The translations under genes were made by a program, and so were the position numbers. From Octopus vulgaris (Eukaryota): a stretch of 64,000 bases of DNA. The notes beneath the pieces are model-generated. The model was not told the DNA's origin, did no database searches, and saw nothing but the letters and a program-made list of their open reading frames with translations. Positions within the stretch are counted from its first letter, which is position 1. Each line of letters opens with the position of its first letter. Shown here in pieces: positions 1 through 64,000 of this stretch. The DNA lies in the NCBI GenBank assembly GCA_951406725.2, contig OX597816.1, positions 150,598,001-150,662,000 on the forward strand. Reading direction: 5' to 3'.

Positions 1-1680
1 AAAATTCTAAGTCCTCAACTGAATCTGTCCTTCATCAACACTTTATTATTGATTTCTTACATAGGCCCAAGGCATTTGATCAATAGAGTAGGTGAGATGT
101 TGTGACCTTCAAGCAGTTTTTGAGGCTGTAAATGAAATGATATTACTTTAATTGAAAATTGAAACTGGGTCATACATTCAGCTTTATTTCTCTTGTACCA
201 TTGAATCAATCACCCAGTTGGATTACTTAGGCCATTGAATAAAGCAAAAATAAAATGATTTCCCTTTTCCTACACCTAAAAACTATCAAGCATTTTTTCA
301 ATGATTAAATTGCTTCTCTCTTTCATATAGGTTCCATCTAATATATTTACAGTCATAAGATGCTATAGCCATCATAGCAAATAACTACATGCAAGAGTAA
401 TAATTTCCACAAACCACTATTATGTCTTGCTGATATCCGTTTTATATCATATCAAGAGTTGCTTTGATATGCAAGGGATTTAGCTGTTCTACTTAGGGAA
501 CCAAATGATTGCTTTAAAACAATAATAGAAGTAGAAACACTAAAATGTTCTACTTTGGAAAAGCATTATAACATTGTGTGCATTGATACTTCAAAGAATT
601 ACTCTGTTGACTCTGTCAAGGAATTACACAAGATTCTTTGCATTTTGTTATATTTCTGCACTAAGTATTTTGGTCAACATTTTGGATTCATCATAGTTTT
701 GACCTTTTTTTTTAATTCTATTTCCTAGAATAACTCTAACCACTCTAACCATTGATTCAATGTATAGAAAGCCAAACCAATAGATGAACCTGGCTTTAAA
801 ATTGAATACTCAACAAAATAGTGCTATTTAAAAAGAGTGTATCCATCCAATATGAAAACATTTAGTACCACCATTTAGCTACCACAGAGTTGTGTTTATC
901 TCCATCTTTTCTGGTGTTGCTATTATGGTCTTTGCTTCTATAAGGTTTATGACTATATACTACTTTTACTGAAGCTCACCTGCCTCACTTATCTCCCTTC
1001 CTTTTGTTACCCTTATTAAATTTTTGTTTCTAGTCCCAGCTCTAGAAATTTTACCCACAAGTACCTGTAAAAGCTATATGCACTACTTTTCTTCCATAGA
1101 CTAATTAAAAAAAAACTTATTCACTTTTTCCTTTTTCTTGTTTTTTTTCTTTAAATTCTATTTCTTATTAAAACAATCAATCATCCAGACAAAAATTTAT
1201 TTCCATTAAATTCAGTCTGATAACTTGTTTTCTTTTTTGCATCTAACCTTTCAGTTATTCACTTGACGCTAGTATATGCATTTTATATTTGCAACTGCTG
1301 CTGTGGCTGTATCTTTGCTGGGATATTAACATATAAATCTGAACAGAAAGCTTTCACTTGGAATAATTTTTTTTATGTTCCTCTTCTACTATCAATGTAT
1401 AGAATAACTTTTTATTATTTTCATTGGGAGGGTGGATTTTTATCTTTTTATAGAGATTTCACTATTATGTCGTTAAACAAAAATTCTTAACATTGCTTCA
1501 TCCTTTGTTGTTTCTATTATAAGTTCAACATTTACAAATCACCACCTAATTTAGTATAAAATTACCATTTACTCTTCATAGTTTACCAATTTATCTTTCC
1601 AATATTTGATAGTTTACTAGATAAATAGCTGTCATTATTGGCTTTAGTCTTCTTATCCTAACATATTATCTATGTATCTG

Positions 1681-1729
<49 letters not shown>

Positions 1730-1907
1730 GCACACATATACATGTTAAATAATTATTTCTTTTACTTGACTGTTGATGGTGAACAGAGAAATGCTCCCAG
1801 TAAGTAGAGTTTACAAAATGGTTTCAATTCCTCACTGAGCTTTTTCATTTCGGTGGAATCATTAATGACACTGAAAAATCATGAACATCATGCAATTTTT
1901 ACTTCCT

Positions 1908-2680
1908 ATCATCATCATCATTATTTAATGTCCATTTTCCATGCTAGCATGGGTTGGACGGTTTGACCGGGGTCTGGTAAGCCATGGAGGCTGCACCAGG
2001 CTCCAGTCTGATTTGGCAGTGTTTCTACAGCTGGATGCCCTTCCTAACGCCAACCACTATGTGAGTGTAGTGGGTGTTTTTTACTTGCCACCAGCACAGG
2101 GGCCAGAGCAGGCTGGCAAATGGCCATGATCGGTTGGTGCTTTTATGTGTCACCGACATGGACGCCAGTCAGGTGGCGCTGGCATCTGCCACGTTTGGAC
2201 GGTGCTTTTTATGTGTCACCATCACGGGTGTCTTAACTACAATTTCCATTTGAATTTTTATTTTGATGTTGATCTACTTGACTCAATAGGTTTCCTCAAG
2301 AACAGCGGGTCACTCTACAATCCAAGGTTAGCACAGCAGGCCATCATTTCATTTGTTGGGTCTTCGAAGTCACAGCATATCTCCAGAGGTCTCGGTCTTT
2401 CGTCATAGCCTCTGTGAGACTCAAAGCACAAAGGTCATGCATGACCACCTGGTCCCATGTCTTCCTAGGTCTACCTCTACCCCGGATTCCTTCAACAGTT
2501 TGGGAGTGGCACTTCTTCACACATCTCTCCTCATCCATCCGTAGTACATGACCATACCAACACAATCGTCTCTCCTGCACACTGCATCCAATGCTTCTTA
2601 TGCCCAACATTTCTCACAGGGCGCTTACACTCTATCATGCATGGACACTGACATTACACATCCAGTGGATCATGCTAGAA
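1908..2680 (-). mobile_element. RTE-clade LINE, 5'-truncated 3' fragment with (GAT)n tail
   Basis: ORF 2344-2610 (RRLCWYGHVLRMDEERCVKK...GRGRPRKTW) is the typical RTE ORF C-terminus. It is followed by a 3' UTR ending ...CCCATGCTAGCATGGAAAA...(GAT)n. Confidence 0.9.
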
Positions 2681-3467
2681 ACAATTTCTGCACCCCGTTT
2701 ACATCTAAGGTCTTGTATACTAAATCAAACCAAAAAGATAAAGAATAAGTATTTATCACATCCATTAGTACAAAACAGTGAATGTCTGTACTTTTGATAA
2801 TCAGCCATATACATCAAAGAATTGTCAGACCTAATTAATTTATAGGAAATTGGTGTTAGTATGACATCAGCAGTGTAAGTGAAATAAAAAAGTTGTACAA
2901 TTTGGAATGAAAACCAAGCTGGGATAAGAGACAAGCTTCTGAGAAGAATACTTCCAACTCACCATGACATAACCAATTTGTAAAAATAATCATCACAGCT
3001 TCAGTTCATGAATATTATATCAATGAATGTTAGAAACTATAATTCTGTTATTTCCAAAAAGTTAGAAACCAATATTATGTCAATGAGAATTCCATCATGT
3101 TTTGTATGTATGTCCATCTTACAGTGTCTGTGTTTTCTCTTAGATTCAGTATTCATTTTATTGAAGGTAGTGAACTGATAGAAATGGTTGAGGACCAGAG
3201 AAGATTACTTGCACAGTTTATTTTCATTTCATTATGTCCTTGAGTTCAAATCTAACCTGGATCGACTTTGCCATTCATTCCTCATGAATCAATATAGTAA
3301 ATTCCAAACATGTGAGGATAAATTCTGTTGGCTGTATCCCACTTCCACTAATAAACATATGGCTTTGTACTGATGTAAGAAATTCTTAATTTTATTTGAC
3401 TAGCACTGGTCTTTTTTCAACCATTCTATGTATGCTTGCTTTTGAATAATATAATTTCATTTTCTTT

Positions 3468-4830
3468 TATCATCATTATCATCATTTAGCATTCATTTTC
3501 CATGTTGGCATGGGTTGGACAGTTCAGCAGGAACTGGCAAGTCAGAAGACTGCATCAATCTCTGATATCTGCTTTGGTATGGTTTCTATGGCTGGATGCC
3601 CTTCTTAATGCCAACCACTTTACAGAGTGTATTGCATGCTGTTTATGTGGCACCAGCACCAGTGAGGTTGCCAAGTAACTTGCAAGACAAGTCTCTGCAA
3701 CTAAGGTGGGGAGTAATATTGAGGGAGAGAAAAAGGACTTTTACAATAGAAGGGAAACATGGCTACCTCAGATGGGAAGAGAGTGGAAAGAGAGAGAGAA
3801 GAGTAAGAGAGAGGAGAGAGAAAAGATGATGAAGATGTAATAGGGTGGCAATTTACCCAAGATACAGCAAGGTGTATATAATGAAGTGGAGCCAAGACTG
3901 GAGAGAGCAAGTGGGTTGCTGAGTTCAAGAGATTGCAAAAGGAGAGTGGTAGATAGAGTGAGGGAATGTAATGAGTGAGCACAAGTAGAGGGAGGGGATA
4001 TTAGGAAGATATAATGTAAGGAAGAGATACCACAGGGACTTATTATGTGGAGGTAGGTACATGAGGAAGAGTGAAGGAGGATAGAGCAGAGGGGTGGGGA
4101 GGGAGCTGTGGGAGAGATTTGTTTGGGAGGCAGACTGTGTGCAGGAGAGGAAGGGCATGGACATAAAGGACATGCCTTTATGACCTCGATTTTACTTAGC
4201 TGGACATGTTTTCTGAAGCACAGCAAATTACCAATTGTCTCAGTCCTTTGTCCTCTCCTCTGTGAGACTCAACATTTGAAGATCATTTCTCATCACTTCA
4301 TTTTCCATGGCTTCCTGGGTCTTCCACTTCCACAGGTTTCCTCCACATTTAGAAATCAGTACTTCTTTATGCAGCTGTCCACATCCATGTACATCACATG
4401 ACCATACAAGTGCAGCTTTCTCTCTTTCACACTACATTTGATTCCTCTTATGCCTGATTTTTCTCTGAAAACATTTATATTTGTCATACATGCAAACTAA
4501 CATTGTACATCCAATAGAGCATGTTAGCTTCATTCCTTTCAAGCTTTTACATGTCCTCTGCAGTCACAACCCGCGTTTCACTATAATATAGTATAACTGA
4601 CCTTACACAGGCATCCTACAATCTGCCTTTCATGTTTAGAGAGAAGCTCTTTGCTACCAACAAAGGTAATAGCTATCTGAACTTTGCCCAGCCAATTCAG
4701 ATAGCTGGGCAAAGTTCAGATAGCTTTCAGAACAACCTCCTCTGCTACTAATTTGATCATCTACGTAATGGAAACTATGTGCTACATCTAAGGATCTCCT
4801 GGATATTTGAGGAAGTTTGAAATTACTTTA
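3468..4830 (-). mobile_element. Old RTE LINE 3' fragment with purine-rich block
   Basis: Same 3' tail as 1908-2080 at 3468-3660. Region 4170-4830 aligns by eye with 2370-2680 (degenerate ORF C-terminus). Confidence 0.8.
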
Positions 4831-6761
4831 TCTTACATATAATCTGTTCTTGCCACTAGCTACAGGAATAATGTTCACATAAAAAGCACAGTCAATTACT
4901 TCAACCTTAAAATATTACTAATACTTAACTTTTTGGTTCTGGAAGAATGTAAGTCAACCCTAGTCAGGTTTGAAGTCAAAACATAAAGTGATAAATTCAG
5001 ACATTAAATTTGCTGTTCTTCTCTCTTCAATCAATTCACTTCTGTCAGCTCCAAAGATTCATTTATTTGTATAGCTGTTAATTAAATCACTTACTTGAGC
5101 AATTATACAAGGTTATTTGAGAAAAAACACCTAACAACCTAACAAATTGGTATCAGATTTCATAGGATCACAAACATTGAGACAAGAGATGAGATAATTT
5201 TTCATATACTAAATATTAAGTTTCCTGGCAAATACATGAAGTAATGAAAAATTAGACAAGTTAGAGGATATTGCAATATGCAATGTTATGCAGAAGGAGA
5301 ACATATTTCATCTATGCCTATTTTGCTCAATTACTCACATTAAAAGCAAACATATTAGATTGTTCTCTTATATTTTGACATATTCTTACGTTTCTATGCT
5401 TTTTGTAAAATGGAGCTAAATCACCATAGAAAATCTAATAATCAATAAATAATTATGCACAATCCAGCGTGTAATAGAAAATCTAAGATAAATTCAAAGT
5501 AAACTACAAATTATTTAATTCTCACCACCAACAAATGCATGATAGGTAAATCAGTCTTTGCCAATATAGCAAAATTCTAGTTTATAATAAGTTTAAATAG
5601 AAATTTGTGGTAAGCATTCTGTGTATGCAGGGAATGAGGGAATACATATCTTCTGATGAGGCAATCTCCTTTATTTTTCCAGCATATGAAGAGAATAGCA
5701 AGATGTATGCAAATCCTTAAATTTCTACTGTGCAAGGTTTGGCATCTTTAGTTTGACTACTTCCAGTTTGTCTTAGGCTTCCTAATACAAGCTGTGTTAT
5801 GTATGTATGTGAATGTGTGTGTGTGCATGCATATGTGCATGGATGCACTCACTTTATTTTGCTGCCCATCCTTTTAAATTGCTTTAACAGAATCTATAAT
5901 GTTTTCACTATTATGGATTCAGGCAGCAGCTTTGAAATTGAAAGTTAGCTAATGAACTACAGTGTTTAAAGATAACATGGCTGTATGTTGCAACCATCTT
6001 GTAAACAGATATGAATTTGAAATTGTTAAGGTGAAATTTATAAGAATCAGTACAGACAAACATTAAATTACTTTGTTTGTGTTTATATTCTTCCTTATCA
6101 GTCAGCTTTGTTATCAAAAGTATCAACAGATTTCAGAATCTACTTAGTTTAATCATTGAAAAACCATAGAGTGAAGTTATAGGATAAGAAATAATTAGTG
6201 AGGAATGAAATAGGATTTGTTGTTATTGATCTCAAGGTCAGCTTTGATCCATGATGAAAGGCATTCCAACTGTGATCAACCTGTTTCTCTTAAAACATAT
6301 TGTATCTAGAACTACATTATCCAATCTGTTCTTCCTTTAGCAGGTGATGATGTAAATTTGAGAGACAAGGTGTGCAACATTGAGATTATCTGTATATCAG
6401 AAGTAACTGATAATCTATATATGTATACATATATACATATGTATGTATGTATGAGAACACGAACTTTGCTTGTACTGATATGTAATACATGCTTGATGAA
6501 GAATTGTTGCAAGTAAACAATAGAGAGTTGATGAGAAAAAAATGCATTGAATTAAAACATGGGCAGAAGTAATTACAATAAAGTTTGCAAGGTTTTTCAT
6601 GTGAGAAAATGTAAGATCAAAGAGTATGAAAATGTATTAAAGATCTGTCCAACCCAGAGTTGCTTGATAAAGCACTAATTAAATTATTAATGATAAAGAG
6701 TTCTTCTACACTTTCTTCTTTCTCACCTCAGTGTTTTTTTTTTATTTTTCCAACACCCAGC

Positions 6762-6856
6762 TTTCTTCTTCTTCTTCTTCTTCTTTTTCTTCTTCTTTTT
6801 CTTCTTCTTCTTCTTCTTCTTCTCCTCCTCCTCCTCCTCCTCCTCCTCCTCCTCAG
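6762..6856. repeat. (CTT)n/(CCT)n compound microsatellite
   Basis: Direct reading. Confidence 0.95.
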
Positions 6857-7046
6857 CAATTATGTATGTGTGTGTTTGTGTATATTTTTTATGCTTTTGT
6901 GTGTGTGTGTTTGTGTATATATATTTATGTTTGTGTGTGTGTGTTTGTGTACATATTTTTTTTTCTCTAGTTTCAGCTCAGAGCTGCGGCCATGCTGATG
7001 CACCGCCATTATGTTTGTGTGTGCGTTTGTGTATGTGTTTATGTAG

Positions 7047-7150
7047 AAGCATGGTTGTGTCGTTAAGAAGTTTATTTCCCAATCACATGGTTTTGGGTTC
7101 AGCCCCACTCTGTGATATTTTGAGCAAGTGTTTTCTACCATTGCTCTTGG
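7047..7150 (+). mobile_element. Degenerate tRNA-headed CORE-like SINE 5' part
   Basis: Box A/B-like head followed by TTTTGAGCAAGTGTTTTCTAC. Homologous to 9905-10060. Confidence 0.7.
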
Positions 7151-9035
7151 ACATGTTTCGCTCTTATTAGACTTTCTCAGTACCTCAATAAAGTACATCA
7201 TACTCAGTTGGCAAGAGGAAGAGTGGTTAAAATATATGTACAGAAGTAGAGGGGCTGTTGAGATGCTGGTTATGAATATAAATATTATGGTTGATGTAAA
7301 GTTCCTCAGGAGAGTGTTTATTAAATACAAATAATATGGTAGTTTCTTATTCTTCCCTCTAACATAGCCTTTCTTTCCCTTTCATATACCACATGCACAT
7401 GCATGCATGCAAACACACACATGCACACACACTCCCTGACTCACACTAATTGTTTAGGTCAGTCCAGTTGTCAATCAATAAACACCACACAATGATTATT
7501 GTTTAAAGCCATCACTTCACTATTGAAAACGTGGTCGATACATTCACCTCTTGAGCTTTTACACTGTAATTATCTTCAACAATATGCACAATAACTTAGC
7601 ACAAACGTTACAGTAAACACATTTCCCTTCTGTATTCAGTTGTGAAATGAACACATTTTGATCAACTTTTTGAACATACTGCTGCTATAATTGTTAATCT
7701 GTGTCTATGTAATTCTGTCTAATTATAATGAGTTTCTTCATTTTATGTCAGTAACCTGCTTGGTCGTAGAAGCAAAGTAGAAGCATTATCTTTTCATACA
7801 GTGAATATTTTTCTTTGGTAAATCAGTGTGAGGAGCATCACCACTCTCACTAATCTGTAAACTTTTAAACTCATTGCTATAGACTAACAGACTGCTCTTT
7901 GGATATAGAGTTCAGCAAGGTAGAGATGTAAAATAACATAGCTGAGTGAATAGAGTATTGGACTCCTCATCAACTGAAATTCACATTTTGTTTTTGTTAT
8001 TTTTGTGTGGTTTAGCTTTCTTCAAATACTCCTATGATCAAAGCATTTCAGTAATGATTAACTTTTGTTTAAATCAGTTGGTCCAGATATGAGAGAGATT
8101 TATCTGCTATTCCTAACAAGATAAAATTATCATGTAGACATTCCCCCATTTACTCAAAAGGGATTTTGTTGTGTTTCTGGGCAAGACATTTTATTCTGCA
8201 TTACCTATTTCACTTAACTGACAGGAGTATATACCATATCAACTGGGAATATTACTTGCAATACATCAGCAATCTATCTAGGGAGGTATTTATCTCTCAA
8301 CTACTTCACAATATGTGACTAGTAACTTGGGCACCAGTTCAAAATTTACCCTTGGAACATAGGGAACGTTTAAATACATATTAAACTTACCACAGTCATC
8401 TGAACTGTTTAAATGTAATTTGCCTTTTGAACAGATCTTTGAAGATTTTCTTCAAGTAGGGTATTTAAGATAAATCAGCCTCACACAATTCTCTCTACTA
8501 AAGTGTAGTATTCTTATGTGTACTAAGCTATACACATAGGAGCACTGCACTCTAGCAAAATACTCATCAATTATCGTTTACTCCTGTAAGCAAATAAACT
8601 CTGTTATGTCTTGTTATATGTTAAGTCAGTAGGCTCCATCTTTATGATCACAGAAATATTTGAATGAAGCACTGCAAGCTAATAAAAGACTTATCAAAAA
8701 TACATTCCTTATGCAGTAAGCTATGCTTCTCCATAGTACCTACTTATTATTGGGAAACATAAATTGGTTTACCATGAGGATGCAGAAAAGTCTAATGTTT
8801 CAAGCAGTGCATATTTATATCATGGGACTCTAGACCATCCAAATAAATATTTTTACTGGGAACACTGAGATAATTAGTTACTCATTACTAACATTTATAG
8901 TGAAAATTGCTACTACTATCATCATTGCAATCATGTAACAACCACATCAGTGTTGCTTAACCAACCTTTTAACTTGTAAACTATCAATTCAACCAATTGA
9001 CACTGAGTTATAGTGACTCCACTGTAGACTTCACA

Positions 9036-9100
<65 letters not shown>

Positions 9101-9184
9101 ACATGCATATATATATATATTTATATATACACACTATGAAGTTGCAATATTTTCACCAATTTCCCAGTCATGCTCTTTATCTAC

Positions 9185-9650
9185 TATGCTGCTGTCAACT
9201 TTAATAGCTGGTTCTTTGTGGGGCTAGCATGAAGTAGCCCCTCTTTAACCTCTCTATTCAGCAGATTCGCATCATAACACTTCCACACCACTTTCTTCTC
9301 TTCTATATTGATGGCAAATATACTTTCATCATTCCAGATTTTCTTCTCACCAATGATATCTCGGTTCTCTTTCACACGATGTCTCACAGTCTGTAACATT
9401 TCATGCCTCTGATCTTCACATTGCAAGACATGTGTAAATTTCTTCATTTCTGCTTCACCCTTTGCCAGATATATCTGTCAACTAATTACCCTTCTGCCAT
9501 TTGGTGATGCTCCCTACTACCATCTTCCTTCAGGTTTTCCAAGCCTGTCTCTTAGCCTTTACTGCCCTCTCAACCATACCATTCCACCATCATGTTACTT
9601 CCTTCAGCTAGCACTTTGCTCCAGTCACATGTGTAATCTGTAGTTACAGC
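9185..9650 (-). mobile_element. RTE LINE internal fragment (endonuclease-RT linker)
   Basis: ORF KKFTHVLQCEDQRHEMLQTVRHRVKENRDIIGEK matches KKKFAIVLCHEDQRLEIFRVARQCV of the copy at 48876-49172. Confidence 0.8.
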
Positions 9651-9723
9651 AAGTTATTTTGTAGAAATTCTCCATTTTCTTCTATGCATTTTACATGTAT
9701 ATATATGTAAATGTATGTATGTA

Positions 9724-9777
<54 letters not shown>

Positions 9778-9904
9778 TTCTCTCTCTTTCTCTCACACAC
9801 ACATACATGTATTTTAATTAGCAGTAGGTTATAAAAGCCAAGTTTTATGCACAACACTTAACAAAGTTGGTAAATGCCACATACCAAAACTATGTATGTA
9901 TATA

Positions 9905-10540
9905 TGTGCGTGACTGTGTGGTAAGAAGCTTGCTTCCCAACCACGTGGCTCTAGGTTCAGTCCCCCTGTGTGGTACTTTGAACAAGTGTCTTTTACTATT
10001 GCCTTAAACTAACCAAACCTTCAAGTGGATTTGGTAAACAAAAACCAAATGAAGCCTTTTTTTGTGTATGTGCACACACACACACCTCTCTCTCTCTCTC
10101 TCTCTCTCTCTCCCTATATATATATATATATACACATATATATATCATCATCATCTTCATCATCATCATTTAACATCCACTTTCCATGCTGGCATGGCTT
10201 GGACGGTTTGACTGCAGACTAGCAAGCCAGATGGCTATACCAGGCTCCAATCTGATCTGGAAGAGTTTCTACAGCTGGATGCCCTTCTTAATGCCAACCA
10301 CTCCGAGAGTGTATATATGTATATATATGTATATGCATATGTGTGCATATTATTGTCTCCTTGCCTTGACATTGTATGGTTGTTGTAAATGAGCATCACC
10401 ATCATGCAGTTAGTGTCCTTCATTTATAATATTCTATGAATACATGTCTTGTTGTGGAGAAATATTACCTTACTTGGAAACAGGTGAGGATTGGTGGCAG
10501 GAAAGGCATCTAGCCATAGAAAACCTGCTACAACAAAATA
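9905..10540 (+). mobile_element. CORE-like SINE with RTE-type tail, interrupted by microsatellites and an inverted RTE tail
   Basis: Head GTGACTGTGTGGTAAGAAGCTTGCTTCCCAACCAC...GGTTCAGTCCC. The 3' part ends GGAAAGGCATCTAGCCATAGAAAAC, similar to the RTE tail GGAAGGGCATCCAGCTGTAGAAAC. Confidence 0.75.
10145..10310 (-). mobile_element. RTE 3' tail fragment
   Basis: (CAT)n followed by TTTAACATCCACTTTCCATGCTGGCATGG..., the same as 1908-2070. Confidence 0.85.
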
Positions 10541-10831
10541 TATATATATATACATGTCATTATTTATTTTTGTATATGTTATATTATTTATTTTATATTA
10601 TTTATTTTTGTATATGTTAAACTTAAATATTGACTTGGATAGTCATGACAAATCGTTAGAATAAAAAAGCCAGCACCAAGTAAAACTTAAACCCACATCA
10701 CATGGAAAGCAATTTGGTACTTTTGCTAATTGTGTTATTATCTTTCAAGTAATTTTTGCATCAAATATATTACCATAAATATCTACCAGTTATTTATCTT
10801 TTTAAATATTTTCATTTATTCATATTTACAG

Positions 10832-10959
10832 ATCAGCCTCACCATACAATGGCTTTATGATACTCAATCGCCTTGAACCAAATAATCTTATTGAACCAAT
10901 CACCAAGGATTTAGAGTTTCAGCTTCATGATCCATTTTTGCTTTACCGGACTGCTAATG
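10832..10959 (+). CDS. DCP1: DCP1 internal exon A (EVH1 domain)
   Basis: tttacag|ATC...AATG|gtatgt, 128 nt. Translates (R)SASPYNGFMILNRLEPNNLIEPITKDLEFQLHDPFLLYRTAN, closely matching the recalled metazoan DCP1 EVH1 segment RSASPYHGFTIVNRLNMHNLVEPVNKDLEFQLHEPFLLYRNA. Confidence 0.97.
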
Positions 10960-13262
10960 GTATGTTCTATCTTCATTTTTAGTTGCTCATACTTATACTA
11001 ACTGCTGAACCTATGGTAAATTAACTCTACTGTTTGACTGAATGCTTTGACCATTGGATGGATTACTTAATATGGCAATCAACTGCACTGACTTTTGAAT
11101 GCCTTGTAATTTTATGTACTTGCAGGCTGAATGGTCGGGTGATTGACTTAACTTAATAGTGAATGCTGTAACGATTTATTGAACTGGCTGCTGAATGCTA
11201 GGGCAATTGCTGAACTGGCTACTGAATGTTACACTTGGCTAGACCAGTCGTTAAATACTCTATTATTCTTGTTATTGTTTAGCCCAGATCAAGGAGACCT
11301 ATAATGAAAGACATTCCAGCCATGAACATCTGGCCTTTGTTTTTATCAAAACTGTATTTAGGACAATATCCTCCATTATTTCCCTCTTTTGTTTGTTTGT
11401 TTTAAGACAATAAGGTGTGATTTGATGAAAACGATAAGGTGAGAATTGTGGTTGAATGACCATGTAAAGGCTCTCTCATGGGCTTGTTAAATGCCTTGTT
11501 ATTTGTAATGGCAGCATTAGTAGGAGGGGCTTCTTTGGCAAACAAATGATAGCTTCATAATAGAAATGTTGGAAATTTAACAGATTTTCATTTGATAGAT
11601 ATTTCGTTGTTATACATTTTAATAGGCCTATTTATTACCTTTATTATAGCTATTCTGTATCTCATGAACTATCAGTTTTATATCTTAAATAATCTGCTTT
11701 GGGTGGATAAAACTGCCAATATTTCAAAAGCTAGAAATTTCACAAAAACATATTTTCTCTGCAAGATAGTAAATGTGGGATCAATATATGAGACTGATAA
11801 TCTGTTTGACTTGAAGTTAACAGATAAGTTATAGATTTTGATAAAATATTTTGAGCATTCTGCATATGTACATACAGTGACCCAAATCCAATACAGATCA
11901 AAGATTGTAAGCCAATGTTGTTTCTTGACATTTTAAAAGTAAACTATATGATACAAATTTTATCACATACGCCTTATATTTGGCACTCAACTATTGCATG
12001 ATGCTTTCCAATTTTTACAAATAAAAAAAGAAAATTGTAGGGTCCATATCTTTGTGCATGTATACTATAAGCTTGCCGCTAATTAAATCTGTCTGTTTAC
12101 AATTCCATCTGTAGCTGTTTCAATTTACTTGCACTGCTAATGCCATTAGGAAATACATGTATTTTACAGTTTCTGTTTCCCTGAAGTTAGAAAGTCAAAT
12201 CAGGTGTTGATAAATAATATATCTGATCATGAAAAGTCAAGCAATTGACTCTATTGCAGTGGCATATATATAACTAGATTTCTCTTGGCTTAGAATAACA
12301 ATTTCCGTTTGATTCAGTGATTCCTCCATATGTTGATGTCTTTGATAACTGAGTGGAAAAGGGGAGGGTTTTGTTGTTGTATCTTGCATTCTTTATGTTT
12401 TTGGGGTTTTCTTTTTTTCAACTTATTCATTTGAACTTTAAAATGTCCTTTCTGCTGTTAGAATGATACCAGTCAATGTGATTCTGAACTTCATTTTCCT
12501 ATGTCTCAATTGTCAATTACAGCCATTTTGTCTCAATTACAGCCATTTTGAAAATTGACTTTAGTTGGTCTTTGTAATTGTGGAAAGGACATCCTTGATA
12601 TCTTATTTTTCTTGGTAGTTAATTCACTGAAAAGGATTTGATGAAGAAATCTGTCTTCTTTCATTCTAGCCACATGTACTAATCATAGTATCTGGTGTTT
12701 TATTATGACTGATTTTATGTTTTGACTGTTAGCTTTTTCTTGGACAGCATTGTTGATTATGTAGTCTTCACCTTTGATATTTAAGATGGTCTGGAATTTT
12801 TGTTGATGGATACACTCCAGCTTTTTGGTGTTCCAATCATAAAGTGTTTGTTTCACAACCATAAATTAATGTTGAGATGATTTTTGAGTTATATGTTCAT
12901 TCTTAAATAATTGTTTTGCTAGTTTATTGACTGATCCAATTTTCCATTCCACATCCTTTTTAAAGTACATTTGTTGAAAAGAAGATCTCCACTTTCTATA
13001 TATATAAGTGTGTGTGTCTCTTTGTGTTTATCACTTCCTTTGCTTAATGACCTATGTTGGTTTAATCATGTCTCTGTAACTTAATGGTTCATACACACAC
13101 ACAAGTAAGCACATAGATGCAAAACAAGGTAGAAAAATACTACTTGAATACCAAAGATAGAGTAGTATACTATTTTTAAAAAAAAAACAAAAACAAATCT
13201 TGTACATATATGTATATTTATGTATATATGCACTCACACATACATTTGGTGCAATTTAAAAT

Positions 13263-13315
<53 letters not shown>

Positions 13316-13342
13316 TCACTCACTCACTCACACACACACACA

Positions 13343-13396
<54 letters not shown>

Positions 13397-14599
13397 CACA
13401 CACACACACAGTATTTCATACTTTTTCTTTTTTATACATTCAACTATATACGTTCAGATACAGCTGTGCCTGTATTTTCTGAATTTACTCAATTTTTTAT
13501 ATTTTCAGTGCTGTTTAAAAGTATTTATTTCTGTTCTAATATATTTTGGTGACAGAAATAACTTTAAACAGTTGAAACTTATAGTTTGTTCCAGTGTGTA
13601 AATGACTTGGCATTACATTTTAAAACTATATGGCGATGTCAACTCCAAGCATTGATATGTAGTCCAATACCAAATTTAGTGCTCAATCTTTTATATTCTT
13701 TCCAAGTGTATATAATTGTTATTCTCTTAAGTGAGTCAGTCAAAAAGAAAGAACAATCAATTATGTGAAAACATGCTGGATCATTTCTAGTTTTCTTTTG
13801 GGTTTAGCATCATATTGGGGAATAGGACTGACATCAGTAACCCAGCTGGCTGAGACTGGATGTTACACAAACACACTCACTCATGCATGTGCACGTACAT
13901 ACATGCATGCACATGTGCGTGTGACCATGTCAGGTACAGCTAGAAAACTAAAACCTGTATAAAAAATGCGTGTTTGTACACATATGCACACACATACCAT
14001 ACAACACAGAGTCTGTTGTTTTAGAGTGGGATTAGTAAAATGAAGATGATTGAAAAGTCAATTTTTTTTATTATGTAATCACATGGCTTCAGAGTTATAT
14101 CTATAGAGAACAGAGATAGTGCAACATTCTTCCATTTTCCAAATGTAATAATATGAAATGGAATACTTTCATCCAGAAAAGGAATATGATGTCCAGGTTA
14201 ATGAAATACATCATATAACTATACTTGTCATTCGTTGTCTTTGATGTTATGACAGAGACTATATGATTTATTTCATTATACTTTCTAATGATGCAGTTTT
14301 TGCAAGGGGTGGGAACTATAGACATTTTTTTTAGTTTACTCTTTTTTATTGGTTTCTTCTGGGGGAAATGGTTGTAGGCCCTCTGAGACTCATGATAGAG
14401 ATATGTTTGATATTCCTCTTAAACTGTTGCAAGCTGAAGTTTGCAGAAAAAACATGTAGAAAGAAGGAATTCCAGAGAGTCTACTTTCTGAAGAGGAAGA
14501 ACTAATTAATGCTGGACCTGGAAAGATACAATAATGGTAATGAGAGGAGAAGGAAGTCAGTGTGTCAGGATTGCTTGAGTTGATTGGCACAAGACTAGC

Positions 14600-14960
14600 T
14601 AGCTAGTAGAAACCACTGTAGTAATGGTACAAAATGCAGAGAGAGAGAGAGAGAGAGATGGAACGGATAACATGTCCGTAGGACAGAATTTGAAGTATGT
14701 TTGCTTAGCAAATTCGTGCCAGTGCATCTGGTGGCCTATCTCTGAATGCAGTCTCAGATATCTGTGTATAAAAGCAGCAGCAGCACCATGCCAGATGTGG
14801 AAACAGTATTCTATTGAGCTTTGAGCTTTATAGAAAGTTAGTAGCTGGTGGAGGATGAAGTATATTTTTACTCTGAAGAGAATCAAGTTGTGAGGAAGCC
14901 AGCTTTCTGGCTTGTGGATCAATTGTCAGGATCAGATTTGTTGTTAGCTGATCCTAGTTA
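14600..14960 (-). mobile_element. Degenerate CR1/Jockey-group LINE C-terminal fragment
   Basis: HQLLTFYKAQSSIEYCFHIWHGA resembles the LLxLYKAQIRPxxEYCSHIWGGA post-RT motif. Confidence 0.6.
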
Positions 14961-15430
14961 AAAAATTATATAGCATGAAAATAAATTAGATTATTGAAAA
15001 TATAACAGTGTAGTTTACAACTGTAGGTAAACACTGGAGCATGCACAGTGTAATTGATAAATTTCAGTGTTTTGTTAGGTTGCATTCTAAACTCAAATTT
15101 TTTTCTTGAATCTTATGCTATTTTATTCTTCCTAGAATCACTTCTTGACAGAAAGTTTTCTATGTTTCCTTATTTGAATTGGTACACAAAAGTTGCATGA
15201 ATCAGTACTTCCAATGTGCTGGCTATACAGAGAAATTTACCAACAGATATATCCATGAAGTAAGATAAATGAATTGTTTAGATGATTCATTAAATGTAGT
15301 TCACATTTTCAATTATATAGGTTATCCAATTAGTACTGGAAAAGTTGTACTTAAAGAATATTGGTAAGATTAAGAAAGGAGTGGAAGAAATTCAGCTTCT
15401 TGCAACTTTCTTTGGCAACAGGGTTTCCTT

Positions 15431-15488
<58 letters not shown>

Positions 15489-15674
15489 AAAAGTGAAGTG
15501 TATGAAACATATTAAGGAGTGTCATGCTACATTATTATGAGACATATGCAATGAATATGGATGAGTTGCAACAGTTGAAGAGAATTTAGACAAGCATAAC
15601 TTATTTACTATTAAATATATATATATAGCTTAGACATACAATAGGTCACACTTGCTTGAATCTTCTATCTATCA

Positions 15675-15870
15675 TTGAAGCATGTGGCTTAGTGGTTAGA
15701 GTGTTGCAATCATAAGATTGTGGTTTCAGTTCCTAGACTGATCTTGTTCCAATAAATTCAGCAGGCAAAAATGAGTAATCTTGCAACTGACAGGCATCCC
15801 ATTCAGTAAGGGAGTATATATGCCACAGAATCTGGAAAACCTGCACTTTGAGCCAATGGCTCAAGAAGGA
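15675..15870 (+). mobile_element. tRNA-headed SINE (second family), internally deleted
   Basis: GCATGTGGCTTAGTGGTTAGAGTGTTG...GGTTTCAGTTCCT box A/B. Homologous to 24385-24630. Confidence 0.7.
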
Positions 15871-15896
15871 CCTTTGATCCTTTTTTTAATTATCTA

Positions 15897-15937
<41 letters not shown>

Positions 15938-17797
15938 TCAAACATAAGAAAAAAGCACACAATGTGCTTAGAGTTTATGTTTTATTTCTATAACAGTTTC
16001 ACTCAAAATTGCATAACTTAAAGTTTCACTGAAATGCGGAAAACACTCTTGGTCATTTGGATGCTTACTTCTAAATAACAAGGCTTTCACAACTTTAAAG
16101 CTGGTTGTCATCGGATGATGGGTAAAGCTTATTCTTATTAGATGTTTCAGACCACATAGTGTGATTGGTAGCTGCCAGCTGAGGCTACCTGCTAGCACAT
16201 AGAGGTTGCTAATGACTACTGCTTGGTAGTTCTACTACTGATTGCTGATAAAGTCAGTAGCTAGTAGCTGATGCTGTGTGAGGCAACTTTAGCATGGTTT
16301 GCATAAGTAGTCTCACTTGTTCTGGTAAGAGATTCTTGTATTAAGAGTAAAGATTATGAGTAAGAGTATTAAGAGAAAGGATTATGAAAGTAAGGTTTAT
16401 GGAAGATGTTAACTGCTAATGATTTACAATTAGTCCAGTTGTTGGTAGTAGGAAGACTATTCAAATCTTATGTATAGAAAAGCAGTGAGCTATTAGTATG
16501 TGAAGTGAAAATTTACGGGACAATATTAACAGCTAATAACTTAAAGTTTTCCACTAAAGAATCGCACTTGTGAAAGCAGAATGACAGCTCTGATTTCTTG
16601 TTAGGGGATTCAGCTGCCTATGGCAATGTATGTAATTTTTCAGTGAAACAGAGGTGACAGCTGTGCACTTAGGCAACTAGGAAAGTGCTTTGTTGAGAAT
16701 ACACCAGGTTATATGGGCAGAACAATTCCCTAGTTCCTGGAATTTCCATAAAACAAGGCAGTGAAATGGAGATTTTCTTTCTCTGGATCTGAGTGTGTGG
16801 GCTTGGTAAACTGTCCTTTAAAGTAGTTTGCTTTAATATCTTGGAATACCATCAGGTGGAGTAAGAGTTGCCCTATAGCCTACTGCCTTGGGGAGGCAGA
16901 ATCCTCTTAGTGTCAAATGAGTTGGTTTTGACAGTTGCATATGGGTGTTTGAGGTGAAAATTGTGTAAGTGTATATTTTTTCTCTTATAGCATGTGAAGG
17001 AATGTAGCATTGTCTAGGCAAGAATAACTCACTTTAACATTATGCTCATTGAAAGTTTACAATATTTAAGTATACTTGGGAAGTGTTACCCAATTAAGGA
17101 TTGGAAGTTCCTAGTCATGTTACTGAAGATACTGTATTGAAATGGTGGATGGAACCAGGTAATTTATTTTCTCTTCCCAACTCCCTTTGATGATAAGGAT
17201 AGAGGACCTTCCCTATATGCCGAGTTCTTATTAGAACTGCTTTTTGATAGCTTTTTATTATAATAGGGTATAACTAATGAATATATCTCTAGCTGAGACC
17301 ACCGCTGTTGCTTGCAAATGATTCCCACCATATTCTGCCTGTGATTCTTAAGTATGTGTTGAGAAATAAGCTTAATGTCTACCTCAAAATTTCATGTCTC
17401 TGGAGACATGTTATGAAATTAAGCCTGTCAATGAACAGGAAAGTAATCTTTCAGAAAGTAAAATAGAACAGCTAGTGTATATGCCAATTTATTGCTTCAG
17501 AGAAGCAATAGTCAAATCCCAGCTGATGATGACAGCAAACAAATTCTTGGTACAAAATTCAAGCTCAAGATTAAAATGAGCAGGTGGCAAAAGTTTACTC
17601 AGATGTCCATCCCCAGTTCATTGAATGTAAATGCATTCCAGAAAGAGATATACTCCTGCCAATAAATGTAACAGTAAATGAGGTGAATTTTAAATCATTG
17701 AATCTTCTTCCAGCAGACACTCTATTACATATAAATCTTACAATCTTGTGGTAAAATTCTCTGAATAAATGAATTACATCATAAACTTTTTAAATCA

Positions 17798-17856
<59 letters not shown>

Positions 17857-17984
17857 TATATATATAAACAGGTGTTAAGTTAAAAAAACTATGCATTCTC
17901 ACCTTAATCTTCTGTATTTTTTATACTCCTTGTGAAAGTAAATTTATTTGTCAAAAACACACACATATATTCACATCCCAACAT

Positions 17985-18145
17985 GTGAGTTCTTCCAGTT
18001 TCTGTCTACCAAATCCATTCATGAGGTTTTGATTGGTGTGGAGGTATAGTACAAGACATTTGTACACAGTGTCACACAGTGAGACTGAACCCAAAACCAC
18101 ATGATTGTGAACCCAGCTTTTCAACAAAAGACTTACACCTGCCCC
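17985..18145 (-). mobile_element. CORE-like SINE 5' part
   Basis: Reverse complement of the 9905-10060 family (TTCAGTTTCTGTCTACCAAATCC...ACTGAACCC). Confidence 0.7.
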
Positions 18146-18933
18146 TTATTTATGTGTGTATGTGTATGCATGCACGTAAAATCACTGTATTGATATTTTA
18201 ATTAGTAATACCTGGCTGTTGACCTTGTACCATTATGTAATTTAAGTTGTATATCTCAATATCTTATTTTCTACAAGCAGCTTTAATCTTCTTAAATTCC
18301 ATAGCTTGGAAGGCAGAGGTTGGCCACCCTTGATAATTATTTAATGAAAGATGTAGCAAGTCTGTTTGATCCTGGTTGTTTAAACAAAGACTCTACTTTC
18401 ACAATGAGACTATATACATGTTTAAACATATGGATATGACTTCATATACATATTTATTCAATATATCTTGTAGGATTTATTCATTCATTCCAAGCACATA
18501 CCTCACCTTCTCCTCACCCTATGAATATCGTCTCTGGAGTGCCTATAATGAAGTTATTATAATAATATTCCCTCTACATCTTTTGGTGAATAAAGTTCAG
18601 AAAGAGATCACCCTTTATGGTCAGAAAGCTGTGTCTTTGTGACATTGTGTGATGCTTTACATGAAGCAGTGTAAAATTAGCCAAGATGAAATTTGTCTTG
18701 TTCTTTACCTCCTTTCTTGCTTTGAATATGATAGCTGCTTACCTTATGTTCTTCTCCACCTAATTATATTGTTATTGTTATATTTGTTTCTGCTCTTCTT
18801 TCCTCCCACCCCCACCCCAACCTCTTCACAATAGTCCTACATACATTGCTGCTGCTGCTGCTGCTGATATTACTACTACTACTACTGTCACCACCATCAC
18901 CACTACCACAAGCCCCCACAATATTTCTGCTCA

Positions 18934-18964
<31 letters not shown>

Positions 18965-19764
18965 CTGTGCTCAATACTCTCTATTCCCCATGCAACTACC
19001 ACTGCCACCAAACAACAGAGGTTAGCAATGCTATTCTATTTTGGTTCTAGGTATTCTAAATGGCTCATTACTATTTTTCACTCTAATTTCTCAGAAGCAT
19101 CTTAACACTTTGTCTATTTCTACATCACCTAGATACTCTCTCTCTCTCTCATTCTCACTTACTACTCATATAATTTCTTCTTGACTAGGCACAAGGCCAA
19201 CTTCTGCATATGAGGTGTGCTGTCAATTGAATTTAACCTAGCTTGTTACTGGTGCTTATATTATAGATCCCCAAAATGATGAAATACATATTCAACTCTG
19301 GTAGGATTTTAACTGTGTACAATAAGAAATCAAGCTTGAGGCCCTATAAAATCTTTGGTTCAGGGCTTATAAAGGAACATTTATGTGATCATTCAACCTG
19401 TTAGAAATAATAGCCAAATCTTCCTCAAATCATGTGTAACCATCATCAAAATAGGAAAGACATTGAACGAGTAGTCTAGGGGTATACACTATGTTGAAAA
19501 AGAAAATTACATGATGGTCATGGATGGAAAGCCATTGATCATAGTTTTGCTCAGTCAAGGTTAACCTAGCATAATCCACAACAATCATAAATCTATTTGA
19601 TTTTATTAGAGTGTAATATGTGTAAATGACATTATCATTATTTCTTAGATATGTATAAAGTCATTAATTTGTAAGGCAAAGGTTAACTTAGCAGAATTTG
19701 AACTTAAAATTTAGAGGCATGAAACTAATGAGTATAATGTATTTGATCTAACCCTAACCCTGAT

Positions 19765-20032
19765 TTCGTGTGATCACATGAGTGACCAGACTTTCAGATG
19801 TTATTACACATCGCTGGTCACAGTGCAATTTGCATTGTTTTAGCCTTTGAATGATACCACCCTACTGTTTTGGAAAGCTTTTCAACATTCCCTCCTGATT
19901 GAAAGGGAGACTGGAACAATGTGAAATGAAGTGTTTTGTTCAAGAACACAATGCACCAGCCAGTCTGGGAATTGAAACCATAATCTAGCAATCATGAGTG
20001 CAACAGCCTGACCACTAGGTGATGCACCTTCA
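19765..20032 (-). mobile_element. tRNA-headed SINE (second family)
   Basis: Reverse complement of the head at 24385 (GGAATTGAAACCATAATC...GACCACTAGG...TGCACCTTCA). Confidence 0.65.
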
Positions 20033-20099
20033 TTGAGTTAATTTTACTAAATCATTCAGAGTAAGAACAAAATAATAGCATTAACAGGCTATTATATGA

Positions 20100-21110
20100 T
20101 ATCCTAATTGTCTCTAATATGATATCCTGCTGCTTTCCTGAACTGGGGACAAATTAAGACACACTGACTGTGAAACCAGAAAGACAATAACCATGTATAG
20201 GTCATTACATCCAAGAGAGAGTGTTGATATGTTATATCTAGCATGAAAGAAGGGAGAGGCTGGATATAGGTGGCAGAACATGAAGAGTATGTGAAAAATG
20301 GCACAGAAAATATGATTTCAGCTGCTAGAGGAGAAGAGAAAGAAGCTGTGAAAATCACAAAAGAAAACAAGAGCAAAAAGAAACATCTTGGGAAAAGGCT
20401 ATAGGATCAGCAAATGCAGGATGTTGCAACAAACAAATCTTGGTTATGGTTGAAGAATGGCAAACTCAAAATAGAAACAGAAGCTCTCATTATGGTTGTT
20501 CAAACTAACGTTTTTAAGGCAAGAATAGACAGAAGCATGGAAAGTGATAAGTGCAGAATGCGTAACAAGAAAGAGTCCTTTGTGCACATAAGATCTTGTA
20601 GTCCTTTGGCACCAAAAGAATATGAATGCAGACATGATTGTGTAGCCAAAGCATTACACTGGAACATATTACCACTACTTGGGTTTGAAGTAAGCAGAAA
20701 ATGGCACCAACACCAATTGGAGAGTGTGACAGAGAATGATTTGTTTAAAGTCTTATAGGACTTTACTGTACAGACTGACCATAAATTTCGGGAAAGACAA
20801 TCAGATATTATCATTCTGGGTAAAAGGTCAAAAGAGTGCATCAATCAAAGATGTGGCTATGTCTTCTGACATGAATTTAGTGGTCAAAGAACAAGAGAAA
20901 ATAGAAAACTTGCAGGACTTGACTATGGAAATGCAAAGACAGGAGAGTTTCTGCAAAAATAATAGTTATAGGCACTCTATGTACCATTACCAACAGATTT
21001 GGTAGTTACCTTATTGGGATCAGTGTAACTATGAGAATTGCATTAATACAAAAAATTGCTGTATTAGGAACAGTGAGGATTGTTCAAAAGGTTCTCAGTA
21101 TCTAAGAGTT
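20100..21110 (+). mobile_element. R4/Dong-like (restriction-like endonuclease) non-LTR retrotransposon 3' fragment
   Basis: SWLWLKNGKLKIETEALIM...DKCRM...HIRSC...EYECRHDCVAKALHW...KWHQHQLESVTEND: CCHC knuckle, RHD motif and a degenerate PD-(D/E)xK region, frameshifted. Confidence 0.85.
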
Positions 21111-22030
21111 AATCAAAGAACATCAAAGAATAATGAACAAGGGCAGATTTCCTTTCCCAGTTGTATTCCTTGACCCACTGGACATACTGAGGGTAGATCC
21201 CTTTAGTCAAACCATTCTTACCACTTTCACCCACCTTTCAGCAAATTCACTACAAAGCAGCACCTCCTGAACCCTCACCTTCTCTCCCAGTTGATGAGGG
21301 ATTCGTTGAAGAGAAAAGAATTCGTCTTCAGTCCTCTCAATATTGTCCACTATACAACCTCTTTTGTTGTAACCATTGGACAAAAGAAAACTACCTGCTC
21401 TTCCTAGCCTAAGGAAGATGACAGGAAGATTTTCATGATGGTCTTGACTGGTAACTGGATCCATCCTATATGTGATGACAGCTGATTTGATATTACTCCA
21501 TGTTAGCAACGCTTAGACACTGAACAAGTGTATGCAAAAGTTTTGTGAACATAATTGGCTGATGCATTACTGTATTTATAGAGTTTATTCCAAAACAGTA
21601 ATGACACCCCTCTCTTCTCTCCTTTTGTAACATTTTCACACCTGGGATTTCTGAAAGTTGCCTACTGTCCTCATGCTGAAAGTCCTCTGGAATAGGATTT
21701 TCAACTGGTATTCTTTGATACACAGAATCTTCCTGAAAATGTTGTTACTCTTGTCCCTAACTAATACTCTAAAAAATTCGAAGTTTAGTGTACTACTAGT
21801 AGAAAACTGCAAGTATGTGGTGATATTCCAGATGTCAGATGCTCAATCTGGTCCTTCATTTGATCTAGGGCTGCAGTTCCATTAGAAAGACAACTTGGGA
21901 AAATGTACTCCATGAACTGCTCATGTAAAAGGCACTCGTAAATACTGTGGCCAAATACCAGGAAACCCCAAGGCATCAAAACTACAATACATTGTTCTCA
22001 TGGGTACTGCCTACACCTTAAGAAAAACAT
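21110..22030 (-). mobile_element. Probable L1/Tx1-like LINE C-terminal remnant
   Basis: Frameshifted coding-like sequence including LLHTLVQCLSVA, similar to the ETxxHALxxC zinc-knuckle of Tx1 ORF2. Confidence 0.45.
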
Positions 22031-22753
22031 ATCAGCTTGAAAATACCTAATTATCTTAAAACTCTTTAAAAACTGAAATATTACAATTTAACTGGATCTT
22101 AGTTCTCAGATTTTGATTTCCTTCCTTTACAATATATCATTGCTAAATTGAATAATTGTCATAAAACAACCAACTTGCTGTTACCTGAGGTCTCTGGGCG
22201 AGACTTGGAACAGCTTATATAAAGCAAAGCAATGACATAAATAAGTAATAATAATAATAATTATAAACATAAGTAGTAGTAGTAGTAGTAGTAGAAGAAG
22301 AAATGGTGTCTAAAACTGACTTATTGCCACAAATTTTGGCTGTAGAGTTAAATCATTTAAACCTACATCAGTATATGATAGGTACACCACAACATTATCT
22401 AGCATTGCTGTTTCTTGTTGACAACAATACTAATAAAGCAAAATGTGTGAGGCTCCCTATATTTATTTGAAAACATAAACTATTATGAAATGGTAGTAAA
22501 TACAGGTAGTAGGACTTGAAGCGGTAAGTGATGCATTAGCTAAAGTCAATTCAGAAAATAAAGTTCAGGTATTTAAGTCTGCTACTCTGACCTATCTTTC
22601 AAGAGAGGCTGGTGTTATACTTAGTTGCTAAGCTACAGTGAGTAGGTATTGTTTAGTACTTTTATAGTAAGTTGGTAAGTTAAGAGTATAAAATTAAATG
22701 TACAGTATACCACCAAATGTTAAAAGTATGAATGATATAATATATTATATAAT

Positions 22754-22844
22754 GTAAACTATACTATAGTCTAGTGTGGCATTCTATGTTATATATAGTA
22801 AACTATACTATAGTTTAGTGTGGTATTCTATGTTATATATAGTA
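22754..22844. repeat. 44 bp tandem duplication
   Basis: GTAAACTATACTATAGT(C/T)TAGTGTGG(C/T)ATTCTATGTTATATATA occurs twice with 2 mismatches. Confidence 0.9.
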
Positions 22845-23302
22845 TGTATTGTTTGTATGTCAAAGTACTGTGTTGTATATTATAATTTGGTATTGTGTGT
22901 AAAATTATAAATTGTAGCAAACTGGCATCTTATAGTGTGGTCTATTATCTATTGTCTGTAAATGTAAGTTGGTATATTATCATAAAGTATAGTACAGTGT
23001 AGTGTATGTTATAGTGAGTTGGAGAAGGATATCTAATAAAGCTAATATACCAACCAGGTGGAAAGGGACTACTCCGTTATGTTCGATGGAGGTGAGGAGG
23101 TAGTTATTTTGTTTGCTTGTTTTTATTTTTAATCTTTGTAGTCTTCCCTACATATTGAAGTCTATTTCTTTATTTAGCCTCCTTCTCCTCTAAAATGTAA
23201 TATCACTTGCTTCTCACCAAACTGAGCTACACTGGAATGTTGTTTCATCTATTCTTTTAACTGCTGTCAGAGCAACCTCGTACACGGCTTTGCTTCTACA
23301 TC

Positions 23303-23306
23303 ATTG

Positions 23307-23338
<32 letters not shown>

Positions 23339-23485
23339 TCCATCATTATCATCATCATCATCAACATCATCATCATCATCATCATCATAGTCTTCTTCAT
23401 CATCAACATCAGCATGATCACCATAAGCAACAATTCTTCTTCATCATCCAAGCAATTGTTTTTACTTGATGATGATGATGATGAT
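23303..23485. repeat. (CAT)n microsatellite with a short opposing (GAT)n
   Basis: Direct reading. Confidence 0.9.
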
Positions 23486-23979
23486 AGTACCTCATTTAAA
23501 CAGCAGCTGCCATAAGCCCACGTATTTTAAAACCAACTTTCCTCTAACAATGTACCAGGATTTTTGGTTCATTTAGCAACTTTTTTTCATTTTCTTTTTA
23601 CATTGCTTATATGCACACGTTTACGTAGAAACTGACTTGTATATTTTTGTGCATGTAATATAACTACAGACAACGATGTATGCGCATGTCTGTGTGTGTG
23701 CGTCTATGTGAATGCGTGGGAGGGTATGCATGCATACAAAATCACATTTAACCTTGTTAACCTTATATGCATCACTGCAGTTTTGACATCACACACATAT
23801 ACTTTTTCAGTATATTTTAATAAACAGGAAGTTACAAATGTGACTAAAGGATCAAAAGTTTCATTCAGGGCAGTTGTAAAACTTTGAGTCACCTTTGTAA
23901 CATTTTGCCAAGTAAAAAAATTGAAAAGTATATACACTCATGTATTAAATTCTATTTCTCCCATTTGTTCTTCCAAATT

Positions 23980-23999
23980 CATATATACATATATGTATG

Positions 24000-24048
<49 letters not shown>

Positions 24049-24334
24049 CATATTATATATCAATATATGAATGTGTATGTACATATGTGTGTGTATCTAT
24101 GTATATATATATATACATACATACATACATACACACACATATATATATATATCTATCTATCTATATATATATATCATATATATATATGTATCATATTATA
24201 TATCAATATATGAATGCGTATGTACATATATGTGTGTATGTATATATATATATGTGTGTGTGTGTGTATATATATGTATATATATATGTGTATATATATA
24301 TGTGTGTATATATATATGTGTGTGTGCGTGTGTG

Positions 24335-24367
<33 letters not shown>

Positions 24368-24386
24368 ACGTATGTATGTATATATG
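23980..24386. repeat. (TA)/(TG) compound microsatellite
   Basis: Direct reading. Includes a duplicated unit of about 55 bp (TATGTATCATATTATATATCAATATATGAATG...). Confidence 0.95.
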
Positions 24387-24630
24387 TGGAGGTGCATGGC
24401 TTAGTGGTTAGGGTGTTGGACTCATAATTGTAAGATTATGGTTTCGATTCCTGGACTGAGTGATGTGTTGTGTTCTCAAGCAAAGCACTTCATTTCATGT
24501 TGCTTCAGTCCACTCAACTTCCAAAAGTGAGTCATCCTTTAACAGACTGCTGTCTGTCCAGGAGGTGAATATATTTACCACAGAATCTAAGAAACCAGCT
24601 TTATGAACTTATGACTTGTGAAGGATCTTT
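24385..24630 (+). mobile_element. tRNA-headed SINE (second family)
   Basis: GTGGAGGTGCATGGCTTAGTGGTTAGG (box A)...GGTTTCGATTCC (box B), then a non-tRNA body. Confidence 0.8.
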
Positions 24631-24994
24631 GCTCCTTTACTTGATCTATGTGTTAGTGTGTGTATGTTTGTGTCTCCTCATTTTGACATTGCATGATACT
24701 TGTAAATGAGTGTCACTGTCATACAAGCAATGTCATTCATTTCCAACACTCAGCAAAAGCATGTCTAGCCTTGCTTGGAAAAAGATCAAAGTTGGCAACA
24801 GGAAGGATATCTGGCCATATAATATCTACCTCAATATATTTTCTATTGCCAGAAAAGTGTTTGGTGTTAGAAAGAGCATCCAGTCATAGAAAACATACCA
24901 TGACTAGAATGTATGAGTGACAAGTGGTTTTCCACCCCATCTACAAAGGTAGAACTAATTTGGGTGTGATAACCTCCCCAACTCATATTGCTGT

Positions 24995-25033
<39 letters not shown>

Positions 25034-25568
25034 AGGAAAGGGTTTAGGCCACTGGTTCCAAACTAATAGGAACACTGTGTAAGTGCTCTAATTGATAAGC
25101 CACTCCTGCTGATCTCTGAACTTTTCTCCCATTATCTGAATGAGCATTAAACTGCTAGATCCTACTTTTTCAACTGGATGTATTTCTCAACCCACTTTCT
25201 GAACTATGGACTTATCGGGGATTATATGTAAGGAGGTACACCTTCATGGAAATATAGACAAACCCCAATACACTCCAGAATGGGATGAACTATGAGCCTT
25301 GATCTTCATGGTTTTCTTTACATCAAATTTTCGACCTACATCTCCACATAGAAATTTCCTGTGTATATATCTTGTCTTCAATGACAGAATACCCAGTATA
25401 TGGAAATGTTGATCAACACATTGATCCATTATCTGGGATATCCCAGAAAGAGCTGTATGGCATTATTATTTACTTTTGCTTATTTCATTTCACCATTATA
25501 ATAATTAGAATATTTCAAATTATCTGATAAGCTTGTCTTGCAATGGGTTTGTTTTTCTCTTCCTTTAA

Positions 25569-25606
<38 letters not shown>

Positions 25607-25609
<3 letters not shown>

Positions 25610-26980
25610 GGGAGGGAGAATTCACAAAAAAAACAAAAGATGAAGACAGGTGGTGTAGACAACAAACAGCTGTATTAGTTTAACGCTTGGGAAGTGAAAA
25701 AGTTTTTAACATTTCAAGCCTACACTCTTCCACAGAAAAGAACACAGAAAGAAACAAGAAGAGGAAATAAAGGATGTGTAGTGGCTAGCGATCTATCATG
25801 GCAAATGCTGGACAGAGGGGTCACGCAGGAGAGCTAGGAAGAAGGGGAGATAATAAAGTAGTGGTGATCCTAAAACAAAGGTGCGCGTGCGTGTGTATAA
25901 GAAAGCATGTATGTGTGTTTGGAAGAGGGCTGGTGACCTTGACATATGTGTGTGTGTGCATGTGTAGGTGTGTGGATGATGCTATGGGACTGGGAAGTGG
26001 TCAGTACTAGTATGTGCATGGTGGTGTGATGTGATGTGGTGTTGTGTGGTATTGTGGTGTTGGGATGTGGGGAAGGCGAGTATGGGGAAAGCAAGGGTGG
26101 GGTGTGGGTTAGGCTGAGGGTGGGGTAGAAGTGGAGTATGTGGGAGTGGGTGTAAGGGATGGTGTGGGGGTGAGATGGATGGGAAGGTGGGGTGGAGTTA
26201 CACTGGAGGGGGTGACGATGAAGGGAGAGGGAGAAGTTAAGAGAAGTAGGAGTTGGAGCAAGAGAGGAGAGGGGAGGAGGACTAGATGAAGAGGGAGGAG
26301 AGTTGAGCCCATGTGGTGCAAAGGAGTGAAGAGAGAAGATTAATCCCTGTTCACGGCAAAGACAGGAGTCTGGATGACCCCTGTGCAAGAACAATCCAAA
26401 CACAGACAGGTGTTGCAAAGAGTGACCAGGAGAGTGGAAATGGTGTGAGACCAAGGTGTCATTGCTGAGTCAGATGTCTGGAGGTGTTCCGTGAACCGGT
26501 CAGCCAAACGGCATCTTGTTTGCCCGATGTATAGAGACGGGCAGATAGAGCAGGAGATGCAGTAGATGACATTGGTAGAAGTGCAGGTGAAGGAGTCAGC
26601 AATATGATAGGATTGATGATGAGTGCCAGCGAGGAGGGTGGTGTTGGAGAGGTAAGGGCAAGTGCAGCAGCATGGGCAGGAGCAGAGGAAAGAGCCAGGT
26701 TGGGAGGTTGGGTTAGGGAAGAAACTGTTGACCAAGAGGTCTCATAGGTTGTGGGCTCGTTTGAAGGAGGGGAGGGGTTGGTTAGGGAAGATGTGTGAAG
26801 TGGAGGGGTTGGACTGGAGTTGCTGGACGGCTTGGAGAATGGTGCATTAGAGAGGAAGGGTGGTGGGGAAATGGGAGATGGTGGGGCAAGTGCGGGGGAA
26901 GAGAGCAGATGCATGGTCCACAGAACGTGCTCTTGCAAGGGTGGTGTGGATAGTGGTGAGGGGATATCCATGTAGGATGA
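25607..26980 (-). mobile_element. Penelope-like element 3' portion: GIY-YIG endonuclease and pseudo-LTR
   Basis: ORF 26340-26735 contains CxCxxCxTCPY...FTCTSTNVIYCISCSICPSLYIGQTRCRLADRFTEHL (GIY-YIG with PLE Cys linker). The element ends at a (TA)n tract. Confidence 0.92.
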
Positions 26981-29094
26981 AGTGGCAAGCCATGAGTTGA
27001 GAATATATATGCATGCATATATTTAAACATGTATATATATTAGATGTAAAGATACATAAGTGATTCATCTAGGCATGGAAAAGTAAACATTAAAATGACA
27101 GTAATGATGATGGTGCTCATGATCATGGTGTTTAAGATTTATTGATCTTTCCTTCCTATCGCTTGGTCATGTTGATAACATCACAACCAGATTTTGCCAT
27201 TTCTCTTGGTCTTCTGCTGCCTTCTATGTGTTAACGAAATTGAGGCCTATCCACTCTCGATATTAACCCAGGCAATGACTGATCCAGTATGGGTTCTAGT
27301 CTGATTGTCATCATAATGAATGAACCTTGCGCAAGTTAGCTTGGTAGCACTTATTCCTCACCAAGCATATGTTTTGGCCCCAAACACTAGGCTGTTGGCC
27401 AGGACAGATTCCTCTGCCCTAGCTGGTGAAGCCTTACCTGGAGTCTTTCACTTGCTGTGTTAACACCATCTCTTGCTTGGTTTAACCCACCAGCTGAAGT
27501 TGGGTACCAGGGTGTGGTGCTAGGTGCCATCAAATGAGAGATTAGGAGTTGAATGAGGACCTGTGATACCAGCCCACTTGACCATCCCTGACAAAGTGCA
27601 ACTGCCAGACACCAAAGCTGTTACCTCTGTTCAGAGCCCCCTACACTGATTGTTGATGGTTCAAGCTATCTGAATAGTTTGAGCAGTCTGCAAAACTTCA
27701 AAGTCACTGTCAATAAAATTAGACTCCTCACATGTGTTGAGTTCTTTATTTAGTTAATGTTTATTGTTTTTATGAATTTAAAATGCTTATTTTTAGCTAT
27801 ACATCCACACATACACACATGTGCACACTCGCATGCACACATACACACACACAAATTCATGATCATTATAAAGGGTTATTTTAAATTTGTATAACTTTAG
27901 TTCTATATGTATGGTAGAATTAATCTGTGAACAGGATAAGATAAACCACTTAAACATGCTGTTATAACTGGGGGAACCCATCCAACTATCTCCTTAATAC
28001 AACATTGTTTAGCTAATTCACGGCTATACTGTGCCAAAGTCCAACTGAATAGCAGATTGATACCAAACTCTTACATTACAACCAAGAAATAGCTTCAAGA
28101 CAGGAAACTACTCAGATAGACACTCATTAGTCAACCTGGAATAAAAAGCATTCTGCTATTTTTTCCAGCTACATATGGCTGCCATAATGATAGTAATCTT
28201 AAGATATTATTGCCCACCTTTGATTCTGTGCTCACTTGTAGAGCAACCTCAAATGCCAACTTAGCTTAACAAGTTACCACACTGTTCCAAGATAAAAAAA
28301 AAAAAATGTCCAAATATCTGCTCAAATATTACAAACAAAAAGAGTTAAGTTAATTAACTTAATGAACACAATAAATACCTAGGCAGTAAGCTAGAATTCC
28401 CCACTGATGCACCACTATTGAATCTCTATTCTAACACTTTCATTTCTCTCTTTTCCTTAATTTAACCATTCTCCATTTCTATTCTCATTTACTTTCTCAA
28501 TTTCCTCCACCTTCCAGTTCTCCCCTTCACTCAGCTCATGTCTCTCCACAAGAATAAGACTATACATTTCTCCCCCTACTTATAGTTGTGATTAACCAAT
28601 TTTTTTTTTCAGATCAATTAAAATTGAAGATGAACTGATTTGTTTTTTTTTTTTTTTTTCTTGATGTATTATTGATAATGAATCAGTCATTGTTGAGTAA
28701 AACAGAAGATACCTCATCATATCATGCTTGCAGCTTCATGTTTCTGAGGTCAGATCCAAATTTAGGTTTTTATCTCTTCAGGTACTATTAAAAAGAAATG
28801 TACCATCAAATATGAGGTGTGAATTTTTTTATTTTTTCAAAAGGCAAAATAATCTTTTATTTTATTTAATTATGTGATCTGAAATTACAGTAGTGGTTTA
28901 TGGGCATTCACTCTATCAGTTTTTGCTGCAGGTCTTTGATATTCTTCAAGTAGAATGTGTTATCAAGTGTGCACTTGGCTACCATTTCCTACTTTTTGCT
29001 TAGAATCTTGTACTAAGCTATCACTTCTACACACATGTAGTTCTTTAGATTGTTTTTTAACCATCAGTACCAAGATCATTCTAGAACACTGCAC

Positions 29095-29145
29095 ACACAT
29101 GCACATATACATATATATCTATGTGTACATATGTATGTATGTATG

Positions 29146-29192
<47 letters not shown>

Positions 29193-29203
29193 ACATATGT
29201 ATG

Positions 29204-29234
<31 letters not shown>

Positions 29235-29245
29235 ACATATGTATG

Positions 29246-29280
<35 letters not shown>

Positions 29281-29305
29281 CTTTACATATGTATGTATAT
29301 ATGTA
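29095..29305. repeat. Higher-order (TA)/(TG) microsatellite
   Basis: Unit GTGTACATATGTATGTATATATA... recurs about 4 times. Confidence 0.9.
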
Positions 29306-30035
29306 TAGGATCGTGCATACATACAGTGTATGCATGCAGGTTCCTATCAATAACACTACAGACTCATAACTAATAATCTTCTCCTCCCACTGTCATCTAT
29401 TATCATTAACAATATGCTTTCACACACAATGCTCTCTCTTTCTCTTAGTCACCATATGCACACATGTGCACATATGCATGCCCCACACACACACACACAC
29501 ACATACATGTACACCACCAACTTGCTTACTCCTGATCTTGTACGTGTGTGTGTGTGTATGTGTGCGCATGCCGATGCATGTCAGTGTGTCTGTAGGGGGT
29601 GGGGGTTGTACTTTTGTAAGATTATTTCCTATTTCAAAACATAAAAGCATTTTAAAAAATATTCCATGTCCTTCTTGTGTCAAACTTAATTGCTTTTCAA
29701 TGATTTAACAAGAAAATACAATGAGCATACAAACAATAAGGAAACAAATAGAATTTTGAAAAGCAATAAAGATAAAATATGCAATTTTTTTTTTTTAATT
29801 AATTGTTCCTCCTCCTTATCAATCACTCAACCATCTACCTTTTCTAACGAATTATTCTTCTTCCTTTGTGTTTCCTTCTGAAATGGTAATCTATTATTTT
29901 TTTGTTTTTGTTATTTTTGTATTTTAGTTTTCTTGTAATTGTGTATATGCATGTGTGTGGGGGGAGGGGACTGGATTCATGCTCACAGGTTTCATTGTAC
30001 AAACAAGAAAACTAGAACTCAACATGCTAAGTAGA

Positions 30036-30088
<53 letters not shown>

Positions 30089-30231
30089 TTTACTCTTTAT
30101 TCATATTAGGTTTGATAAGTGCCATACACAAAACTCTTAGGCCTTAATTCACTTATGTAGCTTTAAAACTGACATATATATATGTATATATGTATGTATG
30201 CATATATGTACACATATATTTGTGTGTGTGT

Positions 30232-30660
30232 ATAGAAATAATACCTTTCTAAATCTCTCCGAGAGATTTATACAGTAGCAGCATGATAGAGTGATGGTAT
30301 GTTGTCAACTTAATATGAGTCTCATGAAAGGGAAGAATGCTACTGTTATTTGGCCCTAGGAAATGCCATTTCCTGTTGGCCTTGACACATTTCCTGTGTC
30401 CATATGTTTTCAAAGGCAAATAGGCATCAACAGCTCGCAAGCCATCCTACTCCAGACTGATGATGAGCAATGACTCTGAAATTAGTCTCTGGATGCTGGC
30501 TTTGCTGGGTGGAGGTGCTTATCTCCCCCTTGAAAACATAAGGATACAGGAAATGTGTCAAGGCCAACAGGAAATGGTGTTTCCTAGGGCTAAATAACAG
30601 TAACCTTCTTCCCTTTCATGGGACTATCACGTTAAGTTGACAACATACCATCACTTTATA
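30232..30660 (+). mobile_element. Non-coding fold-back element, probably Penelope pLTR-derived
   Basis: Inverted arms of about 130-140 bp at 30286-30428 and 30514-30659, with a hammerhead-like motif in the loop and microsatellite flanks. Confidence 0.75.
30451..30493 (+). ncRNA. Minimal type I hammerhead ribozyme motif
   Basis: TCCAGA-CTGATGA-tGAGcaatgaCTCt-GAAA-ttag-TC-TCTGGA: 6 bp stem I, intact core, 3 bp stem II, vestigial stem III and a GUC cleavage triplet. Activity is unknown. Confidence 0.72.
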
Positions 30661-30697
30661 TATATTTGTATATATATATATATATATATATAGATAT

Positions 30698-31078
30698 AGG
30701 TGCTGGTAAGAAGCTTGCTTTCTCGCAACATGGTTCCAGATTCAATCCCATTGCATGGTACTTTGGACAAGTGTCTTCTATTATAGCTTCTGCCCAACCC
30801 AAGCCTTATGTGTGGATTTGGTAGGCAAAAACTGAAAGAGGCCTACTGTATATATACATGCGTGTGTGTCTGTGTCTTTCCACCACCACCACTTGATAAT
30901 TGGTGGTGGTCTGTTTTGAATCCCCATAACTTAGTGATTTGGCAAAAGGGACCAATAGATTAAATACCAGGCTTACAAAAAATAAATACTGGGATCAATT
31001 CATTCAACTAAAAATCCTTCAAGACAGTGCCCCAGCATGGCCACTGTCTAATGGCTGAAACAAATAAAAGATAAAAGA
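30698..31078 (+). mobile_element. CORE-like SINE, near full length with (GATAAAA) tail
   Basis: Head homologous to 9905. The 3' end GTGCCCCAGCATGGCCAC...AAATAAAAGATAAAAGA is shared with 45775-46172. Confidence 0.8.
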
Positions 31079-31509
31079 TGTGTGTGTGTAAATAGCCACA
31101 TGAGTTCTTGTTCAAAAATACTACCCTTCTAGATGGGGCGGAAGATCACTTCTTACTCATATGTTCTATTCTTGGCATGTTTTCTATGGCTAGATGCTCT
31201 TAATATCAGCCACTTCACAGAGTGTAATGGGCATATTTTATCATGGTACCAACACTAGGGAAATCCTCATGCCCACAGCCAAACTTAAAAAGTTATTTCA
31301 GTTTTTATATGTCCAAGCTATTATCATCATCATTCTTGATCATTAGGTGTAGACATAGCTGTGTGATTAAGGAGGTTGCTTCACAAACATGACTTTGGGG
31401 TCAACACCTTAGGAAAGTCTCTTACCATAGCCCTTGGTCAACCAATACCTTGTGAGTGAATTTGATAGAAGGAACCTGTGCAGAACCCCATCAATACATG
31501 TGGGCTATT

Positions 31510-31513
<4 letters not shown>

Positions 31514-31599
<86 letters not shown>

Positions 31600-31635
31600 T
31601 AGACAGATAGACAGACAGACAGACATGTGTATACA

Positions 31636-31668
<33 letters not shown>
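31514..31668. repeat. (GATA)n/(GACA)n/(GA)n microsatellite
   Basis: Direct reading. Confidence 0.95.
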
Positions 31669-32407
31669 ACATATCCACAAGCCCATTCAGAAAATCAGTT
31701 TTCTTATTCTCAATCTTTCCACAGATAAAATTGCAAAGATATACACTAAACAAGCAACCTACATAACATGCATGTAATTATTTTTGTATTGTTTTTCAAA
31801 ATTTTAAATCAATTTCTTCAATATTTATTGAAAGTATTCCTGTCCTATCACTCACACACTCATGCATACACAGACACACACTGAACACTTTAAAATGTAA
31901 ATTAATACCTCCTAATATATCTCATGCTTCATTTATTGTTGTTATTTAATCTCCTTATATGCATTACGGCTGGTTTCTACATTGTTCAGCATTATTGTGT
32001 ATAATAATGAAAGCTTTCTTCTTTAATTTTGTTAATTGTTTGCTCTTTGTTTTGGTGTATTTTAGATATTGTTTTTTTTTTCCATGAAGTGCATGGAAAG
32101 AAAGCATATTGCTGCATGATGGTGAGATTAGAGCATTGAATGTAGGAGGTCTTATGAGGCTGTATGTGAGCTAAGAGTACAGCTGATTATCAAAGGCCTC
32201 CACTAATGTGTGTATAAGACATGATTGTGCTAGTATGGATATGTGATGTGAATGGATGATGAAAGTTGGAGGGGGAAATGTCAGCTGCTGACAGTGGCAG
32301 ATATCTTTAGTATCTTTGATAGACTACAAAAGACAAAGCAAGGAAAGTGATAAGGTTTTTAAGGTATTGAATTTTACATGCAAACTGACAAATGATGAAG
32401 ATGAATG

Positions 32408-33870
32408 ACATCATTATCATCATTTTTTAACATTCATTTTCAATGTTAGCACAAGTAGGACAATTCAGCAGGATTTAATGGATCCAATGACTACATCATG
32501 CCACAGTGTCTGCTTTGCCATAGTTTCTACTGGTGGACGCCCTTCCTAATACCAACTACTATACAAAGTGTACTGGATGCTTTTTTTCATGGCACCAGCA
32601 CTAGTGTAGTTACCATGCACTTTACAAGACCAAGATACACTTTAACTGAGTGGAGCTACAGTAGAAAGGGATGTGACTTTATGTGAAGAGATAAGTTAAA
32701 ATATGAAAGGGGCCAAAATAGGTTTCTTGTTGTGGAAGAGCTACATAGTTACGTTATAAAAGAGTAGATGAGAGTAACTGGAGTGGATCTGGAAAGAGAG
32801 AGGAAAAGTGTGATGAAGTGTTAGGAGGAACCCTCAATGTCCAAGATGAGTTGATGTGAATGGGGACAGAATAATAGGGTGTGTAATAGAAGAATAGGTA
32901 GGTATATAACACAAGAGTGTATGATGAGAGAAGGGATACTTAAAGATGGAGAATGAGTAAGGGATGAATATAATGGATGAAGAACAAGACTTGAGAGAGG
33001 GTATGTTGGAGGGAAGATGCAAAAGAGTAGGTGATGACTGTAGAGATTGTGTATGGTTGAAGATTGGCTGTAGTGAATGGTGGTCAAAGGTGAAGAGGTG
33101 ATCAATGATACGTGAGAGATGAAAGATGAGAGAGTGGGTGATGACTGACACTACAGAAGAAGGTGAGGAGAAGCAGAATAGTATTAATAAAATAGTAGAA
33201 AAAAGGAGGACGAGAGAAAAGGAGATGATATGTAGGAAGGTATGTTGCAAGAGTGTTGGGGTAAAGGTAATCATAGTGTATGAGGTGGTGATAGATAAGG
33301 AGAGATAATTTGGTAGCACAAAAGGTGCAAAAGGATACTAAAATGTGAGTGGAGAGGTTGCTTTGTCCCCTGCAAGACAAAAGAGTCTTCATTAATCTAT
33401 GTTGTCTCCATTTGTTCAAGGCACAAACAAGAAAGTGAATAGAAGAGAGAGTGATGACAGAACAGTACACTTGATTTCTTTTGTATCCAGCTTTTCTCTC
33501 TGCTCTCATGCTTCTTGCACACTAATATTACACATGCAGCAGTGCAGCAGAGCATAATCTCTTAATTTCTTTCTATCTTTTTATGAATCTTCTACTTTCA
33601 ATGTCCATGTCTCATTACTATGTAGCATTGCAGGTTACATGCAAGCATCATGCAATCTGTCCTTCCCTCTGTGAGAGAAACCTTTTGCTATTAGCAGAGA
33701 TAGCAGCTTCCTGAACTTTTTTCACTCTGTTCTTAGTCAAGCTTTTGGAACTCCTTCCTCCAATGCTAATTAGGTCTCCTTGATGACAAAAGCTGCCAAC
33801 TACTTCTTGTAGCCATCCAAGCATTTTTGTATGAATTGTTGGACCATGCAGTTTTAGACCAAATTGTCAT
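32408..33870 (-). mobile_element. Old RTE LINE 3' fragment with purine-rich block
   Basis: Degenerate tail at 32408-32620. Region 33480-33860 resembles 4400-4830. Confidence 0.65.
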
Positions 33871-33984
33871 TCTTGCCATCCAGCGCTCTCTCTTCCTCTA
33901 ACTCTCTCTTTCTCTCTGTCTCTCCCTCCCTCTCACTTTCTTTCTTTCTTTCTTATATTCATCATTTTCTAATTGAGAATAGGA

Positions 33985-34528
33985 TCTTTTCTTTACAAAA
34001 TGTAATTACAGACTCCAACAGATTCTCAAAGTTATTCAAGATATTGCTGGTTGGCAGCTACTTCCTTTCTTCAATAAAATTTCTGAACTATCAGAGAATC
34101 CTTGCACTGAAGTGTATAAAATTAAAAATTTCACCGACAGATTTCATAACTTCTTCATACTTAAAGTCTGCCAGATGTTCATGAGGAAAAGAATGCAATG
34201 AACAGGGAGAAACTCTGGACAGCTAGGATCCCTCTTCATAAATGCTGTTAATCATGCATTTTCCCTACCATTGCAGGAGCTCCATTTGTTGCAACACTGA
34301 TAAGTTTATTTAGTGGAGCATCAACATTTAAGGTTCTTTCAAATGCATTTTTAATATCAGCACCATCAGCTGTATCTTTTAATGTTACTAAGTACAACAT
34401 CTCTTCTTTTGCAATTGCATCAAAAGAAATGTAGCAAACAAATACTGCCAGTAGTAGGTCGATTGCCAATAGCAGTATTTCTGTAGATTTGTTTAGAGAA
34501 TTCTTTAATGTTGAATATAAGAGAATCT
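33985..34528 (-). mobile_element. hAT (Charlie/Buster, GTF2IRD2-like) transposase fragment
   Basis: LAVFVCYISFDAIAKEEMLYLVTLKDTADGADIKNAF...LNKLISVATNGAPAMVGK matches the conserved TDGAPAMxG region. Confidence 0.88.
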
Positions 34529-34532
34529 TTAA

Positions 34533-34760
34533 CCCTTTAAACATTCAGATTATTATGTTAAACATAATACTTATTTATTCAAATTGTTTTGTATTAACTA
34601 TGCATTATCTCACAGCATTGAGATTTCGATGATGTAATAGTTTTATTCTTAGAATGACATTGTAGGGTATGTTGGAAAGATTGAATTTAGAAGTTTGAAC
34701 ATAAAACAGGTAGAATATTTTGGTTGGATTTGGCCAGTTTAAAATGTTAAAATGTTAAAG
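34533..34760. mobile_element. TTAA-targeting (piggyBac-type) MITE, right end degraded
   Basis: TTAA|CCCTTTAAACATTCAGATT..., homologous to 52074-52294. Confidence 0.7.
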
Positions 34761-36734
34761 TGTTTTTGCAACATAAGTACTGATCTGGGAGATAAGTATC
34801 TTTGTATGGAGTGAAACTGATGTTTGTGCTATCCAGTCAAAAGAAGTTTTATTCTATGGACTCCAAATACTATAATAACTCAAGCAATATTCTTTTTATC
34901 AAATTTGCCATCAGAATATGGGTGTTTAACCTAAGTAATATTCCATTTCAAAACAAGCTTCACCCATTGCGTAGGCTTCCTTACAGAACAGTATCAGCTG
35001 ACTATTTAGTGATGATTTTTTTTTAACACAGTTAACTTATTTTTTCTCAACCCTGATTCATTTAAGTAGACAAGAATACAAAAGTTTTATGATTTGCTTC
35101 ATTTCAGGTTACTGAGTGACTCAGGGTAGATAAATTTAATATAAAGGTTTACCTCCTTTGACAGTGAATATAAAACCATCCTTCTGCTTTACTTTAAAAT
35201 TTCTGTTCTCATCTTCATAATTTTATTGCTTACAATTTCATGATGCCAGTTTCTTTCACTAAAGTTTCACAGACACTTGTAAACAAAATCTGTGACTGAA
35301 GTGTACCAATTAGGTTCATAGCCACTAGGCTCAGTCATACATGTAATTTACAGCAAATCAAAGTACTTTCATATTTCACTATTTTATACTTTTGATCTTT
35401 TGAAGTAATTTTTCTATTTATTTATATCAATCCTTTCATAAATGTTTAGACATTATTTGAATAATTTTTTTATCATTTCTATTTTTCTTTGAAATATTTA
35501 ACAAAAATATGAGTGGGAGAGTAGGTTACAATTTATTTACCATTTGTTTAAGGGAGCTTTAACTGCTATGAGCAAACATATATATATGCTCTGTTGGTGG
35601 TGGTGGTGTTGGTAGTGGTCTTCTTGTGTGACTCCAGATCAGCCCTTTTCAGGCAAACTTCTGATCAAAGTTGTTCATTCCATGACCATCCTGACTTTTT
35701 CATAAGTGCAAGGAACTCAAGTTCACATTATCCAACAATTTCTTTTTCAAGAAATTTGAGGAAAATTTATAAAAAATTTTTTTAGCAAGTTTAACTATCT
35801 TGTAGATCTCTTATTAGTTCATACAAGCTCTATGGTTGTAATTTACTTGACAAGCTGAAACAGAAATGTAAAAAGAAAATTATGAAAAGCAAAATTTTCC
35901 AAAAGCAAAACTACTACATGTGGTGCGTAATGATTAATGTTAAATATAAATTTAAAATTCTAACTCCCTATAGCAGTTTTAACATAGCAAACCTGCTGAA
36001 TAGTTTGTTAGATTTATTTTTTCTTTTATATTGAACCAGAAGAACTGAAATTTAATATTAAATTTGAGATAGAATTTAGCCCCTGTAGCAATTTTAGTGT
36101 AACAAAACTGAATTAAAGAATACTTTTTTAATGTTTTGTATTACACTGTATTTATGTATATGACGTGAAGTTAAGTCTAGCCTAGATTGATTAAGTTACC
36201 TGAAACCAGTCCCTCTTCTTAGGTGCTCCCAAATCTTTACCACCATTCCCCACCCATCACATCAGTCCTCTGATATTTCACTGTAACCCTTGCTGACCTG
36301 ATTTTTAAAAGGTTTCTCTGCCTCTATCAAGAAAAATTCTTTCCATCAGCGGTACTAGCTGTTACTCACAAGTGAGTGTGACTTTGTAATGAGTACCATG
36401 CTTATGCTAATTCTTTTAGTGCCTATGTAGGTGCTGACATAGACACCTTCTTGCTTCTTTCACCCTTGAGCCAGGATGTGACAGCTGGAAGGAGAGAGGG
36501 CTGCACCAGCTGAATAGACTGGAGCAATATAAAATAATGTGCCTTGCTCAAAAACACAATATGCTGCCTGCTCCACAAATTGAACCAATGAACATAAGAT
36601 CATGAGGTCAGAACCCTAAGCATTATGTCACATGTCCTCTGTGCTGAAGAGCAAAATGTCACTGGGATCTAACACTGAAATTAGGATTTAAATTTCTGAA
36701 ATATTTTTTGTAACTATGAATATTAAACTTAATC

Positions 36735-37020
36735 CTATGTTGGCATGAGTTCAATAGTTTGACAGAATTCAGTGGGTCAATGTTTGTTTTGGTATGGTTT
36801 CTGGATGCCTTTCCTAAGCCAAACCACTTTACAGAGTGTACTGGGTACTTTTTTCATGGTACCAGCACTAGTGAGGCCACTATGCAGCTTGCAAGACTAA
36901 GATCCTCTTCGGATGAGTGGGACTACAGTAGAGAAAGAGATGGTTTTATACTAAGAGATGATAAGTCAAAGTATGAAGAAGAACAGAACAGGTTTCTTGC
37001 TGTAGAGGAGCTGCATTATA
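36735..37020 (-). mobile_element. Degenerate RTE 3' tail
   Basis: CTGGATGCCTTTCCTAAGCCAAACCACTTTACAGAGTGTACTGG matches 3590-3640. Confidence 0.7.
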
Positions 37021-38025
37021 GAAAATTGGATGGGAGTAACTGGAATATACCCAGTAAATAATTATAATGCTTGAATATTTTTTTTTTATTTGCCAGGATA
37101 AAAAAAACAACAGACGCTCAATCAACTTATTTTTCACAAGACATACATTGTCTAAGAGGTACTTGTAGCTCATTTACTACATTTTTGACCAACCTGTAAC
37201 AGTCAGAACATGATGCAACAACTTGGTTTGGCATTTTGTTCTTGTTTTAAGTGGTGGCTGCAACAGAAACGGACAAGATAGAATTAATTTCTATTTAATT
37301 TTTTACCACTGAAACATGAAACCCTTACAAGCTTTTGCATTTCAGTTCTATTTATATATATATATATATATATAATGGGTTTCTGTGCAGTTTTCAACTC
37401 CCATTTTTTTTTTACAAGCTATTAGCTACTCATGTACAAAGTCCCAATATATTAGTTATGAGGTTAAGGTGACCATAACCATAACCTAATAATAAATGTA
37501 CATAGATTGATTGTTCAATTTATATTTTGGTATTGATTGTTCAATGCAGTTTCTAGTACTATCTCAGACAACTGTGCACAGAATTTGAAGCTAAAATCAC
37601 TAGTTATTATTTAACCCCAAGCCAGACTTGATTCAACAGAGCTATGATTAAGGGCATTTCAGCCATGACCATCCCATCTTTTTTGTATTTTGTATTTCTT
37701 GGACTATTGTGTCTTTTGTTTTTAAGATGGCAGGATGTTATTGAAAGGGGTAATTCAGCTGCTATTTCTAGCAGGTTGAGGAACTATGTAAATGATTTCT
37801 TATGAGATTTGTCCCTCTTTGTATCAGGATTAGCAGTATTTTTTAAATGTTTTTGAAATACCATGCTGTTAAGTTATTGATGATTAGCAAAATGTCAGCT
37901 CTGATGAAGTACACCTCTGATCACAATTCTTTTTCTGTTTGTTAAAGAAGTCATTATTCAGTGTCTCCATTTGCTTTTAAGCTGGTTAAGGTGTGATTTG
38001 AGAAAGATTTGACTGTAGAGTTTAA

Positions 38026-38244
38026 CCCTTTCGTTACTGTATTTCTGTTGAGATGCTCTGTGTTTCTTCCAATTACTTTAAGTATAACAAAGAATTTAGT
38101 AAAATAACTTTGTTATCATTCAGCTATTGTTAGGAATATAAATTGTGACTAAGATTGGTGGAAGATTTTAATTCAAAACTTATGAAGACAAGACATTTGT
38201 ATTCAAAGCCAGAGCCGGTTTCAGCCGGGTTGGTAATGAAAGGG
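38026..38244. mobile_element. piggyBac-type MITE, second family
   Basis: TTAA|CCCTTTCGTTAC...GTAATGAAAGGG|TTAA: terminal inverted repeats and TTAA duplication. Confidence 0.85.
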
Positions 38245-38379
38245 TTAAATATATGTGGATAATTTGACATGTAATGGTAAAAAATTGTTTAGGTTGTAGT
38301 GGGTGACAACTGTTATATGTGCGCCCTCTCATATCTAGATGGTCTTTCATTAATTTCACTTTCTTTGTAATAACAGTTG

Positions 38380-39870
38380 CCAACTTCCTTAAGGCTGTTC
38401 ACCCTAGGTGTCATTCATGAAATCATTAGCAAATTTTTTGCCCTCCTTTAAGACAGAACAAAGTTTCTTATGCCTCTAGTAACTTTTAATGAATTTTAGC
38501 ATCCAGTCGTCAGTTGTTTCATGATATTTGGCCAGTTCAAATATGGTGATTTTGTAAAAAAGTTCGAACTGGATCAAGCCTTGCCCTCCTTGTGCACTGG
38601 AAAGATAAAGACGATTCATGTCTGCCTTTGGGTGCTGCATATTTTTACAAGCCAGTAGCTTACAAATTTTTTTTATCAATTTTCTTTGTTTCACTGATAT
38701 TCCTATTCAACACATTGAAGCTATAAGTAACAACTGGAACTGCTAAGGAATTTATGGCTAACGCCTTGTTATGTACATTTAGCTCAGATTTCAGAACTGC
38801 CTGAACTCTCCTGTAATGAATTTTATAGAAGAGTTCTCTTTCATTCTTACCTGCTGAATGCCAAAGCATTCATTTAATTCTAGGTATTTATAAGTTTATT
38901 CCTGCTCAAGTTCTTTTATAATTATGTCAACATTTGCCGGGTCTTCGGATGGTGACTAGTCTTGCACCATCCGAAGACCCGGCAAGACTAGTCAGGCCAT
39001 AACCCGTGGCCCCTACCTGGGACGTAGTCAGTCCACCTGTGCATACCTTCCTTCTTGTGACACTTGTGAAGACCTGTTGAGGCAAGTGAAAATCAAAACA
39101 AATCAAAATAGATGAACATCAATGGAATTTGTATCTTTGTGGTACCAGTGCTGGTGGCACACAAGAAAATCATCCGAACGTGGCCGTAGCCAGTACCGCA
39201 TAGACTGGCCTCCGTGCTTTGGACCGTCTGCCACCCACTACACTCTCGGAGTGGTTGGCGTTAGGAAGGGCATCCAGCTGTAGAAACACTGCCAGATCTG
39301 ACTGGCCTGGTGCAGCCTTCGGGTGCCCCAGACCCCAGTTGAACCGTCCAACCCATGCTAGCATGGAAAACGGACGCTAAATGATGATGATGATGATGAT
39401 GATAACATGACTAAATTTGAAGTTTTCAGTTTCTCTTTCTGGATAGTGGCCCTGGCTCACTTATCATGACCAAACTCCATCTCAGTGTTATCACTGAATG
39501 CTTTCACAGTACATAATAGGCCCGCAAGCTCATAATTGTCTTTTACTATAGAGTTTTTAAGTCATTCACATAAAATAGATGGACTATTATTGTTGTCAAT
39601 TTTATACCCATACCCTGTTCTGCTAAGTTCACTTGTAAGGGGTATTAGAGCTGAGCAAAAAATTAGAAATGAAAGTGAGTCACCTTAGAAAATTCCACAT
39701 TTGATGATAATATTGTTTGAAGCTAGTATTCTATTATAATGATATTATTGGAGACACATATTCCACAATGACATGCTATGCTTCAGAAAGTTTAAAATCA
39801 CATGAGAAATTTTGAAGATGTCTAGCAATTTCAGGATCCGTGAATGCAGTATGCTGTCAAAGGCCTTTAT
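38380..39870 (-). mobile_element. R4/Dong-like RT fragment interrupted by a young RTE insertion
   Basis: YRRVQAVLKSELNVHNKALAINSLAVPVVTYSF and HPKADMNRLYLSSAQGGQGL motifs. Degenerate RT core at 39410-39870. Confidence 0.85.
38934..39402 (+). mobile_element. Young 5'-truncated RTE 3' UTR insertion
   Basis: CpG-rich, ends CCCATGCTAGCATGGAAAACGGACGCTAAAT(GAT)n. Possible short TSD AACAT. Confidence 0.88.
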
Positions 39871-40612
39871 TATTATTGTTTCTTTTTATCTCGGGTTTTG
39901 TTGTAACTCCTGGAGTCTTGCATGCATGATGTCTTCTGTTACTGTCCCCAAGGAACCAACAATAATTGACACTAACTTCACCATTATTATCATTATATCA
40001 TCTCTGTATCACAGGTCTTGTTGGAGCTCCTGGAGTCTTGCATGCATAGCGGGCTTACTACCTGCAGTCTACAGTACCATGCTATTCATTATTTTCAGCT
40101 ACCTTTCTGGTTATTCTAGCCGTGCCAAGGAGACAAACCTTTTGTAACAGTTCTACTGGGCACTCTATTCCAATTTTCCTTATATTCCTCTTGATGCCTT
40201 TTGATACTGTTCCCAAGGACCCAACAATAATTGACATTATCTTCGCCTTCATTTTCCATAGCTGGCTATTTCATACTTAAGAGGACATGTATCTCTCTAT
40301 CTTTTTGCCTTCCTTCTTCACTATTCATAGGTCAAAAGGGCATGCAATGTCAACTATATAGTACATGTAGTGTACCTTGTCTACCACTACTAGGTCCAAT
40401 CTGTTATGCTCTAGCACCTGACTTGTTTGGATTGGGAAATCCCAGAAGATTTTACTAGTCTCCGACACTGCTACTCTCTGTGGTTTGTGCTCATACCACA
40501 TCTTGCCTCTCTCTAGCCCCCCACTTTTCACTGTTTCCAATGTAGCACTTTCACTACCTGATTGTGTTGCCACAACTTGCAATGGTTTGGGGCAAGTCTA
40601 GGGCATTCATTC
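39870..40612 (-). mobile_element. R4/Dong-like endonuclease-domain fragment
   Basis: KMWYEHKPQRVAVSETSKIFWDFPIQTSQVLEHNRLDLVVVDK...IVDIACPFD is the RLE signature. Confidence 0.88.
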
Positions 40613-40800
40613 ATAATTATCACTATTATTCTTATTATTATTATTCCGGACAATAGGCATAAGTTAAAATAATAAGATAAGAACAGTAATAAATGAGTGA
40701 AGAAAAAATATATAGTGCGTGTGTTTATTTGGCAGAAAAAAGTAAATAAAATAAAATGACCATCCCGAAATACAACAACAACATTATTATCATTATTATT

Positions 40801-41012
40801 GGCCGTTGCCAGCCTCGCCTGGCACCTGTGCAGGTGGCACATAAAAAGCACCCACTACACTCATGGAGTGGTTGGCGTTAGGAAGGGCATCCAGTTGTAG
40901 AAACACTGCCAGATCAGACTGGAGCCTGGTGCAGCCTTCTGGCTTCCCAGATCCCCAGTCGAACCGTCCAACCCATGCTAGCATGGAGAACGGACGTTAA
41001 ACGATGATGATG
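40801..41012 (+). mobile_element. Young RTE 3' tail insertion
   Basis: Near-identical to 39230-39400 and to the reverse complement of 1910-2125. (GAT)n tail. Confidence 0.9.
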
Positions 41013-41052
41013 ATTATTATTATTATTATCATTATTATTATTATCATCATCA

Positions 41053-41132
<80 letters not shown>

Positions 41133-41140
41133 TTTATTAT
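41011..41140. repeat. (ATT)n microsatellite abutting the exon B acceptor
   Basis: Direct reading. Confidence 0.95.
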
Positions 41141-41150
41141 ATTTTTTCAG

Positions 41151-41214
41151 CAATATACGGAATTTGGTTCTATGACAAAGATGATTGTGCTCGTGTGGGA
41201 CAGCTGATAAATAG
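41151..41214 (+). CDS. DCP1: DCP1 internal exon B (end of EVH1 domain)
   Basis: ttttttcag|CAA...ATAG|gtaaga, 64 nt. The phase 1 start is compatible with exon A. Translates (A)IYGIWFYDKDDCARVGQLIN(S), containing the IWFYD signature of Dcp1. Confidence 0.97.
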
Positions 41215-41628
41215 GTAAGAAAGATATTTCATGTATCTAATTTCAAGATCACTGTTTGTATGAAAATTATACAACTAAATGTAACAATTCTATTTCATTA
41301 CCAGTTCTGAGTAAGTCAGAAATGAAAAACAAACAGGTTTTATTCTGGGAAGTTTAGATTTCTGAATATAAAAGGATGAAACAATATGTTTTAAGGTATT
41401 TAGTCTAGCACTATACCATTTCAACCAATTCACTGACCTCTCATGTAATAACATTAATTATATTTATTAAATAAATACTAAATTAGCTTTTTATTTTGCA
41501 CCATAAACTAAAACTTATTGCTTTTCCTTCCTTTCTTCTCTCTCTCTCTCTCCCCCACTTTAAGTAGTATATATCAATATCTATCTGTCTATTTACCTAT
41601 CTATCTATTTATCTAATCTACGTATGCA

Positions 41629-41669
<41 letters not shown>

Positions 41670-41672
<3 letters not shown>

Positions 41673-42125
41673 AGAATATAAGGATAAAAATCACGTTGAT
41701 GATTTTTATCAAGTAGTCAGCATGCTATAAAAATTTATAGACAATACATTAGATTAATAATAATGTGCATATTTATGTAATTATATCAAGAGAGATCAGG
41801 CAAAAACAAACCTTTCTCCAGCATGCTTTGAGTGCCAATGCCTTCAAAAACTACCAAAATCTCCAGCTCAATCCAAATAACTGTATGTACAATTATTTGG
41901 ACTTATATTCCCCTATCCATGTATTGTGTTGACGAAGGAAAAAAGCTATTTTTTGCTTTAATCCAGAAATTGGAACCAATTCACAATTAATGTGAGCTCT
42001 TTTTAATTTTCTCTCACTAGCCTGATTTCAGCCACGTGTATATTTTAGCTGGAATTTTCGGTAGTTTTTGAAGGTATCGACATTTCAAGCATGCTGGAGT
42101 AAGGTTGTTTTCGCCCAATCTCCCT

Positions 42126-42132
<7 letters not shown>
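41670..42132 (+). mobile_element. Second non-coding fold-back element, probably Penelope pLTR-derived
   Basis: Inverted arms of about 87 bp at 41782-41868 and 42047-42132. Hammerhead-like fold in the spacer. Flanked by (TG)n and (TA)n. Confidence 0.72.
41923..41987 (+). ncRNA. Variant type I hammerhead-like motif
   Basis: ATTGTG-TTGACGA-aGGA..AAAGC..GCTTT..TCCa-GAAA-TTGGaaCCAA-TT-CACAAT: all three stems form, but the core has C3 replaced by U. Confidence 0.58.
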
Positions 42133-42162
<30 letters not shown>

Positions 42163-42172
<10 letters not shown>

Positions 42173-42328
42173 TAAATTAGAGACAAAACCACTATTATGC
42201 AAATCAAACAAAGAAAGACGTAAGCCAATACATAAAATAATTTATATAAATTATTTTATGTATTGGCTTAAGTCTTTCTTTGTTTGATTTGCATAATAGT
42301 GGTTTTGTCTCTAATTTAATATAATATA
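42163..42328. repeat. 166 bp near-perfect palindrome
   Basis: Centre TTTATATAAA (42241-42250), no spacer, one mismatch (GACGTAAG versus CTTAAGTC). Confidence 0.93.
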
Positions 42329-42398
42329 ATATTTTACTATAAAATTGGATTCAATCCTAAATCTGATTTTTCCCTGTAAATTTGGATTTATTCCCTAA

Positions 42399-42427
<29 letters not shown>

Positions 42428-42430
<3 letters not shown>

Positions 42431-43100
42431 CAGAAGGGATGCTCAAAAGAAACCAGAGTTTTGCAATATTATTTTATTCACTTAGTTTTACATGTTTACA
42501 CTTTTATTGCCTTCAAAGTATTCTCCATTTGAAGCAATGCATCAGTCCAGATGCATTTTCCACTGTTCAAAGCAGTCCTGAAACTCTTGCAAAGTGATGC
42601 CTTTTAAGACCTCTGTCATTTTTGTCTTCACGTCTTAAAGGACTTTTTTTATTGAGGGGAACAAAAAGGGTCCGGATCAACTTCCAGCTGTTCTTTCAGT
42701 TCACATGTATTCAGCCATGACTGCTTTTGATCTTCAGTTACCAACTGAAGCACAAATTTTGCTTCAACTCTTTTCATTCATAATTCCTTGCTCAAAATTC
42801 ATTGGCAGGAGCTCCAGGACACACTGGTCATATCAACAAGTTTGTCAGTTGTTCAGCGATGGTTCTCCAAGACCAGTTCATGAATTGTCATGATTTCTGC
42901 CTTTGTTCAGGAGGTCAACAGTTGCTCTGAACAAAGTTGGCAAGTGCCCATTCCTAAAGCATGAAAAAAATACTTGTAAACGTGTTTTTTGCCCATGGCA
43001 GCATCCTTGTAAGCTATTTGAAGCATGACAACTGTTTCTGCTGCCATTTTCCACAGTAGAATTTCATGGAAGCACACTGTAATACCAGTCAGCAGATTGA
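42428..43100 (-). mobile_element. Internally deleted mariner remnant
   Basis: N-terminal HTH (KMAAETVVMLQIAYKDAAMGKKHVYKYF) and C-terminus (EVLKGITLQEFQDCFEQWKMHLD*CIASNGEYFEG). Lies next to (TA)n. Confidence 0.85.
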
Positions 43101-43271
43101 TGCCTGAGGGTTGCATGAAGTGTTCTAATCCAATACATTTATTGTCTTAGATTTGTGAGCAGGGCACTAAATTATGTGTCTCAACTCCCCTATATGTCAA
43201 AAATAGATACTAGCTCCTCAGCAAATGTTACCTGTTGTATTTAAGAATAGATTTATTCCTCATCTGCTTAA

Positions 43272-43848
43272 CCCTTTAACATTCACATTATTCTGTCAAA
43301 AGTAATGCTTATTTATTCTCATTGTTTTGAATTAATCTTTCATTATCTTGTAGCGTTGAAATTTTGAAGAGGTAATTGTTAACTTCAGAATGATACTAGA
43401 CTGCCCATGACCAATTAGGTCACCTGGAAAGTCTGAGTTTCCCAGCAACGAAATTTTGTTTCATGGGGTTTTTTTATCTCTTTCGCATGCTTTCAATGAA
43501 TGTAACATCAAAATCATGGATAAACAACTCCTTTCTCCAGAAAAGGAAAGATTTGGCTACTATTTCTTGCATACCCTGATACCACATAACAGGTATTTCA
43601 GGTCCTTTATCACAAATAGCAGTTACATGGTAGCAGGGTGTGCTAGAAATAGCAGCCAAATCTTTGGAGCTGAGATACGTTGAATGCACTCCAAAAAAGG
43701 TTTGTAATGGTATTCCATTAGAGTGATCTTTCACTTTGACTCTCACAACTGTCATCCAGATGAGCTGGTTTTGTTCGTCAACTTCCATCAATAATTTTTA
43801 TTTATTTACTTTTGTTTTAAAGTGAAAGTTGTATGAAAGTGTGTGTGT

Positions 43849-43880
<32 letters not shown>

Positions 43881-44752
43881 CACTTACACATACATGAGAA
43901 CTCTCTCTCTCCCACACATGCACACGTACATACAAAAAATATGTACTCATATGTATTGATGTATGTACGTATACATGACAACACACCCCCTTCACTCTCT
44001 CTCTCTTCTCTCTCTCTCTCTTCCTCTTTCTTTCTCTCTCTCTTTCTCTCTCTCTCTTTCTCTCTCTCTCTTCTCTCTCTCTTCCTCTCTCTTTCTCTTT
44101 CACACACACACAGCCATTTCATATACACGTACATACATCTTTTACTTTCTCCTCTCTTTCACTTTAAAACAAAAGTAAATTAATTAAAAAAATTTTACAG
44201 AAATTAATAGCTTGAAAATAATTTTAAAAAAACATTAAAATATTGTCTGTTTAAAGAAAGTTAAAATATAAATACTTACTGTTCAAACAACTTACATTTT
44301 TTAAATTACATTCAGGCAAAAATATTTCTAAATGAGTAAAATATTGTGTACGTCAAAAAGTCGATGTTCTTTTTTTTTAGAGAGTGCTATGTGTGTGTAT
44401 ATGTCCCAGATAGTGGACGTGTGTTTGTGTTGATTGACTGCCATGACATTCATTATATGTGTGTATATGTATGTGTGTTGATGTCACAGAAGCCACGTTT
44501 TTTTTTTTCTTTTTGTCAAGAAATAACAAACAAAAATGTGTACTGCACTGCTGAAGGTAAGTATGAAAACAAATATGCAAAAAAAAAGATAAAATATACT
44601 ATTTCTGAGATATTTTGGGTACAAACAAACATCTCTAGAGTTTTAGCATTATTCAGATTGTAAAGTTGGTGTGAGAGGCCACCATATGGCCAGTTTGAAT
44701 ATAAAATAGGTCTAATATTTTGGCTGGATATAGCCAGTTTAAATGCTAATGG
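43272..44752. mobile_element. TTAA MITE split in two (43272-43400 and 44660-44752) by about 1.25 kb of other sequence
   Basis: The left half TTAACCCTTTAACATTC...AGAATGATA and the right half GGTGTGAGAGGC...AATGCTAATGGGTTAA together reproduce the 52074-52294 element. Confidence 0.65.
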
Positions 44753-45774
44753 GTTAATATAATGAAACCAGAACTAAATACTGCTCCTTATAATCCCCAT
44801 CACCATTGTCACCACTATGATTTTTAGTACCATTAAATTATTTTCTATAATGGTACCAAAAGAAGGGTTTTTTTTGTTGCCTTTCCACCTAAACATGAAG
44901 TTTAGGATTTCATAGTGGGTAAAGATGAGATCTGCAATACTGAATGACCTTCCAAAAATTATCATTTATGTACATGAACTAGCTACAGCTAAGTAAGTCT
45001 CTTAGTTGTTGCCATCTCTTAATGATTTGAGTTCTTAGCTGCACTTATGTTACTAATGTTCTTGAGATAGGCATGGACATCACACAGTCTTTTGCTTGGG
45101 TGTGTGTAAGAGAATGTGTGTGTGGGAAATATATGAAATACTGAAAGTGATAGAGAAAGAGGGAGAGATATGTATTATGTATGAAATATATGAAATAAAG
45201 AGAAAGAACTAGAGAAGGAGAAATAAAGTGTATGTGTATACAAATATGTGTGATGGGTGACAATACAAGTCAAGTATTGTGTGTGTATGAATGCAGACAT
45301 AATGCTTCTGTATGTTTGGCATACAAAAGCAGTAAATGTAAAAGATAGAGAAAATGCAAACGAGGAGGGGAGAGAAACATTATCTGAACAAGAATGAGAG
45401 AAAAGCAGAATGTGTGTGGAATAGGAAGAAAGTGATAGCATAAAAGAAGGATACAGAAAGAAAATGAAATGTGTGCTAGAGAGAGATATGTTAAGGGCTA
45501 TAGAAAGTAAGGAGAAAAAGAATGTATATATGGAAGGGTATAGAAAAGAATGAGTTGTGTGTATGTGTGTGTGTTCAGATGTAATTGAAGAGAGTATGTG
45601 CATGTAATTAGACATATATTTGCTCAAACTAATTAGACATAAATTTATTCATAACTGTTATTGAAATTTGTAGAGCAATAATTGTACAGAGTTACATGAT
45701 AAACTTCAAAAAGTTTTGCTTATTTCATTTTTCCACTTACAGAGGGAATTTTCAAAATACCTTTTTAGACCAAT

Positions 45775-46172
45775 GCAAGCATGGCTGTGTGATTTAGAAG
45801 CTTGGTTTGCAATCATATGGTTTCAGATCCACTGCATGGTACCTAGGATGAGTGCCTTCTACTATAGCCCCTAGCCAATAAAATTGCTTTTGAAATTGTG
45901 AATGAATTTAGCAAAAAGAAACTGTGTGGAAGCCTGTCATACATATATATATGTCTATGTATGTGTGCTTGTCCTTGTATTTGTTCCTACCACCAATTGA
46001 TAAAGGGTGTTGGTTTGTTTATGTCCCCATAACTTGGCAGTTCAGCAAAAGAGAATAAGAATCAGACTTAAAAATATATACAGAGGTTAGTTTATTTAAT
46101 TAAACCTTCCAAGACAGTGCCCCAGCATGGCCACAATCTAATGACTAAAACAAATGAAAGAGAAGATAAAAG
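45775..46172 (+). mobile_element. CORE-like SINE, near full length
   Basis: Homologous along its length to 30698-31078. Confidence 0.8.
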
Positions 46173-46420
46173 GTAACTTTTTTTTATTTGTTTGCAAACC
46201 TCCAACTTTTCAAGATTATTATTTACACAACAAAGTACACTCATCTGAATGGGAATTTCTAATCATCATTATGGGTTTCATAGCAGTTACCCATAAATGT
46301 TCTTTTCCTTCACTGATTTTGTATAAAATACTCACATCTGCTTGACATCTGAACTCCAAAATGATACATATGTCTGTATATAAGAGAGTGAATCTACATA
46401 AGTCTGTATATGAGAGAGTG

Positions 46421-46459
<39 letters not shown>

Positions 46460-46599
46460 TGTGTGTTTGTATTCATGTGTAAATGTGCATGTGTGTGCAT
46501 GTTTATAGATGATATGAAGTGTCAGGTGAGGAAATGTGTGGTTTTGATATTCAGTGTCTGTATGTTTCTGTCTGTTTCAGATGAATGGAATGAGTTTTT

Positions 46600-46686
46600 G
46601 TGTGTGTGCATTTATGTGTGTGTAAATGTATGTATATAAGTATATGTATGCATATAAGTGTATAGATATCTATATATGTATACGTG

Positions 46687-46725
<39 letters not shown>

Positions 46726-46877
46726 ATCTGTGCATATATATATAGATATGTGTGTATATATATATATAGATATATATGTATGCATATATATATATATATA
46801 TATATACATATATATATAGATATGTGTGTATATATATATATAGATATATATATAGATATGTGTATATATATATATAT

Positions 46878-46920
<43 letters not shown>

Positions 46921-46935
46921 TATATATTATGCATG

Positions 46936-46967
<32 letters not shown>

Positions 46968-47000
46968 ATATATATATATATATATATATATGTATGCATG

Positions 47001-47033
<33 letters not shown>

Positions 47034-47205
47034 GTGTGTGTGTATATATGTGTATGTATATATGTATATATGTGTATGTATATATATATATATATGCATG
47101 TATATTATATATAAACACAAATACATATGTTTACATACACACACACATACGTGTGTGTGTGCATAAATGTGTGAGTGTACATGTGTATGTGAGTGTATGT
47201 AGATA
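46600..47205. repeat. Long (TA)-rich compound microsatellite
   Basis: Direct reading. Source of many spurious YI-repeat ORFs. Confidence 0.97.
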
Positions 47206-48892
47206 TGAGAAATACACAAAAGATGAGAAATATAGAAATGATTGTTTTTATCATGTTGGTGATGATCGTTGGTGTTTTTGTTGTTGTTGTGGTGGTGGTA
47301 CTGCTGCTGCTTCTGACAGTGGCAGTGGTGGCACTAGTGGCAGCAGCAGTGGTGGCGAAACAATGACAGTGAAGATGTCTGAACAAATCCTGTCTATAAA
47401 TGGCTGAAAGTGATTACATATATAATGTCTAAATGTGAAACTATCCTGAGTTATAATTAAATTTACCCACTTGTCTACAGTCTTATCACCTGTCTATCTA
47501 TCTAACACCACTACCATCACCATCAACCACAACCTCACAGATTCCAGCCTCCACCCTCTTGACACAACTTCTGTTCTAGAACTCTCCAACACTTCTAAAG
47601 GAATATTTTTTTCTTGTTACTCAATACAGAAATAAATTAAATGCAGTTTCATGGCTGACTGTTCACTTGTAAACTTTTTACTTTACTCTATATTTTGAAT
47701 GACTTTTCCTTTATTATTTTTTCTTTTTTCTTCTAGTTTTTTATTATTATTATTGTCTAGGAAGAGGTTCCTTTTTTATGTTATCTGTTTGATCATAATT
47801 GTTAGTCTAAGAAGTGCCCATAGCTCTTTTAGATTTATTAAAACAATTGTATATGTAAGACACATTTGGACGTTTCTACAGTATTCTGTATCCTATAAAC
47901 TAGCTTATTGTTGGTGTCTGTGGCAAAGACCATTCAAGTCTCAGTAGATCTTAACTGTTAACCACACAGTATTTCAGGTTGCTTCACTACAGTGGGAACA
48001 CTATCAAATAACCTACTGTTTTATTAGCTTGCTGTGTTGATCTTAACTTCTTTGGGTATAGCTGTGTGAGTTTTCAGCAGTACTCTGACACCACCAACAT
48101 ATAATAGAACTCATGCGATTAATGTATAGAATTAAAGGAGTAAAATTAGTACGAATAATATTCAATTTGCAGTATTGATAGTTATTTGGTTATTGAATGG
48201 AAGGTCAGAAAATGTATAGAGGGATGTAATCTAGGAAGATTAAAGGAAATATGTAGATAAGAAGGATCAGAAGATGAAATGGGTACAGCAAGTTGATAAT
48301 ATTCCACTGAACTATCTGTTTCATTCATAGTATTTGTTGATAAAACTGTAGGGGACATGGTGTTAGTGGTGGTTGTACATTTTGTAGTGGCTAAAATAGT
48401 GGTGGTTCTGCTATAAGGGCTTAGTAATAATAATTATGACAGTTATGATGTTCAGCATTACAACAGCAGTAATTCTGTTTCTTTTGTTGTTGGTGACATT
48501 GGCATCTGTGGCATGTAGTGGTTTTGGCGACAGTTACTATTTGTATCTTGTTAGTTGAATGCTGTTAGCTTTCAATCTCACCATGGAAGTAACTTAGAAG
48601 AAGAATGAGCCAAAAAATATTAATCTTTCAAAACCACATGGATCTATAGAGTCAGTACTTGGTTCTAGCTTTCAAAGCATTAATCAGATGAAAGATAAAT
48701 CTCCAGCCAGTTAGAAGACTGGTTGAATACAGTTAGCTTACCCTCAGTTGGTGGTATTGAACTCAGTACTAAAAGCTAATGAAATACTGGTGCTACTAAC
48801 TGTCGTTATAATTCCTATTAAGAAGTAGATGTCTTGGGTATGGAGTCATTAAAGGAAATATGTAGATAAGAAGGATCAGAAGATGAAATGGG

Positions 48893-50139
48893 TACACACA
48901 CACTGTCTTGCAACACGAAATATCTCAAGCCTTTGGTCCTCATGGCACAGAACAATGGCAAATTTTTTCTTATCTGCTTCCCCTCTGGCTAAATAAACCT
49001 GTCTCCTAGCTTCCTTTCTGGCAGTCTGATACAATTCCCTGCTACCACCATTCTTCCAGTGCTTCCAAGCCTGTTTCTTTTCTCTTGGTTGAGAGGGAAC
49101 TTTGCACCATCTACAGATCTGGTCAGTGGCTCTCAGCAGGTTGTCCCGTAGAAACCTCCAGTGGTCTTCCACATCATGTGATGCTATATTCCCTTCTATT
49201 TCGTCAAAGGCTTCGAGTAATACATCTCTAAATCTCTGTCCATTTGCAGGATCTTTAAGCTTCCAGACCCTTCTCCTCTATGCTGGTCTTCTTCTGGGCA
49301 TCCATTTAGTCCTGATTCTGAAGTCGCTAACTACTAGCCTATGTTGTGGGGTACATTCTTCACCTGGGAAGGTTTTGGCATTTATAAGCAGCCATCTTTC
49401 CCTTTTTCTGGCAAGGATGTAGTCAGTTTGGCTAGTGTGTCTGCCAGAATGGTAGGTGACTAGGTGACTGGCAGGTTTCCTGAAGTTAGTATTGCAAACT
49501 CCAGCAGCCTGGTACCCTCCTCATTAAGGGAACCAAAACCATAGCCTCCATTTATGCCATGGAAGGCCCCTGCATGTTGTCCAACATGTCCACTAAAGTC
49601 ACCAGTCACAAAGAGAAGGTCCCTGTCATTTGTCAATGAGGCAGTCTGCAAGAGGGTGTCATAAAATCGGTCTTTCTGTCCATCAGGTATCCCGGCTGAG
49701 GGGCATAGGCCGAGATAACGGTTGCTAATCCATGATGTAGCACTAATCTTTTCTTAAGTATTCTATCGCATACTCTGAGTACCTCAATTACCTTATCAAC
49801 TCATTTCTCCATAAGAAGTATGCCCACGCCCCTGACCCCATCAGTGTTCTCTGCCCAGAAAATCTTGTACCTGTGTTCTTTGCCTGTGAGGAACCTAGCG
49901 GAACCTCCTCTCCACCTTACTTCTTGGAGGCAGTACAAATCTACACATTTCCATTCAAGCATCTCAACAATCTCACCAGACCTACCTTTCAGTGTGCCCA
50001 CGTTGAGTGTGCCAACTCTGAGGGTATGGTAGGTGTGGGCCCATAAGACTCTGGGATGGTGGACAGCAGCATCATGTACCTGAAAAGAAAGCTCACATTT
50101 GGCAGAATTCATAAACAAACAATTGCCTTCAACCTGCAT
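48893..50139 (-). mobile_element. RTE LINE 5' portion (AP endonuclease), 3'-truncated pseudogene
   Basis: LRVGTLNVGTLKGRSGEIVEMLE...LQEVRWRG, AYAPQ, GDFSGHVG and NEEGTRLLEFA motifs, with stops and frameshifts. Confidence 0.93.
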
Positions 50140-50419
50140 ACACTACACCATCATTTTTATGCAATATATGATCACTACCTTACATAGGATATAAACCCTA
50201 AGTAGGGGTGGGGATGGCGTTAAGCCTTTAGAAGTGTTCATGGGAGACAACCAAAGGAGGACAGAGGATACAGACTTCCGGTACAGGTGGAGAGGGTGAG
50301 AGGGCGAGTGTACCATGAGATAGCAAAATTAGATGAGAGTATCTTGTGGGTTCATATTCTTTTGGGGGTAGTTATTAAAATGGAGAAGGGGAATCTGAGT
50401 GCATGCGCTAGTTTATATA

Positions 50420-50560
50420 GGGTGGGGTGGTGATGCTGGAGGAGAGAGAAGTGGTGGTGGTGGAGGAGGGGGAAATGGTGGTGGTGGAGGAGGGGGAAGT
50501 GGTGGTGGTGGTGGTGGAGGGGGAAGTGGTGATGGTGGAGGAGGGGAAGTAGTGGTGGCA
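50420..50560. repeat. G-rich minisatellite, unit about GTGGTGGTGGTGGAGGAGGGGGAA
   Basis: About 5 degenerate copies by direct reading. Confidence 0.85.
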
Positions 50561-51044
50561 AAGCAAGTGAAAATTGAAACAGAGAGAAAGAGACAGAGTG
50601 AAGCACAGAGAGAGAGAGGGACTAGAGTCAGGAGAACACGAGGGCGAAAAATATTCTTTTGGAATTTTGGGTAACATAATTTCATGAAACAGCAAATGCT
50701 GATAATAGTGAAATAGAATTGAAAAATCTTAGAATTTTCGGTCAGCCAATCTGTGACAAGATTAGAGAAATAAGTGATGATGTGACAAACTTGAATAAAT
50801 GAATAGGTGATGAATAGCGAGTATGCATGAAGGAACTTAAGTTTGTCTTAAGACAACAGCAAGGAAGACGAAACTATGTGGACGGCTGATGCCAACACAA
50901 TTTTTTAAGTCTCATAGATTGTTAGTTTCCTAGGGATCTGGTCAAAAAATTTGTCAGTACCTTTCTTGATCATACCCAGGGCACCTACAACAACAGGAAT
51001 GGTTTTGGTTTATATAATTGCCATGTCTTATTCAGGTACCAATT

Positions 51045-51202
51045 TGCATGACACGACTGCAATTTTACTCGGCTTGATGGGTCTTCTTCTCAAGCACAAT
51101 ATAATGCCAAAGGTCTTGGTTATTGCCTCTGTGTGGCCAGTCATTGTCTCCGTGAAGCTCAAAGTTCGAAGATCATGCTTGTCCCATGTCTTCCTGGGTT
51201 TA
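51045..51202 (-). mobile_element. RTE ORF-end fragment
   Basis: Aligns with 2355-2480 and 4180-4330. Confidence 0.7.
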
Positions 51203-51211
51203 CCTCTATCA

Positions 51212-51420
51212 TGGAATCGTTAACACAACAGGCAAAATGCTTAATGGTATTTCGTCTGTCTTTACATCCTGGGTTCAAATTCCATCAAGGTCAACTTTGC
51301 CTTTCCTTTTGCGATTGATAAATTAAGTACCAATGAAACACTGAGGTTGATGTAATTGACTAGTCCACTCCTCCAAAATTTCAGGCTCTCTAGCCTATAG
51401 TAGATAGGATTATTATTAAT
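51212..51420 (+). mobile_element. Deu/Nin-domain-like SINE ending just upstream of exon C
   Basis: GGTTCAAATTCC box B, then GGTCAACTTTGCCTTTC...GATAAATTAAGTACCA and a (ATT)n tail. Confidence 0.78.
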
Positions 51421-51438
51421 TATTATTTTACTTTTCAG

Positions 51439-51646
51439 CCTTGTGCAGGTAACCATTGCCAATCACCAAACAAAAAGCCAATGTTTTATTCGATCAAGGA
51501 GAGCATCAGAGAGTGACACAATGGAAGAATGTTTGGCAGGTATTAAGAATGATAATGTACCTAATACTACTAATGCTACTACAGTGTTTTCTGGACCAGT
51601 AGATATCATCCAACTCTTATGTAAGGCTCAATACAAATACAACCAG
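51439..51646 (+). CDS. DCP1: DCP1 internal exon C (linker and post-EVH1 conserved helix)
   Basis: cttttcag|CCT...AACCAG|gtcagt, 208 nt, phase 2 to 0. Ends PVDIIQLLCKAQYKYNQ, similar to the DCP1 motif DILEMLSRAKDEY. Confidence 0.92.
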
Positions 51647-52073
51647 GTCAGTTTTATTAATTACTGCCACAACTACTATCATTACTTTCAGTACTATTAT
51701 TGTCGCTTTTTTTTACTATTATTGCCATTGATGATACTGTAAATTTTCACTACTGAAATTGTTTGCTAATACTATAGTTACAGCAATTACTGCCACTACT
51801 ATTATTACTATCACTATTTCTACTACTACTCTTATCTCTACTTTAATGCAAAAGGATTCCTACACTGCCCTCTATCAAGCTTTATTGTCATGTAAGATTT
51901 TACTTCTATTTTTTCCCTTTCTCAATTCTGTTATTTATTTGACCTTTTTTGCTGTTATTGTTTAACTGCAGATCAATACTGACCTTTTGCAAACATATGG
52001 TCAAAGGCATTCCAGTAATGACCACTCCAAATTTTGGCAGCATATAGGACTACATTATCTGCCATTAATTTAA

Positions 52074-52294
52074 CCCTTTAGCATTCAGATTACTTTGTTA
52101 AATGCAATGTGTTTTTTATCCAAATTGTTTTGAATTAATCATGCATTATCTTATAGCTTTGAGGTTTTGATTATGTGATTGTTTATTTTTAGAACAGAAG
52201 TCTGGGTTAGGTGTGAGAGGCTAGATAGGGTCAGTTTGAACATAAAACTTGTAGAATATATAGGCCAGATATGACCAGTTTAAATGCTAAATGG
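52074..52294. mobile_element. piggyBac-type MITE
   Basis: TTAA|CCCTTTAGCATT...AATGCTAAATGG|TTAA. Confidence 0.85.
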
Positions 52295-52675
52295 TTAAGA
52301 TGGAAGAGTGTGATTTGAGGATCTTTCATATTTTTTTAACATCATTACATACCTGCTTGCATATCTACAGGGGTCTAAGCCTTAAAAGATTAAATGTATG
52401 AATTTCTTCTAATTCTATTAAATAAATTTGTGTGAAGTTGTAACTTATTGCTTTGATCCCAGCAATCGATGACTGGTACTTATTTATATTATAAGTTTTT
52501 AAAAAAAAGTCATCTCTAGAATTTCAATCAGAATTTTTAGAGATGAAACCAAATTCTATGAAACATTTAATCCAACTCAGTTACCATTTCTTCCAAGTTA
52601 CTACCCCTAATCATGTGTGAATATATATATATAAACACACACACACATACATATATACATACCCTCCAGAATATT

Positions 52676-52888
52676 CTTTTCTACTTTAGACACAAGGCCC
52701 AAAATTTTGGGGGAGGGGGCCAGTCAATTAGATCAACCCCAGTACACAACTGTACTTAATTTACCGACCCCAACAGGATGATAGGTAAAGTTGACCTCGG
52801 CAGAATTTGAACTCAGAACATAAAGACAGATGAAATACCGCTAATTATTTCATCTGGTGTGCTAATGTTTCTGCCAGCTCGCCACCTT
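52676..52888 (-). mobile_element. Full-length Deu/Nin-domain-like SINE with 17 bp TSD
   Basis: ATACCCTCCAGAATATT occurs at 52659-52675 and 52889-52905. The head reads GGTGGCGAGCTGGCAGAAAC on the minus strand. Confidence 0.9.
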
Positions 52889-53956
52889 ATACCCTCCAGA
52901 ATATTGTACCACTCTAATTACGTGTGTATGTCTGTCTATATCTTTATGTATGTCTGTGTATGTATGATTAGATGAATGAGAGCTGCAGCTCACCAGAAAG
53001 TAATGACTTCTTTTCCTTTTTTTTTCTGCTTACTTAAATGTGAATGGTCCCCATTGTCTTTACAATCCCTCAAACACTGGTGAGATCAATGATGTTGATG
53101 TTCATTCAAACATTGGCCAGAAATATAATGGAGAACAATATTTTTGGCTTTAAGTTACAAAATCTCCCTTCTCCTTCTTCCCATTAGAAATGCATTGAAC
53201 TAGTAATTGACCTACTGTAAAACTATAACCAACAATGTTAATGTTTCACCAATTATGATATAAAATAAATGAATATGGGAGGTAAATTCCAAAGGTTGAT
53301 TTCTGGTGAGAGAGGATTGGAAGAGGTCGTTAGTGCAAGGTCTGACTGTGAGATACATGGGGGTGATAAAAGTAAAGACAGGCATGTCAGATGAGCTTGG
53401 GTGGAGGTGGTATACAAGTGGGGTTCAGACGAGCAGAACCCATTATATTTGTCTTAGTAAGTCTTTGCTAATCAGTAAGACAGTCTTCTTTTGTATGGAG
53501 CTTGAGATGTCTGTGTGTAACACCAGCGCCATTCCTGATGTGAAAGCAGTATTTATGTCATTGTGGGTCTTTCTTGAGTTTTCTACACAGTCAGCAATAG
53601 ATCAGACTGGAAGTATTTTCTGCTCTTAAAGAGGATGGTTAGTCTTTGAGATGCATTTTTAACTCTCTTATAGTTATGGATGAATGAGCCACCAGAAAAA
53701 ATCATCAGAGATTGTAAAGCCTAGCATTTATAGCAACTTCAGAAATTTCATTGCATGTCATCCAAGATTAGAGAAGATATGGTATAAATGGTTGTTTCTT
53801 TCACTTAAGCTATAATTGTGCCAGTGTGCTGTTTAATATTGATTTTTTTTTTAGTTTAGGTTCAAGGCCAATTCTTATTGCTTAAAATGAATTCTATATA
53901 ATGCTAACACTGATCAGCAACCTTATTATTGAGACACACATGCACATGTGCCTGTA

Positions 53957-53994
<38 letters not shown>

Positions 53995-54039
53995 TAAGTG
54001 TGCATGCATGTGTGTGTGTACATGCGCACTTGCAGTTAC

Positions 54040-54172
54040 AAGCATGGCTCAGCCGCATGGTTTTGGATTCAGTCCTACTGCATAATACCTGGTCATATGT
54101 TTTCTATTATTGGTCCAGGTTGACCAAAGCCTTGTGAGTGGATTTGGTAGCCAGAAACTAAAAGAAGCCCTC
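54040..54172 (+). mobile_element. CORE-like SINE fragment
   Basis: GACCAAAGCCTTGTGAGTGGATTTGGTAG...AAAGAAGCCC is shared with the 9905 family. Confidence 0.7.
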
Positions 54173-54207
<35 letters not shown>

Positions 54208-54341
54208 TACATGCATACATAAACACACACACACTTATATTTATATGAGACATTTCCAATGTAAAGTTGTATCAAGCATTCTTTTATACACACACATATG
54301 GCATATATATATATATATATATATGTATTCTATGTTTTTAG

Positions 54342-54465
54342 TCACGAGAAATTAAGAAAAAACCTGAACCAGTGTCAATGACTGATAGTAACATGGCTGC
54401 CAGTTCTAGCTCATTAATTCGACCAACCCCAGTTCGTGTCTTAAATTCAGCTGTTGAAACAGAAG
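54342..54465 (+). CDS. DCP1: DCP1 internal exon D
   Basis: gtttttag|TCA...AGAAG|gtaagc, 124 nt, phase 0 to 1. Translates SREIKKKPEPVSMTDSNMAASSSSLIRPTPVRVLNSAVETE. LIRPTPVR resembles LIKPIPVK of vertebrate DCP1B. Confidence 0.88.
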
Positions 54466-54494
54466 GTAAGCTTTGCTTCACTGTTAAACTTAAT

Positions 54495-54910
<416 letters not shown>

Positions 54911-55284
54911 CTGTTTATATATGCATATGTATGTGTATGAATGTTTGTCTGATCTGTTTGTCTAACTGTACCCACAGCAAGTGTTATGCTATCATGTTCA
55001 TTGGTGATTTCCAAACACACGTCCACAAACAAAGCAATATAAAAATACAGATGGTGAGAAGAATATACTCTCACAGACACTCACACACACACACCTTGCA
55101 AACTTATTAATTTAATGTTTTGAAACTTAGTCTGATATTTGTAACATGAGACACTAGTTAACTATCTCTTTCCCCTTCTTTGAGAGTGTGTGTGTGTGCA
55201 TGCACATGCATGTGCGTGCATGCATGTGCGTGCATGCATGCATGTGTGTGTGCATGTGTAGATATGTATTTCTATAGATACACG

Positions 55285-55445
55285 CAGGTGTGACTGTGTG
55301 GATGTACAGCTTTCTTTGTTACCATATGGTTTTCAGTTCTGTCTCACTGTGTAGCACCTTGGGCAAGTATCTTGTGCTGTATTCTCAGGTTGACCAATAC
55401 CTTGTAAGTAGGAGCAGTAGACAGAAACTATATGGAAGCCCATCT
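55285..55445 (+). mobile_element. CORE-like SINE 5' part
   Basis: GGTGTGACTGTGTGG...GCACCTTGGGCAAGT. Confidence 0.72.
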
Positions 55446-57275
55446 TGTGTGTGTGTGTGTGCGCGCATGCATGTGTGTGTGAATACCTCCATCCAGCATC
55501 TTCACATGAAACCATTTGAACACAAACTATGACATTAAATTGTTATTTCTCTGTTGACAAATTGTCATGTAGCCCTGCAATTTCAAATATGAAGTGAAAT
55601 AAACTATTTGAAAATAAGACAAGGTTTAGGGGCAGGAAGAGCATCCATCTGTAAAATACCTGTTATAAATGCTTGTCTAACCTATACAAGCATTGCAAAA
55701 ACAGGCATTTCTAGCCCCTTTCCCATCATTTTGCATTTTCCTTTTCAGCTTCATGACTTCTAACTTCTAACCAGTATTGCAATACTCACCAAGATAAAGA
55801 AAAATGCTAGAATTGTATGACCAGTTGCTGCCGCAATAAGCAGCAATTAGAATTTTAATGTCATTTTCTCTGCTAAAGCAGATGTTAGCAGTAGAAGGCC
55901 CCATCACGGTTTCCTCAATTTTGTTCTATCCTTTCCACCCTCACTCACCATCCTTTTTTTCTCATTTCCTTTTCTATCATCTTTAGCCATGCCTTTCTTG
56001 GTCTTCTCCTTCCTTTACTTCATTCACATTTCTTTTCATCGCTCTTTTCAGTCACATTCATCTTTAGCACATGACAGGGCCACCTTATTCCATTTCTCAT
56101 CACAACATCCTCCACTGACTTTATTTCTATCATTGTTTGTTTTCATATCTCTCAACAATACTTCTCTTATCCATTAAACCATTGTCATTTCTGTTCTTTC
56201 CAGCCTTCTCTGCTGCTTTCTTTTCATTATTTATGTCTCACTCCTATAAATTGTAGCACCTTTCACACATCCACATACACCTTTATCTTCAGTTTCAGCA
56301 ACATTCTCTTCCTCATTAGTTCCTGAACCATCTTAAATTTGTATCTCACTCTGTCCACCACTACTTAGTCCAATCCACCTTCTCTTTTCAACATATCTCC
56401 TAGGTAACAAAATATTTTCACACCTTCCATCTTCATGCTGTTTCCAAGATCTAGCTCAACATACCTTCCATTTCCACCTCCTTCCATACACACCTCATGC
56501 ATAAATTAGCTGCCAGATTAATTAATAACATAAAAGCGAAAAACAACTAGAGTTGCTATAATATGTCAAAACTAATTTTATCATGGACCCAAGTCAAAAG
56601 AGACAAATGGCTACAGAAGGATGAAATGTAGAAAGCTCTCTTCCACCCCTTCTCTTTCTCTCCCTCTTTTATGGGAGCTTTTACAGCAGACTGAAACTGT
56701 TGTAAGATAAGAGCCTTTTTTTCACTATAATGAAACAAATTTATTTTAAAATTCCAGAGACTAAGATTCTGTTATAAATAAGAAAGGATTCTGAATGGCC
56801 GTAAAGTCTCATGAGTAGGTGTTATCACCATGTTCAACATCTGACCTCCAAAATGTAAAAAAAGTATCAATATATGATAAAGTGATAAGGTGGAAGTTGA
56901 AGCACCTTGGAAACTGCAAAACCAATACAAAAAATATATATGAAGACAAAAGGATAGAACAAGTGGGGAATTATTGTTTTTAAAACAGTGTGCAGCATTA
57001 ATTTTTTTTAAAAAGTCTAAAAGACTGGTATCATTTTTTATTCAGAAATAGAGAAAAATACATTAATTTACCCTTATGAAATTGGATATTGGACAATTAA
57101 ACTAAAGGAGCCTTTAAGCGGGTTGGGAACTGATGGACTGCATAAATTTGGTAAACAATTTTCTGTGAAGGTGTTGAGAAAATATAATAGAGAAGGCAGA
57201 AGTGGCTGAAACTTGAAAAGAATTATATTAAAATTAATGTATATAGATAAACTATCAACAAGAACCACTATATTA

Positions 57276-57935
57276 TGAGGGGAAGTCAAAAATTATCTGC
57301 ACTTTCACCATAACATATCTTTGTTATTGTCACACTGCATTCTGTGCATGTGTGCTTATAGTTGGTACTATTGTAGTCATGTGGTCGAAGTTTGAGCCAG
57401 ATCATGTCATTTTTCTTTCTGATTTTAATGTAAGCATGGACACTCCACTAGCAATTAGCACCAAAGTAGAACAAAGAGCAGTTATCTGATTTCTGTGGTT
57501 GAAAGGTGTGTCAGGTGCTGAAATTCATCAGAGGTTTTTAGCACAATACAAGGACAGTGCACTACCATGAAGAAGTGTGCATGAGTAGATTGAGAAGTTT
57601 GAAAGTGACCGGGCAAGCATGATGCACGAAGAGGGAGCAGGACACCCATCAGCCTCCACCACTGATGAGAAGATTCAGTAAGCTCTAGAGATGGTAATGG
57701 TAAATCTGTTCACCATTACCATCGCTTGGATCACTGGTCTTTGTTCTTCTTTGGTGCACATTGCTAGTAGAGTGGCCATGCTTACGCTGTAAAGCTAGAA
57801 ATTAAAATGGCACAATCAGGCTCAAACTTCGATCACGTGACCACAATAGTACCAACTATAAGCACGCATGCACAGAAAGCAGTGTGACAATAATAAAGAT
57901 ATGTTATGGTGAAAGTGCGGATAATTTTTCCCTCA
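57276..57935 (+). mobile_element. Mariner-derived fold-back MITE with about 210 bp inverted ends
   Basis: TA|TGAGGGGAAGTCAAAAATTATC...GATAATTTTTCCCTCA|TA. From ATG 57436 it encodes a degenerate HTH (EQRAVI*FLWLKGVSGAEIHQRFLAQY). Confidence 0.92.
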
Positions 57936-58349
57936 TAATATTTCTAAAGTTGTTACTGCTCTAACTGAGCTGCATCTTGTCCATTTGTATACTTTGGACT
58001 ATACTATTTAAACTAATGTTTTTTATTAAGATTGTGAAGTGTGAATTTAACAGTTATTTCTAGCAGATGAGAGTGACTGCACATAACACTTTTATTAACG
58101 GTTGCACGTCATGTCACTCAACCTGATGGTCAAGGTCAGTACTGTTTAACATGGCTAACAGTTCAGTGTTGGGTTTAGGGTTGTGCAATTGAATAAGACA
58201 TTCAGAGATAAAGAACTTCGTATGACTATGGCTTTATTTGGACACATACTTTACTGTTGGACATAATTACTAGATTTGGACAAATACTTATCAGATTCAT
58301 TGTCCTACACAAAGGCTTTCTAGTTATCATGTTTAATGTTGCTACTTGG

Positions 58350-58570
58350 TAAAGCGGCAAACTGGCAAAATCATTAGTGCACCAGACAAAATGATTAGCA
58401 GCATTTCATCCACCTTTACAGTCTGAAATCAAATTCCACTGAGGTCAACTGTGCCTTTCATCTTTTCAGGGTTGATAGAATAAGTACCAGATGAGGACTG
58501 GGGTCAATGTAATCAACTTACCCCCCCACCTCCAAAACTGTTGGCCTTGTGCTAAAATTTGAAATCAATA
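58350..58570 (+). mobile_element. Deu/Nin-domain-like SINE
   Basis: Homologous to the reverse complement of 52676-52888. Confidence 0.8.
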
Positions 58571-60021
58571 CTACAACTTAGTAACACTATTAAACATAAC
58601 AACCAGAAAGTACTTGGTAAATAAGTGAGTTGGTTCATGTGTATGTATGAATGATGGTCAGTAAACATCATATTTACCTTTTCTTCTTGATTTTTAATTT
58701 ATTTACAAATTTTTTGTAGGGATTTCATCATCATCACTTTTTTTTTTATATCATTTCCTCTTTCCATATAACTCTAACCTTAAACTCTATATCGTAACTC
58801 TTAACCCTCACACTAGATATCTAACCCTAAACCCAAATTTTTCCCATGCTTAAAAAAATATCAAAATTGGAAAAGTTATGGTTGGTTCTGTATTCTGAAA
58901 TGAAGTGTGTGAAAGCTGGCTAAAAATTTCTTAAAACAATTTTAAAGTCTGTTATTTTTTCAGGATCATAAAGAAACTTTCCCTAAAAGAATAGAAAATA
59001 AAAATGTTGGCATGTAGAGTTCATATGTGTTTAATGTATGTTTAATATATATGAAATATATATTTTTTTCCAGGGTCCTGTAAAACTAAAGATCTTTACT
59101 TAAATTGTTTGAAGGCCCAAAAATGAAAGTATTTTCCTTCCATATGAAACTATTAAGGAACAAAATATAAACAGTGAGCAATAGCATGTCAGGGGTATGG
59201 GACAGTTTTGGCACAGCTGCTTTGGTGCTGCTTATTTGGCATCACTGATTCAACACAAACTTATTTGACATAAAATCTTGTTTCTCATGTTCTCTCCTCC
59301 TTTCTCTCTGTCTTTCTGTTTATGTATGTGTGAGCATATTTTTTCACATGTATGATGAGAGTAAAAGTGTTAATGTCAATCACATTCAATTAATAAATTG
59401 TAATGTGTGTGTGTGTGTGTGTCTCTCTCTCTCTATGTATTTATTTCTATGTGTATATATTTGCCATCAACACCAACATGTACTGTCACCAAATCAGGTT
59501 TAATGTCTAGTCAGCCAAGCCAAATGATCAGTGTCCAAACTGCTGCACTCAGTCATCTCATTTCTGAGTGCCAGCAAGGCATCATAAAGCAACCAATGTG
59601 AAACTGTCCTTATTGAAGGAGCCACCAAAGATTTTAATTAAATTCTTAATTAACACAAGCAAAACATGGCTATTAACTACTCAGACATATCGAATGTTAG
59701 TAGGAGAGAGTTAGAATGATCGATAGTTAATGCATAATGAACAATTATTTTTCTGTAAAATCATGACATTCTTCATCATATTTGGCTTTATTCTAGTTGT
59801 GGTGATGATTAAAGGCCATGAAGACTTATAGCAGGCAGATGGATGCATATAGAGGTATAACAAAAGAGTATGTTGCAAGTAATTCTCATTGCAACACAGG
59901 TTTTCCAAAGAAAATCTCTTGTGCAAGTCACCAAGCTCATATATTATTGGATGTATGATATGGCAAGCATTGAAATAAAAACCTTTAAAAATGCTTTCAC
60001 TTTATGACCAGAAAAACGCCT

Positions 60022-60204
60022 ACTTCTTATTTCTTTACTGCCCACAAGGGGCTACACACAGAGGAGACAAACAAGGACAGACAAGTGGATTAAGTTGATT
60101 ATATCGACCCCAGTGCATAACTGGTACTTATTTAATCAACCCCGAAAGGATGAAAGGCAAAGTCGACCTCAGCAGAATTTGAACTCAGAACATAGCAGCA
60201 GACA
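60022..60204 (-). mobile_element. Deu/Nin-domain-like SINE, 5'-truncated, with a different 3' tail
   Basis: CCCCGAAAGGATGAAAGGCAAAGTCGACCTCAGCAGAATTTGAACTCAG. Confidence 0.82.
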
Positions 60205-60354
60205 ACAGAGTTATACTGTCAATTTCATGGGATCCTAGAAATGAAGAAGTGCTGACATTTCTAAGTCATTACAAATTATAAACAAAAATAATTACTTATT
60301 TAAAAATGTTCAGACGGAAAAGAAAACATGAAATATATATCTGAATTTGTGTGT

Positions 60355-60385
<31 letters not shown>

Positions 60386-61105
60386 CCTGTCTGTCTATCT
60401 GTCTGTGTATGTATGAATGTTCTGTCTCAAAACACAGAATGCAGATTAAATTATATGATTTCTCTTTCTTTCTCTATCAATAGATATGCATATATGTTAT
60501 GAACAAGTGAGTGCATTGGCACATTTTGGAGTTGTCTCTCTTTTATGAATGGCTGGAAATTATTGTATTTGTAAAATAATCAGCAACCTATTCCAGTTTT
60601 CAGGATTTTAGGGCACAGAAATGAACTGGAAGTTATTTTAGACAAATGGCTTGTATTTGAGAGTACACTAATCAAAATATTCTAATGCTACAATAGATTA
60701 CTTTCACTAAAATCATGACATGCACAAACAGAAAAACAGGGAATTTCAGTATTATATAAATTCTTACCCACATACAAATATATGACTGTGAATAATTCTA
60801 CAACAAAGTTTTCAGAATTGTTGAAGTTGTTTCCTTACAGCTCTGGCCACTGTTCTTTATACAAACTTCTACTTAAATGATTGTGGAACTATTTTGGTGA
60901 AACAAATTGGAACACATTATATGCCTCCACTAAGTTGTCCACTGAAATATAGTTAGGTTTGAACTTGCTTTCATTTGTCTATTCATGTTATTTTCTGGCT
61001 TAAATTTTTTTCTTCTAATTGTCTCTCATTTCTTATTCTTCTGATATCCTCACTGCTTCAGTTATTATTATTTCCAGTTACCACTTTTTACCACTTTCTT
61101 TTCAG

Positions 61106-61250
61106 GTGAGAATTATGGTGAGAAGGGATCATCAAGTGGCAGTAAGTCTCATATAAGCCTGGAGACCCTTTTTCGCAATGCTACAGTTCAACAAAATACA
61201 TTTGATTTGAAAGCTACAAGTATACCTTCAAGGAATGCACACTTTCAAAG
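61106..61250 (+). CDS. DCP1: DCP1 internal exon E (HLM-like motif)
   Basis: tttcttttcag|GTG...CAAAG|gtttgg, 145 nt. The phase 1 start is compatible with exon D. Translates (G)ENYGEKGSSSGSKSHISLETLFRNATVQQNTFDLKATSIPSRNAHFQ. KSHISLETLF resembles DCP1A KHLTVEELF. The donor is weak, so the 3' end is less certain. Confidence 0.8.
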
Positions 61251-63076
61251 GTTTGGAAATTATTTAGTAAGAAATTTGTTGTCTAGTGAAGATTGCTTGT
61301 AAAATTTCCAAACTGAATTTAAATTACTTCAGTCAATATTGAAATAAACTATCAATGACCATAGCTACATAGCTGAAATGTATAAAAGTATAAGAGAATA
61401 TAAGAATATTTAATACAGGTTAAATTCCAAGCTATTCAGCAGTTGTACCAAACTTATACCAGCATAGAAAAACATTCTTGAAATGACAATGATGATAATG
61501 TGACTGTCAACTAATAATTGATTTGAAATCAATGTAAGTACATTCTTTGTGGATACAGTATGACTGTAGAATCTGTATCACATTGATATTTGTTGATGTC
61601 TTTGTTGTAAATGTCACTTGTGTAAGGTATGGCTCCAAGATCATCCTCAGTATATCTTGTTTCTAATATTAGCAGTTATAGCTTGGAACGAAAGAGATGT
61701 TATTTGTCAATAGGTCATTGTTAATTTAACTGTAAGAAGTTTAGAGTGTGACATTCAGGCCAGTTATATGAACAACTGCATTACTAAATTACAATGCGCC
61801 ACACAGCAAATGTGTTACCAAATTACAATACATCACACAACTCCATCAACCACACATCTCTCATATTTGAAGCCAACTTTCTACAGCTACAACACAACAG
61901 GTCATTACATAAAAATGTACAATATAAGAAGAGAGGGGTTTCAATCACATTCATAAAACAACATAATTTTCTTACATTTGCGTATGTGTTTTGCAAAATT
62001 CTTAATAATTTTCATTAAGTTTACACCACTTGTATAAGGAGGCTGTATCTAGTTGCTAGACCTGTTAGAAATAGCATCCAATTTTTCTTCAAATCACACT
62101 ATATTTTTTTTGAAAGGGAAGAACATTGAATAATGTAATCCAAGAGTTTCTGAGTATAAGATGGCATGGGAACTACTAGAACATCTTTGATGATGCTTCT
62201 CAGATGAAGGTTGATTAGAAGCTAAAATACTGACAGTTAAATATATGTTGTATGTATTCTGAAAATCTCACCAAAATTTAACTACCCACCAAGGATCTGT
62301 TCGACTCACAAGCATATACTATTCAAACACTTAAATTGTTAGTCTCATTCCAAACCAGTCAAATTATCATAGCAAACATTAGTGTTCTTAGTTCGTTATG
62401 CTTTTCCCAAATTTCCAAAATATGCATCCTAATCAAAACAATCATCAAATAATGCTAATGTTACACATGAAACATTAACAACTCCATTCATATATTTTCA
62501 CAAGACTTGGTACTCTCATGAGTTAATCTAGCAACTAACTTTCTCTCTTACTCTCTCTCAACTTTTTTTCTTTTCTTTTTTTAATAAAGATATGTTAAGT
62601 TTTAAATCTTTGAACAAAATGTCTTGCTACTCTAAAGATATGATGACCTTGTTTAAAAATGCTCATCAAATGTTTTGTTGGATAGACTACCTCTTCACTA
62701 TAGAAACAATCAAGCAATACTGACCAGAAACATCTGATACAAACAAGATTAATCAAATCCACAATGTAAAGAAAAACTTGATGACAGTCAAACAGTATCA
62801 AAATAATCTACAACCAAGTAAAGTGCTACCAAGTCAAGCATCAGACATAAAATTATCTGAATTTAAACTACTCAAACAATTACAATAGACATTACTCGGG
62901 CCTACAAATCATGTCTATGTAACTTCATACACAGCATGGAATACATATGCACAACCAGATACAACCAGACACACTCATTATATGTACAACTTTTACTTGA
63001 CACTTCCCATTTTTTCAGTTGTTCACAACTAGCTATCCATCCACCCCACTTCACACACACACACACACACACATAT

Positions 63077-63128
<52 letters not shown>

Positions 63129-64000
63129 TGCATGACTGGAGTCTTTCTGGACATCACCAAGACCCATAGTTGATATTACCAGTTGAGAGCTGGTAGTAAA
63201 AGGCTAGGAAGATGTGGAGACCAGAAATAAATTAGTGAAGGCTGAAAAAAATTGGAAATACCTCTTTTTTTGTTGTTGGGCTACTTTTCACCTGAAAGCA
63301 TCTCATAACAAGCCTTTTTTGAAGAAACAATTTCCTTGGAAACATATTCATAGAAAAATTCATTTGTAACTAATTTTATATGTAAACATTCTTGTAGGAA
63401 AATTCTATCAATTCATTTGGAAACTTTCTCAAGAAAATTACAAATGCTTTTTATATTTCTTTCTTGTTTCATTTTTTATCTTTATTCTTAAATTCAAATT
63501 CCAGTTTGCAGTTGTTTGCTTTGTACATAAGGAAGTAGTTTATTGCTATTCAAACCAAATTTCCCAAGTCTAAATTTTTTTCACTTGACATGAAGATTAT
63601 TGTTGATTTACTCAATTCAGTATTTATCGAACCAGATGCTGGTGAGACCTCAAACTACATAGCATAAAACATTGAGCTTATTTTTTTTCTATTGGATATT
63701 CCAAAGAGTAGGGTTGCAGTACCCATGACTTTTGCAGGCCTTCCCATAATAGCAGGATTGATGTGAATGATACTCAACCTAAACATCTGTTAGGAAAGTA
63801 TAAAAATGGACAGGAACTCGGGTAGGGTTTGATTTAAATAAAATACTGACAGCTGAATAAATTCTAATAAAAGCTTAAAGTATGGTTTTAAAAAAAGTGT
63901 GAAGTTTTAGGTCTATTACCTTCTACCTCTATTACACCCTCAATAGCCTAAATATTAAATTTTAATCTACTTTTATTACTGCTAGGAAAACCAGACAAGA

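What the first reader, a model, noticed from the sequence alone, without database searches (positions are those of the whole stretch)
30232..42132. Two unrelated fold-back elements share one hammerhead-in-loop architecture
Seen: the elements at 30232-30660 and 41670-42132 have no obvious arm similarity, yet both read in the same order. (TG/TA)n, then a small hairpin (AAATCTCtccGAGAGATTT or AAAAATCAcgttgaTGATTTTT), then AGTAG(T)CAGCATG, a long left arm, a type I hammerhead fold, the inverted right arm and (TA)n. Both hammerheads have a mismatch at the base of stem II (U-U and A-A). Known: Penelope pseudo-LTRs carry minimal hammerheads and often form inverted 5' copies, and non-autonomous ribozyme retroelements (retrozymes) exist. 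Inference: this may be a family of non-autonomous, microsatellite-targeting, hairpin-shaped ribozyme retroelements mobilised by Penelope RT/GIY-YIG.
Basis: partly seen in the sequence, partly recalled or inferred. Interest (0 to 1): 0.8.

Follow-up and report, generated by a model that had tools for sequence, protein, structure and literature searches.

The report
Penelope-type inverted stubs sharing tail signal
Two short DNA hairpins in TA/TG repeats each carry a hammerhead-ribozyme-shaped motif in the loop and share a 55-base end module; they are likely stump-sized insertions of Penelope-like jumping genes whose mirror half was probably built on landing, and the shared module is likely the signal where copying starts.

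Summary
Both fold-backs are real (folding z = -24.6 and -12.5). They hold the only two strict type I hammerhead hits in 64 kb (0 in 20 resampled windows). Their 54/55-nt end modules align better than 5000 of 5000 shuffles, while their bodies are unrelated. The layout (one arm flush with (TA)n, a shorter inverted arm, an extension at one end only, hammerhead in the direct copy) is the published insertion structure of Penelope-like elements (PLEs): inverted pseudo-LTR plus 'tail'. In the same window a GIY-YIG-bearing PLE remnant also ends hammerhead, ~100 nt, (TA)n, and a third asymmetric fold-back has no hammerhead. Arm mismatches show no RNA-pairing bias (11 G:T, 11 A:C). Best reading (0.62): ORF-less PLE-type stubs whose inverted arm was made at insertion by two-sided priming. 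A fixed hairpin family that moves as a unit is not excluded (0.25), because no other copies could be examined. What I did not find in print is the conserved tail module, a candidate reverse-transcription start signal.

The parts
30232..30286 (-). E1 extension ('cap' on +); likely PLE-type tail when read on the minus strand: conserved motif, hairpin, ~18 AT-rich nt, then microsatellite
   Evidence: tail role inferred
30250..30270 (.). E1 small hairpin, 9-bp stem, 3-nt loop
30274..30285 (.). E1 copy of the shared motif (AGTAGCAGCATG on +)
30287..30416 (-). E1 inverted arm (130 nt), 11 mismatches in 127 paired columns against the right arm
30417..30456 (+). E1 5' strand of an imperfect extended stem I (26 of 40 columns Watson-Crick, against 119 of 135 in the outer arm); likely the native 5' end of the direct copy
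30451..30493 (+). E1 minimal type I hammerhead motif; predicted cut after 30487; near-palindromic short stem III
30531..30659 (+). E1 right arm, flush with (TA)n
41670..41772 (-). E2 extension (~103 nt; inner edge fuzzy by a few nt): 48 extra AT-rich nt, then the same 55-nt module
41683..41710 (.). E2 small hairpin, 11-bp stem, 6-nt loop
41712..41724 (.). E2 copy of the shared motif (AGTAGTCAGCATG on +)
41773..41871 (-). E2 inverted arm (~99 nt), ~81% complementary to the right arm
41872..41901 (.). E2 30-nt palindrome exactly at the inversion junction
41923..41987 (+). E2 type I hammerhead motif (U3 variant, UU site, 5-bp stem III); predicted cut after 41981
42044..42132 (+). E2 right arm, flush with (TA)n
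42168..42406 (+). E3: adjacent fold-back (42168-42323, 98.7%, no loop, no hammerhead) with an ~83-nt extension at one end, between two (TA)n tracts; same geometry, different sequence
25605..27008 (-). PLE remnant used as in-window comparison: Cys-rich motif plus GIY-YIG (26340-26741), long 3' region, decayed minimal hammerhead (25735-25708), 103 nt, (TA)n

Best explanation
E1 and E2 are two fold-backs with a hammerhead-shaped motif in the loop and a shared 55-nt end module, and they are likely ORF-less stubs of two distantly related Penelope-type elements whose inverted arm was probably made at the moment of insertion rather than inherited. Inferred mechanism: a PLE RT/GIY-YIG protein cuts both strands in a (TA)n/(TG)n tract. 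Each free 3' end primes reverse transcription at one of two internal start sites on the element RNA. The right end starts at the near site and copies arm, hammerhead and stem up to about the RNA's 5' end (direct copy, 244 and 261 nt). The left end starts at the far site and copies tail and arm (inverted copy, 130 and 99 nt plus tail). The two cDNAs join where they can pair: the native extended stem I in E1, a junction palindrome in E2. The hammerhead thus lands in the loop because it lies 40-57 nt from the 5' end of the copied RNA, not because the hairpin works as a unit. The conserved motif-plus-hairpin module is the likely protein-binding or start signal. The source RNA may be an autonomous PLE (about two thirds of this reading) or a PLE-dependent non-coding unit of ~300-360 nt (about one third). 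Shown: the anatomy. Inferred: parentage, priming, joining, role of the module. Cleavage untested.
For: Published PLE structure matches part for part: direct pLTR of ~190-220 bp, adjacent shorter inverted pLTR, tail at the end of one inverted pLTR, palindromes at the junction (PMC3846280 passages); inverted 5'-truncated copy, tail at one end, (TA)n bias (PMC8557442 passages). A purified PLE protein cuts and extends both strands, starts at two adjacent internal sites in a stem-loop, the tail is the sequence between them, and hammerhead cleavage is not needed (PMC11167929). Both motifs have the extra base between positions 9 and 10.1 and the G10.1-C11.1 pair listed for PLE hammerheads (PMC4209133). 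The window's RT/GIY-YIG-related remnant ends hammerhead, 103 nt, (TA)n; E1 and E2 end hammerhead, 173 and 151 nt, (TA)n. Of 7 local fold-backs in the window, 3 (E1, E2, E3) have one arm within 3 nt of a microsatellite and the other 56-119 nt from one; the other 4 lie over 170 nt from any. E3 has the same geometry with no loop and no hammerhead. Arm mismatches are strand-symmetric, G:T 11 vs A:C 11 (E1 7:2, p 0.09; E2 4:9), as expected for arms that were perfect on arrival and decayed as DNA. E1's inverted arm continues its imperfect inner stem without a gap, with a step from 119/135 to 26/40; E2 has a 30-nt palindrome exactly at the junction.
Against: No sequence link of E1 or E2 to any RT/GIY-YIG element was found: no similarity to the window's remnant (192 and 177 of 300 shuffles as good), no tblastn hit of 30 PLE-related proteins on them, and E1's one 55-codon open frame found no PLE protein (one search's 15 hits carry no PLE domain, 11 are WG-repeat proteins). 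The extensions are 55 and ~103 nt, not the published 30-40 nt. In two published PLEs the ORF runs through pLTR and tail, and no frame is open in both arms here. Both direct copies stop close before the core (2 of 2), which a fixed master would also give. E3's link to PLEs is inferred from geometry only, and its extension does not resemble the shared module (1344 and 1235 of 2000 shuffles as good). The G:T/A:C test has little power (22 transitions) and cannot exclude a young master with perfect arms.
Confidence: 0.62

Rival explanations
1. One reading: E1 and E2 are copies of two fixed, non-autonomous hairpin families, transcribed as whole fold-backs and moved in trans by PLE RT/GIY-YIG; the shared module recruits the protein and a poorly cleaving hammerhead lets full-length RNA survive.
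For: The module is conserved at a fixed offset (54/55 nt) in otherwise unrelated elements. Both junctions fall close before the hammerhead. E1 is one continuous rod up to the ribozyme. No parent or coding trace was found. pLTR sequences suffice for mobilisation in trans in a rotifer case, and non-autonomous PLE derivatives exist.
Against: No G:U bias in the arms (11 vs 11). The RNA strand that carries the hammerhead lacks the tail in sense orientation after its right arm, and the strand that carries the tail has the hammerhead antisense, so one transcript cannot use both. In the in vitro PLE system RNA beyond the start sites was required, and a copy ending at the tail lacks it. E3 shows the same geometry without loop or hammerhead. 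The known insertion process explains the shape without a master.
Confidence: 0.25
2. Non-autonomous Helitron2/HINE-like or other single-strand DNA elements, read on the minus strand: 5' terminal inverted repeat, subterminal partner, 3' hairpin, with a captured hammerhead.
For: The topology (asymmetric inverted repeat plus hairpin near one end) resembles Helitron2 termini (PMC5148889 passages).
Against: Arms are 99-130 nt against ~12 bp in the described case. Flanks are TA/TG repeats, not T-runs. There is no 3' CTRR. It needs two independent captures of the same hammerhead variant in the same place.
Confidence: 0.07
3. The two elements are unrelated fold-backs and the shared module and hammerhead shapes are coincidence.
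For: The features were picked after the fact; Rfam hammerhead models do not score either loop; the local alignment is only modestly above chance (20 of 2000).
Against: Global alignment 0 of 5000; reciprocal best among 103 controls; the only two strict hammerhead hits both sit in fold-back loops with the same stem II variant.
Confidence: 0.03

Closest known systems
Insertion structure of endonuclease-bearing Penelope-like elements: inverted pseudo-LTR plus tail (Arkhipova et al. 2013, PMC3846280; Craig et al. 2021, PMC8557442; passages read)
   Same: Direct repeat-sized copy with hammerhead, shorter head-to-head inverted copy, extension at one end only, junction palindrome (E2), AT-rich/(TA)n target.
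   Different: No ORF or second direct pLTR here; extensions of 55 and ~103 nt rather than 30-40; no parent element identified.
PAc (Poseidon of Anolis) internal RT initiation (Frangieh et al. 2024, PMC11167929; main text read)
   Same: Two-strand cutting and extension, two internal start sites in a stem-loop and a dispensable hammerhead would give exactly this shape.
   Different: There the ORF starts in hammerhead stem II and the start lies in an AC-rich stem-loop; here no frame is open in both arms and the module is a motif plus an AT-rich hairpin 13-18 nt from the end.
Minimal type I hammerheads of metazoan PLEs (Cervera and de la Pena 2014, PMC4209133; results and discussion read)
   Same: Extra base between 9 and 10.1, G10.1-C11.1 pair, short near-palindromic stem III in E1.
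   Different: A second unpaired base between 11.1 and G12 in both; E2 has U3, a UU site and a 5-bp stem III; Rfam models do not score them.
Animal non-LTR retrozymes (Cervera and de la Pena 2020, PMC7229834, passages; Li et al. 2026, 10.64898/2026.07.22.740005, abstract to discussion read)
   Same: Non-coding, type I hammerhead, PLE-related; direct copy plus tail (~300 and ~360 nt) is in the monomer size range.
   Different: Defined as tandem direct repeats with a hammerhead per unit; E1 and E2 are single-hammerhead inverted structures.
Helitron2/Helentron/HINE termini (PMC5148889, passages)
   Same: Asymmetric inverted repeat with a hairpin near one end.
   Different: Short repeats, T-rich targets, no ribozyme, DNA intermediate.

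Membership tests
EN+ Penelope-like element insertion | Sequence continuity with, or homology to, an element encoding PLE RT and GIY-YIG | tested here: inconclusive
   No link to the window's remnant or to 30 PLE-related proteins; no genome held for a full test
EN+ Penelope-like element insertion | Type I hammerhead with extra base 9/10.1 and G10.1-C11.1 pair in the terminal repeat | tested here: met
   feature list
EN+ Penelope-like element insertion | Palindromic stem III/loop 3 | tested here: inconclusive
   E1 is one transition from a palindrome; E2 has a 5-bp stem instead
EN+ Penelope-like element insertion | Shorter inverted copy head-to-head with the direct copy, both outer ends being the same element end | tested here: met
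EN+ Penelope-like element insertion | Extension (tail) at one end only | tested here: met
EN+ Penelope-like element insertion | Typical tail length 30-40 nt | tested here: not met
   55 and ~103 nt; so filed as working like a PLE insertion, membership not proven
EN+ Penelope-like element insertion | AT-rich or (TA)n target | tested here: met
EN+ Penelope-like element insertion | Target-site duplication; variable inversion points across copies | not testable with these tools
   flanks are microsatellites; no second copy in the window; no genome or read data
Non-LTR retrozyme | Tandem direct repeats, hammerhead in each unit | tested here: not met
   one hammerhead per element, no direct repeat of either
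Non-LTR retrozyme | Unit-length circular RNA, self-cleavage | not testable with these tools
   no RNA data were laid
   no genome; 6 of 6 metagenome motif hits were unrelated
   11 G:T vs 11 A:C; low power
Rfam hammerhead families | Covariance-model match | tested here: not met
   none at E<=1 in the window or E<=10 in the loops
Helitron2/HINE | Short asymmetric terminal inverted repeat, terminal hairpin, T-rich target | tested here: not met
   topology alike, but arms 99-130 nt and TA/TG flanks
MITE with TA target | Inverted repeats at both termini | tested here: not met
   one arm lies 55 or ~103 nt inside the end

The most novel reading that the evidence does not exclude
E1 and E2 are members of a class of non-coding, microsatellite-targeting hairpin retroelements that move as fixed fold-backs on Penelope machinery, with a hammerhead at the tip of the rod and a conserved 55-nt motif-plus-hairpin module that recruits the reverse transcriptase across otherwise unrelated families.
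Probability: 0.25. Interest if true: 0.7.

Novelty: new variant of a known kind. Interest (0 to 1): 0.35.

Why it matters
On the likely reading these are ordinary by-products of Penelope-type insertion, and such stubs can be mistaken for MITEs or new ribozyme elements. The one point of specialist value is the end module: a motif and a hairpin whose stem letters differ but still pair, held at the same distance from the insertion end in two families whose bodies no longer align. How PLE reverse transcriptase picks its internal start sites is open (one in vitro system, PMC11167929), and this gives a concrete candidate signal to mutate. If the fixed-family reading were true, it would add a third way, besides plant LTR retrozymes and tandem animal retrozymes, for a ribozyme-bearing non-coding RNA to spread.

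Tried and rejected
No whole genome is held for this window, and no read or contig data were obtained on either element, so copy number, fixed ends, empty sites and expression stay open. The run search listed 24 runs, 20 holding part of 30150-40100, and no RNA holder listed; this is no evidence on expression. A degenerate pattern for the shared module found 6 stretches in metagenome contigs; none of the 6 had the preceding hairpin, a microsatellite or similarity beyond the motif, so all were taken as chance. The remnant's GIY-YIG found no relative in viral contigs. E1's 55-codon frame at 30252-30416(-): no hit among 1 candidate; 15 weak hits in the representative library, 11 WG-repeat proteins, 2 with other non-PLE domains, 2 with none; rejected. 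The idea that the arms were selected or A-to-I edited as an RNA duplex was tested and not supported. Rfam hits were microsatellite/miRNA-like or weak snoRNA matches below gathering score. The simple-repeat filters were faulty (masked 53% of the window and both hid E1's arms); the survey was redone (6.8% masked) and only that is used. Look-ups of earlier findings by sequence, place and most word sets were empty. A Pol III promoter reading of the cap was dropped by eye (no A/B-box fit; consensus recalled, no call). Paper searches showed no report of this module or of a fixed hammerhead-in-loop family; the library lacks most subscription papers and Repbase/Dfam entries, and no supplements were read.
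Full report
1. Observation. Both elements are where and as described. E1 (30232-30660) folds into one rod, -257 kcal/mol, z -24.6; E2 (41670-42132) gives -155.3, z -12.5; none of 100 shuffles folded as well in either case. A strict type I hammerhead descriptor found 2 hits in 64 kb on both strands, one in each loop, and none in 20 resampled windows; it was written after seeing the motifs. A relaxed version found 3 hits (these two and one at 25735-25708, minus strand) against 3 in total over 15 resamples. Both loop motifs have an unpaired base on each side of a G-C pair at the base of stem II. Rfam models do not score them, and E2's motif is a U3/UU variant that does not form in the full-length minimum-energy ensemble, though stem I forms locally. 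The end modules are related: the motif ends 54 and 55 nt from the edge, global alignment beats 5000 of 5000 shuffles, and each is the other's best match among 103 microsatellite-flush 55-mers. Their hairpin stems differ in letters but still pair. The bodies are not alignable.

2. Anatomy. On the plus strand E1 is extension 55 nt, inverted arm 130 nt, direct copy 244 nt (40 nt, hammerhead core, 173 nt), (TA)n. E2 is extension ~103 nt, inverted arm ~99 nt, direct copy 261 nt (57 nt, core, 151 nt), (TA)n. So both outer ends are the same end of the repeat, one with an extension and one without. In E1 pairing steps down from 119 of 135 columns in the outer arm to 26 of 40 in the inner part, which I read as the ribozyme's own extended stem I. 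In E2 a 30-nt palindrome sits exactly at the junction. Arm mismatches are 11 of 127 and 18 of 95 paired columns; among transitions G:T and A:C are 11 and 11, so there is no sign that the arms were selected or edited as RNA (low power, and E1 alone leans to G:T, 7:2, p 0.09).

3. Surroundings. The window holds a PLE remnant at 25605-27008 (minus): a Cys-rich motif and GIY-YIG (Pfam E 0.002, below the curated cut-off), with 30 protein relatives at E<=0.001, many carrying RT domains, and tblastn back-hits only at this locus. A Cys-rich motif upstream of GIY-YIG is described for Neptune/Nematis and Naiad elements. The remnant ends with a decayed minimal hammerhead, 103 nt, then (TA)n, the same right-hand geometry as E1 and E2, but with no sequence similarity to them and no inverted partner found upstream. 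Of 7 local fold-backs in the window, 3 have one arm flush with a microsatellite and an extension on the other side: E1, E2 and E3 (42168-42406), the last with no loop and no hammerhead. E3's extension does not resemble the shared module. No second copy of E1, E2 or E3 lies in the window. The repeats look cephalopod-like to me; that is recalled and untested. A recent octopus repeat annotation has no mention of hammerheads or ribozymes in its main text (PMC13282606, term search and passages).

4. Mechanism. The published 'typical' PLE insertion has a direct pseudo-LTR, an adjacent shorter inverted pseudo-LTR, a tail at the end of one inverted copy, and palindromes at the junction (PMC3846280, passages; PMC8557442, passages). 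In vitro, a PLE protein cuts AT-rich DNA and extends both strands, starting at two adjacent internal RNA sites in a stem-loop, with the tail between them; hammerhead cleavage is dispensable (PMC11167929, parts 1-2 of 4). From this I infer two-sided priming: one target end copies from the near start through the hammerhead to about the RNA's 5' end, the other copies from the far start through tail and arm, and the two cDNAs join at the native stem (E1) or palindrome (E2). Its conservation then marks a likely cis signal. The hammerhead features match those listed for PLEs (PMC4209133, parts 1-2 of 4), with one added unpaired base. All steps beyond the anatomy are inferred. Confidence 0.62.

5. 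Against it, and rivals. No parent was found; tails are longer than the published 30-40 nt; no reading frame is open through both arms, and E1's single 55-codon frame has no PLE relative. Both junctions lie just before the hammerhead, as a fixed master would also give. Its difficulty is that the hammerhead and the sense tail lie on opposite strands. A Helitron2-like reading shares topology only (PMC5148889, passages): 0.07. Coincidence: 0.03. They are not retrozymes as defined, i.e. tandem units (PMC7229834, passages; 10.64898/2026.07.22.740005, parts 1-3 of 5), although the source RNA could be such a unit.

6. Limits. No genome is held and no read or contig data were obtained, so the copy-level test that both readings name was not run. 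The metagenome scan gave 6 unrelated hits. Earlier notes of this scan on other genomes describe similar mini Penelope palindromes; they are unchecked AI notes, seen after my reading was recorded, and are not counted as support. Seven paper searches showed no report of the module; supplements and repeat databases were not seen and may hold these families.

7. Verdict. Real feature; works like a known PLE insertion structure; membership not proven; the long, conserved tail module is the variant. Interest 0.35; novel case probability 0.25, interest 0.7.

Noticed in passing
window 42168-42406: Near-perfect (98.7%) loopless fold-back with an ~83-nt one-sided extension, between (TA)n tracts, directly beside E2; same geometry as E1/E2 without a hammerhead, possibly from a ribozyme-less PLE clade (guess).
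   Followed up: partly
window 25605-27008 (-): 5'-truncated PLE remnant with Cys-rich motif, GIY-YIG, long pyrimidine-rich 3' region, decayed minimal hammerhead and (TA)n end.
   Followed up: partly
window 57270-57941: Element with ~215-nt terminal inverted repeats (85%) and TA at the ends; the middle looks like a mariner transposase N-terminal remnant (recalled, not tested).
   Followed up: no
window 38934-38985: 52-nt palindrome (90%) directly before a GC-rich stretch that looks like a LINE 5' end (recalled, not tested).
   Followed up: no
window 43547-43665 and 4671-4725: Two smaller fold-backs (77% and 87%) far from microsatellites; unexplained.
   Followed up: no
window 43795-43828 and 44156-44189: 34-nt inverted repeat (94%) enclosing nested (GA)n/(TC)n and (TA/CA)n tracts in mirror order.
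   Followed up: no
window 20405-20758 (+), 48876-50142 (-): Broken frames that read like LINE reverse-transcriptase/endonuclease pieces (by eye).
   Followed up: no
window 1908-2119, 10144-10313, 39232-39403, 40806-41026 and others: A dispersed ~170-210-nt repeat present several times at 72-90% identity, SINE-like.
   Followed up: no
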